In this document: in pieces, positions 1-64,000 of the stretch
Layout: each line of letters starts with the position of its first letter
How positions within the stretch are numbered: position 1 is the first letter of the stretch
Assembly: GCA_964502145.1 (NCBI GenBank)
Contig: CAZCVI010000002.1
Span: 117,383-181,382 of the forward strand
DNA length: 64,000 nucleotides
Origin: an uncultured Clostridia bacterium
Lineage (GTDB): Bacteria; Acidobacteriota; Aminicenantia; UBA2199
Direction of reading: 5' to 3'
The notes under the pieces: model-generated
Database searches by the model: none
Seen by the model: the letters and a program-made list of their open reading frames with translations, nothing else
What the model was told of the DNA's origin: nothing
Translations under genes and position numbers: made by a program

Positions 1-1
1 C

Positions 2-277
2 TTAAAACAACTGGAGAAGGCAGCAGCCGATAAAGACTTACTGCGCCAATTAGAGTTAGAGGAAATGGCCTATCGAGAATATGACAGTACAATCGGCATG
101 TTGGAGAGAAAGTTAGGCGAAAAAGAGCAAGCCTTAAACGAAAAAAATCAAGCCTTAAACGAAAAAGAGCAGGCTTTGAACGAAAAAGATCAGGAGCTCA
201 ACGAAAATAAACGTATGATTGAAGAGAAAAATCAATACATTGCAGAACTCTTAAAAAAGCTGGAAAAAGAAAAATAG
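2..277 (+). CDS. 3' fragment of an Rpn/YhgA-like (TIGR01784-type) putative transposase/nuclease paralog; the 5' end lies outside the window; the C-terminal coiled-coil tail carries extra 21-nt (heptad) repeats
   Basis: The frame is open from position 2. Nucleotides 1-140 are nearly identical to 1113-1250, the 3' end of the 388..1326 CDS. The translated tail is LKQLEKAAADKDLLRQLELEEMAYREYDSTIGMLERKLGEKEQ followed by repeated ALNEKxQ units. Confidence 0.5.
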   Translation, partial: LKQLEKAAADKDLLRQLELEEMAYREYDSTIGMLERKLGEKEQALNEKNQALNEKEQALNEKDQELNENKRMIEEKNQYIAELLKKLEKEK

Positions 278-387
278 TAAAAAGAGAAAGGCAGGAATGT
301 CTAATACTGGAAAAGATGCGTTTTGTTTATGCGCTTACGCCAGCTTGAAATTCAGGAATACCTGTCGCCAGGGGCACATTTTTTTCC

Positions 388-1326
388 ATGGATCATGGAA
401 AAAAGTGGATTGGTGTTGACAAGCAGCATCAATTGGATTATTATTTAGATAGGAATCAGGAGGTTCTTTACATGTTGATCGCTAACCCCATTTATGACAC
501 TGTTTTTAAATATCTGATGGACAATGCTGAAATTGCCAGAGGAATAATCGCCACCATCATCGGGGAGAACATCGTTCATTTGGATTTACAGGCCCAGGAA
601 AGCCATGTCCAAGTAGAGGGCAGGTTAACCTTTTATCATCTTGATTTTATCGCCAAGATCAAGCAAAAAAACGGGGAATATAAAACCGTGTTGATTGAAC
701 TCCAAAAATCCAGTAACCCCACTGATATTATCCGGTTCCGACGCTACCTGGGCGAGCAATATAGAAAAGAAGAGGATATCTTGGCTGAATCTGGGACCAT
801 TACGAAAGAACCTTTACCCATAATCACCATTTACATTTTAGGTTATTTCTTATCCAAGACTTTGCCCGGGGTAATCAAGGTAAACCGGGTATATAAAGAT
901 TTATTAGGTGGCCAGGAAATTTTTGAGCGGAATGAGTTTATCGAGTGTTTAACCCATGATTCTTATGTCATCCAGATTCCCAGGTTACACTTAGAGATGA
1001 AAAACCGGTTGGAATATATCCTGTCGATATTCAAACAGGAGAGATTTATAGCGGATGATCACCGTTTGAAAGATTATATCTATGAAATCGACGATGAATT
1101 GATGAAAATGATCTTAAAACAACTGGAGAAGGCAGCAGCCGATAAAGACTTACTGCGCCAATTAGAGCTAGAGGAAATGGCCTATCGAGAATATGACAGT
1201 ACAATCGGCATGTTGGAAAGAAAGTTAGGCGAAAAAGAGCAAGAGCTCAACGAAAATAAACGCACGATTGAAGAGAAAAATCAATACATTGCAGAACTCT
1301 TAAAAAAGCTGGAAAAAGAAAAATAA
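388..1326 (+). CDS. Rpn/YhgA-like PD-(D/E)XK family recombination-promoting nuclease / putative transposase (TIGR01784-like) with a C-terminal coiled coil
   Basis: 312-aa ORF. The N-terminal block IYDTVFKYLMDNAEIARGIIATIIGENIVHLDL matches the DxVFKxLF...E signature of the family, and the C-terminus is a Lys/Glu-rich coiled coil. Confidence 0.65.
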   Translation: MDHGKKWIGVDKQHQLDYYLDRNQEVLYMLIANPIYDTVFKYLMDNAEIARGIIATIIGENIVHLDLQAQESHVQVEGRLTFYHLDFIAKIKQKNGEYKTVLIELQKSSNPTDIIRFRRYLGEQYRKEEDILAESGTITKEPLPIITIYILGYFLSKTLPGVIKVNRVYKDLLGGQEIFERNEFIECLTHDSYVIQIPRLHLEMKNRLEYILSIFKQERFIADDHRLKDYIYEIDDELMKMILKQLEKAAADKDLLRQLELEEMAYREYDSTIGMLERKLGEKEQELNENKRTIEEKNQYIAELLKKLEKEK

Positions 1327-1384
1327 TAGAAAAGTTGGAAGAAATTCCTTACAACATTCTAATTATACCACTATTGAAAAAGTT

Positions 1385-1431
1385 CCGCAAAACTTCTGAT
1401 CTTGATGTCTCCTATCTCAGAAGTTTTGCGG
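1385..1431. terminator. Perfect 15-bp inverted repeat (ccgcaaaacttctga / tcagaagttttgcgg) with a 17-nt loop between convergent genes; candidate bidirectional terminator
   Basis: Read directly from the sequence. It lies between the stop of the 388..1326 (+) gene and the stop of the 1453..5424 (-) gene. There is no strong T-tract. Confidence 0.4.
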
Positions 1432-1452
1432 ATAATTCAGGCACCAGGATTG

Positions 1453-4400
1453 TTACTTAAAAACATCCTGGCTATCAGAGGCTGTGATATGGATTTCTAC
1501 TATATTCTTATAAGATCCACCCGCCCTATCTTTCACCACGAACACCAAGCGATACCTCCCCAGGAACCCAGGCCCTGGCGACCAATAAAAAGTCCGCTTA
1601 TCATTCACCACCGTGGAACCAACAGGCAATGGCTTTAACCCAGTAGGGGAGAGCCGATACCCCTGGATTTCCACACTGTTTTCTGGAAAGAAAATTTCCA
1701 CATGCTCCAGTTCCTTAAGCGTGATCTTACGCACTCCCTTTTCATCTGCAACAAGGGTTAGTGGTTCTCCATGGGTATTAAAACCAGTCCTGTATGTTAA
1801 CGATTCCAATACATCATTGGTTAGAACGCTGGAAGCATCCATGGCTTGGCTTGCTACCCTGGAACTGCCACTATTAAAGATAGTCATGTAACGACTACCA
1901 ATACCGTCTGTATTCCCTGCATTGTCCGTCACGGTCCACTGGATGGAATGCACCCCATTGGTATAACCGGTAGTGTTCAAATAAAAATACCCGACGGCAC
2001 CACCACTGTTGTTGTAACCAGGAAATAGAGTGCTAATGTCCTCACGGTAAAGATTGTAGGTGGGAGAACCAAGATTCACACCATCCACCCATACATTGAT
2101 AGTAGAACCATTGCTAGGGATGGTGTTGGGCAAGGGTGTTAATGCCCAACCCCAATTCAAAAAAGCACGACCAGAAGCTAAACCTCCCTGAGTCGGTGTA
2201 TCAATGGCACCAAACGGTTTGACGGCGTGGGCATTGTCCACGGTAATGGTTTTGGTGCCCAAGATGACCTCGTTACCTTCCTCATCCACAGCCACAGCAT
2301 AAAGGGTAAACGACCCATTGCCACCATTGGGGAGAAAGTTGGTCAGTAACATGTAACCCCAACCCGCCAAATAATTCTTGGGGTAATCAGGGTAAGTTAA
2401 TTCCACATCGGGCCTCATTCCTTCCACAAAGATGGCTTGACCAATATAAACCGGAGTGTTTTCCTCGCCACTAACCGGGGCGCGTTTGATATAAACCGCA
2501 TCCACCCCCACATCATCCAAAACCCAACCGGTTACGGCGATACTGCTCCTCACTGTAGCTCCTTCGGTGGGTGTTTCAAAAATACCGAAAGGGGAAGAAC
2601 TCCCTGACAAATTATTCACAGTCACGGCTATAGTCTGGGGCGAGTTGGCGGCATGATCATCGGATACTGTAATGGTACCACTGTAAGTACCAATACTCAA
2701 TCCGGTAGGATTCACACTCACGGTGATGCTTCCATTACCCGTGCCTGAAATGGGGGTTACGCTTAACCAACTGCGATCTGACGATGCGCTCCAAGATAAT
2801 GTACCAGTACCACTGCTGCCAATAAAAACCTGCTGCGCGGGAGTTACAGTACTCCCATTCACGGCACTAAAAAGAAGGGCGGCACGATTTAATTGGATCG
2901 TAATCCCAGAAATAACATTGGTAATAGTAAACACGGCATCACTACTATCGGTTATACCGGTATCAGTAGTGCTGCTGATTCGGATCAGACAAAACGTGGA
3001 CGGGGTGGCAGAGGGAACGAGCCAATTAAAATTGCCAGTATTGGTGGTCGAACTGGCCACAGTGCTCCAACTACTGCCATTATTTGACGAAAACTCGATT
3101 TTTACATTGGCTATCGTGCCACTGGAAGTCCAGGTAATAGCATGGGTAGAACCCAGCAACCAGATTTGCCCGCCATTGGGAGAGGTCAGGGTTAAACTGG
3201 AGACCGCACCACCATTTTCAGCAGCAAAATAATACTGCCCAAACCGATTGGACCAACCATGAACTTTTACCTCGGTATCGGGGTACACATTTGAATTGTA
3301 AGACGTGGGCGAGCGCAGTGAAGAATCCTCTATATAGAGATTCCCCGGCGATATCAAGAAATACCGAATATAATCCTGGAACGCAGGACGCATATAATTT
3401 CTGTAGGAGACTTCCCCGGTTTCCGTATAACAAAAGCCAGCGGCGTTCAGGGTCATAAACACGTAGGTCGGTTCACCATTGGTTTGCACCAAGAGAGAAC
3501 GGTCAACCATATAAGGCAGTTGCCGTGCCCGGTATTGACCGAGCTCATTGGTATCACCACCAAAAGTGATACTCATCAACCAGGTGGTCATACGCCGGAT
3601 TAACCCCAATAGGGAAGTGGCATAGGTATTATCACGACCCTTGAATACTTCAGCGTAAGCTTTAATTGCAGGTTCTAAGAAATAACAATTCATCAGGGGC
3701 TGCGATAAGTTAGGGTCATCATTGGCATACACATACCCATGACCGCCAGCAGCAGTCTCCCTGTCAAACACGCCTTTTAACACATCTTTGAGAGCTTGCT
3801 GGATGGTTTTAGTGCCATAATCACTAGTATGGAACGTAGCATTGGGATTCATACGCCATTGGGTCACCAGATTATCCACGATCCAGCCCGCAATACGGAT
3901 TTCATCGGTATCAATATAGCCATTGATGTTAAAGGATTCATACACATATTGCCGCATCCCCTCCACCAATTCATCGTAAATATCCTTGCCCCGGGGTTCA
4001 CCAGTGAGCAACCAATAGAGGGCATAACCCTGGACCCAGGTATGACTGGGACGGCCAGGACCAAAACAGTTGTCAGGGGAATCATTGGATGGACGGGTCT
4101 CCCAGTTCTTCTGATAATTATAGGCGGTGCCATTGGCGTTGGTATGGTAGATATCAAAATCTATTTCATGTTTGACAAACACACGGGCAGCGTCCAAGAA
4201 GGCCATATGGCCAGTGCGCATGAAATGCAAGAACATGCCGTACCCCCAGTCATAACTGTTCCCAGAATACACACCACAACCACCCCCCCATTGCAGGTCG
4301 CCATAATTGTTCCAACTGTTGATATCCTGGTACAGAGAACCCCAAACAGTGATACCCGTAGTGCCCGATGGGCTGACAACATCGGCCTGGATCACTTTGG

Positions 4401-5424
4401 ACCGTTGTAATTTTTCATAGAGGTCAAAATCGGCTTGCAGGGAAGTTTCAAAACCAGTCTTCGGCAGAGTGACCTGCCCCCAGGCACGGGTAGCGGCATA
4501 ATAGGCGGGTGTGGCCACAGCCAATGGCCGGGGCGTGGTATAACCGTCGGCTAACACACCGGTTGCAGTGTAACGACTCTCCCGTTTGACGGGACTACCA
4601 CTTTGGGGCACATCCAGTTCAAAGGTTTTTTCCACACCCTGACCAAACACATAACTTCCACCCTGGTTTAATAAGGGAACCCCAAACGTGGCACCACTCA
4701 AGGTCACGGCTGGACCCTGGGGATTATAGTTCCAGCCAAAGGAATTGTTGTTGCGAAGGGTGAACTGGGCACGGATGGAGGAGTGGTTTTTAAAAAAGAA
4801 GAACCGGGCGCGAAAACCCACCAGGGCGTTACTCAACCGCGTGCTGCCATTGTAAAAATTCCCTTCCACCCTGACAATGGTTTTTAGCGGGCCGGACTCT
4901 TCCACGGTCCATAACCCGCTACCGGGAACAGCCAGATAGGTAGTACCACCAGCAGTGACAGAGAAATTTTTTCCCGCTACTACCAGTTCGCTTTTATTAA
5001 AGGTAAAGCTGGTGGTCCCAGTATTCACGGTCAGGTTGGAACTTTGGTTGTTAACAATAATCCCGGTCACTGTAGCGGGTGTAGCCCCAGTGCGCAGGGT
5101 AAGGGAAACCGTATCGGTAGCCGGCAGGTCGAGTTGAAAATCCAACAGCAACCAACGAATACTACCATCGGGCCAAACAGCCAATGTACGAAATTGGCAG
5201 GGAATCTCGGTGCTGCCTTGCATAAGTTTGACTGTCGTGGTGCCTGTTTGAAGCCCCTCGGCAAAGGGAATACCGGAAGTGATAGGTTCTGCCGTTTTAG
5301 CCACCGCTTCCCGGTTGGTAACGGTCAAAGCCACATCCAAGGCTGCCAAAAAAAACGTGCAAGAACAAAATATCAGACAAAATACAAAAACCGCCATTAT
5401 CCTCTGTTTGTTCACATTTCTCAT
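1453..5424 (-). CDS. Large secreted multidomain protein: signal peptide, central lyase/hydrolase-like region, C-terminal BACON-like and Ser/Thr-rich Ig-like repeats
   Basis: Long ORF. The preferred start is MRNVNKQRIMAVFVFCLIFCSC (hydrophobic signal) at 5424, with GGAGGG seven nt upstream. BACON-like blocks are present (LSWSASSDRSWLSVTPISGTGNGSITV...TIAVTV). The functional assignment of the central domain is weak. Confidence 0.55.
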   Translation of the reverse strand: MRNVNKQRIMAVFVFCLIFCSCTFFLAALDVALTVTNREAVAKTAEPITSGIPFAEGLQTGTTTVKLMQGSTEIPCQFRTLAVWPDGSIRWLLLDFQLDLPATDTVSLTLRTGATPATVTGIIVNNQSSNLTVNTGTTSFTFNKSELVVAGKNFSVTAGGTTYLAVPGSGLWTVEESGPLKTIVRVEGNFYNGSTRLSNALVGFRARFFFFKNHSSIRAQFTLRNNNSFGWNYNPQGPAVTLSGATFGVPLLNQGGSYVFGQGVEKTFELDVPQSGSPVKRESRYTATGVLADGYTTPRPLAVATPAYYAATRAWGQVTLPKTGFETSLQADFDLYEKLQRSKVIQADVVSPSGTTGITVWGSLYQDINSWNNYGDLQWGGGCGVYSGNSYDWGYGMFLHFMRTGHMAFLDAARVFVKHEIDFDIYHTNANGTAYNYQKNWETRPSNDSPDNCFGPGRPSHTWVQGYALYWLLTGEPRGKDIYDELVEGMRQYVYESFNINGYIDTDEIRIAGWIVDNLVTQWRMNPNATFHTSDYGTKTIQQALKDVLKGVFDRETAAGGHGYVYANDDPNLSQPLMNCYFLEPAIKAYAEVFKGRDNTYATSLLGLIRRMTTWLMSITFGGDTNELGQYRARQLPYMVDRSLLVQTNGEPTYVFMTLNAAGFCYTETGEVSYRNYMRPAFQDYIRYFLISPGNLYIEDSSLRSPTSYNSNVYPDTEVKVHGWSNRFGQYYFAAENGGAVSSLTLTSPNGGQIWLLGSTHAITWTSSGTIANVKIEFSSNNGSSWSTVASSTTNTGNFNWLVPSATPSTFCLIRISSTTDTGITDSSDAVFTITNVISGITIQLNRAALLFSAVNGSTVTPAQQVFIGSSGTGTLSWSASSDRSWLSVTPISGTGNGSITVSVNPTGLSIGTYSGTITVSDDHAANSPQTIAVTVNNLSGSSSPFGIFETPTEGATVRSSIAVTGWVLDDVGVDAVYIKRAPVSGEENTPVYIGQAIFVEGMRPDVELTYPDYPKNYLAGWGYMLLTNFLPNGGNGSFTLYAVAVDEEGNEVILGTKTITVDNAHAVKPFGAIDTPTQGGLASGRAFLNWGWALTPLPNTIPSNGSTINVWVDGVNLGSPTYNLYREDISTLFPGYNNSGGAVGYFYLNTTGYTNGVHSIQWTVTDNAGNTDGIGSRYMTIFNSGSSRVASQAMDASSVLTNDVLESLTYRTGFNTHGEPLTLVADEKGVRKITLKELEHVEIFFPENSVEIQGYRLSPTGLKPLPVGSTVVNDKRTFYWSPGPGFLGRYRLVFVVKDRAGGSYKNIVEIHITASDSQDVFK

Positions 5425-5831
5425 TTTAACGCCCTCCGTAACGGCGTGTTTAATTCTTACTGGCACGATGCTATTCAAATAACCATTCAAATAATATGAC
5501 CTATAAGAAATTTTAAACATCAAACAAGCGAAAGTCAACCATTAATAAAAAAAAAGTAGGAAGGAAAAATAGAGAACTGTAACGAGAACAGTTGATAATG
5601 TTTTGCCTCTCATAAAATTGGAGTTTTCAAAAGTTTCCTTAGCATTATAATATAACTTGGAAGAAACCGCTGAGCGAAAAATACCATATTCATCCCACGC
5701 AATTGGTGAGGAGGAAAAAGCAGTTATTCGAAGGTGCGTCCGAAATATTCAATCGTAGTAACACCGGGCGAATCTACTGTGAACACAAGGAGGCTGTCCC
5801 CTCCCATCCTCCTGTAACCGTAAACAGTGAT

Positions 5832-7337
5832 TTAATACCGCACCCCTTTTTGGTATAACATCGCTTCGTAAGCAGCCATCACTTCGGCCCACTGGTCAAT
5901 AGGTATTTGGTGGGTAAATGGATTTCTTATCTCGAATACACCGGCTTCTCCCTCTTCTTTGTTAACATGAAGCAAGCTGGAGTCTGTATTTTTTAAAATA
6001 GCTTCTGCTTGCGTCTCTTGAGTCTTACGATTTTTAATCAATATCTTCTCTCCCCTTAAAACCGCGAGTGTATCATTTAAGGCACTTATTTTCAGAAAAT
6101 TGGCATGGAAAATATTCGGACCTTGGGTTATCTTATCTTGAAGTTTTGCAATTCTAAAATCTAAATCGAGATTCTTAAGTTGTTCCATCCAACCCTCTGG
6201 TTTCCCATTTATAAGATGATCCATTTTTTCTAATAGACTATATGTTTCTAAGTCCTCTTTATCGCTGGGAATATTCCCTTCTGCCAATTTTGGATAGTCA
6301 GTGGCATCAAATGCTTCTTTTAAAGTTGCTGGGAACAGACCTGCCGTTTTAGGATCAACTGTTGAGTCTTTTAAAGCACTTGTCCACAATTCTTGAATAT
6401 TGGCACGTGGTAATGCGTCGAGTATGTTTTTATCTATTATATCTTTTGTGGGGCTAAAAAAATCTTCCTGAGATCTCAAATACTTAAAGTATGAAACTCT
6501 TGGCACATTCACCAACGCCCTTATGGTTGATTTTAAGATGGATGGAAGTTCGGCTCCTAACTTTTTACTCAATATTTCCACTATATTATTATATAATTGG
6601 ATAGAGAATTGTTTGGCGTTGTCCAGGCAGGTATTGACGGTTTTTTCCTGTACTATTAGAACATGGTCTTCAAATGTAAAGCTATTGATTAAATCGAAAA
6701 TATCGAGGAAGGTTGAAGATGTCGCCTTGGTGGGGGAGACGTTTATTTGAAATGCACCTTGAGAACCTTCTTGGACTTGAAGGATTGGCCCTTGTCTATT
6801 ATTTACTTCAGCCCATTTTGCTTCTAACGCCATTAAGGGCATATCTTTTAAAAGCGATTTCCCTCTGATTTTGGCGATTTTTACAAAATCGGCCAGATAG
6901 GCGACCTGAAATGTGAGGCTCAGGGGATTCTCGGGCGGATATTGATCATGGAGCCCTGTGGCCAGTTCAAAAGTAGCATATTTTTTATTTGGAGCTTCGA
7001 GATGAATTTCTGTCTCTATTCCAGGTACGATAGCCCCTACTTTTTCGCCCTGGGATACACTAGTGCCAACATCATAATCCAATGTAGCCCCAACTACTTC
7101 TATTTCCGCCCCAATTTTTCTTTGTATTGAATTCGTTTGCTTGTTGGATAGATTCCCTTCTGTTGCTTCGGTTTCGCCGTCCAAATTTCCGGATGGCGTC
7201 ATAACCGTTTCTTCACCAAAAATAGGGGGATGGTGATTTGTTTTTTTATTATTTGCACTCTTTATCTGCTGGGCAACGGCTTCAGCAGCCGCCATACTTT
7301 TATTCTCATTCTTTGTCTTCATTGCTGCGGCATACAT
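5832..7337 (-). CDS. Hypothetical protein (501 aa)
   Basis: Long ORF with GAGGA eight nt upstream of the ATG. No recognisable motif. Confidence 0.45.
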   Translation of the reverse strand: MYAAAMKTKNENKSMAAAEAVAQQIKSANNKKTNHHPPIFGEETVMTPSGNLDGETEATEGNLSNKQTNSIQRKIGAEIEVVGATLDYDVGTSVSQGEKVGAIVPGIETEIHLEAPNKKYATFELATGLHDQYPPENPLSLTFQVAYLADFVKIAKIRGKSLLKDMPLMALEAKWAEVNNRQGPILQVQEGSQGAFQINVSPTKATSSTFLDIFDLINSFTFEDHVLIVQEKTVNTCLDNAKQFSIQLYNNIVEILSKKLGAELPSILKSTIRALVNVPRVSYFKYLRSQEDFFSPTKDIIDKNILDALPRANIQELWTSALKDSTVDPKTAGLFPATLKEAFDATDYPKLAEGNIPSDKEDLETYSLLEKMDHLINGKPEGWMEQLKNLDLDFRIAKLQDKITQGPNIFHANFLKISALNDTLAVLRGEKILIKNRKTQETQAEAILKNTDSSLLHVNKEEGEAGVFEIRNPFTHQIPIDQWAEVMAAYEAMLYQKGVRY

Positions 7338-7616
7338 ATTTCTTTCCTCATTATTTCATCCATATTAATTCTAACACAAGAAATATAAAGAAACAAGGAG
7401 AATTACAGCCCTGGATTCCCCGCCAAATTTCTGGAAAGCTTCGACTTACAGAACCTTCTGGACCAACTGGACTTCCCAAAACCTTATAATTTTGTATAGC
7501 TTGTCCAGTATAAAGTATCGAATAGGCTGTTCGAGGCGCATTGTCCCTGGTTTCTTTTTCATATCCCTTTGTAGACTCCTGGTCATCCCACCATCCGACG
7601 AATCACGGTTCAGAAA

Positions 7617-7667
7617 CTGTCTCCCCCATTTTTCCAAGTAGAAAAACTGTGCCCAGTGCTTTACTTC
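7617..7667 (+). repeat. Copy 1 of a 51-bp direct repeat (ctgtctcccccatttttccaagtagaaaaactgtgSccagtgctttacttc) flanking the HigBA-like module
   Basis: 50 of 51 positions identical to 8408..8458, read directly from the sequence. Confidence 0.8.
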
Positions 7668-7711
7668 ATTTTTGATTTGACATTTTGTCGTTTATAAGCT
7701 ACCATTATACT

Positions 7712-8056
7712 ATGGCCAACACACAGAGGATTTTGAAAGTTTATATGGATTCCCGCGGTAAAGAGCCTTTTATTGAGTGGTTGGAATCGATAAAGGACCG
7801 TAAAAACAGAAGTAGGATTATTACTAGATTGGATCGTTTGGAAGTCGGTAATCCCGGTGATTCCCGCCATTTGGGTAATGGGTTGTTTGAACTACGCTTG
7901 GACTTTGGCCCCGGCTTTCGGATTTATTATGGTGAAGATGACGCGGTGATCCTAATTTTGCTGGTGGGTGGCGATAAAGGGACGCAATCCGCAGATATCA
8001 AAAAAGCCCAATCTTATTGGAAGAGGTATCAGGAGGAAAAAAATGAGAAATTTTAG
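7712..8056 (+). CDS. HigB/RelE-like toxin (addiction-module killer protein, TIGR02683-like)
   Basis: MANTQRILKVYMDSRGKEPFIEWLESIKD...FRIYYGEDDAVILILLVGGDKGTQSADIKKA is a typical killer-protein block. It overlaps the next gene by 14 nt. Confidence 0.7.
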   Translation: MANTQRILKVYMDSRGKEPFIEWLESIKDRKNRSRIITRLDRLEVGNPGDSRHLGNGLFELRLDFGPGFRIYYGEDDAVILILLVGGDKGTQSADIKKAQSYWKRYQEEKNEKF

Positions 8057-8369
8057 AGATTATCTAAAAGATAAATTGGTCGATCAAGCAGAAGCAGTTT
8101 CTTATCTAAATGTCGCCCTGGAAGAGTATGAAAAAGATCACGATGCCGATGCTTTTTTGCTGGCACTACGTACAGTTACCGAGGCAAATGGCGGTATCTC
8201 TGAATTGGCAAAAAAAACCAATCTAAACAGGCAACACCTGTATCGGTCATTATCAAACAAAGGAAATCCCAGACTGATTACACTGGAAACAGTTTTGCAT
8301 GGACTGGGACTCCGGTTGTCTATTGTCCCTCTTGGAAACAAAAGTCTGGAGACGGAGCACAGAGTATAA
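8043..8369 (+). CDS. HigA-like antitoxin (addiction-module antidote, XRE-type HTH; TIGR02684-like)
   Basis: MRNFRDYLKDKLVDQAEAVSYLNVALEE...ISELAKKTNLNRQHLYRSLSNKGNPRLITLETVLHGLGLRL. Start chosen at MRNF for coupling with the toxin. Confidence 0.7.
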   Translation: MRNFRDYLKDKLVDQAEAVSYLNVALEEYEKDHDADAFLLALRTVTEANGGISELAKKTNLNRQHLYRSLSNKGNPRLITLETVLHGLGLRLSIVPLGNKSLETEHRV

Positions 8370-8407
8370 ATTTCCTGGCTGTTTCTTCCATCAAGTAGGG
8401 GCTTGAG

Positions 8408-8458
8408 CTGTCTCCCCCATTTTTCCAAGTAGAAAAACTGTGGCCAGTGCTTTACTTC
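8408..8458 (+). repeat. Copy 2 of the 51-bp direct repeat flanking the HigBA-like module
   Basis: See 7617..7667. Confidence 0.8.
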
Positions 8459-8500
8459 TTTACTTTATATTTGTTCAATTGCAAGAAGTAAAGAAGTAAA
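8451..8500. repeat. Perfect 15-bp inverted repeat (tttacttctttactt / aagtaaagaagtaaa) with a 20-nt loop; its left arm overlaps the end of direct-repeat copy 2
   Basis: Read directly. Possible terminator or recombination-site hairpin downstream of the antitoxin. Confidence 0.5.
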
Positions 8501-8652
8501 ACACCGTCCCCTTTTTTGGCCAAGGAATCAATAAATGGCAAATTAAAAGTGCTTCAGCGGGAACCGTATCACCTTTTTTGATCACGTTTTGGCCTTACCA
8601 ATGACATAAATTTTCATACCACCTTTCCTTTATCAAAACAGTCACGTTCACA

Positions 8653-8997
8653 CTATAATGAGAGTACTTTCTTTATGCCCTGTTCGACTTTTTTAAGATA
8701 TTTGGTACCAATTTTCCCGACGAATTCTGTCAATACCTCTTTATCAATGGTAATCAATTGGGAAACGTTTATGACTGAATCCTTTGTTAACGCGGACTCT
8801 TCTTTCTTTAAAAAAACGTTCCCAGGAGCTTCGGCCAATCTAAGATTGCTGGTTATAACCACCACCACAACTGTATTGATTTTACTCCTGTTAAAGGTAT
8901 CGGCCTGCATGACCAGCACAGGTCGTCTGTACCCGGGACCTGAACCTGAGGGTAAATCCAAATCAGCCCACCAAATGGACCCCCGCTCAATTACCAT
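8653..8997 (-). CDS. mazF: MazF/PemK-family endoribonuclease toxin
   Basis: 114 aa with SIWWADLDLPSGSGPGYRRPVLVMQADTFN...TVVVVVITSNLRLAEAPGNVFL, a classic MazF/PemK pattern. Overlaps the upstream antitoxin gene by 7 nt. Confidence 0.75.
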   Translation of the reverse strand: MVIERGSIWWADLDLPSGSGPGYRRPVLVMQADTFNRSKINTVVVVVITSNLRLAEAPGNVFLKKEESALTKDSVINVSQLITIDKEVLTEFVGKIGTKYLKKVEQGIKKVLSL

Positions 8998-9233
8998 TCT
9001 TCTTTTTGCACTATTTTCAACTGTGCCTGATAAAGCCCTTTATCCATTACCGAGGGATTCGTTTGATCTTCATACAATGCATTTAACTGCTGTGTTACAT
9101 TTTCCTCTTTTTTATCCTTCAGATACTCTTCTATTGCCCTCGCATAAAATTCACTGCGAGTTACCTTTAATTGGTGGGCGATTTTCTCGGCCAATGCAAA
9201 TATATTATCCGGTATGTATACTGCTGTTTTCAT
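8991..9233 (-). CDS. Cognate antitoxin of the MazF-like toxin (MazE/RHH-like, 80 aa)
   Basis: Small ORF immediately upstream of, and overlapping, the MazF-like gene. The sequence itself is only weakly diagnostic. Confidence 0.55.
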   Translation of the reverse strand: MKTAVYIPDNIFALAEKIAHQLKVTRSEFYARAIEEYLKDKKEENVTQQLNALYEDQTNPSVMDKGLYQAQLKIVQKEEW

Positions 9234-9536
9234 GCTTAAAGTATAATCCCAATAGAGGCGAATGTCAAATAAAAAACTTCCCCACGTACCGATGGAAATT
9301 AAGAGGTTAGTTGCGCCAAACTAAGCCCAGGAATTTGGGACATGTCAGTGATTCTCATTATTCTCGTTATTCTTTTTCCTCCCATTCTTCGCATTTTGTC
9401 CTAGGGATTTCCAAACTTTTGGTGGTTGTTCCAGGTGAAACTACAAAACTTGCAGATAAAAGTTGCGTATATTATAGTGCTGATTCTAATGCCTAGTATA
9501 ATATATACTTTTAAAAACGAAATGGAGGTTATAAAT

Positions 9537-11594
9537 ATGGAACTATCTTTTATGATTGCAGGTGGTGTGGGAGTTTTTGTTTTTCTCCTGGTGATTGCAT
9601 CCTTCACTAATATTGGCCCGACCCAGGTGGGGTTAGTGATGAAACGGTTCTCTTTAAAAAAGCTTCCTGGAGATAACCCAATCGCGTTTAATGGGGAAGC
9701 GGGATATCAAGCCAAATTGCTAATGCCAGGGTTGCGTTGGAAGTTTATATTGTTATATCAAGTACGAAAATTCCCCTGGGTGCAAGTACCAGCGGGGGAA
9801 ATCGGCGTGATGATATCCCAGATCGGGGCTGCACTCCCTATCGGTGCCAAATCGGCGTTTTATAAAAACGAGTTCGGGAACTTCTCCGACTTAAAGAATT
9901 TTATCTCCCAAGGCGGCCAAAAAGGTGTGCAACGCCCCGTGCTACCTCCGGGAACATTAATTCCTTTTCATCCGGTGGCGTTCCTGGTAATTACCGCTAA
10001 ACAGGTGTATGGCGTACCAGTAGACCCAGAACTGGTCAGATTGGAAGCCAGAACGGGGCGCTTAATGCCCCAATCTTTTGGTCTTGAACCAGACCAATTA
10101 AAACTGGTGATGATCCAACCGGCACCGCATGGCGAAGGCAGTGAATTGATTGATATGGTGGGTATTGTCACTACCTTGGAAGGAGACCCATTGCCTTCTG
10201 GTGCCATTGCCAGCCGCTTGAATGATTTTTACGATATCCAGGAACTGGAAGACGCAGGCAAAGATGATTCCGCCTTAATCGAAGTCCTGCTGGGTAGTAA
10301 AAATGGCTTGCATAACAATTACCAGGATTATCAGGCTTTCTTGGAAAACGGCGGACGCATCGGATTGCAACATGACCCGTTGTTGTATGGTGCATACGCA
10401 TTGAATCCGTTCCTGGTTCGGGTGGAACGTATGCCCATGCTGGTGGTGAAACAGGGTGAAGTGGCTGTTATTAAAGGGTATGTGGGCTTGCCCACCAAGG
10501 ATACTTCGGGTGATAAGTTCAAGTATGGGTCCCTGGTACGACCTGGCCACCGCGGCATCTGGCAAGAACCGTTACGAACAGGTAAATTCGCTATCAATCC
10601 TCGCTGTTACCAACCCGTGATTGTATCCACGGCTATCCTAACATTGAATTGGGCAGAAGCAGTTTCGCGGGCCCATAACTTGGACCGGCAATTATGTCAA
10701 ATTGAAGCTAAAAGTAATGAAGGATTTGTCTTTAGAATTGATCTGCAAGTGCAGATACATGTGGCCGATACCCATACACCACGGGTGATTTCCATGGTAG
10801 GAACAATGGAAAATCTGGTCAACGAAGTATTGCAAGCAGCAGTAGGAAACCACTTCCGCGATAAATTACAAAGTATGCCCGCGGTTGATTTTATTAAGAA
10901 GAGACAGGAAGTTCAAGAACAAGCGCTTATCCATGTCCGGGATCATCTGGCTTTATATCAGGTGGAAACCCGTGGGGTTTATATTCAAGATGTGGTGTTA
11001 CCCAAAGAGTTGGTCAAGGTGTTAACAGAGCGAGAAATCGCCAATCAGAACATCGAAACCTTCAAAAAAGAAAAAGAAGCAGAAGATCAACGCATCGCCA
11101 AACAGCAGGCCATGGGTACGGCAGACATGCAGTTGGCATTAGCCAAGTCGCAGGTGGAAGTGGAAATCAACACCAACCGGGCCAAAGCCCGCAAAGCAGA
11201 AGCGGATGGTGAAGCCACATACATCGAGAAAACGGGTGCGGCGCATGGTGCCAAAATACGTGCGGTAGGGTTGGCTCGTGCCGAAGGTTACGAGGCACAG
11301 GTCAAAGCGTTGGGGCAAATTCCCACGGCATTAGTTAATGCGATTAATGCTCTGTCTGAAGGCAATATGAAGATCATACCCGATGTTTTAGTCACTGGCG
11401 GTTCAGGTTCTCTGGAAGGTTTGGCTGCGACCCTAATAAAAAAATTCACCCCTAAAGCAGAATATCCCGTGGAAGAGAAGCAAAAAAGCGAAGAAATAAT
11501 GGCCAGAACAGCCGATAGGGCTGAAGATAAAGCCATGGAAGATATCGCTTGGTCAGTAAGACCAGAATTCCCAGAGGAAGTACCCACCGTATAA
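9537..11594 (+). CDS. Flotillin / SPFH (band 7) domain membrane protein with a long Ala/Lys/Glu coiled coil
   Basis: Start MELSFMIAGGVGVFVFLLVIASF (transmembrane segment) with GGAGG seven nt upstream. The upstream ATG at 9426 lacks a ribosome-binding site. SPFH core and a flotillin-type coiled-coil tail are present. Confidence 0.7.
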   Translation: MELSFMIAGGVGVFVFLLVIASFTNIGPTQVGLVMKRFSLKKLPGDNPIAFNGEAGYQAKLLMPGLRWKFILLYQVRKFPWVQVPAGEIGVMISQIGAALPIGAKSAFYKNEFGNFSDLKNFISQGGQKGVQRPVLPPGTLIPFHPVAFLVITAKQVYGVPVDPELVRLEARTGRLMPQSFGLEPDQLKLVMIQPAPHGEGSELIDMVGIVTTLEGDPLPSGAIASRLNDFYDIQELEDAGKDDSALIEVLLGSKNGLHNNYQDYQAFLENGGRIGLQHDPLLYGAYALNPFLVRVERMPMLVVKQGEVAVIKGYVGLPTKDTSGDKFKYGSLVRPGHRGIWQEPLRTGKFAINPRCYQPVIVSTAILTLNWAEAVSRAHNLDRQLCQIEAKSNEGFVFRIDLQVQIHVADTHTPRVISMVGTMENLVNEVLQAAVGNHFRDKLQSMPAVDFIKKRQEVQEQALIHVRDHLALYQVETRGVYIQDVVLPKELVKVLTEREIANQNIETFKKEKEAEDQRIAKQQAMGTADMQLALAKSQVEVEINTNRAKARKAEADGEATYIEKTGAAHGAKIRAVGLARAEGYEAQVKALGQIPTALVNAINALSEGNMKIIPDVLVTGGSGSLEGLAATLIKKFTPKAEYPVEEKQKSEEIMARTADRAEDKAMEDIAWSVRPEFPEEVPTV

Positions 11595-11924
11595 GTAAAA
11601 ATGGTTCAGAGTAAAGGGGCGGTCTTTTGATAAGGTCGCCCCTGTACCTGCACAGATTCCCCGCAGTTGGAGTCTGTTCCGTTTGCGTCATTTTTTCTTA
11701 CCGCCTAAGATTCACCATCGTATATCTATCGGCATACCTTTTTTTAAGAATCTAATCGTGGATTTAGGAAAAAAGTCAATGCCGTCGCGTGAAAAACAGA
11801 AGAAATTAACCCGTTGAAATAACAGGTGGAAATACATGTAATTCAGGTTTGTTTATTGGCATGATCTAAGGCAAAACAAGAAAACAATGCCTGAAAATCT
11901 AGAATAAATATTCATAAAATTTGC

Positions 11925-11953
11925 TTGACTGTTTTTTTTTGCTATGCTACTAT
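11925..11953 (+). promoter_or_regulatory. Candidate sigma70-type promoter (TTGACT, 17-nt spacer, TACTAT) upstream of the RiPP operon
   Basis: Hexamers and spacing read directly. It lies ~125 nt upstream of the radical SAM gene. Confidence 0.3.
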
Positions 11954-12078
11954 TATTTTTAACCTCTTAAACAAAAACCTAGGTAAAATAAATTGGGTGA
12001 AATAATGCAAGTTAAAAAAAGAGTTGTCAGGCAATGGGAAAACTTTTTCCAGACGACAATTTTCTCGGGTATGTGTAA

Positions 12079-13923
12079 ATGATCGAAGCCAACGAAGTCA
12101 AAAAGCACCTCCTTTCCGTTTTAAAAGGTGAGTCGCTCCTGCTGATTGTTCCACCTTTTGTTAATACGCGGACTCCCATCATGGGTCCTCATATCCTGCA
12201 AACCATTGCCCAACAGCAGGGTTATGCAGTAGATATTCTATATGTGAATCTTCTGCTGGCCTCACTCATTGGTACCCAGTTGGTCGAAAGCATCAGCTAC
12301 GGTCAACCTTTTCGTTTATTAGGCGAGCGTTTATTTGCCCGTAGCGCCTATGGATTACCACCATTGGGAAAATTTCCAGAACTCTGTTTGGACGCGGTGA
12401 AATCGGTGTTCGGCGATAAAGAAGAATATCCCATGGAAGCCTTTGAATACAAGTATTATGAGACAACCGATTTCCAAGCCGATACGTACCACCACCTGGA
12501 AAATATCTGCTATGATCTGGTAACAGAGATATCAGAAACCATTGCGGGTATGAATTATCAGATGGTGGGTTGTTCGAGTAACTGGGAACAAAACAATTGC
12601 TCCATCGCCTTGATCAATGCGATCAAAAAACGTCGACCCGACATTATTACCTTGATGGGCGGCTCCAACTGCGAGGGGGAAATGGCAGAAGGAATTGCTT
12701 CACTCAGCCACTCTATTGATTATATCTTTTCCGGGGAGAGCGATCTTACCTTCCCTGACTTCTTAAAAAAACATAAAGCTGGCCAATTACCCTCGAACCG
12801 GATTATCGTGGGCGAACCGGTTACTGACCTGGATAATATCCCGCTCCCCTGTTATGATAGTTATTTCCAACAATCGCGTTGTTTTTTCGGCGCTCAGCCC
12901 AGCGGAGAAAATATCCTGGCCTATGAAACCAGCCGCGGTTGCTGGTGGGGACAATGTACCTTTTGCGGGCAAAATGGCAAACGGAGCCGTTTTCGCCCCA
13001 AAGCTGCCAAGAAAGTCGCTGCTGAATTGGGTGAAATGAATCGCCAGTACCCGGATAAACGCATTCTGCTCATAGATAAAGTGATGCCCATCTCTATCTA
13101 CAACGAACTGCTCCCCTTGTTAGAGCAAAACGGAGTGACAGCACCCATGAGCTGTGAACACCGGCCAGACCTATCCTTTCAAGAACTGCTGGACTTAAAA
13201 AAAGCCAATGTGAATATCATCAAGTTCGGTATTGAAACGCTGTCCAGCGGATTATTAAAACTAATGAATAAAGGCGTGATTGCCGCGCAGAATATTTCTC
13301 TACTTCGCCATGCTGCGGCCTGCGGCGTGCTAATCGATTGGAATATGCTGTGGGGGTTCCCCAATGACAGGTTAGAACACTACCAGGAGATATTGGAACT
13401 GCTGCCTTTACTCCATCATCTCTGTCCCCCTGCGGTATTTCGTCACCTTAGTTTGGATCGCTTTTCTCCTTATTTCGAGAAGCCCCAGAAATATAATATC
13501 CGTAACCTCCGTCCCTGGGCGGTGAACGATATGGTTTACCCGGAGTGGGCAGATATGGAGAAACTAGCTTACCGCTTCATCGGCGATTATCCCAGTGACT
13601 CTCACGACCACCCAGAAATAATCGGCGCCATCTCCCGAGAAGTGGAAAACTGGCAAGCTTCCAGAAAAGATGCCAAGTTGCATCTGAAGGCTGTCGGTTA
13701 TCATTATATTCTCCAAGATACCCGGAAAATAAAAGCGGGCTGCAAACCCCAATTACTGGATGAAGAACAAGCCAGGGCCGTGATGACACCATCCGCCTAC
13801 AAGACTTCAAGCGGACAAGAATGGGCGGTGACTGAAAAACTGGGGGTAGTGGTGGATGGTTTGTACGTTCCCCTGGTGACCGCTTCCCCAGAATTATTAT
13901 TACACTTTATGGAGGAATCATGA
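12079..13923 (+). CDS. B12-binding-domain radical SAM RiPP maturase (rSAM_ocin-like), non-canonical Cx4Cx2C cluster motif
   Basis: N-terminal Rossmann-like B12-binding signature (ITLMGGSNCEGEMAEG). Cys triad SRGCWWGQCTFCG at 12940-12966. Sits beside the YcaO and NHLP precursor genes. Confidence 0.7.
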   Translation: MIEANEVKKHLLSVLKGESLLLIVPPFVNTRTPIMGPHILQTIAQQQGYAVDILYVNLLLASLIGTQLVESISYGQPFRLLGERLFARSAYGLPPLGKFPELCLDAVKSVFGDKEEYPMEAFEYKYYETTDFQADTYHHLENICYDLVTEISETIAGMNYQMVGCSSNWEQNNCSIALINAIKKRRPDIITLMGGSNCEGEMAEGIASLSHSIDYIFSGESDLTFPDFLKKHKAGQLPSNRIIVGEPVTDLDNIPLPCYDSYFQQSRCFFGAQPSGENILAYETSRGCWWGQCTFCGQNGKRSRFRPKAAKKVAAELGEMNRQYPDKRILLIDKVMPISIYNELLPLLEQNGVTAPMSCEHRPDLSFQELLDLKKANVNIIKFGIETLSSGLLKLMNKGVIAAQNISLLRHAAACGVLIDWNMLWGFPNDRLEHYQEILELLPLLHHLCPPAVFRHLSLDRFSPYFEKPQKYNIRNLRPWAVNDMVYPEWADMEKLAYRFIGDYPSDSHDHPEIIGAISREVENWQASRKDAKLHLKAVGYHYILQDTRKIKAGCKPQLLDEEQARAVMTPSAYKTSSGQEWAVTEKLGVVVDGLYVPLVTASPELLLHFMEES

Positions 13924-13950
13924 CTCCTCTAAAGAGCTGAAAAAACTACC

Positions 13951-16215
13951 ATGTTAGAAAATCCTATACTGAAACCCTGTTACGGTGCCGAATGTATCGA
14001 CACCGATCACGTCTTGTTAATATCGGAAAAAGACAATGTCTTATTAACCGGGAAACTTTACAACCTGGTACTGTCTGAAATTTGTGGCAGCACGCTTTCG
14101 TTGGCTGAAGTGGTGGACCGATTGCGTGGAAAACTTTCTGAAATGGAAATCTATTTAGCGCTGGAATCTCTGGAAAAGAAAGGGTACATCACTGAAGCTG
14201 CACCAGCACTACCACCAGAAACCTCTGCTTATTGGAGCAGCCAGGGGATGGAGATCAATCGGTTTCTCACGGTTTTGCAGGAAAAGACCATTACCCTTAC
14301 ATCTGTTGGTTCCCTTGCAACCGAATTATTTAGTCAGGCATTCGCTTTAACTGGCCTTAAATGCAGTGAAACCGGGGCGTTGCATGTTTATATTACCGAT
14401 GATTACCAGCGCCATCAGTTTGCCACCATCAATCAGGACGCTCTAAAAACCGGGCAGCCCTGGATGCTGGTTAAACCGGTGGGTGTGGAACTGTGGGTGG
14501 GGCCGATTTTCCTGCCAGGACAAACGGGTTGTTGGGAATGCTTGAAACAGCGCTTGGATATGAACCGTCCTGTAGATGCGTTTTACAAGACCCAGAAAAA
14601 CACCCGTCATCACCTATCTCTTCCCGCTGCTTTTTCCCCGCTTTCCTGGCAAATTGCCGCCAATATGACCGCGCTGGAGATAACCAAATGGCTTTATGCC
14701 GGGCATAATGAGCGGTTGGACGGCAAACTTATTTCTTTTGATACAGCGACCATGAACACCCAATCCCATGTACTGGTCAAACGCCCCCAATGCTCCTCCT
14801 GCGGCGAACCCGGTTATTTACGCGCAGAATCCCTTCCCATTATTCCGGTGCGACGATCGTCTTGCAGTGTGACCGCATTGGGTGGCTACCGCGAAGTAGA
14901 CCCCGAAGCTACTATTGAAAAATACCAGCATCACGTTAGCCCTATTACCGGAGTGATGCCGAAACTGGAACCGTATTACCATGTCAAAGGCACACCATTA
15001 TATAACTACTCTTCGGGTCGCAATATTGCACTGCGCAGTAAATCGTTATTCTGGTTGAACCAGCATCTCCGTAGCGGCAATGGCGGCAAAGGAAAAAATT
15101 GGACCCAGGCCAAAGTCGGGGCATTGTGCGAGGCGGTGGAACGGTATTGTTTCACCTATCACGGTGACGAACCCCATATCACCACCAGTTTAAAGAATTT
15201 AGATGGCAAGGGCATCCATCCCAATACCTGCATGAATTTTAGTGACACCCAATACCAGAATAGGGTAGAGAGTAACCGGAACTGCGGTAAATTTTATTCC
15301 ATGGTGCCTATTCCCTTTGATTCTGCCCGCGAAATGGATTGGACCGCCGTGTATTCGTTGACCCACCAGATGTTCAAGTATCTGCCCTCCTGTTTTTGTT
15401 ATGCCCAATATCCGGCTGAAGATGAATTAAATCTTTTTTCCTATCCAGACAGTAATGGGTGTGCCGCTGGGAATTCCATTGAAGAAGCCATATTACAGGG
15501 TTTTCTCGAACTCGTTGAACGAGATGCTGTGGCATTATGGTGGTACAATATGCCCCGCCGAACCGCCGTGGACCTCTCTAGTTTTAACGAACCTTATTTT
15601 TTACAATTAATAGACTATTATCAGTCATTACAACGAAGTCTTTATGTATTGGATTTAACCTCTGATTTAAACATTCCCACCTTTGGCGCTGTGTCTCATC
15701 AGCTAGATGGTGGCACACAGGATATTATTTTCGGCTTTGGTTCCCACGTGGACGCCCGGATCGCATTGGAAAGAGCACTGGTAGAATTAAACCAACTTTT
15801 ACCCATCGTTGATGGTCCCGAAGTTGATAGAGCCAAAGGGAAATATTTGACCCAGGATAATAACTTTCTCCATTGGTTAAAAACCGCGACCATGGAAAAT
15901 CAACCCTATTTAGCGCCCCAGCAAGACATCGCTCCCAAAACCGCAACGGATTACCCCCAGTTATGTGAACCCACCATCTATGATAGTCTGATGTTCTGTG
16001 TAAATACAGCAGCTCAACACGGCTTGGAAACATTGGTACTTGATTTGACCCGCCCCGACATCGGGCTTAGCGTCGTCAAGATCGTTGTGCCTGGTTTAAG
16101 GCATTTCTGGCAACGTTTGGCACCTGGACGATTGTATGATGTCCCCGTTCAGATTGGCTGGCTGGCTACCCCCCTCCATGAAGCCCAGTTAAATCCCATG
16201 CCTTTATTTATATAA
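13951..16215 (+). CDS. Fused E1-like (ocin-ThiF-like docking) / YcaO cyclodehydratase, PatD/TruD-type architecture
   Basis: N-terminal half has WMLVKPVGVELWVGPIFLPGQTGCWECLKQRL (cyclodehydratase E1-like). C-terminal half has GNGGKGKNWTQAKVGALCEAVERY and SNGCAAGNSIEEAILQGFLELVERDA, which are YcaO ATP-binding signatures. Confidence 0.8.
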   Translation: MLENPILKPCYGAECIDTDHVLLISEKDNVLLTGKLYNLVLSEICGSTLSLAEVVDRLRGKLSEMEIYLALESLEKKGYITEAAPALPPETSAYWSSQGMEINRFLTVLQEKTITLTSVGSLATELFSQAFALTGLKCSETGALHVYITDDYQRHQFATINQDALKTGQPWMLVKPVGVELWVGPIFLPGQTGCWECLKQRLDMNRPVDAFYKTQKNTRHHLSLPAAFSPLSWQIAANMTALEITKWLYAGHNERLDGKLISFDTATMNTQSHVLVKRPQCSSCGEPGYLRAESLPIIPVRRSSCSVTALGGYREVDPEATIEKYQHHVSPITGVMPKLEPYYHVKGTPLYNYSSGRNIALRSKSLFWLNQHLRSGNGGKGKNWTQAKVGALCEAVERYCFTYHGDEPHITTSLKNLDGKGIHPNTCMNFSDTQYQNRVESNRNCGKFYSMVPIPFDSAREMDWTAVYSLTHQMFKYLPSCFCYAQYPAEDELNLFSYPDSNGCAAGNSIEEAILQGFLELVERDAVALWWYNMPRRTAVDLSSFNEPYFLQLIDYYQSLQRSLYVLDLTSDLNIPTFGAVSHQLDGGTQDIIFGFGSHVDARIALERALVELNQLLPIVDGPEVDRAKGKYLTQDNNFLHWLKTATMENQPYLAPQQDIAPKTATDYPQLCEPTIYDSLMFCVNTAAQHGLETLVLDLTRPDIGLSVVKIVVPGLRHFWQRLAPGRLYDVPVQIGWLATPLHEAQLNPMPLFI

Positions 16216-16322
16216 ATAAGGATCGTAGATCATGTTGTGTACTATTTTCAACGTATTATCCAATAACTTTGGCGTAACACATAAGAAAAATAAAATATAA
16301 ACCAAACAAAGGAGATTTAGCC

Positions 16323-16820
16323 ATGAAAGAGAAAAATTTTACGATTACCGAAAACACGAAACCGCAGGATGTAAAAAAAATCAGGGACATTTATACCAAT
16401 TACCTGAGAGTCATGCTCAAGTGTGCTGAAGACCAAGCTTATTTTGTAGAATTTCAGAAGAACACCCGTGATATCCTGGTCAATGAAGTAGGGATGACCA
16501 TCCCGGAAGGAGTCCCAATTGTTCTTGATGACAATGTAAGATGGGCATCACTGGTCTTAAATGCAAAAGGTGCCGATGGTAGCAATTATGTGGTAAAAGA
16601 AATGGAACTGGGTATCAAAGCCTATGAAACTTGGGCTGATGGAGAACTTGAAGCGTCTATTACCCAACTTACCCATGAAGCCTGCGTTGAAGTTGATATT
16701 AAAGCCGAATTCAAGAATTTTACACCAGCAATTCGTATCCCATTTATTGATGTAACCAAGGATTTACTGGGTGAAATTAGCTTTAATAAGAAGACTGAAA
16801 TCGTTTTAACTTGTTGCTAG
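16323..16820 (+). CDS. NHLP-type (nitrile hydratase alpha-like leader) RiPP precursor peptide, 165 aa, C-terminal ...IVLTCC
   Basis: Leader block TRDILVNEVGMTIPEGVPIVLDDNVRWASLVL matches the NHLP consensus. There is no CSLCSC metal site, so it is not a true nitrile hydratase. GGAG nine nt upstream of the start. Immediately downstream of rSAM and YcaO. Confidence 0.6.
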   Translation: MKEKNFTITENTKPQDVKKIRDIYTNYLRVMLKCAEDQAYFVEFQKNTRDILVNEVGMTIPEGVPIVLDDNVRWASLVLNAKGADGSNYVVKEMELGIKAYETWADGELEASITQLTHEACVEVDIKAEFKNFTPAIRIPFIDVTKDLLGEISFNKKTEIVLTCC

Positions 16821-16833
16821 CCGTTGTTGATTT

Positions 16834-16871
16834 AGTGGGCTTCCCGGTTTTTTTTTATCAGGAAGCCCACT
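16834..16871 (+). terminator. 11-bp perfect stem (agtgggcttcc/ggaagcccact) with a 16-nt T-rich loop after the precursor gene; attenuator or terminator candidate
   Basis: Read directly. There is no downstream U-tract (the T-run lies in the loop). Confidence 0.4.
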
Positions 16872-16970
16872 GCGGACTCTGTAAAAAGAAGACTTTTATT
16901 AAACGTGGCTCTTGTTTGGGCATTGACTGATCTTAATTAATAATTTATACTTTAGTATACTTTTTATATT

Positions 16971-17036
16971 ATACTTATTTTCGTGTACTTATTTTCGTGT
17001 ACTTATTTTGTTGTATTTATTAGTGTATTTTTCTGT
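16971..17036. repeat. About 5 tandem copies of a 12-14-nt unit (GTAYTTATTTTCGT) directly upstream of the signalling-protein gene
   Basis: Read directly: tacttattttcgt gtacttattttcgt gtacttattttgtt gtatttattagt gtatttttctgt. Confidence 0.6.
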
Positions 17037-17060
17037 AGAAGAACTTTTACGAGGTGAAAT

Positions 17061-20000
17061 ATGAAAATTGCAGATTATTTTGTACTGGAGACGCTGTCAC
17101 ACGGACCAAGAGTTACCGTTTATAAAGCAAAAAAAGAAAACAATACTACCTCTGTTGTCTTAAAGGTCACCGAAAAAAAAACAGCCGAGAAACTTGATAT
17201 TGTTCGCTCCCTGGAACATGAATACCAATACATCAAGCAGGTGGATTCCGACTTTGTGATCAAAGGGATTCACTGGCAAGAGGAAAAAGAGGTTGCTTTT
17301 ATCGTATTGGAAGATATTGATGCTCAATCACTTAAACACTTCATCAAGGAGAAACAGCTCTCTATCCCACAGTTTTTGGACCTCGCCAAAAAGATTGTCG
17401 ATGGACTGGCAGCCATACACAGACAAAACATCATTCATAAAGATATCAATCCATCCAATATCATATGGAATCCAGAAACCGGTGGCCTAAAGATAATCGA
17501 TTTTAATATCGCCTCTAAATTCGATTTAAAATTGTCCTACCTGGGCAACCCGGAAAAACTTAAAGGCACCCTCGCTTATATCTCCCCGGAACAAACCGGT
17601 CGCATGAATCGGCGGGTGGACCAACGAACCGATCTCTATTCCCTGGGTGTCACTTTTTATGAAATGCTGACAGGCAAACTGCCCTTCGACTCAAACCAAC
17701 CCATGGAAATCGTTTATGCCCACTTGGCCAAAGAACCCCAATCCCCGCACCTACTAAATGAAGCTATCCCGGAAATTATTTCCCGGATCATCCACAAATT
17801 AATGGCCAAAAACCCAGAAGATCGCTATCAATCCGCTGAAGGCTTAAAATATGATCTGGAAAAATGTGCTCTATCACACCCGCAAACCTTTGCCCTGGGC
17901 GAAAATGATTACTCTGGCAAACTCCAAATCCCGGAAAAACTTTATGGACGTGAAGAAGAATTAGAACAACTTTTAGCAGTGTACCATCGTGTCAGTCAAG
18001 GCAACAAAGAAATGATCCTGGTGTCCGGATTCTCCGGTTCTGGGAAAACCACTTTGGTGAATGAAATTCATAAATCTATTGCCAAGGACCGGGGCTATTA
18101 TATCAGTGGAAAATTTGATCAGCTTCAACGCACGATTCCCTATTTTGCTTTTATCCAGGCACTTAACCAGTTCTGCCAGTTACTGCTGACTGAAAAACAG
18201 GAAGTGTTGAACCTATGGAAAGTAACTATCTTAAATGCCGTTGGCAAACTGGGGAGAATTCTGACCGATATTATCCCCCAATTGGAAGCTGTGATCGGGA
18301 ACCAACCGGAAGTTCCCGAAGTCAACGGTGACGATGCCAAAAAACGGTTTAATTATGTGTTTTTATGTTTTTTAAATGCCGTGGCCACTGTGGAGCATCC
18401 CCTGGTCATGTTTATCGATGATCTACAGTGGGCCGATCTGGCCTCCTTGAGCTTGCTGCAATTGATCATGGAAGACCGGAAAAGTTGCTATATATTCTTG
18501 ATAGGCGCTTACCGGGATAATGAAGTATCCCTCTCCCATCCCTTGATAACCACTCTGGCGGAATTAAAAAAACAAGCTATCCCCATCCATACTATTCCCG
18601 TTAAAAATCTCTCCCGGCAAAATGTGTCGGCGTTGCTAGTGGATACGTTTAAGACCCCAAGGAACAAAAACCAGGAGGAATTGGACGCATTGACCACTTT
18701 GATCTATCAAAAAACACAGGGTAATGCTTTTTTTACCCTTCAATTTATTGAAAACCTTTTTAAGGAAAACCTATTGTCGTTTGATTTTAAGAAATCCAGG
18801 TGGATATGGGATATCAAAAATATCGAAAAACAGAACATTACCGACAACGTGGTGGCATTACTGGTCAAAAAAATTAAAACATTGCCGGAAAAGACCCAGG
18901 AAGTTTTAAAACTGGCCGCCGCTATTGGCAATACCTTTGAATCGCCAACCTTGTCCGTTATTTCCGGGGCAACGGAAGCAGCCCATCGCCAAGCTTTGGA
19001 ACCCTCGTTGGCGGAACATCTGGTCTATCCCATAGATATAGGTATTTACAAATTTGTTCATGACCGTATTCACCAGGCTATCTACTCCATGGTACCCGAT
19101 GAAGACAAAAAACATTTGCATCTCAAAATCGGCAGATTACTGCTGGAAACATTTGACCTCCAGGATACATCAACACTTTCAAAAGAGACGGATCAGCGAA
19201 TTTTTGATACTGTTAACCATTTGAATATCGGAATTGACCTGATCATTGATGAACGGGAAAGAATTCATTTGGCCACACTGAACCTTAAAGCCGCTAAACA
19301 TGCCCGGGTAGCTGCCGCTTTTTCTATCGGTGTCGTGTATGTACGGACTGCCATACGTTTATTACCAGACAATAGCTGGCAGCAGCATTACGATCTGACT
19401 CTGTCCGTGTACAACGAGGCTGTGCTCGCCTCCTACTTATTCTTAAACCTAGCGGAGATGGAAAAATATGTTGAAATCATATTGTCCTCCACGCAAAATA
19501 TTTTACATCGCTCGGTGGCGTATGAATACCGCCTTTTGAGTTTAATCGGACAGAATAAATCCCAACAGGCCGTTGAAGCAATCTTAACCATTTTTAACCT
19601 TCTGGGAGTGACTATTCCCCCCGAACCCAGTGGTCCAGAAACAATGGCCATATTTGGAGAAGTTCAAACCATGTTAACCAGTATGAATCAGGAGACGATT
19701 GCCAATCTTCCCCTGATGACAGACGAAGCGAAATTGCAAGTGTTACGCCTTTTTTATATGGCTGGCCTTTCCTTTATGCATGGCCGTCCAACGGCATGGC
19801 CCTATGTGATCAGTAAAATGATCCATCTTATACTCACTTATGGCTTGACAGCGGAAACTCCCTATGTGATATCTCTTTATGGTGTGATCAAGGTTGTTAT
19901 GGGTGATTTTCCCAGTGCCTACCAATTGGGAGAAATGGCAGGGGAATTATTGGCCCGGGGTATCGGTAATCAAGCCATCCAGGTCAGAACCATCGGCATT

Positions 20001-22337
20001 ATCTGTTTTTATCTGCGGGGGTATAGAACCCATTTTAAAAAAATAGCCAAGGAGATGATGGATACCTACTCCCTGTGCATGGAAGTGGGTGATTTTGAAT
20101 ATGCGGGATATTCATTGGGCAATTACCTCTGGTGCCTCAATCGTACAGATACCCCGTTGGAAGAGGCATATCAGAAAGCATTGAATTGCCGGGAAACAGT
20201 CCTACAATTAAAACAACCCCTTCCGATACCACCCATATTCATTGAAATTACCATTTGCGAGAATTATCTCGGCAAAGCGGTTGATCCGGCTGTTTTGGCT
20301 ATCAACTATGATGAACTTTTTAAAAACCTACCGATTGGTTCTACTGGAATATTTAGTTGTGGGGCCAATATAAAACAAGCGATATTATTCTTCTTTTTTG
20401 AGCGGTACGATAACGTTTTGGAGTTAATGGTTTCAACTGAAAACCAATATAATGCCTTGAATATGCCGCTTACCTATTTTAGAAGCGATATCCACTTTTA
20501 TTTTACCCTGATCTATATTGAACTTTATACACGCAGTGAATCGGAAAGTGAAAAAGAAATCTGTATTACTAAGATAAACGAGAATAGAACTATTATGAAA
20601 CAGTTGGCTGAATTCGGCCCGGTAAATTTTCTGCATAAGTATTACTTGTTGGAAGCTGAATATGGCAGGGTTACCGGTAACAATAATCAAGCGCCAGAGT
20701 TCTATGACAAAGCCATAGAAACGGCTTATGAAAACGAATATATCAACGAGGCGGCCCTAGCCAACGAACTGGCCGCAAAATATTATATCCGGGAAAACCG
20801 CCGCAAATTCGCCACCTTCTACTTCATGGAAGCACGAAACTGTTATGTCCGGTGGGGCGCACTGGCAAAAGTCAAGCATTTGGATGACAACTATCCCAAA
20901 TACTTGAGTCTTGGACTCCCCGATTCTTCCTTGAGCCGCTCCTCCCTCTCCAGTACTTCAACCGGAACCGCTGGCGATTTCCTGGATGTCAAGAGTATCA
21001 TCAAAGCGTCGCAAACCCTGTCTGGTGAAGTTCAGTTAAAAAGCTTGTTGGAAAAATTAATGCAGATATTGATTGAGAATGCCGGGGCCCAAAAAAGTAT
21101 CTTGATCGAAAATAATGGCGGACGCTTGCTCATTCAAGCAGAAGGTAATACCAATGGTGTATCCGGTATTTTGCATGAGCTGCCAGTGGACGAGTCGGAT
21201 AAAATACCATTGTCCATCATCCATTATGTGGCCCACAGTAAACGGCAATTGGTTTTTGATAACCTATCTACAGACCCCAATTATACGACCGACGAATATA
21301 TCCAAAAAAATCAGCCCAAATCCGTGGTGTGTTTTCCCATCTTAAGTAAGGGGGAAGTTTCTGCCATTGTTTATTTGGAAAACAATCTGGTGGAAGGTGT
21401 ATTTACTCCAGCCCGGTTGGAAGTGCTCAATATGCTTTCGTCGCAAATCGCCATTTCAGTGGAAAATACCCATCTGTATGAGACGCTTGAAGAAAAAGTA
21501 AGGCAGCGTACTATTGCATTGCAAAAAGCACATCAAGAACTGGAGAAGAATCATAAAGAACTGGCGGAAAGTCATAGGAAAATCAATGACAGCGTGAACT
21601 ATGCCAGCAAGATACAAGAGGCGGTTTTACCCGGCGAGGAAATCCTCAACACCCTTCTTCCCCAACACTTTGTCTTCTATCGGCCCTGCTCGGTGGTCAG
21701 CGGTGATTTTTATTGGATCAAACCGGTGGGACAAAAAATAGTGGTGGCTACTGCCGACTGTACTGGCCACGGGATTCCCGGTGCCTTGCTAAGTATGCTG
21801 GGCATGACCTTTCTGAGCGAAATCGTGCCCCACCTGGCCGAACAAAACCAACTGAGCGCGGCCAATGTACTGGACCAATTACGCCAAAAAGTCAAAATCT
21901 CCTTGAAACAAGAAGGAAAGGTTCGTCAACAAAGAGATGGGATGGATATTGCGCTGTGCATCATCGATCCTGCGGATAAGCAATTGCAATATGCCGGTGC
22001 TTATAATCCGTTTTACTTGATCAAGGATAATCATCTTCTGGAAACAAAAGCAGACACCATGCCCATTGGTTTTTCCACCAAAGAACGCCCCTTTACCAAT
22101 CATGATGTCAGGTTTGAAAACGGGAGTATGGTTTACCTTTTCTCCGATGGGTACGCCGATCAAAACGGTGAGGATGGCGAGGTGAATTTTAGCAGGGTGA
22201 AATTTAAGAAATTGTTGACGGAAATCAGCAGGGAACCGGTAGCCAAACAAAAAGAAGTGTTAATCCAACGCTTCGAGCAATGGCGGGGTGACCTGCCACA
22301 ACGTGACGATGTCCTGGTCCTGGGAATAAGACTATAA
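17061..22337 (+). CDS. Giant multidomain signalling protein: N-terminal Ser/Thr-kinase-like domain with degenerate motifs, AAA/NTPase (Walker A GFSGSGKTT), helical/TPR-like region, GAF, coiled coil, C-terminal PP2C/SpoIIE phosphatase
   Basis: Kinase-like motifs are VVLK, HKDINPSN and DFN. Walker A and B (LVMFIDDLQWAD) are present. PP2C motifs are SGDFYW, ADCTGHG, DGMDIAL and SDGYADQ. Confidence 0.8.
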   Translation: MKIADYFVLETLSHGPRVTVYKAKKENNTTSVVLKVTEKKTAEKLDIVRSLEHEYQYIKQVDSDFVIKGIHWQEEKEVAFIVLEDIDAQSLKHFIKEKQLSIPQFLDLAKKIVDGLAAIHRQNIIHKDINPSNIIWNPETGGLKIIDFNIASKFDLKLSYLGNPEKLKGTLAYISPEQTGRMNRRVDQRTDLYSLGVTFYEMLTGKLPFDSNQPMEIVYAHLAKEPQSPHLLNEAIPEIISRIIHKLMAKNPEDRYQSAEGLKYDLEKCALSHPQTFALGENDYSGKLQIPEKLYGREEELEQLLAVYHRVSQGNKEMILVSGFSGSGKTTLVNEIHKSIAKDRGYYISGKFDQLQRTIPYFAFIQALNQFCQLLLTEKQEVLNLWKVTILNAVGKLGRILTDIIPQLEAVIGNQPEVPEVNGDDAKKRFNYVFLCFLNAVATVEHPLVMFIDDLQWADLASLSLLQLIMEDRKSCYIFLIGAYRDNEVSLSHPLITTLAELKKQAIPIHTIPVKNLSRQNVSALLVDTFKTPRNKNQEELDALTTLIYQKTQGNAFFTLQFIENLFKENLLSFDFKKSRWIWDIKNIEKQNITDNVVALLVKKIKTLPEKTQEVLKLAAAIGNTFESPTLSVISGATEAAHRQALEPSLAEHLVYPIDIGIYKFVHDRIHQAIYSMVPDEDKKHLHLKIGRLLLETFDLQDTSTLSKETDQRIFDTVNHLNIGIDLIIDERERIHLATLNLKAAKHARVAAAFSIGVVYVRTAIRLLPDNSWQQHYDLTLSVYNEAVLASYLFLNLAEMEKYVEIILSSTQNILHRSVAYEYRLLSLIGQNKSQQAVEAILTIFNLLGVTIPPEPSGPETMAIFGEVQTMLTSMNQETIANLPLMTDEAKLQVLRLFYMAGLSFMHGRPTAWPYVISKMIHLILTYGLTAETPYVISLYGVIKVVMGDFPSAYQLGEMAGELLARGIGNQAIQVRTIGIICFYLRGYRTHFKKIAKEMMDTYSLCMEVGDFEYAGYSLGNYLWCLNRTDTPLEEAYQKALNCRETVLQLKQPLPIPPIFIEITICENYLGKAVDPAVLAINYDELFKNLPIGSTGIFSCGANIKQAILFFFFERYDNVLELMVSTENQYNALNMPLTYFRSDIHFYFTLIYIELYTRSESESEKEICITKINENRTIMKQLAEFGPVNFLHKYYLLEAEYGRVTGNNNQAPEFYDKAIETAYENEYINEAALANELAAKYYIRENRRKFATFYFMEARNCYVRWGALAKVKHLDDNYPKYLSLGLPDSSLSRSSLSSTSTGTAGDFLDVKSIIKASQTLSGEVQLKSLLEKLMQILIENAGAQKSILIENNGGRLLIQAEGNTNGVSGILHELPVDESDKIPLSIIHYVAHSKRQLVFDNLSTDPNYTTDEYIQKNQPKSVVCFPILSKGEVSAIVYLENNLVEGVFTPARLEVLNMLSSQIAISVENTHLYETLEEKVRQRTIALQKAHQELEKNHKELAESHRKINDSVNYASKIQEAVLPGEEILNTLLPQHFVFYRPCSVVSGDFYWIKPVGQKIVVATADCTGHGIPGALLSMLGMTFLSEIVPHLAEQNQLSAANVLDQLRQKVKISLKQEGKVRQQRDGMDIALCIIDPADKQLQYAGAYNPFYLIKDNHLLETKADTMPIGFSTKERPFTNHDVRFENGSMVYLFSDGYADQNGEDGEVNFSRVKFKKLLTEISREPVAKQKEVLIQRFEQWRGDLPQRDDVLVLGIRL

Positions 22338-22346
22338 AATGGCCAT

Positions 22347-22376
22347 AAAAAGGAGGCACATAGCCTCCTTTTTATG
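22347..22376. terminator. Rho-independent terminator (aaaaaggaggc-acata-gcctccttttt), bidirectional between convergent genes
   Basis: GC stem flanked by an A-tract and a T-tract, read directly. Confidence 0.6.
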
Positions 22377-22381
22377 TTTGA

Positions 22382-22633
22382 TTATTTAATTTTTTTCCTT
22401 TCCGCATTGTTTTTTAATGCATTGGCAATAATCCATTCTTGCTTTTGTTGATTGGCATCTTCAATGGTTCGGTACTTAAAAACTCCGTGAGGAAAATTCG
22501 GAGGACAAAGACGATTGGCTAAATCCCAGAGTTTAACTACCTGTTTATAGTATTCTTCGTCGGGGTCAAAGCACCAGAGGGCTCTTTCAGCCTCTTGAAA
22601 ATCTTTAAACTTTTGAATTGCCATTTGGGTCAT
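22382..22633 (-). CDS. Small hypothetical protein (83 aa) overlapping the 3' end of the upstream nucleotidyltransferase-fold gene
   Basis: ORF with a 29-nt overlap. Possible second component of a two-gene module. Confidence 0.4.
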   Translation of the reverse strand: MTQMAIQKFKDFQEAERALWCFDPDEEYYKQVVKLWDLANRLCPPNFPHGVFKYRTIEDANQQKQEWIIANALKNNAERKKIK

Positions 22634-23099
22634 CCCCCTTTTGTCTCATAAGCTCATATAAAAAGAAGGCATCCCTTTTATCTTCAGATCGAAGAGTATC
22701 TTTTTTTAGTTTGAAAAGAGTCTGCGCTGTGGCCACATTTATTGGAATTTCATCAAAAGTCATAATCTCATATTCCAGATCATCATATGTCGCAAACTCT
22801 CCTAATCTGGCCATAATATCTATATAAAACCCATCTGGAGCGCCATATCGAATTACTGAATACTGATTTAATTCCTCAAAGGTAATATCAAAGATACATT
22901 CATCTTGAAAAACGTCATCTAGTGCTTTTTGAAGCTTCTTGATATTTTCGGAATTCATTTTTACAAATATATCAATATCCTGAGTAAGACGAGGTAAACC
23001 ATGGAGAATAACTGCAAATCCTCCGATTAGGATGTAGTCCACCTTTTCTTTACCTAGAGCTTTAAGTACTTTCAAAAATTTCTCGAATAATTCTGTCAT
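22605..23099 (-). CDS. Nucleotidyltransferase-fold protein (minimal NTase-like, GG...DID motif)
   Basis: VDYILIGGFAVILHGLPRLTQDIDIFV fits the hG[GS]x(9-13)DhD pattern of pol-beta-type nucleotidyltransferases. Confidence 0.5.
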   Translation of the reverse strand: MTELFEKFLKVLKALGKEKVDYILIGGFAVILHGLPRLTQDIDIFVKMNSENIKKLQKALDDVFQDECIFDITFEELNQYSVIRYGAPDGFYIDIMARLGEFATYDDLEYEIMTFDEIPINVATAQTLFKLKKDTLRSEDKRDAFFLYELMRQKGDDPNGNSKV

Positions 23100-23204
23100 C
23101 TTTATTATCCTTATAGAAGATTTATAACAGATAAGAAATGAAAAATCAATCCCCAGCTTCCCAAGGTTGACCGCTGGTGGTAAAAAAATTATTTTTAATC
23201 CATT

Positions 23205-25769
23205 TTAATCCACGGTAATTGACTTGCTGACGTTTTTGGGGACGTCGGGGTGGACGCCGTGGTTTTCCACGTGGCATTTGTTGAGGTATTTCATCTTGGT
23301 CACGGACATTTTCATGGCCAATAATTGTAATACCAGTGCAGCCACAAAAACGAAAATCTGGCGGTCGCCGGTTTTGGGTAGTTCGATATATTGGGAGTAG
23401 TATTTTTCAAAACCCGAGGGTTTGCCTGCCACTGCTTTTCTTAGTTCGTCGTCGTCCTCGGCAATCAGGATGATGTCGGCGCCACGTATTTTATGGGTGT
23501 GAATCTGGGTGATCGTGATGCGTTTGTCCCGTTCATCTGGCGGGCATAAAAAGATCAACGGGTAAGTGGAGAAATAGGATTCCACAGAAATGGTATTGCG
23601 ATAATCTTCCAGTATTTCGCGGAGGCGTAATTTATCGTTGCCGTTAGCGTGGGCCAGGGAGTCCAGCGGTACCTGGTCATCCAAACGCTGCAATTTGAAA
23701 CTCTTGGCGATATTGAGAAATTCATAGATGGCTGGTCGGCTGGAAGGGTCCATTTCCAAATATTGCATGATTTTTTCAAAGGATTCCAACATATCGGTAT
23801 GCAGGTGTTCCATATCGCGGAGCGAGAAAATAGTATTTTTACCCAGGATCGTATTGGGCCCATGTTTGAATTCTGCCGCGTCATATCCTTCCGTGTGGTT
23901 GAGTACTACTTCCCTGATCTTTAGTGCCCCCTCTTTGGAAAGCCCTTCCATGGAGGTGCCCAGAATATGCAGGGAGGGTCTTAAGAATATCTTTAATGCC
24001 AGAGTGCTGATTTCATGGTCGGTGTGGGCCAGAGTAAAGTCCATATAATACTTGATTTTGGCCATTTTTTTGCAAACCGTGGCCTCATTTTCTTTAATAC
24101 TGGCGGCCAAGATATAAAACAGGGCGATCTGGCTGATAAAAGATTTGGTAGCAGCCACGGCGATTTCTGGACCGCACATGACGGGCAGGTAAAAATCCGA
24201 TTTCTCTTGTGGCAGGGTGGAATTCTCATTGTTGACAATGGAGAAAAGCAAAATTTTTTTATCGTACATTTTGCGGATATCATTGAAGATGTCTACGAGG
24301 TCCTTGGTTTCACCGGATTGACTGACGCCAATTACCATATCTTTCTCGGACAGTGATTGGAGGTAAAGTGAACGGAACATGCCGGGTATGGCAGGAATAA
24401 TGGGAATACTGGCCATGGTGTTAAAAAAATACCCGCCTACCAGCGCGGCGTGGGCAGAAGTGCCGGAAGCAACAACAAAAATTCGGCTACCGTTGGTAGC
24501 AATCTTTTTAAAGAAGTCGATCACCTGGTTTTTGAAACGAATGATCATCCGTTTCTTTTTCCAGATGAGCATCAGGTCCAGAATAAACAGTTCGGGGAAG
24601 TAACTTTCATTGATGCCCAGTATCTCGTTTAATAGGGCCGCTTCTTCTGAAGTAAAACCATGGGATTGAAAGCGTTTGCGGATATGGTGGTTGTTTTTGA
24701 AGATGTCAGCGGACACGGTTTTGAACGTTTCGCTGGCCAGGATGGTTTCGAATTCTGTTTTCAGGCGGGGCAGATCGAAAATGTCGTAGAGTTTCAGCAG
24801 AGTGTAGAGCAGTTCGCGACAACTGTCCAATTTATTTTCGAAGACCTCGAAAAAGGGTTTTTCTTCTTCATCGTTAAAGTAGTATTTGACCAATTGATCG
24901 ATATTCTGGGAGGCGGTGAAAATTTCTTGTTCCATGAAGTAGTGGTATTTGGGGGCGAGGGCGATATCGGAGATATTGAGGCGGCTACGGGTGAGGGCCG
25001 GGGTAAATTCCTGGTTGTCGGTCAGCCCGAAGACGCGGTAGGAGGTGCTGGTGAAGTACATGCCCTGACCTTCGGTCAGAGGGATGAGGAACCGGGTTTT
25101 AGCGAGTATAGAGGTAAGGTCAGAACTGACCACGATAAATTCACCTCCGGCATCCTGGCCTTTGCCCGCGTAGAGCGAGGAACCCGATTTAATGGCAAAT
25201 ATGCCGGTAATATCCGGGGCGGTAATGCAAGCGGCATAGGAACCATCGGCCATTTCGCCAGCTTTACGGATGGCTTGCATGAATAGGTTGACGCGTTCTT
25301 TTTCGCTGGTGTTTTTGCCAGGAGAATCGGCGATTAAGCGGGCATAGAAGTGTTCTATCAGGTGTACGAGCATTTCGCCGTCGTTATCTGACACGACTTG
25401 GTGTCCGGTTTCGAGTAAGAACTCTTTGAGGGAATCGGTATTGGAGAGGTTGCCGTTATGGCCGCCCACGAGGTGGGTTTTGCAATTAACGTCGTGGGGT
25501 TGGGCGTTTTCGTCGGTGACGGAGCCGTAGGTAGCCCAGCGTACTTGGCCGATGAAGCGAATACCGGACATTTTGTCCATTTCCAGGTCGATGGTGACGC
25601 GGGAGGGGGCGCCGACTTTTTTCTTTAATTGGATGGTGCCGTCTTTTTTAATGAATGCACCGCCGGTGGAATCATAGCCCCGGTACTCTAATTTTTTCAA
25701 TAAAAAAACACCCTCATTGCCGAGGTTTTCATTGTGTTTACCATATATAATCGAAACTATTCCGCACAT
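23205..25769 (-). CDS. GlmS-like class-II glutamine amidotransferase with two SIS domains, atypically long (854 aa) with a ~250-aa central insert
   Basis: N-terminal MCGIV...RGYDSTG...RWATYG...NAQPH and HNGNLSN match the Ntn amidotransferase domain. SIS signatures VVASGTSAHAAL and GVSQSGETKD are present. The size exceeds the ~610 aa of canonical GlmS. Confidence 0.65.
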   Translation of the reverse strand: MCGIVSIIYGKHNENLGNEGVFLLKKLEYRGYDSTGGAFIKKDGTIQLKKKVGAPSRVTIDLEMDKMSGIRFIGQVRWATYGSVTDENAQPHDVNCKTHLVGGHNGNLSNTDSLKEFLLETGHQVVSDNDGEMLVHLIEHFYARLIADSPGKNTSEKERVNLFMQAIRKAGEMADGSYAACITAPDITGIFAIKSGSSLYAGKGQDAGGEFIVVSSDLTSILAKTRFLIPLTEGQGMYFTSTSYRVFGLTDNQEFTPALTRSRLNISDIALAPKYHYFMEQEIFTASQNIDQLVKYYFNDEEEKPFFEVFENKLDSCRELLYTLLKLYDIFDLPRLKTEFETILASETFKTVSADIFKNNHHIRKRFQSHGFTSEEAALLNEILGINESYFPELFILDLMLIWKKKRMIIRFKNQVIDFFKKIATNGSRIFVVASGTSAHAALVGGYFFNTMASIPIIPAIPGMFRSLYLQSLSEKDMVIGVSQSGETKDLVDIFNDIRKMYDKKILLFSIVNNENSTLPQEKSDFYLPVMCGPEIAVAATKSFISQIALFYILAASIKENEATVCKKMAKIKYYMDFTLAHTDHEISTLALKIFLRPSLHILGTSMEGLSKEGALKIREVVLNHTEGYDAAEFKHGPNTILGKNTIFSLRDMEHLHTDMLESFEKIMQYLEMDPSSRPAIYEFLNIAKSFKLQRLDDQVPLDSLAHANGNDKLRLREILEDYRNTISVESYFSTYPLIFLCPPDERDKRITITQIHTHKIRGADIILIAEDDDELRKAVAGKPSGFEKYYSQYIELPKTGDRQIFVFVAALVLQLLAMKMSVTKMKYLNKCHVENHGVHPDVPKNVSKSITVD

Positions 25770-25866
25770 GTGAATCTCCTTTTTTACTGTGAAAGTATTA
25801 TTGTACCAGTAAATGATGTTATTGAAAAGAGTTATTCTTAAAAGAGTACTTACTGGATATACGGTA

Positions 25867-26961
25867 CTATCTGGGTAAATTTAGCGTGAATGACATTTCT
25901 GCCAGTTCTTCGCCATTGATGATGATGGAAATCTTATGCTGGCCGGGGTAGTGTTTGCGGGTGGAGTAGTCTTGGAAGGAGTGTTTGCGTTTGAAGGGGT
26001 GAGTGCCGGGTAGGTAGGTGTTTTCGGTGATTTTGAAGACTTTTTTGGATAATTTGCCATTGGCTTTCATAAAATAGAGGCCGTATTCAAGGCGGACGTT
26101 ACTTTCTGTTTTTTCTGTTAGGATTAGATCGAAGGAGAAGGTGAGGGGTTCGCCGATGGCGAGGATTTCTTGATCCAGTTTGAGGTTTTCCACGTTCATT
26201 TGGGTGGTAGTGCCGAAGCCGAAGAATTTCATGGCTCGTTTATTGCCCGCTTTCATCATGGAGCGACAGGCGTGTTTGATGATGGCGTCGGTGTTTTTAT
26301 TATGGCCGTACCATTTTTCACTGATATCTAAGAGCAGTTCGGGGTTATCTTTGGAGATATCGTTGAGGTTATTGGCGACACTGCGACGTACATCTTCGGA
26401 GGGGTCATTTTTTAATTTTTCCAAGATGGGTAGGATTGGGGCGGGATCTTTCTTGAATTTGGGTAAAGCCATCGCCCAGGGGAGCCGTGGTCGGCAGCCT
26501 TCGCTGGCGAGGCGGCGCACACGGGGATTCTCATTGGTGGCAAAAGCCAACATGTAACCCAGTGCTTTCTTGGGGTCGCGATCTAAAAATGGGCGGACGG
26601 CAAATTCGGAAGAGGAATAACCGGTGAATACTTCAAGCGCTTGAAAAGACAGGTCCCACTCTTCTTCCATGCCGTACAGTTCCACAAAATCGGGTAATGA
26701 CATGGCTTCAAAGCCTTTTACATAAGGTGCGGCTTCTTTTAGAATTGCGACTGCTTGCATGTAGGATGGGGGGAGGGTGTGGTGTAAGCATTGGGTGGTG
26801 TGGCGCATTTTTGCTTTTAATTCCAACGCTTCCCAGCCGGGATAGTGGATCAGTTCAAGAAACCGCTCCTTATCAAATGGGGGGTAGAACCGTTTCATAA
26901 TATCTGCCATTGCATTCATAGAATCTTGGGTGAAAAAGATTTTCTTTAATTGTTCAGCCAT
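25867..26961 (-). CDS. DNA alkylation repair protein (AlkD/AlkC-like HEAT-repeat glycosylase family) with an extra C-terminal domain
   Basis: Start chosen at MAEQLKK (AGGAG nine nt upstream). Helical-repeat blocks such as NENPRVRRLASEGCRP and NDPSEDVRRSVANNL are typical of the family. Confidence 0.6.
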   Translation of the reverse strand: MAEQLKKIFFTQDSMNAMADIMKRFYPPFDKERFLELIHYPGWEALELKAKMRHTTQCLHHTLPPSYMQAVAILKEAAPYVKGFEAMSLPDFVELYGMEEEWDLSFQALEVFTGYSSSEFAVRPFLDRDPKKALGYMLAFATNENPRVRRLASEGCRPRLPWAMALPKFKKDPAPILPILEKLKNDPSEDVRRSVANNLNDISKDNPELLLDISEKWYGHNKNTDAIIKHACRSMMKAGNKRAMKFFGFGTTTQMNVENLKLDQEILAIGEPLTFSFDLILTEKTESNVRLEYGLYFMKANGKLSKKVFKITENTYLPGTHPFKRKHSFQDYSTRKHYPGQHKISIIINGEELAEMSFTLNLPR

Positions 26962-27011
26962 ATTTAAAAACTCCTTTTTTTTAATCTGTATCATCATTTT
27001 AATCTGTGTAA

Positions 27012-27665
27012 TCAGTGGACTTTTTTTTCAATCTTTTTTGTATGTTTTCCTTGGCATGAGGATTTAAGCAGACAATGGCGGCAATCCGGTGTTTGGGGTT
27101 TGCAGATTTTATGGGTGAAATCGAGGATGGCAAAGAGGAACGTACCGGGTTCTTTGGTGTTGAAGAGTTCTTTGGCCAAGTGGATGATTTGTTTTTTACG
27201 GGGGATGTCGCCGGTTAGGTTTAGGCCGTGGTAACGATTAATGAAGCGGGCGATGTTGCTGTCTATGGCGTGTTCGGGTTTGTTGAAGCAGATGGACAGA
27301 ATAGCGCCGGCAGTGTAGTGGCCAATACCGGGGATTTTTAATAAATCGCGGCGGATGTCGGGGAATTCACCGTCGAATTGTTCCACCACATATTGGGCGG
27401 CTTCGATGAGCTGGGTACTGCGGCAGTGGAGACCGAGATGTTCGGTAACGCTTTTGATTTCGGTTTCGTTAGCATAGGCGAGGGCTTCGACCACGGGGTA
27501 TTTTTGGATGAAGGCTTGGTAAATAGTAGCGGCTTGTTCAGCACGGGTGCGGCGTAACAGGAATTCGGCAATCATGATGAAATAGGGGTTACTATAATTC
27601 CGCCAGGGGAACTCTCTTCTGTGTTTGGCAAACCAGTTGAATATTTTACGATGCATGTTAATCAT
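27012..27665 (-). CDS. HhH-GPD base-excision DNA glycosylase (endonuclease III / MutY-like) with a 4Fe-4S loop
   Basis: HhH-GPD block LLKIPGIGHYTAGAILSICF and C-terminal CKPQTPDCRHCLLKSSC (Cx6Cx2Cx5C). Confidence 0.7.
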   Translation of the reverse strand: MINMHRKIFNWFAKHRREFPWRNYSNPYFIMIAEFLLRRTRAEQAATIYQAFIQKYPVVEALAYANETEIKSVTEHLGLHCRSTQLIEAAQYVVEQFDGEFPDIRRDLLKIPGIGHYTAGAILSICFNKPEHAIDSNIARFINRYHGLNLTGDIPRKKQIIHLAKELFNTKEPGTFLFAILDFTHKICKPQTPDCRHCLLKSSCQGKHTKKIEKKVH

Positions 27666-27813
27666 AGAAATAGGGTTCGCTGCTGCTTTTTTGGGTTATC
27701 ATGCGAGTATTTTAAAGGAAAGCAGCCAAAAAAGCAAGGGAATTAATAATTCTGGATTTACCTTCTATTTGTTTTCCTCTTGACTTTACGGGGAATTATC
27801 TTTATAGTTTCTT

Positions 27814-29202
27814 TTGATAAATAATTTTAATGAAGGATATGACATGCCTGAAACAAATAATGAACCAAGATTCACGTGCGATTGGATTTTTAATATACTG
27901 GTGGTCTTAAGCGACGGGAAAGTGGTGTGCGGGTGCGCGGACCCTTATGGTCAGAGACCTCTGGGCCATTTACAGGAAAAGGGAATCTACGAGATTTGGA
28001 ATTCTGAGCCAGTGAAACAAATCCGCCGGGATTTGAACGCGGGACATGCCGATTTCTGCGGTCCCTGCGGTTTGAAACGGTTCCTCAAAGAAAACGAAAC
28101 GCTACCACAAGCACCGGAACACCTGGACGTATTACCCCGACTATTTTTGGAACCGACGGTGTTATGCAACCTGAACTGCTTCAAAGCGGTGTGCAGCAAA
28201 GAAGCGGATATCTTAAAATCGCGCACACGGACTATTTTTCCGGTTGAAGAATTTAAAAGTCTTTTAGATCAAGTGTGGGAGAAACTGATCCGCTTGGATT
28301 TTTTTAACTACGGCGACCCTTTTGTTCATCCACAAGCGGCGGAAATGATGGCTTATATTAAAGAAAAATACAGGCATATCTATCTGTATGTGAGTACGAA
28401 CGGATTGATGCTGGATGAAGAGAAAATAAAAATTCTGGCGGCTTCGGGGGTGGATGAGATTACATTTTCGGTGGATGGGGTAGATCAGGAATCGTATGGT
28501 CACTACCGACAGGGCGGGGATTTTAATAAAGTGCTGGGGCTGATGGCCAAAATGGTAGCGGAGCGAAATAAAATAGGTCGCGAAGTGCCTTTTATTAACT
28601 GGCGTTATATTCTGTTTAATTGGAACGATTCCGTTGCGCAGATGAAACGGGCGAAAAAACTGGCGGCCAAAATCGGCGTCGATCGTTTTACCTGGGAAAT
28701 CACGGATCACCCAGTAGAAGGGAAATCGGAAAAATACCAGATCGGCACGGAGGCATGGAAAAAGATATATTATGAAATCTGGGATACGAGCCAAATTGGC
28801 AACGTGGTGAAAAAGAATCGTTTCATGGCAAAAATAAAGGTCTTGTCTGGACGGGTGGATATGGCGGTTGGGGGTGACGCTGTGAATGTCCGGGTGCAAG
28901 TGAAAAACAAGGGGGGCGCACTGTGGCGGAAAGTAACGTGGTCGGGTCGTAGACTGGTTCGCCTGGGCGCACAATGGTATGACAGGGATAAAAAACTGCT
29001 GGACCTGAATTATGCACGGGTGTTTTTAAATAAAGACTTGGGTTATCGGAAAAAAGATATCTTAACGATCACGTTACCGCCATTATCGCAACCTGGGGAG
29101 TATTTTCTGAAGTTTGATATGGTTTCGGAGGGCAATGATTGGTTTGAAAACGGGGGCTCGCCAGTGGTGTGGGTGCCGTTTAGGGTTTATGCGGGGGGGT
29201 AA
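27814..29202 (+). CDS. Cys-rich Fe-S / radical-SAM-like protein (non-canonical CNLNCFKAVC plus N-terminal CGC...CGPCG cluster)
   Basis: TIM-barrel-like pattern (LYVSTNGLML, DEITFSVDG) after the Cys motifs. Assignment is tentative. Confidence 0.45.
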   Translation: MINNFNEGYDMPETNNEPRFTCDWIFNILVVLSDGKVVCGCADPYGQRPLGHLQEKGIYEIWNSEPVKQIRRDLNAGHADFCGPCGLKRFLKENETLPQAPEHLDVLPRLFLEPTVLCNLNCFKAVCSKEADILKSRTRTIFPVEEFKSLLDQVWEKLIRLDFFNYGDPFVHPQAAEMMAYIKEKYRHIYLYVSTNGLMLDEEKIKILAASGVDEITFSVDGVDQESYGHYRQGGDFNKVLGLMAKMVAERNKIGREVPFINWRYILFNWNDSVAQMKRAKKLAAKIGVDRFTWEITDHPVEGKSEKYQIGTEAWKKIYYEIWDTSQIGNVVKKNRFMAKIKVLSGRVDMAVGGDAVNVRVQVKNKGGALWRKVTWSGRRLVRLGAQWYDRDKKLLDLNYARVFLNKDLGYRKKDILTITLPPLSQPGEYFLKFDMVSEGNDWFENGGSPVVWVPFRVYAGG

Positions 29203-29203
29203 T

Positions 29204-29257
29204 GGGAGGAATGGGAAGTATGGGAATTATGGGAGTTATGGGAAGAATGGGATATTT
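29204..29257 (+). repeat. Six tandem 9-bp repeats (taatgggag gaatgggaa gtatgggaa ttatgggag ttatgggaa gaatgggat) directly after the stop of the upstream gene
   Basis: Read directly. The reverse complement of the unit is the same nonamer found inside the NRPS A domains. Confidence 0.85.
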
Positions 29258-29356
29258 AGAACTATTTCTGAAAACACTGAATTTTATTAAAATAAGCTTG
29301 TAAGATTTTTAAATATTTTATATGATATCAGGGTAAATAATGAATTGGAGGTTGTT

Positions 29357-30148
29357 ATGGATTTAAAAATTAAAGGAAAAGTGGCGGTAGTCACGGCTTG
29401 CAGTAAGGGGTTGGGTTTTGCTGTGGCTGAAGCTCTGGCTGCAGAAGGGGTGAACCTGGCGATTTGTTCGCGGAATAAAGAAAAAATCGCGGAAGTGGCC
29501 GATTACCTGCGTGCGATGTATGAAGTAGACGTGCTGCACGATGTCTGCGATGTGACGGATAATGAGGGTATTGTGGCTTTTAAAGAGAAGGTGATCGAGC
29601 GTTTTAAAACCTGCGATATTCTGTTTACGAATGCGGGCGGCCCGAAACCAGGGAAAATTGAGGATTTTACAGGCGCGGATTTTAAAAAAGCCATTGATTT
29701 GAATCTGATGAGCACGATTAATTTGATATATGCTTTTTTGCCTTATATGAAACAACAAAAGTGGGGCCGGATCTTGGCTTTGACTTCTATCTCGGTGAAA
29801 CAACCAATTCCAACGCTGGTGCTTTCCAATGTATCGCGGGCTGGGGTGGTGGCGTTTATCAAGAGTTTGGCCCGGGAAGTGGCACCCCTTAATATCACGG
29901 CCAATACAATCGCCCCGGGGTACTTGATGACGGAACGGGTGAAAGACCTCCTGGAAGTGAAAGCAAAAAACGAGGGGATTACCTACGAACAAGCCAGAAC
30001 GGGAACAATTGAACTGATCCCGGTACATAAAATCGGGGCACCCCAGGACCTGGGGGCATTATGCGCCTTCCTGGCCTCGGAACATGCTTCCTATATCACG
30101 GGGGGAACACATCTGATTGACGGGGGAATGTATGGTGGTTTGATGTGA
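29357..30148 (+). CDS. SDR-family oxidoreductase (3-oxoacyl-ACP reductase-like)
   Basis: GKVAVVTACSKGLGFAVAEALAAEG (TGxxxGxG-like), catalytic YxxxK region and NAG motif (FTNAGG). GGAGG six nt upstream of the ATG at 29357. Confidence 0.8.
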   Translation: MDLKIKGKVAVVTACSKGLGFAVAEALAAEGVNLAICSRNKEKIAEVADYLRAMYEVDVLHDVCDVTDNEGIVAFKEKVIERFKTCDILFTNAGGPKPGKIEDFTGADFKKAIDLNLMSTINLIYAFLPYMKQQKWGRILALTSISVKQPIPTLVLSNVSRAGVVAFIKSLAREVAPLNITANTIAPGYLMTERVKDLLEVKAKNEGITYEQARTGTIELIPVHKIGAPQDLGALCAFLASEHASYITGGTHLIDGGMYGGLM

Positions 30149-30152
30149 CAAC

Positions 30153-30224
30153 AGCGGGCAACGGGGCTCGAACCCGTAGCATCCAGCTTGGGAAGCTGAT
30201 ACTCTACCATTGAGTTATGCCCGC
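30153..30224 (-). tRNA. tRNA-Gly (anticodon CCC)
   Basis: The reverse complement folds as a cloverleaf with a 7-bp acceptor stem GCGGGCA/TGCCCGC, D-arm AGTGGTAGAG-like, anticodon stem TCAGC/GCTGG, loop TTCCCAA and T-arm GGTTCGAGCCC. No encoded CCA. Confidence 0.85.
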
Positions 30225-30561
30225 ACTGTTGAAAAATAGTATTTTATAAAAAAAATCATTGAAATGCAATAGGTTCGCGCATTTTTTTTGCATTTTATTT
30301 TTTTAGAAAGGGTCTGCAAGAATAGATAGTGAAGGGAAGTGATTGTAGGGATGGTTCAAAATGGGTGTATAAAAAAAAGGCAGGCTGACGAATGAACCAT
30401 CGACTCATGTATTTCAAACGTCAGTCTGCATTTAACGGACTTTTATGTCGGTGTTACACTAACACCATGTTTTCATACCATATATTATATATAAAAATGG
30501 CGAATTTTCAATTTATTTTTTTTAATATATAATGTAAGAAAACTGTGAAGTACTTGAATAC

Positions 30562-31173
30562 TTAGATGACACCTGCCTTTTTGAGGTATGCGATGACGGT
30601 TTCCACTTCTTGGTCAATGGTGTGGGTATCGGCGTCAAGTATGATCTCGGCGCGTAATGGTTCTTCGTAAGGGGCGGAAATACCGGTAAACTCTTTGATC
30701 TCGCCATTCTTGGCTTTTTTATACAGTCCTTTGGGGTCTCGTTGTTCGCAGGTATCTATGGACGCTTTGACATAAATTTCGATAAAGCGACCAGCCCCGA
30801 GGAGTTCTCTGCCAAAATCGCGGTCTTTGCGATAAGGGGAAATAAAGGCGGTGGTGGTAATGACGCCCGCATCGGCGAACAGGTTACCTACTTCTGCAAT
30901 ACGACGGATATTCTCTTCGCGATCAGCGGGGGAAAAACCGAGGTTCTTGTTGAGACCGTGACGGATATTGTCGCCATCCAGTACATAGGTTAATTTACCG
31001 ATTTGATGCAGCCGGGCAGTCACCTCGTTGGCAATAGTGGATTTGCCACTGGCGGAAAGTCCGGTAAACCATAATAATACGCCTTTTTGTTTGAGAAGGG
31101 CTTCACGCTCTTCACGACTTACTTTGTGCTCGTGCCAAGTGATGTGGGTGGCTTTCTGAAAATTGCTATTCAT
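30562..31173 (-). CDS. cysC: Adenylylsulfate (APS) kinase
   Basis: [18 protein letters not shown] (P-loop) and overall 203-aa CysC pattern. GGAGG 13 nt upstream. Confidence 0.85.
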
Positions 31174-31307
31174 TGCTGTACTTATCCTCCAAAGGGTGAT
31201 GTTGTGTTTTCTTTTTTGTTTTCTTTTTATTATTATTTTATTTTAAACAATAAAAGGTAACGATAGCAAATTATTGGCATAAATGCAAGGAATTTGTGCG
31301 GAAAAAA

Positions 31308-31352
31308 ATGTGGACGATATGGACAGTATGGACGATATGGACGATGGGGATG
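31308..31352 (+). repeat. About five tandem 9-bp repeats of the variant unit ATGGACGAT / ATGGACAGT
   Basis: Read directly. Related to the ATGGGA nonamer at 29204 and, in reverse complement, to GTCCAYATC repeats at 37781-37812. Confidence 0.8.
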
Positions 31353-31358
31353 GTGAAT

Positions 31359-32006
31359 TTATTCTAGAGAGGGGGATTTGACTTTGAGAGAGAGGGTGTT
31401 TTTCTGGTCGATCATCATTAATTCGAGGTTTAGAACTTTGGCAATATAATGGAAGGTTTTGGGGGTGAAGAAGGAGATGTGGGTGGCATCGCGGCGATAC
31501 CACCACTGGAAGAATTGTGCAGCCACGGGAGTTTGCAGGGGATGGAATAGGGTCATAATGGCCAATATGCCACCGGGATTGAGCAATTCTTTTAATAAGG
31601 TGAGTGTCTCAAAGGGATTTTTGAGATGTTCCAGTACCTCGGTACAGGTGATGAGATCATAGGTGTGCCCAAAATATATTTTTTCCGGGGCAAAGTAGGG
31701 GTCATAGACGTGTACGTCGTATCCTCTTTTTTTTAAGAGTGAGGCCAACACAGGGCCAGGACCGCTACCGAAATCAAGGGCGGTTTGGATGTGGGGGTGG
31801 AAAGGGTGAATGCTTTTTGCTATGAACTGTTCTAACATGGACACGTATCCACATTCTTCGACAGTATTTATATGTTGGAGATATCTTTGCCGTTCTTGTT
31901 CGGGAGGAAGTATTTTTGACTCTGCAATGGCAATAAAATAGCACTTGGGGCAGAAATAGTAATAAAGGATAGGGCACAACGGCCCGGCACAAATTTTACA
32001 GCCCAT
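31359..32006 (-). CDS. Class I SAM-dependent methyltransferase with an N-terminal Cys-rich (zinc-ribbon-like) segment
   Basis: Motif I LDFGSGPGPVLASLL and motif post-I DVHVYDP are present. N-terminal CKICAGPLC...CPKC. Confidence 0.6.
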   Translation of the reverse strand: MGCKICAGPLCPILYYYFCPKCYFIAIAESKILPPEQERQRYLQHINTVEECGYVSMLEQFIAKSIHPFHPHIQTALDFGSGPGPVLASLLKKRGYDVHVYDPYFAPEKIYFGHTYDLITCTEVLEHLKNPFETLTLLKELLNPGGILAIMTLFHPLQTPVAAQFFQWWYRRDATHISFFTPKTFHYIAKVLNLELMMIDQKNTLSLKVKSPSLE

Positions 32007-32019
32007 CAGGGGGAATTTA

Positions 32020-32490
32020 TTACTCCTTTATAAAGGGTGGAAGTTCTTTATAACTCTTCTGGGTCAGAAAGAGACTGCTGTCATAGTAATATTTATCCGC
32101 TTCTTTAACGAGAATGATGACAAAAATTTCACCACCGACTTTTTTCACCATGCCAGCCATTCCGTCTTTACCTTCAAAGGTAGTCATCAGGCGGAACTCA
32201 GTGACGTCAATGATGTCCTTGGCATTGGCCTTGTATTTGGTAAAAATGCGATCCATATCGGCTGGGTTCTGGGAGATTATGGCTTGGTATTCACTCCGTT
32301 TTTCTTCGGGCATTAGCGCGATGATGGTGGTATAGTCACTGGTTTGGAGTGCTAAAAGGATTGCCTTGGTCACGGCATTGGGATCGGCTTGATCCACTTC
32401 GGCAGCCTGTAAAAGAGAATAAAAACCGTAAAATCCCAACGCCAAGAAGCATACAATATAAATACATCGGCTGGTTGCTTTAAGCATCAA
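32020..32490 (-). CDS. Hypothetical exported protein (N-terminal transmembrane/signal segment)
   Basis: Hydrophobic N-terminus CIYIVCFLALGFYGFYSLLQA. No recognisable domain. Confidence 0.4.
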   Translation of the reverse strand: MMLKATSRCIYIVCFLALGFYGFYSLLQAAEVDQADPNAVTKAILLALQTSDYTTIIALMPEEKRSEYQAIISQNPADMDRIFTKYKANAKDIIDVTEFRLMTTFEGKDGMAGMVKKVGGEIFVIILVKEADKYYYDSSLFLTQKSYKELPPFIKE

Positions 32491-32685
32491 ATCCTCCTAA
32501 AAGCTTTTATTCTTCATCTTCCACTGTTCTTGGCTTTCTCCTGCGATACTAACCGATTTTATAATATTATATCATACCAGCTTATTAAAAAAAAAACAAG
32601 TAGAAAAACAGCCTAAATTCACTGCCGTGTTAAAAAAAATTATGGTTTCGAGATTATGGCAGTGAATTTAGGCAGTAGAAAGTAT

Positions 32686-34866
32686 TTATTTGATATTCAT
32701 TTCGGTTATGAGGTGTCCGGCGCCAGCGAATTTATCGAGGAACCAGAGAATATACCGAATATCAACGCCGATGGAACGACTGTATTTTTCATCCCAGCCA
32801 AAATCGTTGATCGTGGCTTCATACACGCGGTCGAAATTAAGGCCGATCAATTGACCCCAGGCATTTAAAACGGGGCTTCCCGAATTGCCGCCGGTGGTGT
32901 CCATATTAAAAAGGATGTTAACGGGAACATCTTTTAATCCGGGATGCATAAACATACCGTATTCTTTGTTTTTGGAGAGGTTCAGCAATCGTTCGGGGGC
33001 GATATAGGGGGGCAGGCCGGTATTTTTTTCTACTACGCCGCTTAGAGTGGTAAATGGTTTGTAATACACGGCATCGGCGGGAGAATAGCCGCGAATATGA
33101 CCATAAGTTAATCGTAACGTGCTGTTGGCATCAGGAATAAAGTGGGTGCCTTTAAACTCTTTTTTGACATCGATCAATTGCGCGGATAATTCATCAAGTA
33201 TTCCTTTTTGTTGTTCCTCTTTATTTTTCTTATTTTGGAACGTCGGATAGAGCGCGGCAGCCAGTCGGAGGAAGGGATCATCGATTTGCTGTAATTCGAG
33301 GGTGCTCTTGGAGAATAAACCGATGAGGTAATCGTTTTCATAGAGCTTTGAAGTGCTGTAGGCTTTTTCTATGAAGGAATCGACAGCTTTTTCCACTTCC
33401 ACTTCAACACCTTCTTTTCTGGCCAGGATAAGTTCTTCCACGGCAGGCACGCGATAGGGGACGGGCATGGTAGCGGCTCTCATCAAGACCGCTTTTAAGA
33501 TGATTTTATCGGCTGCGGGCACATAGTTTCGTAAACCCAGGGTCATGAATTGTTTGGTGCGGTCGAAATTACGCTCCATATATTCGGATTCACGGTCGGT
33601 GTCTTTCTTTTTTAATTCGATAGAGGCTTCATATACGGTATACGCATTGGCTAACATGGCACTGCTACGATTGAAGAATTGCAGCAGGAGGTCATAATTG
33701 GCGTCCTTGCGTTTTTCGCTGTAAAGCTCTTTAAGCCGTTCCAAGACTGTGCCGTATTTTTGCTGGCGTTTGGGATCGGCATTGATAAAGGCCAACATCT
33801 CTTTTTCTTCTTGTTGTTTTTTTTCGGTCAGTTTCAGGGCTTTTAGTGCTTTTAACTGGCCTTTATAGGATTTCATGGTATTCCACAAGCCTTTCAGTTG
33901 CGGGGCCAATTTGATCTCTGTGTCACGGTCTTTTTTGCTCAGTTCTTCCAGCACGTGGATGTTCCAACTGAATAATTCGACGACGTATGGTTTGCGTATT
34001 TCTTCTTCGAAAGCGTAAAAATAGGAGGAGCGATGTCTGAAAGTCGAGCCGGGGTAGCCAAGAATAAACACGAAATCTTCTTCTTTGACTCCTTCTGGGG
34101 CCACTTGGAGGTATTTTTTAGGGTGGAAGGGGATATTTTTTTCCGAGTATTCAGCGGAGGAACCATCTGGGGCGACATAGGCTCTCATGAAGGTAAAATC
34201 GCCGGTATGTCTGGGCCACATCCAGTTATCGAGTTCGCCACCGTATTCACCGATACTACGGGGTGGGGCATACACGAGGCGGATGTCTTTTAAATAGGTA
34301 TAGATAAATAATATGTAGGTTTTACCCTGGAACATCTCGGCGACTTCGGCGCGGCGACCGGGTAATTTTTTCTCTGTGAGCACGACCATATCTTTGATTG
34401 TTTTTTCAATGGCTTTGGTACGTTCTGCATAGGTCATTTTTTTCTTGATGGCTTTTAAGATGTCTTGGGAGACATCCTGGTAGGATTCGATTAAACGAAC
34501 AGTGTATCCTTTGGCGGGTAATTCGGTGGCGCGTTCCATGGCGGTAAAACCGGTGAGCATATAATCTTTATCCTGGGTGGTGACGGATTGAATAGCGCGA
34601 AAGGCGCAATGGTAATTGGTTAGTATTAAACCCTCGGGTGACACAAAGGAGGCGGTACAGCCGCTTAAATTAATAATGCCATCAATCACGCTGACGCCAG
34701 CGGGATTGTACAGCTCCTTGGAATCGAGTTGAAAGCCAAGGACTTTGAGGTCCAGTTTACTTATTTCACTCAATGGGATCATGCCCTCTTCAGAATAAAG
34801 GGCGAGGGGTAACGAACAGCAAAGCAACAGGATTGCTGCGAATAGAATACATCTTTTTAATGTCAT
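32686..34866 (-). CDS. Peptidase S46 family (dipeptidyl-peptidase 7/11-like serine protease)
   Basis: Signal peptide. SGCTASFVSPEGLILTNYHCA (catalytic His region) and GGNSGSPVLN (Ser nucleophile). 726 aa with the helical insertion domain typical of S46. Confidence 0.8.
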   Translation of the reverse strand: MTLKRCILFAAILLLCCSLPLALYSEEGMIPLSEISKLDLKVLGFQLDSKELYNPAGVSVIDGIINLSGCTASFVSPEGLILTNYHCAFRAIQSVTTQDKDYMLTGFTAMERATELPAKGYTVRLIESYQDVSQDILKAIKKKMTYAERTKAIEKTIKDMVVLTEKKLPGRRAEVAEMFQGKTYILFIYTYLKDIRLVYAPPRSIGEYGGELDNWMWPRHTGDFTFMRAYVAPDGSSAEYSEKNIPFHPKKYLQVAPEGVKEEDFVFILGYPGSTFRHRSSYFYAFEEEIRKPYVVELFSWNIHVLEELSKKDRDTEIKLAPQLKGLWNTMKSYKGQLKALKALKLTEKKQQEEKEMLAFINADPKRQQKYGTVLERLKELYSEKRKDANYDLLLQFFNRSSAMLANAYTVYEASIELKKKDTDRESEYMERNFDRTKQFMTLGLRNYVPAADKIILKAVLMRAATMPVPYRVPAVEELILARKEGVEVEVEKAVDSFIEKAYSTSKLYENDYLIGLFSKSTLELQQIDDPFLRLAAALYPTFQNKKNKEEQQKGILDELSAQLIDVKKEFKGTHFIPDANSTLRLTYGHIRGYSPADAVYYKPFTTLSGVVEKNTGLPPYIAPERLLNLSKNKEYGMFMHPGLKDVPVNILFNMDTTGGNSGSPVLNAWGQLIGLNFDRVYEATINDFGWDEKYSRSIGVDIRYILWFLDKFAGAGHLITEMNIK

Positions 34867-34935
34867 GGGAAATTCTCCTAATCTGTTTTGTTATTAAACG
34901 ACTAAATAAAAATTATTTTACCGGATTTGCTCGTA

Positions 34936-37266
34936 TTAGTCAATTGTTTGGTTATTGGGTTGGGCTTTTATTTCGAGGTAAAGACTCTGCAAAATATCCT
35001 TGATGATGCGGTAAAAAGAGAATGGAAAGACAAAGGTGCGGACATTATAGGCTTTGAATTCGGCGAATCCCTCGGATTTGTCTAAAAAGAGGTAGATGCG
35101 TTGGGGCAGGGTCAGGCCACGGAGAAGAAATTCGCGTAACATTTCGGGGTCGCAGAGCAGGATATCCATTTCTTTCATCTGGGGCTCGTTGTATACGACC
35201 ACTGTATCCAGTGTCGTTTCGGCTAGGGATTCGAGTAGTGCGGCGGTTAATTGCCGGTGGTGGAAATTTAATAGAATGCGTGGCGCGGTGGGCTCCAAAA
35301 ACTGGGAAAAGGGGATTTTATCCTGGTTTAACATTGCCTCGTTTCCGGGTACTTTCTTCTGGATAATAGGGGCCAGCATCTGGGCGATATGGGGGAACCG
35401 TGTGAAAAATCGCATCCAATCGCCCAGGTTGATGTGACTGCATGTAGTAAACGCATGGGCGAGATAGTCGTTGAGCAGTTCTTTTTTCATGACCAGTGTC
35501 ATGCGATGCTCGATGATGGCTCGTTCCAAGAGTTCAAAATCAAAGTCCTGGGATTGGATTAATCGTTTCAAGGCTGTGAACCCCTCTTCTATGCGCTTGA
35601 ATTCCAGGAACATATCATGGAAACTGGTTTTTATGCGTCGTAGTTCGCCTTTTTCCTGGGGGGTGAGGTTGGTTTCCCGTTTGGTTATAAAAAGGGACAA
35701 TGATTCGTTGATATTGTGGTAGGTGTCGATATCCAGGGTTTTTATGTATTTGAAGATGTTCAGAAACAGCAGGGTTAATTCGAGATTGTTGGCATTGATG
35801 ATCTTGGCAAACAATTTGGCAATGAACTCTTTGTCCTTAAAATTGAAGATCAGTTCCATGGGTATTATTTTTTCGATCAGTTGCAGGTATTTTTTGGTTT
35901 TGGAGACTGCCAGGTCTTCTACCACGATTTTTTCTAACAGGCGTTTGACTGTGGTTACTGGGAACAATTGGGATATGGTGTCAAAGTAGTCCTGGCCCAT
36001 AAAAAAGAATTCCCGTTCCCGTTCGGGGTCAAACAAGAGGTCTTTAACTTTAAACTCGTAATTCTCTTTTACTTTTGTCAGCAGTAGTTCTTTGAGGCGG
36101 TAGGTATCGGACAAAAAAATATTTTTGACCAATTCTACCAGATCGGGTACATCGTTATAGGGGAGGAAGCGCACAATGATGGCTTGGTCCTCGAAAGAAA
36201 GGGTAAAAAAGTGGTGGACAAAATAATCCAAGCCCTCTTTGAGGGAGAGGAGGGTACGGATGATTGATTCGTTAAGGGGTTCTTTTGCCCTGTAGAGGGT
36301 GAAAAGGAAGGGCGAGGCGACATCGTTTCCAGCCAGTTCTTCGATGATCGTGGGGCGTAGTTTTTCATCATCCGAATAGGTGGCTTCGATAAAGGAGATG
36401 ATTTCATCTTTTTTGCTTTTGCAGATCATGGCCAGTAGGAGTTGTCGCACGCGGATATCGCGGACATGGGCGAACTTTTCTTGTAAATTTCCAAGTTGTT
36501 CTTCCATGATAAATTGGTAGCGGGTGAGGTATTGTTTGAAATGATGGGTGAGCAGGTACAGTTCATCGCATTCTGGGGCGGTGATGCAGGGAATCTGGTG
36601 GAATCGGGTTTCGTAGAATCCTAAAATCTCGTTATCGTGGAAAATATCGCCGGTGATGCAGAGGATTTCAAAGGCGCCGTTTTGGATGAGTGGGTCCGGG
36701 CTGTTGAGGAATTTGGTGAACACGGTGACGTGTTCGGGGGTGAGGATACGTCGTAATATATCGAGGGCGATTTTAAAGGATTTGGGGTTCTTCTGGCCTT
36801 CCAGGAAACGGGGCATGAGGGCCAGGATGGGGTTATTTTCCTTGATGCGGCTGATTTCGGCGTTGATTGTGCTCAAGAGCATCGGATTATTTATCTTTTG
36901 CAGGGTTTGATTTAGAATGTTGAGGGCGGAGCGGTCGTTAAATTTTGAAACGGAGATGATCGCTTCTTGTTGGAGGCGGGAGTGTTGCACCGTGTCGATG
37001 ATTTTTTTCAAGGCAAACAGGAAGGATGGGCATCGCAGGTAACCGGCGACGCGGATAATTTCCATGCGTAAATCTGGGACCAGTGAGGAATCGTTTAACA
37101 GGCTGATCATTAATTCTTCGGCGGGCTTTTCGCCTTCTTTGACCAGGTTTTCAAGGGCCATGCGGAATTCCATTCCTTTGAATTGACTGGCATGGGTTAC
37201 AAGTGTTTTGATCTTTTCTAATATTGTATTTTTTTCGTCCATTGGTTTTATTATAGCAAAAATCAA
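34936..37266 (-). CDS. Large helical-repeat (HEAT/ARM-like) hypothetical protein with a degenerate receiver-like C-terminus, divergent from the NRPS operon
   Basis: 776-aa ORF with an alternative start MDEKN at 37242. The C-terminal DTVVVYNEP...DILLCD...RIYLFLD loosely resembles a REC domain but lacks the acidic pair. Confidence 0.45.
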   Translation of the reverse strand: MIFAIIKPMDEKNTILEKIKTLVTHASQFKGMEFRMALENLVKEGEKPAEELMISLLNDSSLVPDLRMEIIRVAGYLRCPSFLFALKKIIDTVQHSRLQQEAIISVSKFNDRSALNILNQTLQKINNPMLLSTINAEISRIKENNPILALMPRFLEGQKNPKSFKIALDILRRILTPEHVTVFTKFLNSPDPLIQNGAFEILCITGDIFHDNEILGFYETRFHQIPCITAPECDELYLLTHHFKQYLTRYQFIMEEQLGNLQEKFAHVRDIRVRQLLLAMICKSKKDEIISFIEATYSDDEKLRPTIIEELAGNDVASPFLFTLYRAKEPLNESIIRTLLSLKEGLDYFVHHFFTLSFEDQAIIVRFLPYNDVPDLVELVKNIFLSDTYRLKELLLTKVKENYEFKVKDLLFDPEREREFFFMGQDYFDTISQLFPVTTVKRLLEKIVVEDLAVSKTKKYLQLIEKIIPMELIFNFKDKEFIAKLFAKIINANNLELTLLFLNIFKYIKTLDIDTYHNINESLSLFITKRETNLTPQEKGELRRIKTSFHDMFLEFKRIEEGFTALKRLIQSQDFDFELLERAIIEHRMTLVMKKELLNDYLAHAFTTCSHINLGDWMRFFTRFPHIAQMLAPIIQKKVPGNEAMLNQDKIPFSQFLEPTAPRILLNFHHRQLTAALLESLAETTLDTVVVYNEPQMKEMDILLCDPEMLREFLLRGLTLPQRIYLFLDKSEGFAEFKAYNVRTFVFPFSFYRIIKDILQSLYLEIKAQPNNQTID

Positions 37267-37371
37267 ATTGTTTTAGAATCATCTGGAAAAAATATAAATT
37301 CCTCTTAATTCGGAACTGTTCGGGTAAGATGATCGATGAGTACGATATTCATCGTGATTGCAGAAAACAAA

Positions 37372-37381
37372 GGGGGGGGGG
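37372..37381. repeat. Homopolymeric G10 tract in the divergent promoter region
   Basis: Read directly: aaaggggggggggctt. Confidence 0.9.
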
Positions 37382-37430
37382 CTTAAGTGGTGAAAATATG
37401 TTTCGTCCGTTGGGTTTTTGTAATTATTTA

Positions 37431-37510
37431 TAGAACTGTCTATCTTTTTGTAGAATTATCTATCTTTTTGTAGAATTTTCCTGTTTTTCGTAGAATTTTT
37501 TGGTTTTAGA
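37431..37510 (+). repeat. Four tandem 20-bp imperfect direct repeats (TAGAAYTRTCTATCTTTTTG)
   Basis: tagaactgtctatctttttg / tagaattatctatctttttg / tagaattttcctgtttttcg / tagaattttttggttttaga. Confidence 0.8.
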
Positions 37511-37540
37511 GACAAATTTCTAATTTCAGTTACAATTTTT

Positions 37541-37690
37541 TAATAATTTTTAAAAAATTGCGGTTACAGGGACAATTTTTTAAAAATTCCTTGAAAATTG
37601 TAGTGGTGCGGAGAAAATTGTAGCCATGGGGACTTTTTTTTAAATATTTTTGAAAACATGCACCTACAGGTCCAATTTTGTAGGCAGGGA
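37541..37690 (+). promoter_or_regulatory. AT-rich iteron-like array (recurring ACAATTTTTTAAAAA and AAAATTGTAG motifs) upstream of the NRPS operon
   Basis: Multiple short direct and inverted repeats read directly. The region lies between divergent genes. Confidence 0.4.
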
Positions 37691-37780
37691 GTTTGTAGGC
37701 AGTGTTTACATATTTGGATGGCTATTGTAGATGCGACATCTTGTCGCATTGATAAAGGCATAAAGCAAAATAGATACGGT

Positions 37781-37812
37781 CCACTTAGTCCATATCGTCC
37801 ACATCGTCCACA
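37781..37812 (-). repeat. About four tandem 9-bp repeats GTCCAYWTM (reverse complement GATRTGGAC), related to the 31308 array
   Basis: gtccactta gtccatatc gtccacatc gtccacaac. Confidence 0.7.
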
Positions 37813-38070
37813 ACGATTTCAACAATGTGGCGGTGGATTTAGGAAAATAGTGAGGTGTTTGAAAAAATATTACTATGTGGTATAATGCGTGTTGAATCAG
37901 ATTGCTATGATTCTGATATGAATCAGATTGAATTTCAAACACACACACATGTTGATAAGAAAAATGCGTGTCCCATAAGAGGCGGAAGCCTACCTAAATA
38001 TAGTGCCACTGTTTCCAGCACTATTTCAAAACCAATTTCCCAATAATTAAAGGTCTCTCCGGGTGATAAA

Positions 38071-41000
38071 ATGAGTCAATTAGAAAGAAAGAAAATTGCG
38101 GATATTCTGATGTTAACGCATTTGCAAGAAGGGATTCTATTTCACTATCTGCAAGAACCCAAAAGCGCGCAGTATTTTGAACAATTAAGCCTGGAAATCT
38201 CGGGGGAGATCAATCTGGAACTATTCAAAACCGCATGGCATACGGTCATCCAAACCAATGAGATGCTGCGCACTGTATTCCGCTGGGAAAAAATGGAGAA
38301 ACCAACCCAGATTATCTTAAAAGAACATACCTGCGACATCACTTTTTACGACCTGACAGATGAAGCGACAAACAGGCAAAAATCCCGGCTGCAAGAGATT
38401 AAAGACAAGGATAAACAAACACCCTTTGACTTGCAAGAAGTGCCCATGCGAATTATGTTGTGCAAGCTAGGGACACACGATTATGAAATGATCATCAGCA
38501 ACCACCATATCATCTATGATGGCTGGAGCAACGGGATCATTCTGAAGGAATTCTTCAGGGCATACTATGGGCTAAGCGCGGGAAAACCTGCGCTCCTCCC
38601 GGACAAACCCTCTTTCAAAGAATTTATCAAATGGCTTCAAAACGAGGATAAATACGAAAAGGATAAACAAAAAGCGTTTTGGCGCGATTATCTAGCAGGT
38701 TTAGACGGTCAGACGGAATTACCGCTAAAAAACATAAAAAATAGAAAAAACACTGGCTCCAAGCAGGTAGAACACTATTCACTGGTTCTTGAACCGGAGT
38801 TAAAAGAGAGGTTGGAGGCGTTTGCCAAAACCAAGCGGTTCACTTTGGCCGGGGTGTTCTACACTGTCTGGGGGTTATTGCTACACCAGTATTGCAACAG
38901 CCAGGATGTTCTGTTTGGCACAACTGTAGCCGGTCGTTCCGCACGGATAAAAGGCATAGAAGAGATGGTGGGGCTGTTTATCAATACGATTCCATTACGA
39001 ATCCAAACGACTCCTGGTGAAAAAATGGTGGCGGTGGTCAGCGGCGTGGATCACGCGTTACAGGCCCGTGAACTTTTTGAGAATACACCGTTGTTGGATA
39101 TCAGAAATTACAGTGGCTTGTCTGGTTATGTATCGCTGTTTGATACGTTGGTAGTGATTGAGAATTATCCATTGGATAGTCGTTTACTGCCCGAAGAAAG
39201 CGGGTTGTCAGTTCATGCTTTTACTATTGCTGAAATGACCCATTATGATTTAACCGTGGGCATTGTGCTTTTTAATGAGATAGCCGTCACGTTTTCCTAT
39301 AACCCGGAATTATTCGCCCAGGAAATGATTGCCCATTTGGCCGGGCATTTTTTGTCTCTGGTACAGATGATTATAGAAAACGGCGAACAGGACATTTGCG
39401 CCATAGAAATAATCTCCCCTGAAGAAAAGCACCGCGTATTATATGAATTTAATAATACCGCCGCAGAATACCCATCAAACAAAACGATTCCCCAATTATT
39501 CATGGAACAATCCGCCCGGACCCCAGACTACATCGCCCTTATCTGGGAAAAAAGCGGGGCGTGCCATATATCCTATGCCGAATTAAATGAACTATCCAAC
39601 CGTCTGGCCTATTGGTTGCAAACAGAAGGCATTAGGCCCGATACTATCGTGGCTATAATGGTAAATCGTTCCATTGAAATGATTGTGGGCCTCATGGGTA
39701 TTTTAAAAGCCGGTGCCGCCTATTTACCGATTAACCCGGAATACCCGGCTGAACGAATTCAATTTATGCTGCAAGACAGCACCGCAAAAATCGTGCTCAC
39801 CGAACCAATCATCCAAGCAACCACTTCCCATATTCCCATTCCTCCCATAATTCCCATAATTCCCATTCCTCCCATAACTCCCAGTAATTTAGCCTATGTA
39901 ATATACACTTCCGGCACCACCGGCAAACCCAAAGGCGTTTTAGTAGAACATCAAAATGCCGTTAATGTGGTGTGCTGGTTAGGGCGAAAATATCAATTAA
40001 ACCCCGATACCCATATTATCTTGATGTCCGATTATACCTTTGATGCCAGTATTGATCAAATCTTCGGTGCCTTGTTGCATGGTGCCTCTCTTTATATCGC
40101 CAGTAAAGAGTTCATGTTGGATATGGATGCTTTACGCCATTACATCAATAAAAATCGGATCAATTTTATTAATTTTGTGCCGCTAGTGCTCAATGAATTG
40201 CTGGGCTATCGGGAGAAATTGCCCAGCTTAAACACCGTGATTTCCGGTGCAGAGCGGTTGGACGATACTATCAAAGATAATATCCTGAAGCGCGGCTATC
40301 ATTTATATAATCATTATGGTCCCACAGAAACCACGGTGGAGACACTGGTCTTCACTTGTACAGACGCTCCAGTTTACCTGGGGAAACCCATAGCCAATAC
40401 AAAAATTTATATACTTGATCAATGGGAACATATCGTTCCAATCGGCGTACCTGGAGAATTGTATATTGCCGGGGCCGGATTGGCCAGGGGGTATTTGAAC
40501 CGGTCCGATTTAACGGCGGAGAAATTCGTGGCCACACCCCATGGTGTAGAGAATGACCCTGTATCTCGAACCTATCGAACCGGGGACCTGGGGTGTTGGC
40601 TGCCCGATGGAAATATTGCGTTTCTGGGACGCATTGATCAGCAGGTTAAGATCCGGGGGTTCCGTGTTGAACTGGGAGAAATCGAAGCACAATTGCGCAC
40701 TTTCCCGGAAATAAAGCAGGTCGTGGTGAGCGCAAAAGAAGATAACCGTGGTGATAAAACGCTTTGTGCCTATATTGTATCCCGGCAGCTTTCTACAGGC
40801 CCCACTGCCCCCCTTGACCCAGCCGTGCTAACCACCTATTTAGCCGGTATCTTACCCGATTACATGATTCCCGCCTATTATGTCCAGTTGGCAGAAATTC
40901 CCCTGTTGCCCAATGGCAAAGTGGACCGCAAGAACTTGCCTGAGCCTGTTTTTATTGCCACCCAAGCATACCAGGAACCACGGCATGAACTGGATCGCAG

Positions 41001-44000
41001 ATTGCAAACGATATGGACGAGCGTTTTATTTGGAAACGTGCTTTCAGAAGATTCATCCGCACCACCACCTAAACCCATCGGGATTGATGATAATTTCTTT
41101 CATATGGGCGGACACTCCCTGAAGATCATGAATATGGCAGCTAAAATTCACAAGGAGTTGAACCTGGAAATACCAGTGCAAGAACTATTCACCCATCCCA
41201 CTATCCGGGTTTTGGCCAATTATATAAACACGCGGGAACACACTAAAAATATCACTAAAAATAACTTTGCAGAGATCGCCGCTATTGAAGTAAAAGAATA
41301 CTATCCACTCTCTTCGGCCCAGAAAAGAGTTTATATTTTATACCTCATGGAAACCGATAGCATCAATTACAACATGCACGAGGTATTCCGCCTGGAAGGG
41401 GAACTGGACGTGGGCCGCTTGGAAAAAAGCTTTACCCAATTGATTCGCAGACACGAAAGCTTAAGAACTTCCTTTTTCTTACTCCATGATGAACCGGTCC
41501 AGAAGATTGTGGCCGCCAGTGATGTACCATTCGCCAGCGAATTTTTTGATCCAAACGAAAAAGACACCCTGGTCGAACCTGCCCTAAACGACACCGCGTT
41601 AATGGAAAATACCACTGTTTATGACATCAACCAGCGTTTTTTAAGACCCTTTGATTTGACTCAAGCGCCCCTGTTCCGCGTCGGGCTTATTAAAATCGCC
41701 AAGAACAGCCATATCTTGATGGCAGGAATGCACCATATTATTTCCGATGGCATATCAATTGACCTATTTATCACTGATTTTGTCGCCCTCTACCGTGGCC
41801 AGAACTTACCCCCCTTGCCCATTCAATACAAAGAGTATGCCCACTGGCAGCACCAGAAAAAAGCGCAGGGCGCCTTTAATAGCCAACGCTCCTACTGGTT
41901 GCATGAATTTGCCGGTGAGCTTCCCGTATTAACCATGCCCTATGATTTCCCCAGGCCAGCCGTGCAGAGTTTTGCCGGCGACAAATATTATTTTAACCTC
42001 CCCGCATACGAAACCAAAACGTTAATAAAACGGTGCCAGGAAGAAGCGGTGACTCTTTTTATGATGCTCAGCGCTATCTATTATGTGATGCTGTGGAAAC
42101 TGAGCGGTGCCGAAGAGATCGTGGTGGGAAGCCCCACGGCTGGACGCAGACACGCTGATCTGGAATCCATTTTAGGAATGTTTGTCAACACCCTGGCAGT
42201 AAAAACCAGCCCTGCCAAGGAAACACGCTTCAAACCCTTTTTGGCACAAGTCAAACAAAAGAACCTGGCAGCTTTTGAAAACCAGGAGTACCAATTTGAT
42301 GATCTGGTGGAGGAACTATTACCCGCACGGGATTTAGGTCGCAACCCGTTATTCGACATGATGTTCATCTTGCAAAATATGACCGGCACAACTAACACGG
42401 CGATAAATATTCCGGGCTTAAAAATAACCCGCCTTCCTTTTGAAACGCATATCGCGCCTTTTGATTTTTACCTCATGGCTGAAGAACGACAGGAGTCTAT
42501 CTATTTTACCGTGGGTTATTGCACCAAATTGTTTACGCTGGAAACCGTGCGTCGGTTCATGGGGTATTACCGAGAAATTCTGGCCACAGTGGTCACCCAA
42601 CCCGAGGTGGAACTGGCACGTATAGACATATTATCCCCGGCAGAGAAACGCCAATTAGTGCAGGAATTTAATAATACCCAACGACCGTACCCACAGGGTC
42701 AAACCATTCCGCAATGGTTTGCAGAGCAGGCCGCACGAACCCCAGAAGCCATTGCCGTGGTAGGGGAGGGGGTCATCACCTATCGGGAATTAAATCAACG
42801 GGCCAATCAATTGGCCCACCTGTTGCGACAAAAAGGAGTGGCCCCAGATACCATTGTTGCCCTCTTTATGTTTCGTTCTATCCAGATGGTTGTTGGTATC
42901 CTCGGCATATTAAAAGCGGGCGGCGCTTATTTGCCGATCAACCCCGTGTATCCTGGGCAACGTGTGTTGTCTATCCTGGAAGATAGCGGTGGCAATTATT
43001 TTATAAGCGATGAAAAAACATCCCGCCCTCTTTCTTTTACCGGTTTACAGCGTTTGGATGTGCCCGAAGTGACGCCCCTGGTTACAGCCAAACGACCCCA
43101 GATCACAAATTTTGATAGCTTGCCCCATCCCGATCGTACATTGATTGATTACAGCAAATATCATCGTTATATTGGTATTGCACCCGCCAAATACACCGTC
43201 AGTATCCAGGCCACTCGCGGCTGCCCGTATCAATGTGCCTACTGCCATAAAATATGGCCCAAAACACATGTCATGCGGCGGGCTGAAGATATATTCGCCG
43301 AGATTAGCGCCTGCTATCAGGCGGGGGTGAAACGATTTGTATTTATCGACGATGTCTTCAACCTCAATAAAAAGAACAGCGGCCAATTATTTCAAACCCT
43401 GATCGACCACCACTATGATGTGCAGCTCTTTTTTCCCAACGGGTTACGCGGCGATATCCTGACCCCCGATTTTATTGACCTCATGATTGAAGCAGGCACT
43501 GTTAATATTGATCTGGCCCTGGAAACGGCCTCGCCCCGCTTGCAGAAACTGATCAATAAACAATTGAACCTGGAAAAATTCGCGGCCAACGTCCATTATA
43601 TCACCCAGAAACATCCCCATGTCGTGTTGGAGATGGAGATGATGATTGGCTTTCCCACGGAAACGGAAGCGGAAGCTTTACAAACCCTGGAATTATTGCA
43701 GAGTTTTAAATGGGTCCATTTCCCCAACCTGAATATCCTCAAAATTTATCCCAATACTGACATGGCCCAACTGGCAATTGAAAACGGGGTCAGTCGTAAA
43801 TTGATTCATTCCTCCACCACCCTTGCATTCCATGAGTTGCCAGAAACACTCCCTTTTTCAAAAGATTTTGTCCGGGAGTATCAGGCACGCTTTACCAACC
43901 AGTATTTTCTTTCCCAGGAACGGTTGCGCCATGTATTAAAACAGCAGGTCAAGAGCTTCACCGCCGATGAGCTCGTGCAAAAGTACGACAGTTATTTACC

Positions 44001-47000
44001 CGTGGAGATCAAGTCTTTTGCCGATATTCTCAAGTGTGCTGACATCTCCAGCGCTGCATTGGGGCCCATTGAATTTATTCCCGAAGCCCGCTTTGCCGCT
44101 CCCGATTTTAACCAGCGGATCAAGGCTTTTTTCCCCTCCCGCCCCAGCTCGGAAAATGCTTTTCGTCTCTTGTTTCTTGACCTGTCGCAATCCTTTCGCG
44201 CCGATATGGGCCATACCCTTTACGATGTCGGAGCCGAACCCTTGGGGTTGATGTATCTCGCCTCCTATCTCCAAGAACAACTCGGCCCACACGTTCGGGT
44301 CAAAGTGTTGAAGTCGCGCATTGATTTTGATAGTTATGCCCAATTGCAAGAACAGATCACGTTGTTCCAGCCCCATTTAATTGGTCTGCGCACCCTATCC
44401 TTGTACAAGGATTTTTTTCATCGCACTGTTTCCCTGTTGCGGCAATGGGGCATTACCGCGCCTATTATTGCTGGTGGACCCTATGCCACCAGCGATTACA
44501 AACAAATGCTCCAGGACCCACACATCCATCTCGCCGTGCTGGGAGAAGGAGAAGCCACTACCCTCCATCTGGTTAAAGAGATGATGACCAAAAACAATAC
44601 CTGGCCCGCCGACGACGTATTGGAAACCATTCCCGGTCTCGCCTTTATTCGCCAATCAGAGCGAATGTTAACCACCGCCCCCCAGCGGCAGGTGCTCTTG
44701 TTGGACCAGATTTCTGGTCCATTGGCCCACTTTCCCACCACCAATCCCCAGAACGTCAATCACCCCGGTGATTTGCTATATTTGATCTCCACTTCCGGGT
44801 CTACCGGGAAACCCAAGAGCGTGATGGTCGAGCATCGCACCCTGGTTAATTTGCTGCATTTTCAATTCCATCATACAGCCATCCATTTTTCCCGTGTCTT
44901 GCAATTTGCCGCCATCGGGTTTGATGTCTCCGTGCAAGAGATTTTTTCTGCCTTACTCGCCGGTGGCACTTTATATCTTCCTGACGAAGATATGAAAAGC
45001 GATGTGCCCCGGTTGTTCCAGTTTATCCAGCAGAACCAGATCGAAATTCTGTTTCTGCCTCCTGCATTTTTGAATTTTGTTTTTTCTGACCCCGACTATA
45101 TCCCATTATTTCCCGACTGTGTGCGCCATATTATAGCTGCTGGCGAACAATTGATCGTGAACGAGGCGTTACGATTGTTCCTGAAGCAGCGGCACGTGTA
45201 TCTCCATAATCATTATGGCCCCTCTGAGACCCATGTTGTCACCACCTTGACCATGGATCCCACCCAGGAAATCCCCCATTTCCCCGGTATTGGCAGCCCC
45301 GTATCCAACACCGGCATTTATATCTTGGATAGCCAAAGCAATCTTTTGCCCCTGGGTGTTAGCGGCGAATTAAACATTGGCGGTATCCAGGTCGGGCGTG
45401 GTTATTTGGGTAATGTGGCGTTGACTGCCGAGAAGTTTGTGCCGAATCCCTTTGTCCCCGGTGATCGCTTGTATCGCACCGGTGATATGGCCCGATGGTG
45501 GTCAAATGGGAGTATTCAGTTCTTGGGACGCTTGGATTTCCAGATCAAAATCAGGGGTTTTCGTATTGAACCCGGTGAAATCGAGGGACAATTAAAAAAA
45601 CACCCGGATATTAAAGAAACAATTGTCCTGGCTCTGGCAGATAATAAGGGCGAGCTCTATCTGGTGGCTTATGTAGTGTTACAGCCGCAGACTACCATGC
45701 CCCTCTTACGGGAATTTTTATTGAACCGATTGCCGGATTATATGGTTCCCGCCCATTTTATCCCTCTGGCACGAATTCCCTTGAACGCCAGCGGGAAAGT
45801 CGACCGTCATGCGTTACCACCACCGGAAAATACACCGGGAAACGGGCATGTAGCACCACGGGACCCCATGGAAAAAAAATTGGCCGCTATCTGGTGTACC
45901 GTGTTGGGGAAAGATGTTGCCCAAGATACAGTCAGTATTGATGATAATTTTTTTCAAATGGGTGGGCACTCCTTAAAAGCCACCGCCCTCACCTCCAGGC
46001 TAGCCAAAGAGTTTCATGTTAAAGTGCCCCTCGTGGAGATTTTTAAAGAGCCCACCATCCGGGGCCTTTCCGGTTATATTGCCCATTCTATGGTGGAGCA
46101 ATACGCTGGCATAACTCCTGTAGAAGAGCAGGAATACTACCCCTTATCGTCAGCGCAGAAACGATTGCACTTTTTACAACAAATGGATAAAGCGGGAACC
46201 ACCTATCATCTGACTAGTAACTGGCTGTTGGAAGGTGTTGTCGCTAAAAACCACCTGGAACAATCGCTGCTAAAACTGCTACAACGCCATGAGAGTTTAC
46301 GCACTTCCTTTGATATCATAGCCGAAGAACCCGTGCAAATCATCCACCCGAAATTAGCATTTGTTATTGAAGATGAACATGCTACCATGGATTCTTTCCT
46401 GCGTCCATTTGCATTATCACATGCCCCGTTGCTGCGCGTCGGATTGGTAAAAATAGCAGCCGAAAAGTTTCTCTTACTCGTGGATATGCATCATATTATT
46501 TCCGATGGGTTGTCCATGGATATTCTGAGCCGTGAATTCACCGCTCTTTTGGCAGGCGTAGAACTCCCCCCATTACGTCTCCAATACAAGGATTATGCCG
46601 CGTGGCAGAGTTCTGAAAAAGAGAGCCCCCACTTCCGTCAACAAGAATTATTTTGGCAGCAAGAGTTTAGCGGCGCCATACCCGTGCTCGATTTGCCCGT
46701 TGATTATAGCAGACCACCCGTTCAAAGTTTCGCCGGGGCATCACTTCCTTTTGCCCTATCTCGTGATAGCGTTGTTTCCTTGCAAGCCATAGCAGTAGAA
46801 GCCAGTGCCACAATGTACATGGTGCTGCTCACATGTTATACTATCTTTTTAGCTAAAATGAGCAACCAGGAAGATATTGTCATTGGCACACCCATTGCCG
46901 GTCGCAGGCATGCAGACCTGGAGAAAATTATCGGGATGTTTGTCAACACATTGGTGTTGCGGAACTATCCGGTAGCGGAGAAAAAATTCAGCGATTTCCT

Positions 47001-50000
47001 GGCTGAGGTCAAAGAGAGAACATTAAAAGCATTTGAAAACCAGGAGTACCCGTATGAAGATTTGGTAGACAAAGTCACGATCACCCGTGACGTCTGTCGC
47101 AATCCCTTATTTGATACCATGTTTGTATTGCAAAATGCCACCCCACCACCCGTGGACATTCCCGGCTTAAAAATAGCGCCCGTGCCGCAGGAAAACAAAA
47201 CCGCCAAATTTGATCTGACTCTAACAGCAGTGGAAACCCCGGAAAAAATAGAATTGAACTTCGAGTACTGTACTAAATTATTTAAAAAGGAATCCATCCA
47301 CCGGTTTATCACCTATTTTACCAATATCATCGACTCCGTTCTGGCAGACCCCTTCATTGTCTTGGGTCAGATTCCCCTGCTCTCCCCAGCACAACGAGAG
47401 CAACTGCTGGTGGAGATCAACGCACCCGCCATCCGCTATCCTAATTTCAAGACCATTCAGGGTTTATTCGCCGAGCAGGTCAAAAAAACGCCGGATCGGC
47501 CAGCACTAACCGGTATCAGGTATGATCAAGCAGAAACTCACCTGACTTACCGGCAATTGGACCAGCTTTCCCGACAGTTGGCCCACCAGTTAACGGGTAG
47601 GGGATTGGGTCCTAACAAGCGAGCAGCCATAATGGTAGGCCGAAACGTGGAAATGATTATTGCCATTCTTGGAATTATTCAGGCCGGGGCCGCGTATGTT
47701 CCCTTGGACCCCCAGGCCCCTGTCGAACGATTGCACTATGTATTGGCTGATTGTGGCGCAGAATTATTATTAACCTTCCGCCCATTGGCTGCACGATTGG
47801 CTCCCGCCATAGATACACTTTACCTGGAAGAGTTTACCACCCTCCCTGCCACCCCTCCCGATGCCGTTCTCTCCGGTCATCCTGATGATCTCGCCTATAT
47901 TATATATACATCCGGCTCAACCGGTAGGCCCAAAGGTGTTCCTATTTGCCACCGCAATGTATCGCCCTTATTGTTTTGGGGGTATCGGTACTTAGGGATT
48001 TGTCGTCTAGATCGTGTTATCCAGAGTCCCTCCTATTATTTCGACTGGTCTGTCTGGGAGATATTTATTACCCTTACCAGCGGGGCCCATTTGGTAATGA
48101 TTAGCGAGGAGCTTGTACTTGATCCCCCGGCGTTGGTGGAATTTATCCGGCAGCACGCCATTACCACCCTGCACATCACCCCCACCCAGTTAAGTTATCT
48201 CGTGAATAGCAGACGCCCTATGCTCTCGTTGCACCATCTCTGTATTGGCGCCGAGAAATTAACCTATGATCTTGTAGCCCGTGCTCTTCCCCTGCTTGCA
48301 ACCGATTGCCGGATTTACAATATGTACGGTCCCACCGAAGCCACCATCATTTCCGCTGTGGCCGAGATTGACCGTGAGCAAATTCCGTTCTATCTCAAAC
48401 TGCCCAGTATCCCTATTGGTCACACCATCGCCAATACCACCCTGTTCGTATTGGATCATTCTATGAACCCCTGTCCCATCCATGTTGTTGGTGAACTGTA
48501 CATTGCCGGGGATGCCTTGGCCCGTGGTTATCTCAATGATCCAGAAAAGACCGTAGCCAGTTTCGTCACCAATCCCTTTGCCGAGATTTGCGGTCCCTAC
48601 CTCTACAAAACCGGTGATCGCGTTCGTCGCCTGGAGGATGGCAGCATTCTCTTTTTAGGTCGCGCCGATGATCAGGTAAAAATACGCGGCTATCGCATCG
48701 AGTTGGGGGAAATTGAGAACTGGCTGCTACACTATCCACACGTCAAAGATGCTCTCGTGCTGGTCAAAGCGGATCATCTACAGGAGAAATATTTATGTGC
48801 CTATGTGGCGTGTCCCATTGAATTGGATACCGCCGAATTAAGGGATTTCCTCGCCGCCAGACTTCCCGCCTATATGATCCCCGCCCATTTTATCACGCTT
48901 GAACATATGCCCCTCAACCCCAATGGCAAAGTCGATAAAAAACGCCTGCCCCTCCCTGAAATGCAAACAAGCCCACAAGTCGTCGCCCCCAAAAACGATC
49001 TGGAAAAAACCATCCTCTCTATCTGGCAAGACGTACTTGGACTCGACCACGTAGGCACCACGGATAATTATTTTGAACGGGGTGGCAATTCCATGAATAT
49101 CGTTAAAGTCAGTCACCGTTTAAAAAGTGTATTGAACCGCGATATCCCCGTGATGGACCTGTTCCGTTACCCCACCATCAAAACCCTGGCCGCTTACCTC
49201 AACCAGAGCCCCGGCCATGTCCCTTTCACCCCGTCGGAGATAGGGGAGTCCCTCCTACTTAATCAACCCGAAATACCCCGACATGAGAGTGTTTCTACCA
49301 CTCCCGCGATTGCCGTGATTGGTATGGCCGGAAGGTTGCCCGGTGCGAACACTATTTCCGCATTCTGGAACAATCTCAAGCATGGTGTCGAATCCATTGC
49401 TTTTTTCTCCCCCGCAGAATTCGCAGACAACGGGGGTGATCCCCGGTCCGTGAACCTGCCCAATTATGTTAAAACCCGCTGTGACTTGCAAGATATCCAG
49501 TATTTTGACAGTTCATTTTTTGGGTACACCCCCGTGGAAGCCGAAATAATAGACCCCCAGATGCGCCTATTTCATGAATGTGTCTGGGAAGCTTTTGAAG
49601 ATGCCGGTTATGAGTCCGGTTCTTATGCCGGTCGTATCGGGCTTTATTCCGGTGGGGAATCCAGTTCTTTCTGGGAAACATTAACCTCTTTATCCCAGAT
49701 TGGTCAGTTGATGAATCCCTTGATTCTGGGCAATTTAAATAATAAAGATTACCTCAGTTCCCGTATTGCCTATAAATTTAATTTACGCGGGCCATCCGTC
49801 ACCATGAACACCGCTTGTTCCACCTCACTTGTCGCCATTCATTTTGCTGTTCAGGGTTTGCTCAACCGCGAGTGTGAGATCGCCCTGGCCGGTGGCGTGC
49901 GGGTCATGCTGCCCGGAAAAACCGGCTATCTCTATCAAGAGGGTATGATTCAATCCCCAGATGGTCATTGCCGTGCCTTTGATGCCAGGGCCAATGGCAC

Positions 50001-53000
50001 CGTGGGTGGCGATGGCGTCGGTGTTGTAGTCTTAAAAACTCTGGCACGGGCCCAGGTGGATGGCGATCATATTTATGCTGTCATCAAAGGTTCTGCCATT
50101 AATAATGATGGTATTGGCAAAGTAGGTTACCATGCCCCCAGCATCAATGGTCAGGCTGCCGCCATTCGCGCCGCGTGTGCCAATGCTGCCATTGATCCCG
50201 GTAGTATCGGTTATATTGAAACCCATGGGACCGGCACCCAGTTGGGGGACACCGTGGAGATAGAGGCATTAAAACTCGTTTTTAACGCCCTCGTCTTGCC
50301 CCAGCATAAAAATACCTGCGCTATCGGGTCAGTCAAAACCAATTTTGGTCACCTGGGCAGTGCCGCCGGGGTGGCTGGATTCATTAAGACCGTATTGACC
50401 TTAAAACACCGCCTCATTCCACCCAGCTTGCACTTTGAACGCCCCAACCCGAAGATTGATTTTGAAAACAGCCCCTTTTACGTCAACACCCAATTAACCC
50501 CGTGGCCCTCCACCCTTCTTCCCGCGCGGGCCAGTGTCAGTTCCTTTGGCATAGGCGGCACCAACGCCCATATTATTTTGGAAGCCGTGGCCCCTACCAG
50601 CCCCGCATTCCCCGCCAGCGCCCGTCCCGATCAATTGCTATTATTATCCGCCCGCACCCCCGCTGCCCTGCACACCATGTCCGTCAATCTGCTGGAGTAT
50701 TTAAAAGAAAACCCGGTGCTTTCCCTGGCCGATGTGGCCTACACCTTGCAAGTGGGCAGAAAGCGTATGGCAATCAGGAGAAAGCTGGTATGTTCCACTT
50801 CCGCCCAGGTGATTGACCAGCTTGCTGCTTCCGGGCCCGCCCATGTCGGCGCTTACACCGCCTTGGTCGCCGATGAAGATAGGAAAGTTATATTTATGTT
50901 CCCTGGTCTTGGTGCGCAGCACGTTAATATGGGGCGCGGGCTTTATCACACCGAACCCATCTTCCGCGATGTGATGGACCGTTGTTTTGCTATATTAAAA
51001 GACCTGTACCCCGTGGACATAAAAGAAATTCTGTACCCTGCCGGGGAAATCTCGCCGGCATCAAACAGCCAATTCCACTCCTTTGAAGTCGAGCAACTCG
51101 TGTTGTTTGTGTTTGAATATGCCTTGGCCAGACTCATTTTGTCGTGGGGCATTCAGCCCCATGCCATGATCGGTTACAGTTTTGGCGAGTATGTGGCCGC
51201 CTGTTTAGCCGGGGTGTTTCGCTTGCAGGATATCTTAAAGTTGCTGGTCGTCCGTGGGCGGCTCATTTCCCAGCTTCCCGCCGGTGCCATGTTAAGTGTT
51301 CCCCTGCCAGTGGAAGCCGTGCAGCCTTTTCTTCCCGCCGAATTATCCATCGCCATAGACAACCGTTCCTCCTGCGTAGTTTCCGGGCCCGCCCAGGCCG
51401 TGGCTTCCTTTGCTCAGCAGATGAAAGCCAAGAAGCTCTTGTGTCCGCCCTTTGAATCCCCCTTTGCCGCGCATTCGTCGCAGTTGGACCCCATATTGGC
51501 GGAGTTTCACAAGGAAGTCGCTACAATTTCCCTCCAGACCCCGCAAATACCCTATATTTCAACCTGTACTGGCACATGGATCACTGTTGCCGACGCGCAG
51601 TCCCCAGAGTATTGGGTCAAACAACTCAGGTCCACCGTTTATTTTGTCCGCGGTATTCATCAGATTATAGAAGGGGTCTCCCCGGTATTTCTAGAAATGG
51701 GCCCCGGACGCGACATGAGTGCCCTGGTGAACCGTGAGATCACCGCTAAAACCGGCATACAGACCATGAACCTCCTCCGTCATCGCGGTTCCTTAAAAGA
51801 GCGCACCGATGAAGATTACTTGCTGGATAAAATCGGTCGCTTATGGTTGTATGGCGTGAATATAGACTGGCAAGCCTATCATTCCGGCCAGAGACGAAGT
51901 CGTCTCTCATTGCCTACCTATCCCTTTGAGAAAAAGCGGGCCTGGAAAATTATGGAAAATTATCACGCCGGTCAATATTCCTATCTACCCGGCGCCCCCG
52001 GTGCGCCAGAGAGTTCGCACCCGGCCCAAGGAACACCTCTGGCAGAAACACCGGGTGATCATTGGACACAAGAGCCCCCCCATCTCGAATGGAATGCTAG
52101 GCCGCAACTTTCCACCTCATATGTCGCTCCCCGCGATGAGGTGCAACAAGTCCTGCTTGATATCTGGCAGCATTTTTTTGGTATTCAAGAGATCGGTATC
52201 ACCGATGATTTTTTTGAATTGGGTGGCGATTCATTAAAAGCCACCACCCTGTTATCCACCCTGCACAAGGAAGCCAATATACTCGTCCCCCTCACTTATT
52301 TCTTCGATAATCCTACCATTGAAAAAATCGCCGCTTATGCCATAACCAGTGAAAATGACGCAGACCCAGGCGAAAAAGAGTTCCATGCCATCCAACTTTT
52401 GGAACAGAAAGAGTATTACCCCCTCTCTTCCGCGCAAAAGCGCATGACCTTTTTTCAGCAGTTGGACCAGACCAGTATCGGATACAACCTGGTGCTGGCA
52501 AACACCATCCAGGGCAATCTGGATACCCTAAAACTGGCCGCCATATTCACCAAACTAAGCGCACGGCACGAGATTTTGCGTACCTCTATTGAAGAGATAC
52601 AGGGTGAAACCGTCCAAAGAATTCATCCACATATTGCTGCCACACTGATCACCGGTCATGGAGAGTCCCCCGAAGTATTTATCGCCCAGTTCATCCGTCC
52701 CTTTGATTTAGCCCGTGCCCCCCTCATGCGGGTCGGGTTGTTGTCTATGGCCGAGCAGCAGTATTTATTAATCGTCGACATGCATCATATCATCTCTGAT
52801 GGCACGTCATTGGCCGTATTGATCGGAGAGTTTTTGGCTCTGTATCAGGAAAAAGAGTTGCCTGTTCTGTTGTTGCAGTATAAAGATTACGCTGTCTGGC
52901 AGAACCAGGAAATGGCCGGTGGGTTGTTTGTTTCGCAGCGGGATTACTGGATAAAGACATTTGCCGGTGAAGTTCCCGTGCTTGAATTGCCTTATGATTG

Positions 53001-56000
53001 TATCAGGCCGTTGGATCGCACCTATGCTGGCGATCTGTTGGCCTTTGAAATTGATCGTGCAGAGACTTCGGCGTTAAATCATTTCGCCAGTCAGCAGGGG
53101 GTCACATTGTACATGGTGTTGCTCTGCTTAACCACTATCCTTTTAGCCAAGTTAAGTGGTCAGGAAACCGTGGTCGTAGGAACTCCCATTGCCGGTCGTA
53201 CCCATGCGGACCTGGGCCGGATTATCGGCATGTTTGTCAATACCCTGGCCATGAAGAATGAACCCAATGGCCAAAAAACTATCCAGGAATTTTTAAAGGA
53301 AGTCAAAGAAAACACCTTGAGTGCTTTTGCCAACCAGAACTACCAGTATGAAGAACTGGTCGAGCACCTGCCCATAGATCGCAGTCTAGGCCATAACCCC
53401 TTGTTTGACACCCTGTTGGTCTTGCAAAACATGGCTCTGCCCAATATCAATATTCCCGAATTGACCTTAACACCCTATCCGTATCATACCGGTTTGGTAA
53501 ATTTTGATTTGACTTTCCTGTGTGTTGAAACCCCAGCTACCCTCTCGTTCACCCTTGAATACAGTACAGAACTCTTTAAAAAAGAAACCGCCCAACGCTT
53601 TATCGGTTTTTTCAAAAAGATATTAACCACCGTATTGGCGCACCCCGAAGGAAAAATATCCCAGATCGAGATAATATCCCAGCCAGAAAAAACCCAGATT
53701 TTATATGATTTCAACAACACCACCGTTACATACCCGGCCAACCAAACCCTTCCCCAATTATTTTCCGACCAAGCCGCACGAACCCCAGACCATATCGCCA
53801 TTATTGGTCCCACCCTGGCTCTAACCCACTGCCAATTAACCTACTCCCAATTAAACGAAGCATCCAATCGCCTCGCCCATTGGTTACTTTCCACTGGCGT
53901 CCGTCCCAATACCATCGTCGCCATCATGATCGAACGTTCCATTGAATTGATCATCGGCATTATCGGCATATTAGAATCCGGTGCCGCCTATCTTCCCATC
54001 GATCCCCAATACCCCGAGGAGCGAAAACAATATATACTAGCAGACAGCAATACAACCCTCATCCTAACCCAACACTCCATCCAACAAGCCATTCCCATCA
54101 CTCCCATCACTCCCAACACTCCCATAATTCCCATACTTCCCATCACTCCCATAAATCTCGCCTATATCATCTACACTTCCGGTTCCACCGGCAGACCCAA
54201 GGGCGTCATGGTAGACCATCACAGCATCGCCAACACCTTGTATTACCGCTGCCAGGAATATCGTATCGTGCCCAGTGATCGTGTACTCCAATTGTTTTCC
54301 TTTGCTTTTGATGGATTTCTCACCTCTTGTTTTACCCCCCTGCTTTCTGGCGCATCTGTCGTGCAGTTAAGCCAGGAGGACATAAAAGATATCTTCCGTA
54401 TCAAAGAGATGATTGTCGCCCAACGAATCACCCACTTTATCGCTGTCCCGTCCCTGTACCGCTCTTTATTGGAAGTCGCCACTGCCCTTGAGTTATCCCA
54501 CCTAAAAATCGTAACCCTTGCCGGTGAGCAGGTGCCCCCCGACCTCGTGGTAAAAAGTAAGTCTTTAAACCCCTTGTTGGAATTGGTCAATGAGTACGGT
54601 CCCACCGAGAGCAGTGTCCTGACCTCCATACACAGAAACCTCGAACCCGGTGCCATTATTTCCATCGGTAAACCCATAGCCAATACCCGGATTTATATTC
54701 TTGATCAAGATGATCATGTTGCCCCCATCGGGTTACCCGGTCAACTCGTTATATCTGGTCTTGGTTTGGCCCGCGGGTATCTCAATAATCCCCAACTCAC
54801 CGCCGCTACATTTTTCTCTTTAGCCCATTCAGCCACCTTCGCCACCCTCTCACCAAAACTCTATAAGAGCGGTGATTTGGCCCGCTGGTTGCCAGATGGA
54901 AACATAGAGTTCCTCGGTCGCATTGATCAGCAGGTTAAAATCCGTGGCTTCCGTATTGAATTGGGCGAGATCGAAAACCAACTGCTTCGCCATCCCCAGA
55001 TCAAAGAGGCAGTAGTGGATGTTAGAACCGAAAACAGCGGCGATCACTATTTATGCGCTTATATTGTCACCCAGGGCGAATGGGACATCTCCCAGGCAAG
55101 AGAATATCTGGCCAAGACCTTACCCGATTACATGATTCCCGCGCATTTTGTCGCCTTGGAGAAAATCCCCTTGTCCCCCACTGGCAAGATTCTACGTTCA
55201 GCCTTACCCCAACCGCAATTAAAAAGCGCGGCCCAGTACGTGCCCCCCCGCAATGACATAGAACAACAATTGGTAGAGATATGGACCGAGATTTTGGGCA
55301 GTGATCCATTGTTTGCCTCTTTTTTACATCCCTCTATAGGCATTGATGATAACTTTTTCCATCTCGGTGGGCACTCCTTAAAAGCCATGACCATGGTCAC
55401 CAAGCTCCATAAAGCCCTAAATGTTAAAGTGCCCTTGGTGGAAGTCTTTAAAACCTTGACCATCAGGAAACTGGCCGCCTATATTTTAGGTTTAAAAAAA
55501 GAGTTATACACCGCCATCCAACCCGCTGAAACCAGAGAGTATTATGACTTATCCTCTGCCCAGCGCCGGTTTTATATCTTGCAGCAAATGGAGCTGGACA
55601 GTTTTGCCTACAACAATTTTTCCGTCATGGTTTTGGACGGATTATTTGATAAAGAGAAATTTGGCCACGCGTTAAACCAATTGATCGCCAGACATGACAG
55701 TTTAAGAACCTCTTTTGAATTAATCGGAGGTGAACCTTTCCAAAAGATACATCAACAAGTAGTCGCGGAAATCGCTTATTTTGATTTCACCCCTCCCGGA
55801 AAAAGTCAGCTCTTAGAATCCACCATCCAACATTTTAACCGTCCTTTTGATTTATCTCATGCCCCCTTGCTCAGGTTCGGCATTATTCTCGTGGAGCAGC
55901 AAAAATCCTTGTTGCTGTTAAGCCTCCACCATATCATCAGTGACGGCACATCCATCGGCACCTTTATGAACGAGTTAATTTATTTATACCTGGGCCGAGA

Positions 56001-56889
56001 ACTCCCACCCCTGCGATTGCAATATCACGATTTCTCCCAGTGGCAAAAAAACCTCCTGGTTTCCGGGGCATTAAAGACCCAGGAAGAATACTGGTTAAAA
56101 GTTTTTGCCGGGGAACTGCCCGTTCTTGAAATGCCCACCGATTACCCCAGACCAGCCGTGCAAAGTTTTGCCGGTCACAGTATCGATTTCTTTCTGGAGG
56201 AAGATGTCGCCCGGCAGTTGGAAACCCTGGTGAAAGAAACTGGCACCACGTTATATATTTTGTTATTGGCCCTGTACAGTATCTTGTTAAGCAAATTTAC
56301 CGGGCAGAAAGACATCATCATCGGCTCTCCTATTGCCGGGCGCAACCACGCTGATTTAGAAGGGCTGATCGGGTTATTCATTGAGACCATCGTGATCCGC
56401 TGTTTTCCCCTCGGAGATAAACCCTTTTTGGAATTCTTGGCAGAGGTGAAAAGCAATACCTTTAATGCCTATGAGAACCAGGGTTATCCCTTCGGGGAAT
56501 TATTAAAGCACGTGGGCACCCAGCAGTGGGATGGCAGTCGGAACCCCTTGTTTGATGCCATGTTAATTGTTCAGAATGTCACCCAGGATTTTAAAGTGAT
56601 GTTATTGGAAGATGTAAAGATCAGCCCTTATGTGGCCAGTGACCACCGGGTCTCTAAAATGGATATTACCCTGGAGGTCATCGAAGCCCCCGGCAGAATT
56701 CATTGTAACCTGGAATACTGTACCGCGCTATTCACACACGAGACCATGGCAGCCTTTATCGCTTCTTTTCAGAAAATCGTGGCCATTGTTTTAGAAAATA
56801 ATAACATAAGATTGCAAGACATCCAATTGTCCCATGAATTAAAAGGTGCCACCGCCTCTATTTACGATGACGCCGAAATAGAGTTTTAA
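38071..56889 (+). CDS. Hybrid NRPS/PKS megasynthase (6272 aa): C1-A1-T1-C2-A2(interrupted by rSAM+B12-binding insert)-T2-C3-A3-T3-KS-AT-T4-C4-A4-T5-C5(terminal)
   Basis: C-domain HHxxxDG motifs at about 41731, 46487, 52783 and 55927 (HHIIYDG in C1). A-domain A3 motifs YTSGTTGKPKG and TSGSTG(K/R)PKG are present. T-domain motifs are GGHSLK, GGNSMN and GGDSLK. KS motifs are NTACSTSL, HGTGT and NFGHLG. AT motifs are FPGLGAQ and GYSFGEY. Confidence 0.95.
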   Translation: MSQLERKKIADILMLTHLQEGILFHYLQEPKSAQYFEQLSLEISGEINLELFKTAWHTVIQTNEMLRTVFRWEKMEKPTQIILKEHTCDITFYDLTDEATNRQKSRLQEIKDKDKQTPFDLQEVPMRIMLCKLGTHDYEMIISNHHIIYDGWSNGIILKEFFRAYYGLSAGKPALLPDKPSFKEFIKWLQNEDKYEKDKQKAFWRDYLAGLDGQTELPLKNIKNRKNTGSKQVEHYSLVLEPELKERLEAFAKTKRFTLAGVFYTVWGLLLHQYCNSQDVLFGTTVAGRSARIKGIEEMVGLFINTIPLRIQTTPGEKMVAVVSGVDHALQARELFENTPLLDIRNYSGLSGYVSLFDTLVVIENYPLDSRLLPEESGLSVHAFTIAEMTHYDLTVGIVLFNEIAVTFSYNPELFAQEMIAHLAGHFLSLVQMIIENGEQDICAIEIISPEEKHRVLYEFNNTAAEYPSNKTIPQLFMEQSARTPDYIALIWEKSGACHISYAELNELSNRLAYWLQTEGIRPDTIVAIMVNRSIEMIVGLMGILKAGAAYLPINPEYPAERIQFMLQDSTAKIVLTEPIIQATTSHIPIPPIIPIIPIPPITPSNLAYVIYTSGTTGKPKGVLVEHQNAVNVVCWLGRKYQLNPDTHIILMSDYTFDASIDQIFGALLHGASLYIASKEFMLDMDALRHYINKNRINFINFVPLVLNELLGYREKLPSLNTVISGAERLDDTIKDNILKRGYHLYNHYGPTETTVETLVFTCTDAPVYLGKPIANTKIYILDQWEHIVPIGVPGELYIAGAGLARGYLNRSDLTAEKFVATPHGVENDPVSRTYRTGDLGCWLPDGNIAFLGRIDQQVKIRGFRVELGEIEAQLRTFPEIKQVVVSAKEDNRGDKTLCAYIVSRQLSTGPTAPLDPAVLTTYLAGILPDYMIPAYYVQLAEIPLLPNGKVDRKNLPEPVFIATQAYQEPRHELDRRLQTIWTSVLFGNVLSEDSSAPPPKPIGIDDNFFHMGGHSLKIMNMAAKIHKELNLEIPVQELFTHPTIRVLANYINTREHTKNITKNNFAEIAAIEVKEYYPLSSAQKRVYILYLMETDSINYNMHEVFRLEGELDVGRLEKSFTQLIRRHESLRTSFFLLHDEPVQKIVAASDVPFASEFFDPNEKDTLVEPALNDTALMENTTVYDINQRFLRPFDLTQAPLFRVGLIKIAKNSHILMAGMHHIISDGISIDLFITDFVALYRGQNLPPLPIQYKEYAHWQHQKKAQGAFNSQRSYWLHEFAGELPVLTMPYDFPRPAVQSFAGDKYYFNLPAYETKTLIKRCQEEAVTLFMMLSAIYYVMLWKLSGAEEIVVGSPTAGRRHADLESILGMFVNTLAVKTSPAKETRFKPFLAQVKQKNLAAFENQEYQFDDLVEELLPARDLGRNPLFDMMFILQNMTGTTNTAINIPGLKITRLPFETHIAPFDFYLMAEERQESIYFTVGYCTKLFTLETVRRFMGYYREILATVVTQPEVELARIDILSPAEKRQLVQEFNNTQRPYPQGQTIPQWFAEQAARTPEAIAVVGEGVITYRELNQRANQLAHLLRQKGVAPDTIVALFMFRSIQMVVGILGILKAGGAYLPINPVYPGQRVLSILEDSGGNYFISDEKTSRPLSFTGLQRLDVPEVTPLVTAKRPQITNFDSLPHPDRTLIDYSKYHRYIGIAPAKYTVSIQATRGCPYQCAYCHKIWPKTHVMRRAEDIFAEISACYQAGVKRFVFIDDVFNLNKKNSGQLFQTLIDHHYDVQLFFPNGLRGDILTPDFIDLMIEAGTVNIDLALETASPRLQKLINKQLNLEKFAANVHYITQKHPHVVLEMEMMIGFPTETEAEALQTLELLQSFKWVHFPNLNILKIYPNTDMAQLAIENGVSRKLIHSSTTLAFHELPETLPFSKDFVREYQARFTNQYFLSQERLRHVLKQQVKSFTADELVQKYDSYLPVEIKSFADILKCADISSAALGPIEFIPEARFAAPDFNQRIKAFFPSRPSSENAFRLLFLDLSQSFRADMGHTLYDVGAEPLGLMYLASYLQEQLGPHVRVKVLKSRIDFDSYAQLQEQITLFQPHLIGLRTLSLYKDFFHRTVSLLRQWGITAPIIAGGPYATSDYKQMLQDPHIHLAVLGEGEATTLHLVKEMMTKNNTWPADDVLETIPGLAFIRQSERMLTTAPQRQVLLLDQISGPLAHFPTTNPQNVNHPGDLLYLISTSGSTGKPKSVMVEHRTLVNLLHFQFHHTAIHFSRVLQFAAIGFDVSVQEIFSALLAGGTLYLPDEDMKSDVPRLFQFIQQNQIEILFLPPAFLNFVFSDPDYIPLFPDCVRHIIAAGEQLIVNEALRLFLKQRHVYLHNHYGPSETHVVTTLTMDPTQEIPHFPGIGSPVSNTGIYILDSQSNLLPLGVSGELNIGGIQVGRGYLGNVALTAEKFVPNPFVPGDRLYRTGDMARWWSNGSIQFLGRLDFQIKIRGFRIEPGEIEGQLKKHPDIKETIVLALADNKGELYLVAYVVLQPQTTMPLLREFLLNRLPDYMVPAHFIPLARIPLNASGKVDRHALPPPENTPGNGHVAPRDPMEKKLAAIWCTVLGKDVAQDTVSIDDNFFQMGGHSLKATALTSRLAKEFHVKVPLVEIFKEPTIRGLSGYIAHSMVEQYAGITPVEEQEYYPLSSAQKRLHFLQQMDKAGTTYHLTSNWLLEGVVAKNHLEQSLLKLLQRHESLRTSFDIIAEEPVQIIHPKLAFVIEDEHATMDSFLRPFALSHAPLLRVGLVKIAAEKFLLLVDMHHIISDGLSMDILSREFTALLAGVELPPLRLQYKDYAAWQSSEKESPHFRQQELFWQQEFSGAIPVLDLPVDYSRPPVQSFAGASLPFALSRDSVVSLQAIAVEASATMYMVLLTCYTIFLAKMSNQEDIVIGTPIAGRRHADLEKIIGMFVNTLVLRNYPVAEKKFSDFLAEVKERTLKAFENQEYPYEDLVDKVTITRDVCRNPLFDTMFVLQNATPPPVDIPGLKIAPVPQENKTAKFDLTLTAVETPEKIELNFEYCTKLFKKESIHRFITYFTNIIDSVLADPFIVLGQIPLLSPAQREQLLVEINAPAIRYPNFKTIQGLFAEQVKKTPDRPALTGIRYDQAETHLTYRQLDQLSRQLAHQLTGRGLGPNKRAAIMVGRNVEMIIAILGIIQAGAAYVPLDPQAPVERLHYVLADCGAELLLTFRPLAARLAPAIDTLYLEEFTTLPATPPDAVLSGHPDDLAYIIYTSGSTGRPKGVPICHRNVSPLLFWGYRYLGICRLDRVIQSPSYYFDWSVWEIFITLTSGAHLVMISEELVLDPPALVEFIRQHAITTLHITPTQLSYLVNSRRPMLSLHHLCIGAEKLTYDLVARALPLLATDCRIYNMYGPTEATIISAVAEIDREQIPFYLKLPSIPIGHTIANTTLFVLDHSMNPCPIHVVGELYIAGDALARGYLNDPEKTVASFVTNPFAEICGPYLYKTGDRVRRLEDGSILFLGRADDQVKIRGYRIELGEIENWLLHYPHVKDALVLVKADHLQEKYLCAYVACPIELDTAELRDFLAARLPAYMIPAHFITLEHMPLNPNGKVDKKRLPLPEMQTSPQVVAPKNDLEKTILSIWQDVLGLDHVGTTDNYFERGGNSMNIVKVSHRLKSVLNRDIPVMDLFRYPTIKTLAAYLNQSPGHVPFTPSEIGESLLLNQPEIPRHESVSTTPAIAVIGMAGRLPGANTISAFWNNLKHGVESIAFFSPAEFADNGGDPRSVNLPNYVKTRCDLQDIQYFDSSFFGYTPVEAEIIDPQMRLFHECVWEAFEDAGYESGSYAGRIGLYSGGESSSFWETLTSLSQIGQLMNPLILGNLNNKDYLSSRIAYKFNLRGPSVTMNTACSTSLVAIHFAVQGLLNRECEIALAGGVRVMLPGKTGYLYQEGMIQSPDGHCRAFDARANGTVGGDGVGVVVLKTLARAQVDGDHIYAVIKGSAINNDGIGKVGYHAPSINGQAAAIRAACANAAIDPGSIGYIETHGTGTQLGDTVEIEALKLVFNALVLPQHKNTCAIGSVKTNFGHLGSAAGVAGFIKTVLTLKHRLIPPSLHFERPNPKIDFENSPFYVNTQLTPWPSTLLPARASVSSFGIGGTNAHIILEAVAPTSPAFPASARPDQLLLLSARTPAALHTMSVNLLEYLKENPVLSLADVAYTLQVGRKRMAIRRKLVCSTSAQVIDQLAASGPAHVGAYTALVADEDRKVIFMFPGLGAQHVNMGRGLYHTEPIFRDVMDRCFAILKDLYPVDIKEILYPAGEISPASNSQFHSFEVEQLVLFVFEYALARLILSWGIQPHAMIGYSFGEYVAACLAGVFRLQDILKLLVVRGRLISQLPAGAMLSVPLPVEAVQPFLPAELSIAIDNRSSCVVSGPAQAVASFAQQMKAKKLLCPPFESPFAAHSSQLDPILAEFHKEVATISLQTPQIPYISTCTGTWITVADAQSPEYWVKQLRSTVYFVRGIHQIIEGVSPVFLEMGPGRDMSALVNREITAKTGIQTMNLLRHRGSLKERTDEDYLLDKIGRLWLYGVNIDWQAYHSGQRRSRLSLPTYPFEKKRAWKIMENYHAGQYSYLPGAPGAPESSHPAQGTPLAETPGDHWTQEPPHLEWNARPQLSTSYVAPRDEVQQVLLDIWQHFFGIQEIGITDDFFELGGDSLKATTLLSTLHKEANILVPLTYFFDNPTIEKIAAYAITSENDADPGEKEFHAIQLLEQKEYYPLSSAQKRMTFFQQLDQTSIGYNLVLANTIQGNLDTLKLAAIFTKLSARHEILRTSIEEIQGETVQRIHPHIAATLITGHGESPEVFIAQFIRPFDLARAPLMRVGLLSMAEQQYLLIVDMHHIISDGTSLAVLIGEFLALYQEKELPVLLLQYKDYAVWQNQEMAGGLFVSQRDYWIKTFAGEVPVLELPYDCIRPLDRTYAGDLLAFEIDRAETSALNHFASQQGVTLYMVLLCLTTILLAKLSGQETVVVGTPIAGRTHADLGRIIGMFVNTLAMKNEPNGQKTIQEFLKEVKENTLSAFANQNYQYEELVEHLPIDRSLGHNPLFDTLLVLQNMALPNINIPELTLTPYPYHTGLVNFDLTFLCVETPATLSFTLEYSTELFKKETAQRFIGFFKKILTTVLAHPEGKISQIEIISQPEKTQILYDFNNTTVTYPANQTLPQLFSDQAARTPDHIAIIGPTLALTHCQLTYSQLNEASNRLAHWLLSTGVRPNTIVAIMIERSIELIIGIIGILESGAAYLPIDPQYPEERKQYILADSNTTLILTQHSIQQAIPITPITPNTPIIPILPITPINLAYIIYTSGSTGRPKGVMVDHHSIANTLYYRCQEYRIVPSDRVLQLFSFAFDGFLTSCFTPLLSGASVVQLSQEDIKDIFRIKEMIVAQRITHFIAVPSLYRSLLEVATALELSHLKIVTLAGEQVPPDLVVKSKSLNPLLELVNEYGPTESSVLTSIHRNLEPGAIISIGKPIANTRIYILDQDDHVAPIGLPGQLVISGLGLARGYLNNPQLTAATFFSLAHSATFATLSPKLYKSGDLARWLPDGNIEFLGRIDQQVKIRGFRIELGEIENQLLRHPQIKEAVVDVRTENSGDHYLCAYIVTQGEWDISQAREYLAKTLPDYMIPAHFVALEKIPLSPTGKILRSALPQPQLKSAAQYVPPRNDIEQQLVEIWTEILGSDPLFASFLHPSIGIDDNFFHLGGHSLKAMTMVTKLHKALNVKVPLVEVFKTLTIRKLAAYILGLKKELYTAIQPAETREYYDLSSAQRRFYILQQMELDSFAYNNFSVMVLDGLFDKEKFGHALNQLIARHDSLRTSFELIGGEPFQKIHQQVVAEIAYFDFTPPGKSQLLESTIQHFNRPFDLSHAPLLRFGIILVEQQKSLLLLSLHHIISDGTSIGTFMNELIYLYLGRELPPLRLQYHDFSQWQKNLLVSGALKTQEEYWLKVFAGELPVLEMPTDYPRPAVQSFAGHSIDFFLEEDVARQLETLVKETGTTLYILLLALYSILLSKFTGQKDIIIGSPIAGRNHADLEGLIGLFIETIVIRCFPLGDKPFLEFLAEVKSNTFNAYENQGYPFGELLKHVGTQQWDGSRNPLFDAMLIVQNVTQDFKVMLLEDVKISPYVASDHRVSKMDITLEVIEAPGRIHCNLEYCTALFTHETMAAFIASFQKIVAIVLENNNIRLQDIQLSHELKGATASIYDDAEIEF
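39823..39885 (-). repeat. Seven in-frame copies of the NNTCCCATN nonamer (reverse complement WATGGGARN) inside A1 between core motifs A2 and A3, encoding TSHIPIPPIIPIIPIPPITPS
   Basis: Read directly. The unit is identical to the intergenic array at 29204-29257 in opposite orientation. Confidence 0.85.
42990..44760 (+). other. About 590-aa insert in adenylation domain A2, between core motifs A2 and A3: radical SAM core (ATRGCPYQCAYC) followed by a cobalamin-binding-like Rossmann domain (IIAGGPYAT...VLGEGE)
   Basis: A2 motif LKAGGAYLPINP at ~42.93 kb and A3 motif LISTSGSTGKPK at ~44.79 kb. The Cys triad codons are at 43222-43245. The LPHPDRTLIDYSKY linker is typical of B12-rSAM enzymes. GEGE at 44542-44553. 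Confidence 0.75.
49290..52260 (+). other. Embedded PKS module KS-AT-T (no KR/DH/ER) within the NRPS; the AT has non-canonical GYSFGEY and FAAHS motifs
   Basis: KS has TPAIAVIGMAGRLPG, NTACSTSL, HGTGTQLGD and NFGHLGSAAG. AT has FMFPGLGAQ and GYSFGEY (51172-51192). Carrier domain has FFELGGDSLK. Confidence 0.8.
54091..54153 (-). repeat. Seven in-frame copies of the NNTCCCATN nonamer inside A4 between core motifs A2 and A3, encoding IPITPITPNTPIIPILPITPI
   Basis: Read directly. Same repeat family as 39823-39885 and 29204-29257. Confidence 0.85.
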
Positions 56890-56891
56890 CA

Positions 56892-59800
56892 ATGTCTAAA
56901 GGAAAAGAAACCATGAGAAAACAAACCAATGCCCCCTCCAAACTAGCTTTTGTTTTTCCCGGAATTGGTTCTTTATGGAAACAAATGGGCCTTCGCTTAT
57001 TACAAGAAGACGTTTTTCGCACGACGATCCAGGAATGCGATGAGGCCTTTCGTTTGAATCCCTCAGTCGCTTGGTCAATTGTAGAAGAGATCAACGCCCC
57101 GGTAGCGCTTTCAAGAATCGAAGATATCTGTATCGGTTATCCCTGCGGCTTGGCTATTGAGATAGCCTTAACCGCCTTATTAAAAAGCCGTGGTATCCTC
57201 CCCCATGCTGTAATCGGTCACAGTGGTGGCGAAATTCCCGCGGCTTATGCCGCAGGCATTCTGAATTTACCCGATGCCTTTCGCGCTATCTGGGGTCACT
57301 ATATGGAAATGAGCAAAAGAAACAACGCGGTCAACATGGCCTATATCGGCTTGCCCGTAACCAAAGTGGCGCAAACCATACAACTCCACCACGCCCAATC
57401 CCGCATATTCATCGCCGCTGTAAACAGTCCTAAATCCACCATCATCTCCGGTCACACAGACGCCATTAAACCCCTGCTGGAATCTCTCGCCAAAGAAAAA
57501 GTATTTTGCCGCATCTTGGACACCCTGGGCGCGTTTCATTCTCCGATCATGGAAGAGAATAGAACGGAAATTTATACCCGCTTAAAAGACATCCAAGCCA
57601 AAGAAGCCACCATCCCCTTTTACTCCTCCCTGTTAGGCAAATTGGGACACGATAATCTTGCGCTACCCTTGTACTGCACCAATCTGATGATACAACCCGT
57701 GTTGTTTGCCGATGGCATTCAAGCCCTGATTAAAGATGGCTATACCACCTTTTTAGAGATCAGCCCCCATCCCGTTCTTTCCAGAAATATCCAGGAAATA
57801 CTCGAAGCATGCAACCTAGAGAACGCACAGGTTCTGCCAACCTTAAAACGCGATGAGGACGACAAAAGAATGTTCGCAGAATGTCTCGACCATCTTGCCA
57901 CAGCCCACCCCGCATCACACACTTTCTTTTCGTCCCCGCCACCCACCATTGACCCCGCCCAAAAGAAAGCCTTTATCGTAACAACAATCACCCAATCCAT
58001 CCAGGACCTTTTAAAATGCCCCCCTGTTTCCCCTGTGGATGTCTACCTCGGTTTTTTTGATATGGGCTTTGATAGCATGAAAGCATTACAATTTAAAGAT
58101 ATATTATCCCAACGACTCGGTTTATCTCTCCCCGTGACCTTGATCTTTGATTATCCTGATATTCATTCCCTGAGCCACTATTTACTCTCCAGATTTACCC
58201 TATCAACCCCTGCCACAGAGGACAATAACCCGCTCCTTGAAACCAGTACAGAACCCATCGCCATCGTTGGCATGGCGTGTCGTTTTCCTGGTGGTGCCAA
58301 TACCCTCGATACCTTCTGGGACCTATTAAAAAACGGGCGGGATACCGTAAGCGATATCCCCGAGGAGCGTTGGAATGGTCAGATGTATTATTCTCCAGAG
58401 ATCACACCCGGAAAAACCAACACCCACCGGGGAAATTTTATTTCTGGTATTGATATCACCACCTTTGACGCCAATTTTTTCAAGATTTCACCCAAGGAAG
58501 CCAGAGCATTGGACCCCCAGCATCGGCTTCTTTTAGAAGTAACTGTTGAAGCTTTGGAAAATGCCGCCATTCCGCTGTTAAGTATCAGAGATAAACAAGT
58601 CGGCGTGTTTATCGGCATATGTTCCGATGATTATAAATTAGCCCACCTCCATGCCGCCGATTTAACCCACATGGATGCATACGCCGCCTCTGGTTCCATG
58701 CTTGGACCCGCCGCGGGCAGGATATCTTATTTCCTTGGGCTCAGAGGACCATCCCTGTCCGTTGATACCGCGTGCTCTTCTGCCCTGACCGCCCTTCATT
58801 ATGCAGTGTTATCGCTCCGCCACCGTGAATGTGAGACCGTCATCACCGGTGGCGTAAACTGTTTGTTATCCCCTAATATGTTCGTGTATTTGAGCCAGCT
58901 CAATACCTTGTCCCAAGATGGGACATGTAAAACCTTTGATGAAAAAGCCGATGGTTTTGGTAGGGGAGAAGGGTGTGGCGTTTTAGTATTAAAGCGCTTG
59001 TCCGATGCCCGGCGCGACAACGATAATATCTGGGCCATTATCCAGGGTTCCGCCGTGAACCACGATGGCGCCAGTGCCGGTTTCACCGCTCCCAATGGCG
59101 TCGCCCAGCAAGAAGTGATCCAAAAAGCCCTGTTAGATGCCCGTGTTTCCCCTGCCAGTGTCGATTATATTGAAACCCATGGAGCAGGCACGCCACTGGG
59201 CGACCCCATCGAAATACAAGCTATAGCGGAAGTATACGGTAAAAATCGGGCCCAAGATGTGCCCCTTCTCGTGGGCGCTGTAAAAACAAATATCGGACAC
59301 TTGGAAGCTGCCGCTGGCGTAGCTGGAATGATCAAAACCATCCTCTCCTTACATCACCACATCATCCCCCCTCACCTCCATGTCTCCCACCCCAACCCCC
59401 AGATCAACTGGGAACAGATCCCGGTAAAAATAAATACCGGTTTAACCCCCTGGTTCCCCCGTGAGCAACCCAGGCGTGCCGCCATCAGCGGTTTTGGCTT
59501 CAGCGGAACCAATGCCCACGTGATTATTCAAGAACCACCCCTTTGGGCAGATGAAACCAACACCACATCAGACCCATATCCCGTTCATATGTTGAATTTA
59601 TCCGCCAAAACCCCCCGTGCCTTAAACGAATTGGCCCGGTTATACACGGACTATCTTTCCAATCCATCTTTGCCTGATTTAGGCGATATATGTTATACTG
59701 CTGCCACCGGTCGTTCTCATTTTTCTTTTAGATATTCCGCCGTGGGCAAAGATGTTTCTGAAATCAAGCATAAGCTCGAATACTTCCTGGCCAATCAAAC

Positions 59801-62800
59801 CAATCATTCCACTGTCACCCAAGATAAAAACGAGCTGAATAAAAAAATCGCTTTCCTTTTCACCGGGCAGGGGTCGCAGTATGTTGGCATGGGCAAAGAG
59901 TTATACCATGCCGAACCCATATTTAAAGCCGCCTTAACCACCTGCGACCAACTCTTCCAAAAAGTACTGGACCTATCCATCATCGAATTATTGTATGCCC
60001 CCCTATCTACCGATGAGATCGTCGCCCAAGCCATTCATGCCCAACCCATTATTTTTGCCATCCAATATGCCCTGGTCAAACTCTGGCAATCCTGGGGCAT
60101 AGAACCCGCCCTGGTTATCGGACACAGCATCGGCGAATATGCCGCCGCGTGTACCGCTGGCGTTTTTAGCTTGGAAGATGCCGTCAAACTCGTGGCCATC
60201 CGGGGTCGATTAATGCAATCCGTCAGCCAATCCGGGCGCATGGCCGGTATTCTAACCTCCGAGGAAAACGCCCGCGCCTTTATCGCCCCCTATCAAAACG
60301 ACGTGTCCATCGCTGCTGTTAATGCCCCTGAAAATGTCACCATCTCCGGTAGCCTAGAATCCATAAACAACGTGTTGGCCCATGTTAAACAGGCAAAAAT
60401 TTTTATCGAACAACTTCCTATTTCCCATGCCTTTCATTCCGTGCTCATGGAACCCTATGTAGAGTCATTCAGTCGCGAAATCGCTGGAATTGTGTTCTCC
60501 CCCCCACAATTACCTTTCATTTCAACCGTTACCGGTTTACCCGCCCACCAAGAAATAACCCAGCCCCAGTATTGGGCGCAGCATTTTTGCCGTACCGTGC
60601 GCTATTATGACAGTATCACCTTGGCTCACACCCAGGGCGTCCAAATTTTTCTCGAAATCGGCGGCACTGCCACCCTAACAGGGCTCGCCGCCCAGTGTTT
60701 GCCCGCCACAAATGCCCTTTTTATTCCTTCCTTGCGAAAAGGAAAGTCTGCCTGCCAACAACTATTAACCAGTCTCTCCCAATTGTATACCCACGGCATA
60801 AATATCCAGTGGCAAAAATTTTATCACCCCTTTCAGTATAAAAAAGTAATCCTTCCCAACACCCCTTTTTTGCGTGAAAGGTTCTGGATGGATAACCTTC
60901 TTCCAGTCTTACCCACCCAGAAAAATGAATTAGTACAACCTATACCAGAGGAAATCGTGATCGAGGACACTAATAATATGGAAAATACAGCACACATTCT
61001 TATTGAAATAAAAGAGATGGTTCATACTATTTCCGGTTTGCGCCCCGAAGCGCTTGATGATGATTCCGAATTGTTTGCCATGGGACTCGATTCATTGATG
61101 ATGACCGAGTTACGGCGCAAAATAACCGGCCAGTATGGCATAGATATTTCTCTGAATGAATTTTTCATGGAATTAACCACCCTGCACAAAATAGCCCGAC
61201 ATCTCCAGCATAAGTTCCACCCCCTGGCAAAGAAAACGGCAGTCACCCCCCAGTTTATAGATACAATGACTATTCCAGCCCCGCAGGCAGGTGAAACCAT
61301 GCCTGTTTCCACCATGGAACGTATCCTGACGCAACAAATGGAGGCCATGAAAGAGCACTCTTTACGGATCTCCGATTTAGCGTTAAAACAATTGGAAGCC
61401 CTAAAGAATCTGCAGGTTCCCGTTCCTCCAGTTCCCCCCGTGGTCGCTCCTACTGTTGTAGCCGAACCTATCACCAAACCCCTTCACTTTTCCGCTACCG
61501 CCGATCTGCGCCAGCGCGGTTTGACCCTGCGGCAGCAGGAGCACTTGGATAGACTTATACAGCGTTATACCGCGCGCACCCATTCCTCCAAAGAACAGAC
61601 CCGCCACGACCGCGACGTCCTCGCCGATAGTAAAGGGACAGTCGGGTTTAATCTTGCCACCAAGGAAATGTTGTACCCCCTCATTGGCAAGTCTGCCAAA
61701 GGCTCCCGTATCTGGGATATTGATGGTAATGAATACGTCGACATCACCATGGGCTTTGGCGTCTATCTGTTTGGTCATCATCCCGAATTTCTCAAGAAAG
61801 CCTTCCGTGAACATCACGAAGATGCACCCGAATTAGGCCCCCGTTCCCCCTGGGTGGGCAAGGCCGCTGCTTTAATTGCGCAATTCACCCGTTTGGAACG
61901 TGTCGCTTTTGCCAATACCGGCACTGAAGCTGTCATGACCGCTATTCGTCTCGCCCGTGCCGCGACCGGACGCACCAAAATCGCCATGTTTTCCCGTTCT
62001 TACCACGGCCATTCCGATGGCACCCTGGCTGTCTCCACCATACGTAACGGTCAACTTTTTTCCGAACCCGTTTCACCCGGAATTCCCCATAGTGTTGTCC
62101 AGGAAACGATTGTTTTGGATTACCTCGAACCCCACGCCCTGGAGATTATCCGCCAACAGGGGCCCCAACTGGCTGCCGTGCTGGTTGAACCCGTGCAAAG
62201 CCGGTATCCCGATGTCAACCCCGCCCCATTTCTCCACGAATTAAGACGTATCACCCGGGAAACAGGTTGCCTGTTGATATTTGATGAAATGATTACCGGG
62301 TTCCGTATTCATCCTGGTGGCGCCCAGGCGTATTTTAATGTTGAGGCCGATATCTGTGTCTATGGAAAAATTATCGGTGGCGGTTTACCTATCGGTGTCA
62401 TTGCCGGGAAAGCCCACTATATGGATCACATCGACGGCGGTACCTGGGACTATGGCGATACCTCGTACCCTGCCGTGGAAAGAACCTTTTTCGGCGGCAC
62501 ATTCTGCCAGTACCACCAGGCCATGTTGGCCGCTACTACGGTTTTAGAATACCTCCAAGACCAGGGCCCCCAATTGCAACACCAATTGAATCTCAAAACA
62601 AAACAATTGGCCGATACACTCAATACTTATTTTGAAGAAAACAATATCACCATCCGTGTGCTTTATTTTGGTTCCATTTTCCGTTTCGAAATCCAGGGTG
62701 GTCTCGATTTATTTTACTTTCATATGTTGGAAAAAGGCGTGTACATCTGGGAGTGGCGTAATTGTTTCCTTTCTACCGCCCATACCCAGGAAGACCTGGA

Positions 62801-64000
62801 TCATATTTTTCGCGCCGTCAAAGAGACCGTGACCGAACTGGAACAAGGCGGTTTTTCCCTCCATAGCGGGCACTCCGCCACCTCCCAATCACATTCCGGG
62901 GACTACTATCCCATGTCCTCCGTGCAAAAACGATTGTTTGTGTTGAGTCAATCCCAGGAAGGGGACCGCGCCTACCATGTGCCTATTGCCGTGCAAATCG
63001 AGGGCCCAGTAAATATTGAAAAATTCCAGGCCATTTTCAAAGAGTTATTCCTGCGCCACGAGATATTTCGTACTGGCTTGGAAATAAAAGAGGAGCAGTG
63101 GGTGCAACATGTTTATCCAGTCGATGAAGTGGCATTTTCTATCCGTCATGTTAACATTAAAGAAACCGATATCAATACATTATTGGCAGAGCTGTTACGT
63201 CCCTTTGATCTATCCAAGCCCCCATTGTTACGTGCCACCATGGGTGAAATTTCTCCCACTCGCTTCGTATTCATTTTAAATTTCCATCACACCGTGATCG
63301 ATGGCGCTTCATTTACCCTCTTTATGCAAGACTTTTTCAATCTTTATAACCACCATCCGCTTCCCCCCGTCAAGATGCAGTATAAAGAATACACCCAGTG
63401 GGAACAACAGTACCTAAAGTCACCCGATTTTAAAGCCCAGGAGGAATATTGGTTGCACCAATTGGGCGGTGAACTCCCCCTGCTGGAATTACCCACCGAT
63501 TTTCCCAGGCCGCCCATTTTAGACTTTGAAGGCGATGTCTTCCGCTTTAAAATCCAGATTGATAAAGTCGACAGGGTGAAAGCACTGGCCAAAAAAACGG
63601 GTTCCAGTTTGAACATGCTGCTACTGGCTATATATAATGTACTCCTCTTTAAATTGACCCAGCAAGAAGACATGCTCGTGGGCATCCCCGCCAGTGTCAT
63701 CTGGAATGAGCAATTCGAGCGCACCGTCGGCATGTGTACCAATACCCTCGTCATCCGCAATTGTCCCGCCGGGAATAAACCCTTCACCCGCTTTTTAAAA
63801 GAAGTGAAAACCAATTGTTTACAAGCCTACTCCCACCAGGAATACCCCTATGAAGAATTGGTCAGTAAATTCCCAGGCAAACGAGATATTAGTCACAACC
63901 CGTTTGTGGATGTGATGTTTGTCTATGAAAACGGTAACAGTCGCTTATATGATCTGGCTGATCTGACCGTTACCCCCCGTGATATCAACGTGGGCGCCTC
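56892..64000 (+). CDS. Second megasynthase (partial; the 3' end lies outside the window): AT(loading, GHSGG)-ACP-KS-AT(GHSIGEY/HAFHS, malonyl-type)-ACP-PLP aminotransferase (class III, GSA-aminomutase-like)-C...
   Basis: Starts 2 nt after the stop of the first gene (alternative ATG at 56913 with an AGGAA-like SD). KS motifs DTACSSAL and HGAGTPLGD. Aminotransferase lysine motif YGKIIGGGLPIG at ~62363. C domain FHHTVIDGASF at ~63285 continues to the window end. Confidence 0.9.
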   Translation, partial: MSKGKETMRKQTNAPSKLAFVFPGIGSLWKQMGLRLLQEDVFRTTIQECDEAFRLNPSVAWSIVEEINAPVALSRIEDICIGYPCGLAIEIALTALLKSRGILPHAVIGHSGGEIPAAYAAGILNLPDAFRAIWGHYMEMSKRNNAVNMAYIGLPVTKVAQTIQLHHAQSRIFIAAVNSPKSTIISGHTDAIKPLLESLAKEKVFCRILDTLGAFHSPIMEENRTEIYTRLKDIQAKEATIPFYSSLLGKLGHDNLALPLYCTNLMIQPVLFADGIQALIKDGYTTFLEISPHPVLSRNIQEILEACNLENAQVLPTLKRDEDDKRMFAECLDHLATAHPASHTFFSSPPPTIDPAQKKAFIVTTITQSIQDLLKCPPVSPVDVYLGFFDMGFDSMKALQFKDILSQRLGLSLPVTLIFDYPDIHSLSHYLLSRFTLSTPATEDNNPLLETSTEPIAIVGMACRFPGGANTLDTFWDLLKNGRDTVSDIPEERWNGQMYYSPEITPGKTNTHRGNFISGIDITTFDANFFKISPKEARALDPQHRLLLEVTVEALENAAIPLLSIRDKQVGVFIGICSDDYKLAHLHAADLTHMDAYAASGSMLGPAAGRISYFLGLRGPSLSVDTACSSALTALHYAVLSLRHRECETVITGGVNCLLSPNMFVYLSQLNTLSQDGTCKTFDEKADGFGRGEGCGVLVLKRLSDARRDNDNIWAIIQGSAVNHDGASAGFTAPNGVAQQEVIQKALLDARVSPASVDYIETHGAGTPLGDPIEIQAIAEVYGKNRAQDVPLLVGAVKTNIGHLEAAAGVAGMIKTILSLHHHIIPPHLHVSHPNPQINWEQIPVKINTGLTPWFPREQPRRAAISGFGFSGTNAHVIIQEPPLWADETNTTSDPYPVHMLNLSAKTPRALNELARLYTDYLSNPSLPDLGDICYTAATGRSHFSFRYSAVGKDVSEIKHKLEYFLANQTNHSTVTQDKNELNKKIAFLFTGQGSQYVGMGKELYHAEPIFKAALTTCDQLFQKVLDLSIIELLYAPLSTDEIVAQAIHAQPIIFAIQYALVKLWQSWGIEPALVIGHSIGEYAAACTAGVFSLEDAVKLVAIRGRLMQSVSQSGRMAGILTSEENARAFIAPYQNDVSIAAVNAPENVTISGSLESINNVLAHVKQAKIFIEQLPISHAFHSVLMEPYVESFSREIAGIVFSPPQLPFISTVTGLPAHQEITQPQYWAQHFCRTVRYYDSITLAHTQGVQIFLEIGGTATLTGLAAQCLPATNALFIPSLRKGKSACQQLLTSLSQLYTHGINIQWQKFYHPFQYKKVILPNTPFLRERFWMDNLLPVLPTQKNELVQPIPEEIVIEDTNNMENTAHILIEIKEMVHTISGLRPEALDDDSELFAMGLDSLMMTELRRKITGQYGIDISLNEFFMELTTLHKIARHLQHKFHPLAKKTAVTPQFIDTMTIPAPQAGETMPVSTMERILTQQMEAMKEHSLRISDLALKQLEALKNLQVPVPPVPPVVAPTVVAEPITKPLHFSATADLRQRGLTLRQQEHLDRLIQRYTARTHSSKEQTRHDRDVLADSKGTVGFNLATKEMLYPLIGKSAKGSRIWDIDGNEYVDITMGFGVYLFGHHPEFLKKAFREHHEDAPELGPRSPWVGKAAALIAQFTRLERVAFANTGTEAVMTAIRLARAATGRTKIAMFSRSYHGHSDGTLAVSTIRNGQLFSEPVSPGIPHSVVQETIVLDYLEPHALEIIRQQGPQLAAVLVEPVQSRYPDVNPAPFLHELRRITRETGCLLIFDEMITGFRIHPGGAQAYFNVEADICVYGKIIGGGLPIGVIAGKAHYMDHIDGGTWDYGDTSYPAVERTFFGGTFCQYHQAMLAATTVLEYLQDQGPQLQHQLNLKTKQLADTLNTYFEENNITIRVLYFGSIFRFEIQGGLDLFYFHMLEKGVYIWEWRNCFLSTAHTQEDLDHIFRAVKETVTELEQGGFSLHSGHSATSQSHSGDYYPMSSVQKRLFVLSQSQEGDRAYHVPIAVQIEGPVNIEKFQAIFKELFLRHEIFRTGLEIKEEQWVQHVYPVDEVAFSIRHVNIKETDINTLLAELLRPFDLSKPPLLRATMGEISPTRFVFILNFHHTVIDGASFTLFMQDFFNLYNHHPLPPVKMQYKEYTQWEQQYLKSPDFKAQEEYWLHQLGGELPLLELPTDFPRPPILDFEGDVFRFKIQIDKVDRVKALAKKTGSSLNMLLLAIYNVLLFKLTQQEDMLVGIPASVIWNEQFERTVGMCTNTLVIRNCPAGNKPFTRFLKEVKTNCLQAYSHQEYPYEELVSKFPGKRDISHNPFVDVMFVYENGNSRLYDLADLTVTPRDINVGA
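61560..62860 (+). other. Integrated PLP-dependent aminotransferase (AMT) domain, MycA/McyE-type, after KS-AT-ACP
   Basis: IWDIDGNEYVDITMGFGVYLFGH, FDEMITGFR and GKIIGGGLP (PLP Lys) match glutamate-1-semialdehyde aminomutase-type class III aminotransferases found in beta-amino-acid-forming PKS modules. Confidence 0.75.

Follow-up and report, generated by a model that had tools for sequence, protein, structure and literature searches.

The closest known system to the locus described here is the NHLP-Burk TOMM cluster of the Burkholderiales, which was noticed by genome context in 2010 and in which a large Ser/Thr kinase and a fused cyclodehydratase accompany precursors ending in Cys-Cys (Haft, Basu & Mitchell 2010, PMC2887384). 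Its parts are precursors of the family TIGR03795, a cyclodehydratase in which TIGR03882 and TIGR03604 are fused, and a kinase of the family TIGR03903, termed the 'TOMM system kinase/cyclase fusion protein' (PMC2887384). The literature searched yielded no functional characterization either of NHLP-Burk or of a module of the type considered below. A second point of comparison is provided by the azol(in)e-forming NHLP/proteusin systems of the MprE/MprC/MprD and nostatin A type, where the YcaO enzyme recognizes a structured leader through protein-protein contacts, among them an L-x4-L motif (PMC12455567). A third is formed by the cyanobactin enzymes LynD, PatD, TruD and MusD, whose substrate is a multi-cassette peptide of the PatE type. 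In proteusins the C-methylation of aliphatic side chains by B12-dependent radical SAM (rSAM) enzymes is likewise established, PoyB and PoyC of the polytheonamide type being such C-methyltransferases.

Gene organization and comparison with NHLP-Burk

In the window (the whole stretch of DNA analyzed, 64,000 nucleotides), four co-directional genes probably constitute a kinase-associated, TOMM-type (azoline-forming) module for the modification of a peptide or protein. The first three, all on the + strand, code for an rSAM enzyme of 614 aa, a YcaO cyclodehydratase of 754 aa and a precursor of 165 aa (henceforth PRE), and are separated by gaps of 27 and 107 nt. An earlier note on this DNA had described the three genes, with short gaps, and had taken them for a compact three-gene unit; the adjoining gene for a giant kinase is conserved with them and makes a fourth member. 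The order rSAM (one to three genes), YcaO, PRE (one to three genes) and kinase recurs in all 10 independent loci, namely the window and nine others, which come from MAGs labelled Kapabacteria, Acidobacteria or unclassified bacteria and have unrelated flanks. The one to three PRE genes of the relatives are tandem paralogues, often a habit of RiPP precursor genes.

The nearest precedent is the kinase-associated NHLP-Burk system (PMC2887384), rather than the polytheonamide-type clusters that the earlier note had cited. [quoted passage not shown] Unlike in NHLP-Burk, PRE falls under the cut-offs of both TIGR03795 and TIGR03793, its insertion spans about 55 residues rather than about 15, and it is encoded by a single gene in the window rather than by a tandem pair. 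The window kinase falls outside TIGR03903 (136.3 bits against a cut-off of 705.75, over residues 293-699 only) and has GAF and PP2C domains in place of the cyclase domain. The module also adds one to three genes for B12-radical SAM enzymes, and the host lineages differ.

The absence of a dehydrogenase, a protease and an exporter that had been remarked on for the window extends to the nine related loci. The window ORFs scanned include no FMN dehydrogenase, C39/ABC exporter or epimerase, the module has no epimerase-type rSAM, and no protease, exporter, dehydrogenase or cleavage motif is conserved across the 10 loci. In being without an FMN oxidase, an epimerase and a C39/ABC exporter the module differs from the NHLP/proteusin systems; with no epimerase, no Gly-Gly cleavage site and a core of ~11 residues, it is only loosely described by the label 'proteusin-like' given to it previously.

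The two modifying enzymes

The rSAM enzyme (12079..13923, + strand) is putatively of the B12 type and matches TIGR03975 (rSAM_ocin_1, 'RiPP maturation radical SAM C-methyltransferase') with 437.1 bits, well over the cut-off of 281.85, across profile positions 2-549 of 606; the membership for which the earlier note had proposed a profile check is thereby confirmed. PF04055 is matched at residues 282-442 (39.4 bits) and the B12-binding domain PF02310 weakly at residues 149-228 (20.5 bits, gathering score 32.1), a precomputed PF02310 match being carried by some close homologues. The protein has 1753 homologues, the nearest of which is ~61% identical. Conservation and alignment with OxsB locate a cluster-binding motif, C288-x4-C293-x2-C296 (RGCWWGQCTFC; 12940..12966, + strand), in which each of the three cysteines is at least 95% conserved among 118 homologues, and which aligns with RGCDYSRCTFC of the B12-rSAM OxsB.

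By its family annotation this enzyme is a putative C-methyltransferase. Its reaction on the precursor tail might instead be a different B12-dependent radical one, such as a rearrangement, a cross-link or a ring contraction. This would agree with the sole solved relative, OxsB (24 bits), a B12-rSAM that shares the CX4CX2C motif and is not a methyltransferase, and with the literature searched, which yielded no characterized member of the subfamily. We nevertheless consider it improbable, given the NCBIfam name of TIGR03975 and the score well over its cut-off, and given that the other profile matches, all far under their cut-offs, are mostly to class B methylases (HpnR, PhpK and the MCR glutamine methyltransferase).

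The second gene (13951..16215, + strand) encodes, as judged by profiles and structure-sequence alignment, a fused winged-helix (RRE-like)/E1-like/YcaO cyclodehydratase similar to LynD, TruD and MusD. TIGR03604 (271.6 bits, cut-off 219.25, residues 379-752) and TIGR03882 (158.7 bits, cut-off 36.9, residues 169-335) are both matched above their cut-offs in one polypeptide, which bears out the fused E1-like/YcaO architecture of PatD, TruD and LynD proposed before. The YcaO profile PF02624 scores 307 bits, and the N-terminal winged-helix domain PF21084 occupies residues 7-82 (39.4 bits, gathering score 24.1), a region that aligns with LynD from residue 9 onward. Alignment with the solved structures of LynD (641 bits), MusD and TruD extends over the full length, and the three-domain architecture and nucleotide-binding motifs are shared. 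The motifs CEAVERY and EEAILQGFLELVERD, which we take from YcaO structures to be the acidic ATP/Mg-binding elements, are identical or nearly so to those of LynD and invariant in relatives; in the alignment with LynD, CEAxER and ELVERD are conserved. The nucleotide-binding residues, which the earlier note had left to be checked, are thus in place. Unlike in the LynD/PatD/TruD/MusD systems, no oxidase, no subtilisin proteases of the PatA/PatG type and no macrocyclase were found among the scanned window ORFs or in the related loci. The candidate substrate differs as well: in contrast to the multi-cassette PatE-type peptide it is a folded 165-aa protein of the NHLP clan, with two to three modifiable residues at its extreme C-terminus.

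A distinct precursor family with a conserved tail

PRE (16323..16820, + strand), whose ATG has AGGAG 8 nt upstream, is the sole member of its family in the window. Homology and predicted fold divide it into three parts, an N-terminal domain of the NHLP clan, a β insertion and a tail at the C-terminus that ends in ...KTEIVLTCC, and this 165-aa ORF stands as the best substrate candidate, as previously suggested. Its placement in the NHLP leader family does not survive in the form stated, as PRE scores 18.7 bits with TIGR03793, whose cut-off is 50.9. This profile is matched by 23 of the 29 PRE-family members, with none reaching the cut-off, while TIGR03795 has no match to PRE at E <= 0.1 and matches two of the 29 (E 0.022). 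On sequence grounds, PRE is a family of its own within the NHLP clan and not TIGR03793 proper.

Homology within the family is full-length across about 44 representative clusters, the common build being an NHLP-like N-terminal domain, an insertion of ~55 residues of β structure and a conserved tail. The tail follows the pattern E-[IV]-[IV]-[LM]-[ST]-x-C and is conserved rather than hypervariable, its last Cys reaching at least 90% conservation in the A3 alignment; no Gly-Gly precedes it in PRE. The AlphaFold model predicts a fully folded protein (pLDDT 92.6, pTM 0.83). The picture of a leader followed by a hypervariable core must therefore be given up, since the whole 165 aa are conserved and predicted to be folded. 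The putative core, N155-C165 (NKKTEIVLTCC; 16785..16817, + strand), is delimited by the conservation of the tail across the family, and T163, C164 and C165 are its only plausible heterocyclization sites. As the model places E159-T163 in a β strand of the fold, access may be limited to the final two or three residues, which is unusual for a YcaO substrate.

These features raise the question of whether PRE is a substrate at all, or an accessory or scaffold protein while the enzymes act elsewhere, for example on the kinase or on an unlinked peptide. Its predicted folded, protein-like character would suit such a role, as would one paralogue in the relative L006 that lacks the Cys tail and ends in ...NSSQGK, and a 25-aa ORF (12005-12082) that overlaps the start of the rSAM gene. 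This ORF is, however, conserved in no relative and there is no other conserved substrate candidate, while the conserved [ST]-x-C is precisely the kind of tail on which azoline-forming YcaOs act, and the putative NHLP-like fold and the tandem paralogues also speak for a precursor. A scaffold role hence appears very unlikely.

The giant kinase

The fourth gene (17061..22337, + strand) encodes a 1758-aa Ser/Thr kinase-phosphatase signaling protein, recognized by its domain profiles and by its position next to the other genes in 10 of 10 loci. It comprises a Ser/Thr kinase domain (residues 9-263), an AAA_16 STAND-type NTPase (293-475), a GAF domain (1326-1466) and a SpoIIE/PP2C phosphatase domain (1558-1757), with no TM segment found in it. 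This Pkinase-AAA_16-GAF-PP2C gene, downstream of PRE, had been overlooked in the earlier note. The Pkinase-AAA_16-GAF part is constant among the loci and the output domain varies, being PP2C in some and HisKA/HATPase/REC/AraC-HTH in others, a pattern typical of sensors. Among the 51 homologues closest to the kinase (44-58% identity), 24 lie on contigs whose lengths match those of the closest rSAM homologues, versus none of the next 68 listed, which are paralogues of mostly 35-41% identity; a Beggiatoa paralogue (36% identity) has no YcaO nearby. The kinase is thus a conserved member of the module, and its subfamily tracks it.

Non-coding elements

A promoter-like site upstream of the rSAM gene (TTGACT-17 nt-TACTAT, with TG; 11925..11953, + strand) is a consensus match only, and is not significant alone because the region holds 23 such sites against 21 expected from shuffles. 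Its first base is the start coordinate, 11925, of the region singled out in the earlier note. A stem-loop begins 14 nt after the PRE stop codon (16834..16871, + strand), with 11 outer and 3 inner base pairs and a folding energy of -29.4 kcal/mol (z = -4.06); none of 200 shuffles folds as well, and five relatives (L087-L091) likewise have a strong stem-loop behind their last precursor gene. The 11-bp hairpin reported earlier is accordingly real by these measures. The terminator scan made no call there, and as the T-run sits within the loop it is not a canonical intrinsic terminator. The region's best promoter-like site (TTGACT-17 nt-TATACT, 10/12 matches; 16923..16951, + strand), again a consensus match only, lies upstream of the kinase gene, which is closed by a bidirectional terminator-like hairpin of 14 bp found by the terminator scan (22344..22376). 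Since the kinase gene is set off from PRE by the hairpin and this promoter-like site, it may have a transcript of its own, and the kinase could be a regulator only.

Proposed pathway and fate of the product

In the azoline-forming module that we favor, PRE would fold as a nitrile-hydratase-like leader domain and expose the short conserved tail ...EIVLTCC. The LynD-like E1/YcaO enzyme would dock on it via its N-terminal winged-helix (RRE-like) domain and probably read the hydrophobic pair L149-x4-F154 just ahead of the tail, comparable to the reading of a structured NHLP leader by YcaO in MprE/MprC/MprD and nostatin A. Using ATP, it would cyclodehydrate Cys164 and/or Cys165, and perhaps Thr163, to thiazoline (or methyloxazoline), and the TIGR03975 enzyme would place one or more C-methyl groups on unactivated carbon of the tail. 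As no oxidase is present, the rings would remain at the azoline level; as no protease or exporter is conserved, release and export would be left to unlinked genes or not occur at all. The STAND-type Ser/Thr kinase/GAF/PP2C protein would be a dedicated regulatory partner that controls the pathway or reads its product. Compared with the NHLP/proteusin systems, whose cores are long and hypervariable, the core here is conserved and about 11 residues long, the leader has a large insertion, and the kinase partner is conserved.

Two fates of the product can be envisaged. An unlinked protease could free the last 8-11 residues for export as a methylated thiazoline peptide (an antibiotic, metallophore or pheromone), the kinase being a pathway regulator only. 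This was the model of the earlier note. The hairpin after PRE would fit it, resembling as it does attenuators known from RiPP operons, and known thiazoline natural products that bind metals would be similar to a C-terminal Thr-thiazoline-thiazoline-carboxylate. LynD-type enzymes and NHLP precursors also normally yield released peptides (PMC12455567, PMC2887384). However, a cleavage motif, a protease or a transporter is conserved in none of the 10 loci, and a conserved core is atypical, NHLP-type antibiotics having hypervariable ones (PMC4603692). We therefore hold release as a secreted peptide to be possible, if on the unlikely side.

Alternatively, the uncleaved 165-aa PRE with its heterocyclized, methylated tail could itself be the end product and serve as an intracellular ligand or partner of the STAND kinase-phosphatase, in which case a RiPP-type modification would serve signal transduction rather than yield an exported antibiotic. 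This is consistent with a PRE conserved from end to end and confidently predicted to be folded, with its non-hypervariable core, with the lack of a conserved protease, Gly-Gly site or exporter, and with a kinase that has no TM segment, joins a constant core to variable outputs as sensors typically do, and tracks the module. Yet regulators that do not sense the product are often found clustered among biosynthetic genes, housekeeping proteases could cut off a short peptide, and individual relatives have a papain-like peptidase upstream (L089) or an RND efflux system nearby (L006). We accordingly regard this fate as rather doubtful. Its most specific form, equally speculative, is that a heterocyclic, methylated C-terminal 'tag' on folded PRE is the specific input of the cytoplasmic STAND-type Ser/Thr kinase-phosphatase, with no exported product; it is conceivable, with the same reserve, that what the kinase perceives is either the tagged PRE or its metal, redox or ATP/B12-dependent modification state. 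Were this true, signal-transduction devices would be what the kinase-associated TOMM clusters are, which have lacked an explanation since 2010 and are widespread among Bacteroidota, cyanobacteria, Burkholderiales and others.

The window holds a minimal kinase-associated TOMM version, with one rSAM, one YcaO, one PRE and one kinase, which suits heterologous expression, and the modification site should be easy to locate by mass spectrometry because the conserved tail, three or four residues long, ends a confidently predicted fold. Working it out would reveal how a LynD-type heterocyclase and a TIGR03975 B12-rSAM act jointly at a protein C-terminus, test azoline chemistry on proteins rather than peptides, and explain the co-inheritance of giant STAND Ser/Thr kinases with rSAM and YcaO across several phyla.

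Wider distribution of YcaO-kinase loci

Among the matches listed, 79 more distant LynD-like YcaO loci, which are phylogenetically clustered and include many from Nostocales, contain a homologous giant kinase in 40 cases and an NHLP-clan ORF in 58, many of these ORFs ending in CC, TC or SC. Only one of the 79 listed has an rSAM gene; an Amidohydro_2 gene is found instead, so that the wider group does not share one uniform chemistry. The YcaO-Amidohydro_2-kinase modules of filamentous cyanobacteria and Parabeggiatoa share with the window the same YcaO clade (42-46% identity), a homologous Pkinase-AAA_16-GAF kinase (about 1000 bits) and precursors of 100-300 aa with short Ser/Thr/Cys tails (...IPLSTS, ...WIPYTC, ...CC). 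They differ in possessing Amidohydro_2 (PF04909) in the absence of a radical SAM gene, and in their precursor families ('YIP' and short NHLP), which are distinct from PRE; we found no description of YcaO-Amidohydro_2-giant kinase modules in the literature searched. In Bacteroidota, namely Aquimarina, Tenacibaculum and a Bacteroidales MAG, genes of the PRE family adjoin true TIGR03903 kinases.

Organization of the module

Three co-directional ORFs are encoded on the forward strand of the window: a 614-aa radical SAM protein (rSAM; 12079-13923), a 754-aa fused E1-like/YcaO protein (YcaO; 13951-16215) and a 165-aa precursor (PRE; 16323-16820), whose C-terminus reads ...KTEIVLTCC. The gaps between them are short (27 nt and 107 nt, respectively), an AGGAG sequence precedes the PRE start codon by 8 nt, and their transcription is a prediction. 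The earlier note had described ORFs of these sizes, this C-terminus and short gaps, together with an 11-bp hairpin immediately 3' of PRE. The hairpin (16834-16871) is likewise exactly as it had been described, its stem having 11 outer pairs and its folding energy being -29.4 kcal/mol (z -4.06), and it is no canonical terminator because its T-run sits in the loop. A strong stem-loop is similarly found 3' of the last precursor gene in the related loci L087-L091.

The note had regarded the three genes as a compact, proteusin-like cluster. A fourth gene lies 240 nt downstream of PRE. Its 1758-aa product combines Pkinase, AAA_16, GAF and SpoIIE/PP2C domains; HKD, DFN, Walker A and DCTGHG motifs are present in it, and a sequence scan detected no transmembrane segment. 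We inspected seven loci whose rSAM proteins are the nearest homologues, at about 50-61% identity (L005-L007, L087-L089 and L093). Each of these loci codes, in order, for one to three rSAM paralogues, a YcaO, one to three PRE-family proteins and a giant Pkinase-AAA_16-(TPR)-GAF protein. The output domain of this kinase varies among loci, being either PP2C or HisKA/HATPase/REC/AraC-HTH, and the genes flanking the module differ and are unrelated from locus to locus.

The same linkage is recovered starting from the kinase. The list of kinase homologues is two-tiered, with a top 51 of mostly 44-58% identity followed by paralogues of mostly 35-41%. Contigs equal in size to those of the top rSAM homologues carry 24 of the top 51 kinases versus none of the next 68, equal size being a mere proxy for co-location and four matches on contigs of more than 1 Mb being uninformative on adjacency. 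Two top-tier kinases on contigs unmatched to the listed rSAM homologues (L090 and L091) again lie in an rSAM-YcaO-PRE-kinase arrangement, and a Beggiatoa kinase paralogue (36% identity) has no rSAM, YcaO or PRE neighbours. The arrangement is present in all ten loci, the window included, and the linkage is both conserved and reciprocal; the kinase-phosphatase is most likely a dedicated partner of the module. A metagenome scan with the rSAM alignment yielded a single locus.

Other candidates for membership or function were rejected. An upstream SPFH/flotillin gene (9426-11594) is confined to contigs from the same organism and was therefore excluded from the module. Another candidate precursor was a 25-aa ORF (MQVKKRVVRQWENFFQTTIFSGMCK; 12005-12082, forward strand), whose stop codon and the start codon of rSAM overlap in ATGA; nothing similar occurs 5' of rSAM in eight relatives, and it was therefore dismissed as probably a chance ORF. 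A role of the kinase in anti-phage defence was also discarded, the PADLOC matches (PD-T4-6, MAD6) covering only the generic kinase domain, with no PADLOC match on YcaO or PRE.

The precursor family

[quoted passage not shown] It scores below threshold against the corresponding model (TIGR03793; 18.7 bits versus a cut-off of 50.9), so that what survives of the assignment is a remote membership of the NHLP clan. A domain search of the 165-aa protein found no Pfam match, and a word-indexed homology search retrieved only PRE itself. An exhaustive HMMER search of 1.84 billion representatives recovered 44 relatives of 77-249 aa, mostly about 160 aa, most of them homologous over essentially the full length. 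In their alignment the N-terminal part resembles NHLP leaders (...NP..L...VGM.IP..V.I.LD), Glu93 and Pro140 are invariant, the latter inside a PFFD motif, and the extreme C-terminus is conserved as E-[IV]-[IV]-[LM]-[ST]-x-C (e.g. EIILSCC, EIILTCA and EVILSSC). Comparison with short NHLP-type ORFs adjoining related YcaOs (e.g. ...IPLPPKPTDFSEEQLSAW...MMPNCC) indicates that PRE consists of an NHLP-clan leader, in which some 55 residues are inserted ahead of the Pro motif, and a core of about 11 residues. Among 29 family members, 23 match TIGR03793 below its cut-off and two match TIGR03795. Given these sub-cut-off scores, the insertion and the conserved tail, PRE represents a new family of the NHLP clan, a remote member and no canonical NHLP, with a putative core that is conserved and not hypervariable.

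Two loci carry variant precursors. L006 has two PRE paralogues in tandem, the second of which (14810-15445) lacks the Cys tail and ends ...NSSQGK; it is possibly a degenerated copy, or else a partner that is not a substrate. In L089 a short 102-aa precursor with an NHase_alpha match (15183-15491), ending ...GPGACT, replaces the 160-aa type.

The enzymes and the predicted chemistry

The rSAM protein had been described as a B12-binding radical SAM enzyme. It contains a Radical_SAM domain and scores 437.1 bits, well over the cut-off of 281.85, with TIGR03975, a curated NCBIfam model named 'RiPP maturation radical SAM C-methyltransferase'; its B12-binding match, the other half of that description, falls under threshold. 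The cluster motif C288-x4-C293-x2-C296 is at least 95% conserved among 118 homologues and aligns to that of the B12-rSAM OxsB. The fused PatD/TruD-like architecture proposed for YcaO is borne out by scores above cut-off for TIGR03882 (158.7 versus 36.9 bits) and TIGR03604 (271.6 versus 219.25 bits), and by an alignment of YcaO residues 7-752 to the cyanobactin heterocyclase LynD with 641 bits; MusD and TruD align too. YcaO has a winged-helix domain at its N-terminus, and it keeps the CEAxER and EEAILQGFxELVERD motifs. Thioamidation is less likely because TfuA is absent and YcaO is homologous to LynD over its full length.

The most likely scheme that the sequences suggest is one in which YcaO docks on the folded PRE leader and, with ATP, cyclodehydrates Cys164 and/or Cys165, and possibly Thr163, to azolines, after which the B12-rSAM would C-methylate a carbon of the EIVLTCC tail. 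The rings would stay azolines because no oxidase is present. A precedent for docking is the MprE/MprC pair, in which a structured NHLP leader is recognised by the YcaO, its L-x4-L motif included (PMC12455567); L149-x4-F154 of PRE lies at what appears to be the equivalent place and may serve as the docking motif. In this scheme the kinase-phosphatase would act as the dedicated partner of the module.

A conserved protease, exporter or dehydrogenase was found in none of the ten loci; a papain-like peptidase occurs in one locus and an RND pump, on the opposite strand, in one other. In L089 the peptidase gene (PF00112; 8136-8936) is immediately 5' of rSAM, and a second rSAM follows YcaO. Release of a small thiazoline peptide, with the kinase as a regulator, is a tentative possibility. 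That the intact modified PRE is instead the signal, read by the STAND kinase, is rather unlikely, for all that a conserved precursor with a predicted fold, the absence of a protease or exporter common to the loci, and a cytoplasmic kinase whose output domains vary argue for it.

Relationship to kinase-associated TOMM systems

Precursors termed NHLP-Burk (TIGR03795) were described in Burkholderiales by Haft, Basu and Mitchell in 2010; they adjoin fused cyclodehydratases, occur in pairs of which one member ends in Cys-Cys or Cys, and have an insert before a P-x-x-P motif and a suffix of about 11 residues (PMC2887384). A 2015 survey names them and assigns no function (PMC4603692). Our literature search found no functional study of NHLP-Burk and no discussion of the role of the kinase, the sole item found on a link between YcaO and GAF/STAND kinases being a 2010 figure legend. 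The window module is closest to this NHLP-Burk, kinase-associated TOMM type. This affinity and the inclusion of the kinase in the module make both 'proteusin-like' and 'compact three-gene cluster' inaccurate labels for it.

A genome scan with the YcaO alignment gave 79 loci among the matches listed (42-49% identity), a phylogenetically clustered sample from filamentous cyanobacteria, Aquimarina, Tenacibaculum and Parabeggiatoa from which the window's own lineage is absent. Their contents were determined by HMM and phmmer scans of six-frame ORFs. Among these listed matches, 40 of 79 loci contain a giant homologous kinase scoring 300 bits or more, in 31 of the 40 downstream on the same strand; at a threshold of at least 50 bits the count is 45/79. 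A kinase is present in 29 of the 43 loci whose flanks reach 8 kb or more on either side. An NHLP-clan ORF is present in 58 of the 79 listed loci, many of these ORFs having very short Ser/Thr/Cys tails (...CRSCC, ...MPNCC, ...WIPYTC, ...IPLSTS), and a related rSAM in only one. The kinase encoded 5' of YcaO is a true TIGR03903 protein ('TOMM system kinase/cyclase fusion protein') in Aquimarina, Tenacibaculum and a Bacteroidales MAG, where it scores 888-974 bits against a cut-off of 706. In the loci of the first two genera, PRE-family genes are located between this kinase and YcaO.

An Amidohydro_2 gene is directly 3' of YcaO in 40 of the 79 listed loci. Filamentous cyanobacteria and Parabeggiatoa display a conserved module of YcaO, Amidohydro_2 (PF04909) and a giant Pkinase-AAA_16-GAF protein, in that order (L026, L038, L043-L045, L048-L049, L057-L058, L061-L062, L065-L068, L073-L076 and L078-L083, with YcaO near position 10000 in most), of which we found no published description. 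ORFs of 150-300 aa beside it share a PYPPRP motif and end ...IP[LVT][ST][STC][CST]; those scanned had no Pfam or NCBIfam match.

Other features of the window

Just 5' of the module (7712-9233) are two toxin-antitoxin-like pairs, a Gp49/HigB-like gene with an HI1420-like gene (7712-8369, forward strand) and a PemK/MazF-like toxin with an 80-aa partner (8653-9233, reverse strand). Further genes code for a PcRGLX-like/BACON-domain protein (1453-5538, reverse), an AbiEii-like nucleotidyltransferase (22605-23099) and a peptidase S46 (32686-34866, reverse); the BACON and S46 domains hint that the host belongs to the Bacteroidota. A GlmS-like protein with GATase and SIS domains (23205-25769, reverse) has 854 aa, a typical GlmS being some 200 aa shorter; a domain search reported no intein domain in it. 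A radical SAM/SPASM protein unrelated to the module (27814-29202, forward) has tungsten-cofactor and metalloenzyme maturases as its best NCBIfam matches, all below cut-off. In the ORF as listed the SPASM match is N-terminal to the radical SAM core, a hint that its start has been called too far upstream. Two ORFs code for a giant NRPS, one of 6272 aa (38071-56889) and, after it, one exceeding 2376 aa (56871-63998) that runs past the window end. Within the first 3000 residues of the former, a Radical_SAM domain (aa 1713-1876) and a B12-binding domain (aa 2056-2166) are embedded between condensation and adenylation domains, such an in-line B12-rSAM domain within an NRPS being unusual.

Follow-up and report, generated by a model that had tools for sequence, protein, structure and literature searches.

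The gene at positions 17061 to 22337 on the forward strand of the window, the 64-kb stretch of DNA analysed here, encodes a 1,758-aa signalling protein that joins a Hanks-type kinase, a STAND ATPase, a GAF domain and a SiaA-type PP2C phosphatase, and this gene is a constant fourth member of a rare gene cluster for peptide modification. The reading frame opens with an ATG that has a Shine-Dalgarno-like GAGGTG 5 nt upstream, and the translated protein, which has no transmembrane segments and is cytoplasmic, is identical on four independently assembled contigs. Pkinase, AAA_16, GAF and SpoIIE/PP2C all match Pfam above the curated cut-offs; the ORF call, the Pfam hits and the motif positions together confirm the reading frame, domain order and motifs of the original prediction. 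Homologues are labelled 'predicted ATPase/...' by JGI or, in some cases, 'serine/threonine-protein kinase PknK', and cyanobacterial homologues are 41-44% identical across the first 700 residues.

The three partner genes lie upstream on the same strand. The first (12079 to 13923) encodes a B12-binding radical-SAM RiPP C-methyltransferase (TIGR03975, 437 bits against a cut-off of 282), and the second (13951 to 16215) a fused winged-helix/E1-like/YcaO cyclodehydratase that scores above the cut-offs of both TIGR03604 (272 bits) and TIGR03882 (159 bits) and matches Pfam YcaO at E 2e-91. The product of the third (16323 to 16820), 165 aa long and NHLP-like, is either a precursor or a partner protein; its sequence ends in EIVLTCC, and its match to the NHLP model TIGR03793 is weak at 18.7 bits, below the cut-off of 50.9. 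An exhaustive HMMER search recovered homologues of this protein where a word-indexed search returned the query only, and the resulting family of 44 representatives shares a conserved C-terminal motif, [ST]x[C/A]; nearly all members keep a Ser or Thr 2-3 residues from the C-terminus, including some that have no Cys at all. The AF2 model of the 165-aa protein is confident (pLDDT 90.4), with no significant match in the PDB (best E 0.03) and, from the same comparison, no structural support for a likeness to nitrile hydratase. The small ORFs of L005, L045 and L092 have no NCBIfam match; that of L045 looks NHLP-like on reading.

The radical-SAM, YcaO, small-protein and signalling genes occur together in all nine orthologous loci (the window, L085, L086, L087, L088, L089, L090, L092 and L005), with otherwise unrelated flanks, and over the 1,480 N-terminal residues that all of them share, the orthologues match the window protein at 46-57% identity. 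The small-protein gene adjoins the kinase gene in eight of these loci and stands upstream of the enzyme genes in L005. L090 has the small-protein gene on one side of the kinase gene and the enzyme genes on the other. Pairwise identities of the YcaO and kinase proteins co-vary (r 0.60, Mantel p ~0.05). No protease or transporter is conserved in the orthologous clusters. Within the window, the signalling gene begins 240 nt after the 165-aa ORF, in keeping with the co-directional position that had been described for it, and the accompanying suggestion that it may sense or regulate the RiPP is, as far as gene linkage goes, strongly backed by the nine loci. As the fixed fourth gene of the cluster, it therefore probably encodes the dedicated sensor or regulator of that cluster; the linkage would fit just as well if the regulator answered to some other, unrelated signal.

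The protein might instead sense general stress or a second messenger and only happen to sit beside a RiPP cluster, or it might be part of an anti-phage STAND/kinase defence, and we regard this as highly improbable. The architecture is indeed widespread, with at least 8,000 homologue matches, most without known YcaO adjacency, and more distant members at about 40% identity, such as L091, have no YcaO neighbour; moreover, toxin-antitoxin genes flank the window cluster and the PADLOC kinase models PD-T4-6 and Mad6 match the kinase domain. The synteny already speaks against such a reading, however, as the same three partner genes recur in all nine orthologous loci while the flanks change and the toxin-antitoxin genes are not kept elsewhere. 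In PADLOC, the YcaO and small protein have no match and the radical-SAM gene only a weak one (27 bits). The assignment to anti-phage defence was rejected, since the PADLOC matches cover the generic kinase domain only (aa 5-275).

The intergenic region between 16820 and 17061 contains several forward-strand elements. A GC-rich hairpin (16834 to 16871) directly 3' of the precursor gene is the core of a 76-nt stretch (16815-16890) that folds at -28.6 kcal/mol (z -3.5, with 0/200 shuffles folding as well), and L085, L086 and L087 likewise have GC-rich hairpins at this point; it is a probable attenuator or RNA-stability element. The scan called no canonical intrinsic terminator after the small-protein gene, the loop being longer than 8 nt and the T-run lying in the loop with none after the stem. 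A sigma-70-like promoter, TTGACT-17-TATACT (16923 to 16951), has 10/12 matches and is a consensus match only, in a region which as a whole is not enriched in promoter-like matches over shuffles. The hairpin and this possible separate promoter part the small-protein gene from the signalling gene, so that co-transcription of the two is no more than possible. Farther downstream, Tandem Repeats Finder reports a tandem 14-nt repeat of 3.6 copies (16972 to 17021, with a degenerate tail to ~17036; consensus TACTTATTTTCGTG, score 79, 91% matches), and all three close matches to the repeat unit in the 64 kb fall inside the array. A 13-nt array at 16971-17036 had been placed in the promoter; the array itself is real, with a period of 14 and not 13, and since it lies downstream of the best sigma-70-like match it is more likely part of a 5' untranslated region or operator than of promoter hexamers. 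Its sequence does not differ among four assemblies, which gives no sign of copy-number variation. A role as a conserved regulatory element is ruled out by its being unique to this locus and absent from the orthologous intergenic regions.

The kinase domain (aa 9-263; 17085 to 17849, forward strand) scores 144 bits with Pfam Pkinase PF00069 (cut-off 31.7, E 7e-42), which places it in the Hanks-type fold, and PknB structures match it at E 5e-30. Its motifs are VVLK with K35, HKDINPSN (126-133), DFN (147-149) and SPE (175-177). When phmmer aligns the domain to S. aureus PknB (4EQM), 'ivhrdikpqnili' of PknB pairs with 'iihkdinpsniiw' in the catalytic loop, 'kifdfgiak' with 'kiidfnias' in the DFG region and 'lggggmstv' with 'lshgprvtv' in the Gly loop, which here reads S-H-G-P-R-V. 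Because PknB pairs with the variant motifs in this way, the substitutions are not misalignments, an explanation that the family alignments likewise rule out, and the changes first read from the letters (HRDxKxxN to HKDINPSN, DFG to DFN and a degenerate Gly loop) are borne out. The domain thus lacks the catalytic-loop Lys of HRDxKxxN, the Gly of DFG and the GxGxxG pattern, two of the three loop glycines being missing and one retained.

The residues on which catalysis by such kinases is usually judged are kept. Among close homologues, the position of K35 is Lys in 37/37 having a residue there, that of D128 is Asp in 39/39 and that of D147 in 38/39; the alphaC Glu (E54) and N133 are conserved to a similar degree, all five residues being kept in 36-39 of up to 39. 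The GT...SPE activation segment is conserved as well. A pseudokinase is defined by loss of the VAIK Lys, the HRD Asp or the DFG Asp (bioRxiv 10.1101/2025.01.12.632604), and K35, D128 and D147 are all present here. Of the earlier wording, 'pseudokinase or atypical kinase', the second half therefore stands and the first falls under this three-residue definition, by which the domain would be classed as an atypical kinase. The description of its motifs as degenerate does not hold either, as the changes are conserved: in the whole family, the catalytic-loop Lys column holds Asn (N130) in 107/119 residues and Lys in 1, and the DFG Gly column of the cluster-linked clade has no Gly among 48 residues, DF[N/D/S/H] being fixed, vs 62 Gly among 71 in more distant homologues. 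DF[N/D] and [HY]xGxxF form an active-site signature peculiar to this clade, which retains the K/D/D triad in 42/46 members. A decaying kinase domain is ruled out, because its identity to the phosphatase-type homologues P0002-P0029 (51-62%) equals that of the phosphatase (49-64%) and exceeds that of the solenoid (37-53% to homologues). The odd motifs are thus traits of the family and not products of decay. Kinase chemistry is nevertheless not universally required, given that P0022/L092, a cluster-linked orthologue, reads SFD where others read DFD/DFN and so lacks the DFG Asp, and that three members with a histidine-kinase output have lost the catalytic or the DFG Asp.

The central part of the protein is a STAND nucleotide-binding module (17937 to 19055, forward strand), composed of an AAA_16 P-loop, a helical part and a winged-helix part according to Pfam, AF2 and Foldseek. 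Pfam AAA_16 spans aa 293-475 (E 2e-39), with an intact Walker A, GFSGSGKTT (323-331), and an intact Walker B, DDLQWAD (453-459), so that the intact P-loop NTPase of the original prediction is upheld. The AF2 model of this region (pLDDT 84.7) finds its top Foldseek matches in the STAND-TPR protein 6MFV, Apaf-1, Cdc6/Orc1 and MalT, and the middle region has no sequence-level match to any solved STAND structure in a PDB search. It is followed by about 600 residues (aa ~680-1282; 19098 to 20906, forward strand), noted before as a long helical region, which are all-helical and which AF2 models as a TPR-like solenoid of a STAND NTPase, with paired helices throughout, pLDDT mostly above 85 and fold matches to TPR proteins and STAND sensors; the solenoid has no sequence relative in the PDB. 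The features of a STAND NTPase are thereby assembled in one chain, namely a P-loop NOD with Walker A and B, a winged helix or arm and a repeat sensor, and on the strength of the model the solenoid is the presumed sensor arm.

The GAF domain (aa 1326-1466; 21036 to 21458, forward strand; Pfam GAF, E 5e-12) is the most conserved part of the protein, at 58-81% identity to the 39 best homologues and 60-81% among P0002-P0029. Next come a coiled-coil linker and a SiaA-type PP2C domain (aa 1473-1757; 21477 to 22331, forward strand), of which aa 1558-1757 match Pfam SpoIIE/PP2C; its phosphatase motifs are ADCTGHG (1565-1571), DGMDIAL (1626-1632) and SDGYADQ (1695-1701). The NCBIfam SiaA model (NF038263) matches at 207.8 bits over model positions 383-657, short of its whole-protein equivalog cut-off of 700, and the sole PDB match of the phosphatase region is 6K4E (SiaA-PP2C, E 2e-43). 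Taking the active-site and metal residues of the SiaA PP2C from PMC7647112, the equivalents of SiaA D457, D474, G477, D534, D600, G601, D604 and D653 are conserved in the 6K4E alignment. The GAF domain and intact PP2C/SpoIIE phosphatase read earlier are accordingly genuine, and the PP2C can be specified as SiaA-type with all metal-binding acidic residues present. In the L005 homologue, residues 1-1489 are kept at 56% identity and the PP2C is swapped for a histidine kinase, a receiver and an AraC output.

Genes for SiaA-pathway partners accompany some of these proteins. In L088, L089 and L090 the orthologues are bordered by genes for SiaC-like proteins and for SiaB-family kinases, the latter scoring above the NF038262 cut-off, and in L009 and L036, whose homologues are 34% identical, such genes follow immediately downstream. 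By tblastn, the 64-kb window contains no SiaB or SiaC homologue, which counts against a SiaC-type target locally, and no SiaD gene; SiaB and SiaC are also absent within 10 kb of L085, L086 and L087 and within 8 kb of L092. These neighbourhoods bear on the idea of a self-contained switch, in which a fully competent Hanks Ser/Thr kinase and the PP2C would act on one SiaC- or STAS-like substrate, the kinase replacing SiaB and the RiPP cluster being one target among others. The presence of kinase and phosphatase in one polypeptide, the conserved triad, alphaC Glu and GT...SPE segment, and the lack of a SiaB gene near the signalling gene in the window, L085-L087 and L092 would all suit it. Yet wherever SiaC-like genes adjoin (L088, L089, L090, L009 and L036), a SiaB-family gene is present, and the Hanks domain is therefore no replacement for SiaB. 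With the catalytic-loop Lys and DFG Gly missing as well, and with about 40% of the wider CP1 family being pseudokinases (PMC12599244), we consider this account unlikely.

We lean, with modest confidence, towards a cytoplasmic STAND-type signal integrator that serves as the dedicated signalling partner of a four-gene radical-SAM/YcaO/NHLP-like/kinase module. The TPR-like solenoid, the strongly conserved GAF domain or both would detect a ligand, for which the likeliest candidate is the small protein's C-terminal tail as modified by the YcaO and radical-SAM enzymes, or else a product released from that tail. Binding would lead to nucleotide exchange and oligomerisation of the AAA_16 module, as in MalT or Apaf-1, and oligomerisation would switch the C-terminal SiaA-type PP2C, which may dephosphorylate a SiaC-like partner-switch phosphoprotein and so yield a c-di-GMP or transcriptional output. 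The kinase domain, with the ATP-Mg-binding residues and catalytic Asp kept and the catalytic-loop Lys, DFG Gly and two loop glycines gone, is best taken as a module that binds ATP and either regulates or phosphorylates itself, with phosphotransfer activity that is low or unusual, and not as a decayed relic. More tentatively, and with the odds clearly against it, the ~165-aa protein may be a folded intracellular protein and not the precursor of an exported antibiotic, on whose tail the YcaO and radical-SAM enzymes would make an azoline, thioamide or methylated tag that the STAND kinase-phosphatase reads or acts on.

The same tail could also be a substrate. A biosynthetic kinase would phosphorylate its Ser/Thr during maturation, like the kinases of class III/IV lanthipeptide synthetases, with the PP2C proofreading or reversing the reaction and the STAND and GAF parts gating it. 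The near-universal tail Ser/Thr of the small proteins, even the Cys-less ones, agrees with such a role, and so do the signature and largely retained triad of the cluster-linked clade, the sub-threshold LanL and LanKC matches of the kinase domain and the location of the gene inside the cluster in L090. Those matches (LanL 95 bits, LanKC 60 bits), however, score below the PknB-type match (203 bits) and reflect general kinase homology, while no cluster encodes a lyase or elimination domain and the kinase has no catalytic-loop Lys to contact the gamma-phosphate. Moreover, the cluster-linked P0022/L092 protein does without the DFG Asp, and the exchange of the output for histidine kinase, receiver and AraC domains in close relatives is the behaviour of a signalling protein. 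Maturation by this kinase is thus quite unlikely in our judgement.

The preferred reading, a signalling partner of a peptide-modification cluster, has its closest precedent in TIGR03903, the 'TOMM system kinase/cyclase fusion protein' of Burkholderia-type NHLP ('NHLP-Burk') clusters, and large kinase-ATPase proteins beside NHLP/YcaO clusters were noted as early as 2010 (Haft 2010, PMC2887384). [quoted passage not shown] The TIGR03903 model itself reaches 136 bits against a cut-off of 705.75, its best stretch covering the AAA_16 region only (E 9e-40). The window protein differs in having a GAF domain and SiaA-type PP2C in place of the cyclase, and its cluster in having an extra B12 radical-SAM methyltransferase and a single ~165-aa, weakly NHLP-like protein instead of a tandem precursor pair; the hosts also differ, uncultured sediment bacteria and an Omnitrophota MAG here as against the Burkholderia type. 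To our knowledge, the function of TIGR03903 has never been determined. Its family name still derives purely from gene neighbourhood, and our literature search turned up no functional work on the kinase-ATPase proteins that adjoin NHLP/YcaO clusters. The window and its relatives represent a second, independent version of this kinase-ATPase/YcaO pairing, in which the output domain departs from the TOMM precedent and falls in a pathway that can be recognised (SiaA-type PP2C; in one relative, histidine kinase/AraC), the precursors form a very small family with sharp limits, and export and protease genes are not conserved. This makes testable the idea of RiPP-type modification as the source of an intracellular signal for a STAND sensor. 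If the tag reading is true, the four genes would constitute a new kind of signalling module in which RiPP-style modification makes the ligand or cofactor of a cytoplasmic sensor, a kind of which the Burkholderia TOMM kinase/cyclase systems would offer another example.

Other relatives resemble individual parts of the protein. It shares a homologous coiled-coil linker and PP2C with an identical metal-binding set with SiaA of the Pseudomonas aeruginosa SiaABCD system (PDB 6K4E; PMC7647112), along with the SiaB- and SiaC-like genes beside several homologues, and differs in its kinase-STAND-GAF input, that of SiaA being membrane/HAMP. With the STAND regulators M. tuberculosis PknK, E. coli MalT and 6MFV it has in common the P-loop module, winged helix, TPR-like arm and predicted fold, to which it adds two enzymatic end domains and the GAF domain. 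The catalytic loop of PknK is canonical (HRDLKPxN), in contrast to that of the window kinase, which has no catalytic-loop Lys. Finally, the CP1 bacterial Ser/Thr kinases, which are equivalent to the cyanobacterial cbSTKIII 'dual protein kinases' such as HstK, offer an architectural parallel on the description in PMC12599244: a kinase fused to a COG3899-type predicted ATPase and GAF/PAS, no transmembrane segments, a catalytic loop starting in 'KD' (HKD for HRD) and a DFG Gly that is often replaced. Their output is a histidine kinase where the window protein has a PP2C, and the window protein keeps the K/D/D triad although so many CP1 members are pseudokinases; the papers cited here for them (bioRxiv 10.1101/2025.01.12.632604; PMC12599244; PMC2176072) do not mention a link to YcaO/RiPP clusters. 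The cluster-linked proteins provide a natural series of active-site variants (catalytic-loop Lys to Asn; DFG to DFN, DFD or SFD) in which the triad is mostly kept, a series useful for understanding the function of CP1-type kinases.

The open reading frame at 17061-22337 (+) proved real, encoding 1758 residues behind a GAGGTG ribosome-binding site 5 nt before its ATG, and each motif quoted in the original prediction was found at its expected position. Pkinase (aa 9-263, E 7e-42), AAA_16 (aa 293-475, E 2e-39), GAF (aa 1326-1466) and SpoIIE/PP2C (aa 1558-1757) domains were all matched above the Pfam gathering scores. Four independently assembled metagenomic contigs, one of them a 302-kb JGI contig, encode an identical protein, and the 240-nt spacer 5' of the gene is base-for-base identical in all four. 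The domain architecture has already been named by NCBI and is hence not new in itself: the homologue P0070, 38% identical, is entered as [quoted passage not shown].

Upstream of the kinase gene lie a RiPP radical-SAM C-methyltransferase (rSAM; TIGR03975, 437 bits), a fused leader-binding/YcaO cyclodehydratase (TIGR03882 and TIGR03604, above cut-offs) and a 165-aa small protein (16323-16820, +), and this set accompanies the kinase gene in nine of nine orthologous loci inspected (the window, L085, L086, L087, L088, L089, L090, L092 and, from an Omnitrophota MAG, L005). Outside these four genes, all gene content varies from locus to locus across the nine, and the order in L090 is small protein, kinase, rSAM, YcaO; the kinase gene therefore sits inside the cluster. 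This synteny speaks against the reading of the kinase gene as an unrelated neighbour of the RiPP cluster or a defence gene, which is highly improbable, the PADLOC matches being limited to the generic kinase domain. The proposal that the protein may sense or regulate the RiPP holds for its linkage to the cluster. Domain identities, residue conservation, folds and synteny are established here, and ligand, target and kinase activity are inferred. We lean, at slightly better than even confidence, towards a STAND-type cytoplasmic sensor dedicated to the NHLP/YcaO/rSAM module and switching a SiaA-type phosphatase.

In L005, the first ~1490 residues are 56% identical and the PP2C domain is replaced by a histidine kinase, a receiver and an AraC output; the sensor part stays with the cluster and its output can be swapped. 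Pairwise identities of the YcaO and kinase proteins co-vary (r 0.60, Mantel p about 0.05). A Cytophagales homologue (L091, 40% identical) is found without rSAM, YcaO or small-protein neighbours, and upstream of some cyanobacterial homologues (34-39% identity) lies a YcaO of 42% identity, with different genes in between. Just 5' of two cyanobacterial kinase-PP2C genes otherwise lacking a YcaO gene, short fragments resembling the C-terminus of the cluster's YcaO protein (L006 9288-9428 and L047 9286-9432; 45-47% identity over ~48 aa) were observed, which may be remnants of a lost cluster. The idea of a large kinase-ATPase as a member of NHLP/YcaO clusters dates from 2010 (TIGR03903, the TOMM system kinase/cyclase fusion protein), but the present protein falls far below that model's cut-off and has no cyclase domain. 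The novelty lies in a distinct variant that is tightly linked and has outputs of the GAF and SiaA-type PP2C (or histidine kinase/AraC) kind.

For the central region (aa 290-1320), the PDB contains no sequence relative. An AlphaFold2 model built on 39 homologues was confident (pLDDT 84.7, pTM 0.68); in it, a solenoid of ~600 residues, made up of paired helices, accompanies a P-loop alpha/beta domain and a winged-helix part. Because the top Foldseek matches were the STAND-TPR protein 6MFV (E 9e-10), Apaf-1, Cdc6/Orc1 and MalT (8BOB), and Walker A and B are intact, the region is by its model a STAND NTPase whose sensor arm is TPR-like. Conservation is highest in the GAF domain (60-81% identity to the phosphatase-type homologues), which has no more than weak matches in the PDB, one to the GAF domain of a cGMP-phosphodiesterase and one to a sensor protein. 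A signal might be read through the solenoid, the GAF domain or both.

Sensing would then switch the phosphatase. Over its C-terminal 285 residues, the protein matches the coiled-coil linker and PP2C part of SiaA as modelled by NCBIfam (208 bits) and, in the PDB, SiaA-PP2C 6K4E alone (E 2e-43). All eight listed SiaA active-site residues (D457, D474, G477, D534, D600, G601, D604 and D653; PMC7647112) pair with identical residues. In P. aeruginosa, the partner-switch protein SiaC is phosphorylated by SiaB and dephosphorylated by SiaA (PMC7647112), and a SiaC-like protein would be the substrate here. Genes for a SiaB-family kinase (NF038262, above cut-off) and SiaC-like proteins adjoin the orthologues in L088 (13326-14266), L089 (85-480 and 13750-14692) and L090 (2885-7094) and, in two MAGs from Gammaproteobacteria (L009 and L036), lie directly 3' of homologues with 34% identity; the 64-kb window contains neither a SiaB nor a SiaC-like gene. 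Since, in L090, genes for an Hpt-containing hybrid histidine kinase and then a receiver-GGDEF protein come after the SiaB/SiaC genes, gene content suggests a c-di-GMP output for the cluster-linked clade.

The kinase domain was aligned by phmmer with the S. aureus and M. tuberculosis PknB structures (E 5e-30), where HRDIKPQN pairs with HKDINPSN, DFG with DFN and GGGGMS with SHGPRV; the predicted substitutions are therefore genuine, and misalignment of the motifs was ruled out. K35 (beta3 Lys), E54 (alphaC Glu), D128 (catalytic Asp), N133 (catalytic-loop Asn), D147 (DFG Asp) and a GT...SPE activation segment are kept. Across the 120 best homologues, Asn is the consensus in the catalytic-loop Lys column (107 of 119 residues, with Lys in one), and K35, E54, H126, D128, N133 and D147 vary little or not at all. 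The DFG Gly column holds no Gly in the 49 closest homologues (D in 20, N in 19, S in four, H in three), whereas Gly occurs in 62 of the following 71, a split that recurs in loci read directly; this DF[N/D] signature, specific to the cluster-linked clade, is also new. Given this conservation, and a kinase-domain identity to the phosphatase-type homologues P0002-P0029 (51-62%) close to that of the PP2C domain (49-64%; helical region 43-51%), the deviations are fixed, selected features.

The domain had been proposed as a pseudokinase or atypical kinase, of which only the second description survives: all triad residues are kept, and under the field's triad-based definition (bioRxiv 10.1101/2025.01.12.632604) it is not a pseudokinase. 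Among the clade members, P0022 has SFD as its DFG motif, and either the catalytic or the DFG Asp is missing from P0044, P0046 and P0049, so that catalysis is not required in every member of the clade. A self-contained kinase/phosphatase pair working on one common substrate can be envisaged, and we rate it quite unlikely; under the sensor reading, the atypical kinase domain would be an ATP-binding regulatory or autophosphorylating element. Published descriptions cover the same family, namely the cyanobacterial cbSTKIII "dual protein kinases" such as HstK, which are of the "KD" type and carry replacements of the DFG Gly (PMC2176072), and the CP1 family, in which fusion to a COG3899 ATPase is universal, GAF or PAS domains are frequent and about 40% of members are pseudokinases (PMC12599244). 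No assay of a cbSTKIII/CP1-type kinase domain was found in the literature.

Searched exhaustively with HMMER, 1.84 billion representatives yielded only 44 relatives of the small protein, making a dedicated and very small family a further novelty. The protein itself has a weak NHLP-leader signal (18.7 bits, below cut-off) and ends in ...EIVLTCC; its family shares an NHLP-like segment at the N-terminus and strong conservation at the C-terminus (LPFFD..D.L.E.KF.D..EIIL[ST]x[C/A]). It fits Haft's description of "NHLP-Burk" precursors, and the 102-aa precursor of L088 has sub-threshold matches to both TIGR03793 and TIGR03795. Several members end in Ser/Thr-Ala, with no Cys. That the kinase domain acts biosynthetically on the tail Ser/Thr is very doubtful. 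AlphaFold2 modelled the small protein confidently (pLDDT 90.4, pTM 0.82) as three helices plus a beta-rich domain in which ten strands are predicted; no more than the final ~3 residues are free, and the PDB has no significant fold neighbour for it. For the favoured sensor, a plausible signal would be the modified tail of this protein or its product. No conserved protease or transporter occurs in the clusters of the orthologous loci, itself a new feature with respect to export and cleavage. That RiPP-style modification makes the ligand of an intracellular sensor is a tentative and rather unlikely proposition.

After the small-protein gene, a GC-rich hairpin (38 nt, 16834-16871) was found, the 76-nt stretch around it folding at -28.6 kcal/mol (z -3.5; none of 200 shuffles folds as well). 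As L085, L086 and L087 also have GC-rich hairpins at the corresponding position, with the kinase start only ~40-60 nt beyond in two of these three, the arrangement would fit partial read-through from the small-protein gene into the kinase gene. Such read-through past a hairpin after the precursor gene is known from other RiPP operons. In the window, a sigma-70-like match (16923-16951) lies 3' of the hairpin. The repeat array predicted as a 13-nt unit within the promoter exists, but its unit is 14 nt (TACTTATTTTCGTG, 3.6 copies, 16972-17021 with a degenerate tail to 17036) and it lies 3' of that match, between the promoter-like site and the start codon; compared with the orthologous loci, it is unique to this one.

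Toxin-antitoxin-type genes, none of them kept in the orthologous loci, flank the window cluster: upstream, a Gp49/HI1420 pair (about 7700-8370, +) and a gene for a PemK-like toxin together with its small partner (8653-9233, -), and immediately downstream, in convergent orientation to the kinase gene, a nucleotidyltransferase gene of the AbiEii-like/DUF6036 type that overlaps an ORF of 80-83 aa (22382-23099, -). Directly 5' of the cluster, on the same strand, a 722-aa SPFH/Band_7-domain protein is encoded (9426-11594, +), and its gene is not kept beside the cluster in the other orthologous loci. Further along the window, a second, SPASM-containing radical-SAM enzyme (27814-29300, +) is directly followed by a called 33-aa ORF, and together these could form a separate small RiPP locus.

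Follow-up and report, generated by a model that had tools for sequence, protein, structure and literature searches.

A 9-bp tandem repeat read in frame in the a2-a3 slot of two NRPS adenylation domains, probably a near-neutral simple-sequence repeat of an Aminicenantes-like lineage

How does a 9-bp tandem repeat come to be read in frame within an adenylation (A) domain, and what does it do there? The question is raised by a 64-kb stretch of DNA (the window) in which A1, the first A domain of an intact NRPS-PKS gene, carries such an array between core motifs a2 and a3. We consider it likely that the array is a lineage-specific, near-neutral simple-sequence repeat in a known permissive loop, and one locus of a 9-bp family built of TCCCAT plus three bases.

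As the sequence-only reading had described, seven tandem nonamers between motifs a2 and a3 of A1 can be read directly from the letters (ACTTCCCAT ATTCCCATT CCTCCCATA ATTCCCATA ATTCCCATT CCTCCCATA ACTCCCAGT). Placed in the register of the core, the opening unit is 8 bp (TCCCATAT followed by TCCCAT). Tandem Repeats Finder placed 6.6 copies of a 9-bp period at 39826-39883 (78% matches), together with a 27-bp higher-order period (2.4 copies, 92% matches). In the frame of the host ORF the array is translated as TSH IPI PPI IPI IPI PPI TPS. The 9-bp unit thus keeps the frame, as had been proposed, giving x-Pro-Ile triplets within an intact ORF. All adenylation core motifs are present in A1, the 6272-aa frame is open throughout, and Pfam AMP-binding and AMP-binding_C both match.

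Table 1. Features of the window that bear on the 9-bp arrays
Feature	Coordinates	Strand	Description
Intergenic TCCCAT-family array	29201..29257	-	C-rich strand is minus; six TCCCAT units; starts at the TAA stop of the rSAM/SPASM ORF 27814..29202
Predicted 33-aa ORF	29202..29303	+	MGGMGSMGIMGVMGRMGYLELFLKTLNFIKISL; mostly intergenic array; ATG overlaps the upstream stop (TAATG); no family match
Second 9-bp family, RTATGGACG	31309..31345	+	4 units; intergenic, begins 14 nt after the stop of a methyltransferase gene
Second 9-bp family, opposite orientation	37779..37812	-	GTCCACATC-type; ~260 nt upstream of the NRPS start
Host NRPS-PKS ORF	38071..56889	+	Intact, 6272 aa; C-A1-T-C-A2(rSAM+B12)-T-C-A3-T-KS-AT-ACP-C-A4-T-C
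Core motif a2 (A2) of A1	39703..39735	+	LKAGAAYLPIN; left border of the slot
A1 array	39823..39885	+	In-frame run of seven 9-bp units (TCCCAT core, 3 variable bases); encodes TSHIPIPPIIPIIPIPPITPS
Core motif a3 (A3) of A1	39889..39936	+	LAYVIYTSGTTGKPKG; right border of the slot; the A1 array stops one codon earlier
a2-a3 slot of A2	42943..44790	+	Radical-SAM and B12-binding insert; slot equivalent to the array slot in A1 and A4
A4 array	54091..54153	+	Seven TCCCAT-family units, x-P-I frame, a2-a3 slot; encode IPITPITPNTPIIPILPITPI

A second coding array, absent from the earlier finding, lies 14 kb from the first in A4, the fourth A domain of the same protein. It matches the A1 array in unit, frame, unit count and slot, and the a2-to-a3 spacing is identical in the two domains, each with exactly seven units. 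This equality of unit number and spacing might point to a constrained length or to gene conversion instead of free drift.

The third TCCCAT array has its C-rich strand opposite to that of the coding copies and shares with A1, as its reverse complement, the exact units TCCCATAAT, TCCCATAAC and TCCCATTCC. The sequence-only reading had called this copy non-coding; it is present at the place described, but the label needs qualifying: a stop codon marks its start, and gene callers predict a 33-aa ORF overlapping it. With a second coding array and an intergenic one, the nonamer is not restricted to A1, the case that had been set against a repeat family. The three TCCCAT arrays in 64 kb occupy both strands and both coding and non-coding DNA, and the C-rich strand of each has 0-1 G. 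Of the 21 units, 19 keep the TCCCAT core, and the 3-base spacer varies. A kept core with a varying spacer is a pattern expected also from selection on the core, which is counter to neutrality.

An unbiased array survey of the window returned five arrays, every one of period 9; periods 6-8 and 10-12 gave no array, and 20 shuffles yielded none. The pattern TCCCA-N4 repeated three times matched 13 times in the window against 0.01 expected, and the array is more than chance. A second 9-bp family has three arrays (31309, 37779 and L134:7-39), the last of these, the sixth 9-bp array overall, lying 10 kb to the left; four of the six arrays (29201, 31309, 37779 and L134:7-39) are intergenic or at a gene end. 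The proposal of a genome-wide repeat family that had invaded coding DNA stands as far as three arrays on both strands are concerned; "genome-wide" here extends over the ~74 kb of genome sampled for repeat families, and spread may have run from intergenic to coding DNA. We did not use the 26-nt exact block shared by the A4 and intergenic arrays as proof of direct copying, because there are only about eight spacer variants and by a rough estimate such a match is not rare. We also rejected the idea that the intergenic array encodes a RiPP precursor on which the adjacent rSAM/SPASM enzyme acts: no family matched the 33-aa ORF, and the enzyme fits only generic maturase models, far under their cut-offs.

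Codon use sets the array apart from its host gene. All six array threonine codons were ACT, against 15% in the remainder of the gene (p ~1e-5), and ATA and CCC were also over-used, CCC making up 13 of 15 array proline codons against 59% gene-wide. The proline bias is a weak argument, which we set aside; the clear deviation is limited to Thr-ACT. Among 149 homologous a2-a3 segments there was no run of three or more x-P-[IVLM], and the last 25 aa of the segment held at most five prolines, against eight here. Homologous A domains with a Pro-rich segment in unrelated codons had been named as the finding that would speak for a conserved linker; this was not the outcome, because none of the 149 segments carried x-P-I text. 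The peptide was not conserved in homologues irrespective of codons, as a functional Pro-rich linker would be. Protein identity between A1 and A4 is 46-58%; in the array columns their DNA is 74.6% identical, and third positions 71%, against 57.5% and 43.8% elsewhere. As judged from these sequence comparisons (atypical codons, no x-P-I in 149 homologues, and arrays ~75% identical as DNA in domains 46-58% identical), the array is of DNA-level origin. The closest relatives of A1 and A4 found were ~47-57% identical, in protein matches all below 1000 aa that did not include the query's own 6259-aa protein, and among these no orthologue with a different copy number was found.

The array had been read as an insertion, and in this respect the reading failed. 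The a2-a3 slot of A1 and A4 is 51 aa long, against a median of 62-63 (range 41-124), which is shorter than usual and leaves no net insertion; in the alignment the array sits on columns usually occupied by a helix and an "xIxLD" strand, and the normal helix, strand and loop are replaced. By its core motifs a1-a10 and predicted ANL fold (acyl/aryl-CoA synthetase, NRPS adenylation domain, luciferase), A1 is a canonical NRPS adenylation domain. The AlphaFold model of the domain had a mean pLDDT of 89.7 and a fold that matched 1AMU, 6P1J, 5ES8 and 5T3D (E ~1e-54 for 1AMU, 6P1J and 5T3D). Consistent with the flexible loop that had been claimed, coil of low confidence was predicted exactly across the array, with pLDDT <50 at residues 149-155.

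The same slot in A2 holds the rSAM/B12 insert, which, as had been pointed out, lies between motifs a2 and a3 just as the A1 array does; repeat remnants were looked for at the borders of this insert and none were found. The sequence-only reading took the loop for a permissive hot spot of this synthetase. Permissiveness fits the documented sites of A-domain interruption (a2-a3, a6-a7 and a8-a9; PMC8341866) and the repeats that relatives carry in the slot, but the property is not peculiar to this synthetase.

The S46 peptidase neighbours are Aminicenantes (64-66% identity), and the host genome is Aminicenantes-like. A cyanobacterial origin, with STRR or HIP1 repeats, was rejected on these neighbours and on the absence of the GCGATCGC site. 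The synteny route through the S46 peptidase led to related contigs (L136 and L137) without the NRPS. In other relatives, the a2-a3 slots (L120, L123/124, L139, L140 and L141) contain arrays of 7-, 8- or 9-bp units, and arrays occur also between a6 and a7 and before a1. In loci that had not been picked for odd sequence, a2-a3 slots account for 3.9% of the coding length and contained five of nine arrays (p ~1e-5). Ten of the 149 homologues read HHSSFIIHHSS, which is translated (TTCATCA)n. Across phyla, more than 113 loci matched TCCCAT, none of them inside an A domain; they are a mixture of (GGM)n chaperonin-like tails, coding linkers and intergenic arrays, and we did not count them as evidence for a single shared family. 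When viral contigs were scanned as a control, the TCCCAT core turned up in 118 stretches, CTCACT in 21 and CATCCT in at least 120; therefore 9-bp arrays of an arbitrary hexamer are common.

The array may have grown at the DNA level by slippage or unequal exchange, and a recent duplication of 27 bp (three units) would still be detectable in A1. In two A domains the repeat would have overwritten the weakly constrained surface stretch that joins motifs a2 and a3. Read as (x-Pro-Ile)7, it would form an unstructured proline-rich connector linking the short helix that follows strand "KIVLTE" with the strand leading into the P-loop (A3). The ORF stays open because each unit spans a whole number of codons, with no stop on this strand in this frame. 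Since the catalytic core is untouched, the array-bearing A domain most likely retains its activity. The repeat probably has no dedicated function of its own and would persist because the a2-a3 slot tolerates almost any sequence, a tolerance that would also allow whole catalytic domains to be embedded there.

Could the array be a product of assembly or sequencing? Tandem repeats commonly cause misassembly, and related arrays do end contigs in other genomes. Against this, the array is 63 bp, less than a read length, an 18.8-kb ORF is kept open across it, and three assemblies (ENA ERZ27262927, ENA ERZ27262925 and JGI 3300020048, which may share reads) are identical at the A1 and intergenic arrays. 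An artefact is extremely unlikely. The lack of copy-number variation across these three assemblies, with the same proviso on reads, is an observation counter to the near-neutral reading. If the peptide itself were what is selected, (x-P-I)7 would serve as a polyproline-II spacer, offer a docking surface or impose an EF-P-dependent translational pause at two Pro-Pro sites, and the DNA repeat would be the mere means of building it. Two domains do carry a periodic peptide of equal length in an intact ORF, and the A1 array has two PP dipeptides. The A4 array has none, however, the peptide is absent from all 149 homologues, and the slot texts of relatives are unrelated to x-P-I (HHSSFIIHHSS, LPSYPLTFLPSYL and NQQTNKLTNQTTN). 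Codon use indicates repeat DNA, copies of that DNA lie on the opposite strand outside genes, and the predicted coil is of low confidence; we regard a selected linker as very improbable.

The DNA might instead be kept as DNA. In one version a ~60-bp tract common to A1 and A4 is retained as a recombination substrate that mediates gene conversion or the deletion and duplication of modules, and the likeness of the two arrays reflects conversion, not independent colonisation. Unit number, frame and slot length are equal in A1 and A4, array and third-position identity are raised, the left flanks are similar too (…ATCCAAGCAAC and …ATCCAACAAGC), and in the N-terminal part A1 is closest to A4 and A4 to A1. 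Yet any two arrays of one family score high identity through internal repetition, judged by exact blocks the intergenic array (26 nt) is no farther from A4 than A1 is (17 nt), the flanks lack a sharp identity step, and the assemblies, which are limited, contain no recombinant junction. We think a role in recombination unlikely. In the other version the arrays act as nucleic acid (a G-quadruplex, an i-motif or a protein-binding site that tunes replication, transcription or translation speed), and the coding copies are embedded functional elements. The antisense strand does contain the G-quadruplex motif of at least four G3 runs 1-7 nt apart, as GGGA-N3-AT six to seven times over; it fits G3-N6-G3-N6-G3-N6-G3, and a quadruplex-aware energy model predicted three-layer quadruplexes (-15.3 vs -6.1 kcal/mol for the intergenic array). 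The core is conserved while the spacer varies, the intergenic arrays lie at gene ends, and in other bacteria a role as regulator sites has been suggested for short direct repeats located at gene starts (PMC4679880). However, the orientation of the arrays relative to genes is not constant, the G-rich strand of the NRPS gene is the template and the mRNA stretch is unstructured, and the slot units of relatives lack G runs (TTCATCA, CTTACCYT and AACCAACA). No RNA family (Rfam), promoter or terminator-like site was found at the intergenic array. A nucleic-acid role, too, has a low probability in our judgement. A further proposal treats the a2-a3 and a6-a7 repeats of Aminicenantes-type NRPS as an evolvability device: near-identical tracts would offer recombination points for the loss, gain or swap of modules and landing pads for domains such as the rSAM/B12 unit of A2, and slippage in the 7- and 8-bp arrays within the ORFs of relatives would turn synthetases on or off. 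We think this unlikely. We therefore retain the near-neutral repeat in a permissive loop as the likely explanation.

Under that explanation the array is a natural marker of where NRPS enzymes accept foreign sequence, not a new type of system. In a single uncultured lineage, a2-a3 has been overwritten more than once by genome-specific repeats of 7-9 bp, and in relatives a6-a7 as well; both are among the known embedding sites of methyltransferase domains. This recurrence supports the view that folding can dispense with the usual helix, strand and loop of the slot. Sites at which an A domain takes foreign sequence are sought in NRPS engineering; the lineage offers an unplanned natural mutagenesis screen and a concrete minimal slot replacement, such as 21 aa of x-P-I. 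A further outcome is that unit-specific short tandem repeats abound in Aminicenantes-like genomes, a feature that we did not find in the literature searched. Such arrays may break assemblies and mislead gene calling, as with the 33-aa "gene" predicted on one of them here.

Among known systems, the arrays most resemble the long simple sequence repeats of prokaryotes, with units of 5-11 nt, described by Mrazek et al. 2007 as summarised in PMC4679880; examples are the cyanobacterial heptamer STRR and the TAACTGA direct repeats of Beggiatoaceae, Cyanobacteria and Bacteroidetes (PMC4679880). Like these, the present repeats have a single short head-to-tail unit (within ~5-11 nt) at several separate loci of one genome, mainly intergenic near gene borders over ~74 kb; their units are lineage-specific, are multiples of three within the gene, and come with no evident mobility mechanism. 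Unlike these, the 9-bp unit has a fixed 6-bp core and a free 3-bp spacer, the lineage is Aminicenantes-like, two copies lie at homologous positions within a conserved enzyme domain, and relatives have 7- and 8-bp units within intact NRPS ORFs.

In-frame coding minisatellites (VNTRs) occur in bacterial surface and linker proteins, where they lie in linkers or in the exposed stalks of secreted proteins and usually differ from strain to strain. As in these, 9-bp units here yield a Pro-rich three-residue repeat and keep the frame (compare the TPI/TPT linker of L086, TTPIAPTTPITPTTPIVPITPIVPITP); unlike them, the array lies within a cytoplasmic catalytic domain and showed no variation in three assemblies. 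With contingency (phase-variable) repeats it has in common a short tandem repeat within an ORF. A one-unit change there shifts the frame or promoter spacing, whereas an in-frame 9-bp unit cannot shift the frame, and only the 7- and 8-bp arrays of relatives (L120, L123, L140 and L141) could.

Interrupted A domains are known as types A2-M-A3, A6-M-A7 and A8-M-A9 (PMC8341866). A1 and A4 resemble the first in having foreign sequence between a2 and a3, and the a6-a7 repeats of relatives parallel the second. Unlike interrupted domains, however, A1 and A4 embed no catalytic domain, their segment is below the normal a2-a3 length, and the filler is repeat DNA that encodes no fold. A2, with a whole unit of Radical_SAM and B12-binding domains in the equivalent slot, is an interrupted A domain of the a2-a3 type.

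The open reading frame at 38071..56889 encodes an intact 6272-aa hybrid synthetase (C-A1-T-C-A2-T-C-A3-T-KS-AT-ACP-C-A4-T-C), and a PKS gene begins three bases past its stop codon. The sequence-only reading had placed seven tandem nonamers between core motifs a2 and a3 of adenylation (A) domain A1, which both the sequence and its translation (TSH IPI PPI IPI IPI PPI TPS) bore out. The array is bounded by the a2 motif LKAGAAYLPIN and the a3 motif LAYVIYTSGTTGKPKG, ending one codon before the latter. Its units are TCCCAT plus three variable bases, the first being one base short in this register. Tandem Repeats Finder gave 6.6 copies at period 9; it also gave a higher-order period of 27 bp (92% identity), which shows recent duplication of a three-unit block. 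The repeat is beyond chance: the relaxed pattern TCCCA-N4 x3 matched 13 times in the window against 0.01 expected, and a survey presupposing no unit found five arrays there, every one of period 9, with none of periods 6-8 or 10-12 and zero arrays in 20 shuffles. We found a second array, beyond the one first pointed out, in A4, read as x-Pro-Ile like that of A1; unit count and a2-to-a3 distance are exactly equal in the two domains. A3 has an ordinary a2-a3 segment, and the slot of A2 holds a Radical_SAM and B12-binding insert of ~580 aa.

Coordinates of repeat arrays and neighbouring features (window positions unless a locus is named)
Feature	Position	Location or content
A1 array	39823-39885	seven consecutive 9-bp units, in frame of ORF 38071..56889
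A4 array	54091-54153	a2-a3 slot of A4; seven TCCCAT-core units, peptide IPITPITPNTPIIPILPITPI
a2-a3 slot of A2 with insert	42943-44790	NRPS aa about 1625-2240
TCCCAT-core array	29201-29257	intergenic, opposite strand; starts at stop of rSAM/SPASM gene
33-aa ORF MGGMGSMGIMGVMGRMGYLELFLKTLNFIKISL	29202-29303	largely intergenic array; ATG overlaps rSAM/SPASM TAA stop (TAATG)
GTCCA-type array (RTRTGGACG / GTCCAGTAA)	31309-31345	intergenic
GTCCA-type array (RTRTGGACG / GTCCAGTAA)	37779-37812	intergenic
GTCCA-type array	L134:7-39	last codons of predicted 55-aa gene (…ACPVSPVCPDSPACHGYPW)
20-bp direct repeats TTTGTAGAATTTTCTATCTT	37427-37560	about 3.7 copies, then degenerate; in 800-bp region upstream of NRPS start
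Tandem repeats, 21/42-bp units	118-207	window start
14-bp unit, 3.6 copies	16972-17021	upstream of 1758-aa kinase gene
tRNA gene	30153-30224 (-)	sole Rfam match in window
RiPP-like gene set	12079-16820	rSAM C-methyltransferase (TIGR03975, 437 bits, above cut-off); fused TOMM leader-binding/YcaO cyclodehydratase; 165-aa ORF ending …VLTCC
9-mer inverted pair, TGAGTAAGG and TCACCTTAC	L139:1461-1483 and 1546-1587	within a2-a3 coding slot
7-/8-bp arrays	L120:3611-8004; L123:3855-3892; L140:545-582; L141:1485-2584	intact related NRPS ORFs
Different 7-10-bp arrays, packed	L136:9190-9420	methyltransferase/APS-kinase spacer; first starts at stop codon

The evidence points to an origin of the A1 and A4 repeat at the DNA level, not the protein level. 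The nonamer of A1 had been said to recur in non-coding DNA, and it does: the intergenic array, outside the NRPS gene, has exact units in common with both coding arrays, and the C-rich strand of each of the three contains at most one G. Thr is encoded by ACT at all six of its positions in the coding arrays, versus 15% in the remainder of the gene (P about 1e-5), and 6/16 Ile codons are ATA, versus 17% gene-wide; the enrichment of CCC is slight and was given no weight. A1 and A4 share 46-58% protein identity and are old paralogues. The a2-a3 slot is normally hypervariable in A domains; here the array-slot DNA is 74.6% identical between A1 and A4 versus 57.5% across the remainder of the domain, and third positions 71% versus 43.8%. 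Of 149 a2-a3 segments taken from the closest database homologues of the two domains, none had even three consecutive x-P-[IVLM] triplets, and the same peptide in other codons was not seen there in distant taxa, as expected of a DNA repeat and not of a conserved linker.

We consider it likely that a simple-sequence repeat specific to this genome expanded in frame and near-neutrally to form the A1 and A4 arrays, the slot being one that would tolerate almost anything; we infer both the spread from intergenic to coding DNA and the neutrality. The equal unit number and elevated identity of the A1 and A4 arrays are suggestive of recombination or of gene conversion between the two domains. This is improbable, however: arrays within one family resemble each other anyway, and A4 is matched as closely by the intergenic array as by A1. 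About equally doubtful is a role at the nucleic-acid level, for example as a G-quadruplex: a model predicts quadruplexes and the antisense strand matches their motif, but the units of relatives lack G runs. A selected Pro-rich linker is slightly less probable still, being conserved in no homologue. Least credible by far is an artefact; the A1 and intergenic arrays are identical across the assemblies from which the window's source contigs come (metagenomes JGI 3300020048 and ENA ERZ2726292x).

The array had been described as an insertion between a2 and a3; its location stands, but a net insertion does not. The A1 segment is 51 aa long (homologues: median 62-63, range 41-124), and the alignment columns under the array, which show a net gap, usually hold a helix end, a conserved 'xIxLD' strand and a loop. 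The short slot and these occupied columns show that the repeat overwrote the native segment and was not just added to it. An AlphaFold model of the A1 domain built from 72 sequences (mean pLDDT 89.7, pTM 0.86; E about 1e-54 against solved A domains such as 1AMU, 6P1J, 5ES8 and 5T3D) predicted the array as coil from helix 139-146 to strand 168-174, with pLDDT <50 at residues 149-155. Since this coil lies in a confident model and A1 has the full set of core motifs, a tolerated flexible loop, as first proposed, is supported, and the domain has presumably kept its activity.

The a2-a3 loop had also been called a permissive spot for insertions, with which the A2 insert and repeats in relatives' slots agree. 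In A2 the Radical_SAM core (aa 1713-1876) precedes the B12-binding part (aa 2056-2166), the reverse of the usual B12-then-rSAM order; its best NCBIfam matches were BchE, ApyD, PhpK and KedN5-type B12-rSAM enzymes, all far under cut-offs. The nearest metagenome relatives of the A1 module are only ~47% identical, and the closest orthologue level in the comparison was about 50% identity. In the related NRPS L120, 8-mer (AGAAGGTG) and 7-mer (ATTCATC) arrays fill one module's a2-a3 slot and two 8-mer arrays the next module's; 7-mers TTCATCA and ACCACTC lie in a6-a7 slots, with more arrays upstream of a1 and in a loop of a C domain. A single 2041-aa ORF contains them all. L123 and L124 carry an 8-mer CTTACCYT array (LPSYPLTFLPSYL) in a 46-aa a2-a3 slot. 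Of three further NRPS loci chosen because the slot looked odd, L139 has an inverted 9-mer pair, L140 an 8-mer array, and L141 7-mers in a2-a3 and a 9-mer in a6-a7. Among the loci that were not selected for an odd slot (window, L120, L123), a2-a3 slots hold 5/9 arrays within NRPS ORFs yet make up 3.9% of coding length (P about 1e-5, or about 8e-4 when the whole rSAM insert counts as slot). Ten of the 149 homologous segments contain ...HHSSFIIHHSS..., which is what (TTCATCA)n yields when translated through its three frames, and L136, a related Aminicenantes contig, has several 7-mer arrays in the methyltransferase/APS-kinase spacer, at a place where the window carries a 9-mer array. Thus, slot filling by repeats is common to the lineage, and the repeat unit is specific to the genome.

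The 7- and 8-bp units of relatives are not multiples of three, and slippage by a single unit would put the ORF out of frame. The synthetase of L139-L141 is divided among several called genes, and the L139 pair resembles adjacent inverted arrays between genes of other genomes.

The repeat family had been called genome-wide; our count over ~74 kb (the window plus 10 kb to its left, L134) upheld several loci on both strands. It comprised three TCCCAT arrays and three of a second, GTCCA-type 9-bp family, the latter in both orientations, with 4/6 arrays intergenic or at a gene end. The 33-aa ORF was gene-called in two assemblies and had no family match; in the rSAM/SPASM read-through frame past TAA, the intergenic array would translate as WEEWEVWELWELWEEWDI. 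The nearby housekeeping genes (S46 peptidase, 64-66% identity) group the organism with 'Candidatus Aminicenantes'. A cyanobacterial origin was rejected, since the HIP1 site is absent.

When species-representative genomes were scanned for four TCCCAT units spaced 9 bp apart, at least 113 loci in many phyla matched, which at first resembled a widespread family. Among the matches listed, many lay within a few codons of where a gene starts or ends, some formed adjacent inverted pairs, some sat at contig ends, and none lay in an A domain. Viral-contig controls yielded 118 stretches for TCCCAT, 21 for permuted CTCACT and at least 120 for permuted CATCCT, so 9-bp arrays are common for an arbitrary hexamer, many of them being ordinary coding repeats of three residues. 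We drew no conclusion on a shared cross-phylum TCCCAT element. Arrays lay a few nt from a start codon in L043, L068, L072, L117 and L119, others near a stop codon, and inverted pairs occurred in L012, L019, L027, L054 and L070. Across L007-L119 (species-representative genomes, 800 kb), period-7 arrays (52) were frequent though unselected, and periods 6, 8 and 10-12 rare.

Unit-specific short tandem repeats at many genome loci are known, including cyanobacterial heptamers and TAACTGA of large sulfur bacteria; such repeats are mostly intergenic, with multiples-of-three units favoured inside genes (PMC4679880). Our literature search turned up no publication that deals with tandem repeats in loops of A domains or in Aminicenantes. 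The a2-a3, a6-a7 and a8-a9 positions are known sites of A-domain interruption by methyltransferase domains (PMC8341866), and a 2020 catalogue of interrupted A domains has methyltransferase inserts only, never mentioning radical SAM. Whereas interrupted A domains embed a catalytic domain, A1 and A4 hold nothing catalytic in a slot shorter than normal, and they are therefore not interrupted A domains. The value of the finding is a natural map of permissive A-domain slots.

Follow-up and report, generated by a model that had tools for sequence, protein, structure and literature searches.

A permuted radical SAM/cobalamin-type module interrupting an NRPS adenylation domain, a candidate in-cis C-methyltransferase

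Adenylation (A) domain 2 of an NRPS/PKS megasynthase encoded in the window, the 64,000-nucleotide stretch of contig analysed here, harbors a radical SAM (rSAM) module with a cobalamin (B12)-binding-type domain between its a2 and a3 motifs. We estimate a probability of roughly 0.6 that it represents a bifunctional interrupted A domain, in which a proline-activating host encloses a permuted rSAM/B12 enzyme that putatively C-methylates the tethered proline. In its most likely role, the insert would be a cis-acting, cobalamin-dependent rSAM tailoring domain operating as a C-methyltransferase on prolyl-S-T2, T2 being the carrier domain of module 2. The embedded enzyme is predicted to combine one [4Fe-4S] cluster with a class-1-type cobalamin-binding Rossmann domain in a circularly permuted arrangement.

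The megasynthase gene (38071..56889, + strand) was delineated from the list of open reading frames and its translation, Pfam domains and a motif map. It constitutes a single continuous reading frame of 6272 aa, rSAM-B12 insert included, with the domain order C-A-T / C-A(rSAM-B12)-T / C-A-T / KS-AT-T / C-A-T / C. A separate gene call on the source contig, protein P0122 of 6259 aa, carries the insert in frame and is 100% identical across it, in agreement with the in-frame fusion at a2-a3 claimed in an earlier note on this DNA. Upstream of the interrupted A domain lies condensation domain C2 (41293..42660, +; Pfam Condensation, aa 1075-1530), whose greatest similarity is to the C domain of TycC6 (2jgp, 366 bits). 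Downstream follow the carrier (T/PCP) domain T2 (45877..46080, +; Pfam PP-binding, aa 2603-2670), the presumed substrate presenter for the rSAM module, and condensation domain C3 (46120..47430, +).

Compared to the three sister A domains of the megasynthase, in which a2 and a3 are 62, 71 and 62 aa apart, A domain 2 exhibits a spacing of 621 aa and is the only one of the four with extra residues at this site. The difference corresponds to a net insertion of about 555-560 aa; the a2-a3 site had been recognized earlier, as had the motif positions (to within a few bases), whereas the size of ~590 aa given then was too large. The insert occupies the surface loop between the two motifs. The N-terminal piece of the A domain (42673..43062, +) comprises a1 (ITYRELN, aa 1569) and a2 (LKAGGAYLPINPVYP, aa 1614-1628, nt 42910-42954, +), followed by a strand/helix stretch, and the C-terminal piece (44773..45807, +) runs from a3 (LLYLISTSGSTGKPK, nt 44773-44817, +) to a10 and carries a proline-type specificity pocket. 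A motif search over a1, a2, a3, a5, a8 and a10 recovered all six around the insert. The pocket segments FDVxxQ, HII(A/T)AGEQ and HNHYGPSETHVVTT are identical to those of TycB1 and GrsB1, the only two PDB entries to match this stretch at better than E 1e-20, and the domain shares 51% identity with GrsB1-Acore. The extracted specificity code reads DVQ(F/L)IAHVVK, with the letter at position 278 depending on the alignment. Judged from these sequence features, the host can be assigned to proline. An AlphaFold model of the whole interrupted domain reached a pLDDT of 90.5 and a pTM of 0.87, and its A core, to which the ordered N-terminal piece (pLDDT ~90) contributes, superposed on the core of proline-activating GrsB1 with 1.1 Å over 388 of 390 residues. 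The model suggests that the A core still assembles as one unit around the insert, bearing out the idea that it could do so.

The module itself spans ~560 aa (aa ~1665-2225; 43063..44745, +), as delimited by the a2-a3 spacing, an AF2 model and a 74-sequence family alignment. Rather than the degenerate remnant that the earlier note had considered, the AF2 model shows a confidently folded insert (pLDDT 88.4, pTM 0.87). Both of the profiles proposed for checking its identity, Pfam Radical_SAM (PF04055; 57.0 bits, cut-off 29.5, aa 1713-1876) and B12-binding (PF02310; 40.2 bits, cut-off 32.1, aa 2056-2166), scored above threshold, and no methyltransferase Pfam match occurred in the insert. A lead-in segment, LPHPDRTLIDYSKY (43120..43161, +), in which R61 of PDR is invariant, aligns to residues ~166-190 of AprD4, which come after the N-terminal B12-like domain of that protein; in canonical class B enzymes, such a segment connects the rSAM core to the B12 domain that precedes it. 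The TIM-barrel-type rSAM core (43207..43698, +) forms a partial barrel and matches the profile of the radical SAM family with its partial or full barrel. Its CPYQCAYC motif (43222..43245, +) provides Cys1718, Cys1722 and Cys1725, the predicted [4Fe-4S] ligands, which form the CxxxCxxC triad noticed earlier and are invariant in 74/74 aligned members. A helical bridging region (43759..44124, +; helices at insert residues 269-390 of the AF2 model) connects the core to the B12 domain and has its counterpart in the helical domain at the C-terminus of canonical class B enzymes, with P300, F301, Y317, R323 and Y344 being invariant in the 74-sequence alignment. The cobalamin-binding-type Rossmann domain (44161..44649, +), built from five parallel strands and one extra, lies C-terminal to the rSAM core and bears both B12 signatures named before, IIAGGPYAT (nt 44464-44490, +) and VLGEGE (nt 44536-44553, +). 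The claimed permutation is likewise seen in the order of the Pfam matches and in a swapped alignment, in which the family profile matches a canonical B12-rSAM protein with its B12 part at residues 23-140 and with its rSAM part at residues 189-363.

The 74 relatives, which share ~50% identity, show no or almost no variation in the Cys triad, FIDDxFN, GFPTETE, GGP and GEGE, FIDDxFN and GFPTETE constituting the SAM-motif region. The invariance of the B12 signatures (GGP/GEGE) suggests that the cofactor site is under selection. The only invariant cysteines are the three of the triad, numbered C90, C94 and C97 in the alignment, and the DxHxxG histidine ligand motif is absent from the insert. No NCBIfam family cut-off was reached, the scores for BchE (94 bits, cut-off 481), ApyD (91.5, 750) and PhpK (90, 600) lying so far under all cut-offs that no function can be transferred by orthology.

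A search for homologous fused modules among 1.84 billion representative proteins revealed a large family. Nearly all of the best 150 matches are megasynthases with the module internal, and most share the same a2-a3 site; the strict a2-[insert]-a3 arrangement was found in 70 of 143 megasynthase instances, with one flanking motif present in 55 more. The spacing from a2 to the Cys motif is constant at 101-102 aa, and the same site is used in many independent genomes. The rSAM-in-A-domain architecture is therefore not unique to the window. Some relatives place the module between A and T, others are fused to an ACP (carrier protein), and stand-alone copies occur inside NRPS clusters. This distribution, in which the module is always upstream of a T domain, ACP-fused or free within an NRPS cluster, fits a carrier-tethered substrate. 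Host specificities vary (Pro, Thr, Val, Ile, Leu and Glx), and the family spans many phyla, mostly anaerobic, the design being common in uncultivated anaerobic bacteria. Database records call the members just 'AMP-binding protein' or 'radical SAM protein', and no description of an rSAM-B12 module inside an A domain was found in the literature searched. The rSAM-B12 insert family is large, widespread and unannotated.

Mechanistically, the A domain would adenylate proline and load it onto T2, whose phosphopantetheine arm would present prolyl-S-T2, or a peptidyl intermediate, at the active site of the inserted rSAM enzyme. There, the reduced cluster would split SAM to generate a 5'-deoxyadenosyl radical that abstracts hydrogen from a C-H bond, and the substrate radical would take up the methyl group of methylcobalamin to yield a C-methyl-proline residue. 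After reduction, the resulting cob(II)alamin would regain a methyl group from a second SAM, and C3 would condense the modified residue afterwards. Methyl transfer is indirectly favored by several observations. Cobalamin-dependent rSAM enzymes characterised so far are mostly methylases (PMC13331322), and the structural neighbours of the insert include the methylases MgmA, TsrM, CysS and TokK. The aliphatic hosts (Pro, Val, Ile and Leu), as assigned from sequence, would offer unactivated C-H bonds only, and CysS and DscE provide a precedent for B12-rSAM methylation of NRPS-linked substrates.

Counting against methylation, the solved structure closest to the insert by sequence and fold is that of AprD4, a non-methylating enzyme, and the next-closest matches are the methylthiotransferases MiaB and RimO. 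A distinctly less probable alternative is that the module is active but performs other radical chemistry on the tethered residue: dehydration or elimination (AprD4), C-C or C-S bond formation, ring chemistry (OxsB, BchE) or methylthiolation (MiaB, RimO), with the B12-type domain being structural or the cobalamin used differently. However, dehydration-type chemistry would need a hydroxyl or thiol group as a handle, which Pro, Val, Ile and Leu lack, so diol dehydration appears poorly suited to these hosts. Methylthiolation would require the conserved auxiliary-cluster cysteines of MiaB and RimO, which are absent from the insert, and the conserved B12 signatures argue against a cofactor site that has lost its role.

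It is improbable that the module instead serves as a radical epimerase standing in for a missing E domain, taking the C-alpha hydrogen and supplying a hydrogen atom from the opposite face. C3 scored 413 bits against the TycC6 C domain (2jgp), which we take to be of the L-donor type, as compared to 86 for TycB1 and 61 for SrfA-C, whose C domains presumably accept D-donors. By sequence, C3 resembles C domains taking L-configured donors, which argues against epimerisation. Moreover, the rSAM epimerases known to us lack a B12 domain, whereas here its signatures are invariant.

Slightly less probable still is an inactive relic or structural spacer, A domain 2 being plain or dead. This reading can draw on the fact that a2-a3-interrupted A domains were first proposed to be inactive (PMC8341866) and on shortened relatives of about 725 aa and about 1040 aa, which lack the A domain behind the insert or retain it in degenerate form. 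Yet the rSAM and B12 catalytic signatures have all been retained despite the overall divergence of the family, the fold is predicted with confidence, the host is intact from a3 to a10 including its proline pocket, and the architecture is conserved over many phyla. Finally, although the DNA stems from a metagenome contig, an assembly or frameshift artefact joining an adjacent rSAM gene to the NRPS gene is effectively refuted by the A domain being in frame on both sides with its two pieces making one A core, by the matching GC content of insert (0.489) and whole gene (0.482), and by the same constant-spacing architecture in >100 independent megasynthases, one of them encoded by the isolate Desulfosediminicola flagellatus IMCC35005, whose genome is complete.

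Taking methylation as the preferred reading, we consider the chances about even that all of its broader elements hold jointly, namely that this is the first recognised in-cis rSAM/cobalamin enzyme of an NRPS line, functionalising a C-H bond of a carrier-bound residue (most likely by C-methylation); that it defines a third architectural class arising by circular permutation; and that it is a portable module used across many specificities in mostly anaerobic phyla. The two ends of the module derive from neighbouring positions of the ancestral protein, and permutation therefore leaves them side by side, a requirement for splicing a domain into a loop, which offers a rationale for the rearrangement. 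For the rSAM field, the module contributes a domain order previously known only from the unrelated Mmp10 type. Known assembly-line tailoring domains carry out polar or flavin-/NAD(P)H-dependent redox chemistry (N, O and S methylation, epimerisation, reduction, oxidation); a built-in rSAM/B12 module would add the on-line functionalisation of unactivated C-H bonds. It could account for C-methylated peptide residues without dedicated precursor pathways, pointing to a large hidden pool of such nonribosomal peptides, containing for example methyl-Pro, tert-Leu or beta-methyl-Ile. Given that many A specificities and two insertion sites already occur in nature, it could also furnish a 'cassette-like' radical methylase for NRPS engineering. 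As family records bear such generic names, tools for mining biosynthetic gene clusters may miss the tailoring step and mispredict modules. Since the family is large and includes cultured organisms, the hypothesis is directly testable.

Adenylation domains are also known to take up KR, oxidase and monooxygenase domains as inserts. Class I M domains are carried by interrupted A domains such as TioN (a2-a3) and the A4-M-A4 unit of TioS (a8-a9, PDB 5wmm). Compared to their class I SAM methyltransferases of 260-270 aa, which perform SN2 reactions on N, O or S nucleophiles, the insert described here is ~560 aa long, combines a [4Fe-4S] cluster with a B12-type domain and is predicted to attack C-H bonds by radical chemistry. 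It is not a class I SAM methyltransferase and falls outside M domain types I-VI (PMC8341866). The 2020 census defining these types covers M domains only and leaves radical enzymes unmentioned; M domains are also reported at a6-a7 (PMC8341866). Together with the other kinds of insert named above, this makes the earlier view, which allowed for class I methyltransferases alone and for just the a2-a3 and a8-a9 sites, too narrow.

Like class 1 cobalamin-dependent rSAM enzymes (TsrM, TokK, OxsB, CysS and MgmA; PF02310 plus PF04055), the insert has both domain types and a helical domain, the CxxxCxxC motif, GGP and GEGE but no DxHxxG, a similar structure and a five-stranded Rossmann-type cobalamin-binding domain of the PF02310 family (PMC13331322). 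Unlike them, it places the B12 domain last and not N-terminal to the rSAM domain (PMC13331322), is embedded in another enzyme and stays under every curated family cut-off. A cobalamin domain C-terminal to the rSAM domain is shared with class 2 (Mmp10/DUF512), of which Mmp10 is the only characterised enzyme with this order (PMC13331322), but the insert contains no four-stranded, CFeSP-like DUF512 cobalamin domain. In AprD4, the apramycin 1,2-diol dehydratase (PDB 6fd2), the B12-like domain is N-terminal and the substrate a free aminoglycoside. We take this B12-like domain to bind no cobalamin. Functional parallels are CysS (cystobactamid) and DscE (discodermin), B12-rSAM C-methyltransferases of NRPS pathways, as proposed here for the insert. 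CysS, whose sequence similarity to the insert is marginal (E 6e-4), has been crystallised with a pantetheinylated substrate, according to the PDB titles of 9n1b and 9n1c, and the discodermin residues that DscE methylates are Ala and Val (PMC12858407). In contrast to the embedded module, both are separate proteins of canonical order that act in trans, DscE on the finished peptide. In the 2025 literature, the mere co-occurrence of an NRPS and such an enzyme in one gene cluster was called 'an unusual enzyme combination'.

The radical SAM and B12-binding unit (the rSAM-B12 module; about 560 residues, aa ~1665-2225, nt ~43063-44745) interrupts A domain 2 of a megasynthase with the Pfam architecture C-A-T / C-A-T / C-A-T / KS-AT-T / C-A-T / C. 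As the earlier note had read it, the module lies in one uninterrupted open reading frame (38071-56889, plus strand, 6272 aa), and every motif named there was recovered in place. The a2 and a3 core motifs are 621 aa apart in A domain 2, compared to 62, 71 and 62 aa in the three other A domains of the same protein, so A domain 2 carries about 555-560 extra residues. The profile searches proposed at that stage agreed with the predicted content, as Pfam Radical_SAM matched aa 1713-1876 with 57.0 bits (cut-off 29.5) and B12-binding matched aa 2056-2166, C-terminal to it, with 40.2 bits (cut-off 32.1). The GC content of the insert matches that of the whole gene (0.489 and 0.482), P0122, the 6259-aa protein called separately on the source metagenome contig, contains the insert in frame with 100% identity across it, and the same neighbourhood was also assembled from other sequencing runs. 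An assembly or frameshift artefact was rejected on the basis of the continuous frame, the matching GC, the separate gene call and the recurrence of the architecture in other megasynthases.

Two 9-bp tandem repeats of about 6.6 copies each are present in the same gene at 39826-39889 and 54093-54152 on the plus strand (TCCCATAAC / TCCCATCAC), encoding Ile/Pro-rich stretches (IPIPPIIPIIPIPPITPS; IPITPITPNTPIIPILPITP). Their positions coincide exactly with the a2-a3 loops of A domains 1 and 4. In A domain 2, this loop holds the rSAM-B12 module, and it appears tolerant of length change. About 3 nt past the end of the gene, a second megasynthase gene begins (56892-63998, plus strand) and continues beyond the end of the window, with the incomplete order AT-T-KS-AT-T-class III aminotransferase-C. 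By domain content, the cluster is an NRPS/PKS hybrid that would include a beta-amino-forming step.

The window holds further radical SAM genes, all on the plus strand. A B12-binding/radical SAM protein of canonical domain order (12079-13923) is directly followed by a YcaO protein (13951-16215), which includes wHTH and ThiF-like parts, and by a 165-aa open reading frame (16323-16820). The region 12079-16820, about 22 kb upstream of the NRPS, looks like a separate RiPP-type cluster, possibly for azoline or thioamide formation plus C-methylation. Another unusual domain order is seen in a 462-aa radical SAM protein (27814-29202), where a SPASM-like Cys-rich motif (aa 22-85) precedes Radical_SAM (aa 113-247), and its core motif CNLNCFKAVC follows the pattern CX3CX4C, not CX3CX2C. 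Between these loci, 17061-22337 encodes a 1758-aa signalling protein with Ser/Thr kinase, STAND AAA_16 ATPase, GAF and SpoIIE phosphatase domains.

To assess its conservation, the insert was aligned with 73 stand-alone homologues that share 45-55% identity with it. The three cysteines proposed as the cluster ligands proved invariant (C1718, C1722 and C1725), as did the arginine of the PDR lead-in, the core motifs DD-F-N and G-P-E-E, and the GGP and GEGE signatures of the B12 domain. No further conserved cysteine was found in these sequences, which leads us to expect a single [4Fe-4S] cluster. Modelled alone with AlphaFold2, the insert reached a mean pLDDT of 88.4 and a pTM of 0.87, being ordered from residue ~40 to ~587, with a strand/helix barrel core followed by a helical region and a five-stranded parallel Rossmann domain plus one more strand. 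A degenerate relic was rejected given the conserved catalytic positions and the confident fold. The closest sequence match in the PDB was AprD4 (E 2e-17), the alignment beginning exactly at the LPxPDR lead-in, and many class B families of NCBIfam, among them BchE, ApyD, PhpK and BzaD, were matched, all below threshold. By these comparisons, the module is placed in a class B-like radiation, outside every curated functional family.

The host domain is likewise predicted to retain its fold. An AlphaFold model spanning all 1071 residues of the interrupted domain (aa 1530-2600) had a mean pLDDT of 90.5 and a pTM of 0.87; the residues right after a2, disordered in the insert-only model, are ordered in it, and motifs a3, a5, a8 and a10 are intact. 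When a 144-residue pocket segment was compared with the PDB, TycB1 and GrsB1 were the only matches below E 1e-20, and the pocket stretches FDVxxQ, HII(A/T)AGEQ and HNHYGPSETHVVTT are identical in all three proteins. TycB1 (tyrocidine) and GrsB1 (gramicidin S) are both proline modules. The specificity code of the host is DVQ(F/L)IAHVVK, position 278 being F by MAFFT-based extraction and L when read like-for-like against TycB1, both of proline type. As a control, the GrsA reference for the extraction returns DAWTIAAICK as it should. The exact string DVQFIAHVVK was absent from the open-access full texts searched, and the proline call rests instead on the comparison with TycB1 and GrsB1. Taken together, the host is a functional-looking A domain with a predicted preference for proline.

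A search of public sequences for homologous fused modules, as the earlier note had suggested, revealed a large, unannotated family of which the module in the window is one member. A word-indexed search with the insert returned 618 relatives in two groups: NRPS protein fragments from Acidobacteria, Aminicenantes, Bacteroidales, Deferrimicrobium and Clostridia MAGs, named merely 'AMP-binding protein' or 'radical SAM protein', and stand-alone proteins 540-580 aa long. When 1.84 billion representative proteins were scanned exhaustively with HMMER, 834 matched at E <= 1e-30. The best 150 of these, all at E <= 1e-182 and several aligning in two stretches, are nearly all megasynthases, 1200-7900 aa long, that carry the module in their interior. 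Motif mapping of these proteins yielded 143 instances, 70 in a strict a2-[insert]-a3 position, 55 with a single recognisable flank motif only, four as a10-[insert]-T and 14 placed otherwise; two copies were counted by motif in each of five proteins. Across fused proteins and genome loci, the Cys motif follows a2 at a constant spacing of 101-102 aa.

Genome matches came from Aminicenantes, Clostridia, Halanaerobiales, Bacteroidales, Chloroflexota, Elusimicrobia, Ozemobacteraceae and Desulfosediminicola flagellatus, predominantly anaerobes. The last, strain IMCC35005, is cultured with a complete genome (NZ_CP050698.1, locus L023) and encodes C-A(module)-T-C by Pfam. More distant matches of 28-38% identity (locus L036 and beyond) were rejected as family members, being ordinary class B enzymes with no NRPS motifs nearby. 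In a rough neighbour-joining tree built from 142 cores, fused and stand-alone forms are interleaved, at a resolution too crude to order embedded and stand-alone states, and the module of the window groups with a2-a3 inserts of Aminicenantes, Acidobacteria and Bacteroidales. Stand-alone copies occur within NRPS/PKS clusters, some as tandem pairs between NRPS genes. In [Clostridium] polysaccharolyticum (GCA_900111595), a canonical-order 441-aa B12-rSAM gene (locus L004, 11656-12981) lies beside a permuted stand-alone copy (P0116), the pair being located at the end of an NRPS-PKS cluster in which a fusion of an A domain and a nitroreductase domain is also encoded.

Several family members depart from the simple interruption. 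Locus L017 (869-7192) has a di-interrupted A domain that combines the module, at a2-a3, with a class I methyltransferase (Methyltransf_12/25/11), at a8-a9, and spacing suggests the same layout at four further loci (L014, L022, L026 and L028). In apparently complete truncated proteins, the A domain is reduced to its a1-a2 piece, which precedes the module; these proteins form sets of ~725 aa (P0009, P0010, P0014, P0018, P0024 and P0026) and ~1040 aa (P0013, P0040, P0043, P0052, P0057, P0060 and P0062). What follows the module is either a short tail that terminates in DYDF or the C-terminal half of a condensation-like domain, terminating in DFGF. The megasynthase of the window ends in ...DDAEIEF, and these ends may represent a shared C-terminal docking motif.

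Host codes were also extracted for the fused instances, with amino acids assigned by the Stachelhaus code. Among 49 distinct codes, DVQF[IV]AHVV, of proline type, accounts for about 20 instances, DFWNIGMVH (threonine) for 12 and DAHFQAHVV (unassigned) for seven. A few instances each have DGFFLGVVY, DAFWLGGTF and DAWFLGNVV, assigned to Ile, Val and Leu, or DAKDIGVVD / DAQDIGIVD, which is Glu/Gln-like. Given this variety, the module serves many side chains, purely aliphatic ones included.

With regard to the substrate, the module is always found upstream of its own T domain within a module (A-[module]-T-C in L025, L016 and P0099), fused to an ACP (module-ACP in P0112), or inside an NRPS cluster. 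The a2-a3 loop is an established tailoring site, and the interrupted A domains known so far modify the residue once it is loaded on T (PMC8341866). Because of this placement, site and post-loading action, the observations point to a carrier-tethered substrate.

The chemistry is most likely cobalamin-dependent C-methylation. This reading draws on the invariant cluster and B12 signatures, the aliphatic hosts, which offer only unactivated C-H bonds, a class that is mostly methylases, and precedents from RiPP and NRPS pathways. The RiPP precedents are the bottromycin methyltransferases, which form beta-methyl-Pro, and PoyC, which forms tert-Leu. In the NRPS context, CysS was crystallised with a pantetheinylated substrate, and DscE methylates Ala and Val residues of discodermin (PMC12858407); cobalamin-dependent radical SAM enzymes as a whole are predominantly methylases (PMC13331322). 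Non-methylating radical chemistry keeps an appreciable probability because AprD4 is the structure closest to the module, although an AprD4-type dehydration is ill suited to Pro, Val, Ile and Leu hosts. An epimerase role was judged unlikely, as the downstream condensation domain C3 is L-donor-like when typed against solved C domains (TycC6, L-donor, 413 bits; TycB1 and SrfA-C, D-donor, 86 and 61 bits). If C-methylation holds, module 2 would deliver a C-methyl-proline, with the methyl group possibly on C-beta, given the RiPP precedents, or on C-alpha, given MgmA, one of the top structural matches.

Both the interrupted A domain and the class B radical SAM enzyme are known, in forms other than those seen here, which seem undescribed in the open-access literature. 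None of the papers located among open-access full texts, which leave subscription journals aside, describes an NRPS module with a radical SAM domain inside it; the enzymes treated there on this topic are stand-alone (DscE, CysS, argyrin). In a paper of November 2025, 'an unusual enzyme combination' still referred to an NRPS and a radical SAM C-methyltransferase that were merely clustered. The 2020 census of interrupted A domains lists M domains only, at a2-a3, a6-a7 and a8-a9, with radical enzymes unmentioned, and the di-interrupted combination of rSAM-B12 and methyltransferase is missing from its families (PMC8341866).

The domain order of the module also differs from the canonical class B order of B12 domain, rSAM core and helical domain, seen in the window gene at 12079-13923 and in the L004 neighbour gene. 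Aligned with the latter, family profile positions 393-509 (B12) fall on residues 23-140 and positions 48-216 (rSAM) on residues 189-363. The lead-in that normally bridges B12 domain and core is kept at the N-terminus of the module, so the cut lies at the former B12/core junction, and the former termini are joined between helical region and Rossmann domain. The module is a circular permutation of the class B layout. Its new termini should be spatially adjacent since they were covalently adjacent in the ancestor, which would satisfy the geometric need for insertion into the loop of another domain. According to a 2025 review, Mmp10 is the sole characterised cobalamin-dependent radical SAM enzyme with a C-terminal cobalamin domain, and that domain is four-stranded and DUF512/CFeSP-like (PMC13331322). 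The module shares this class 2 position of its B12 domain with Mmp10, whereas the domain itself is of class 1 type.
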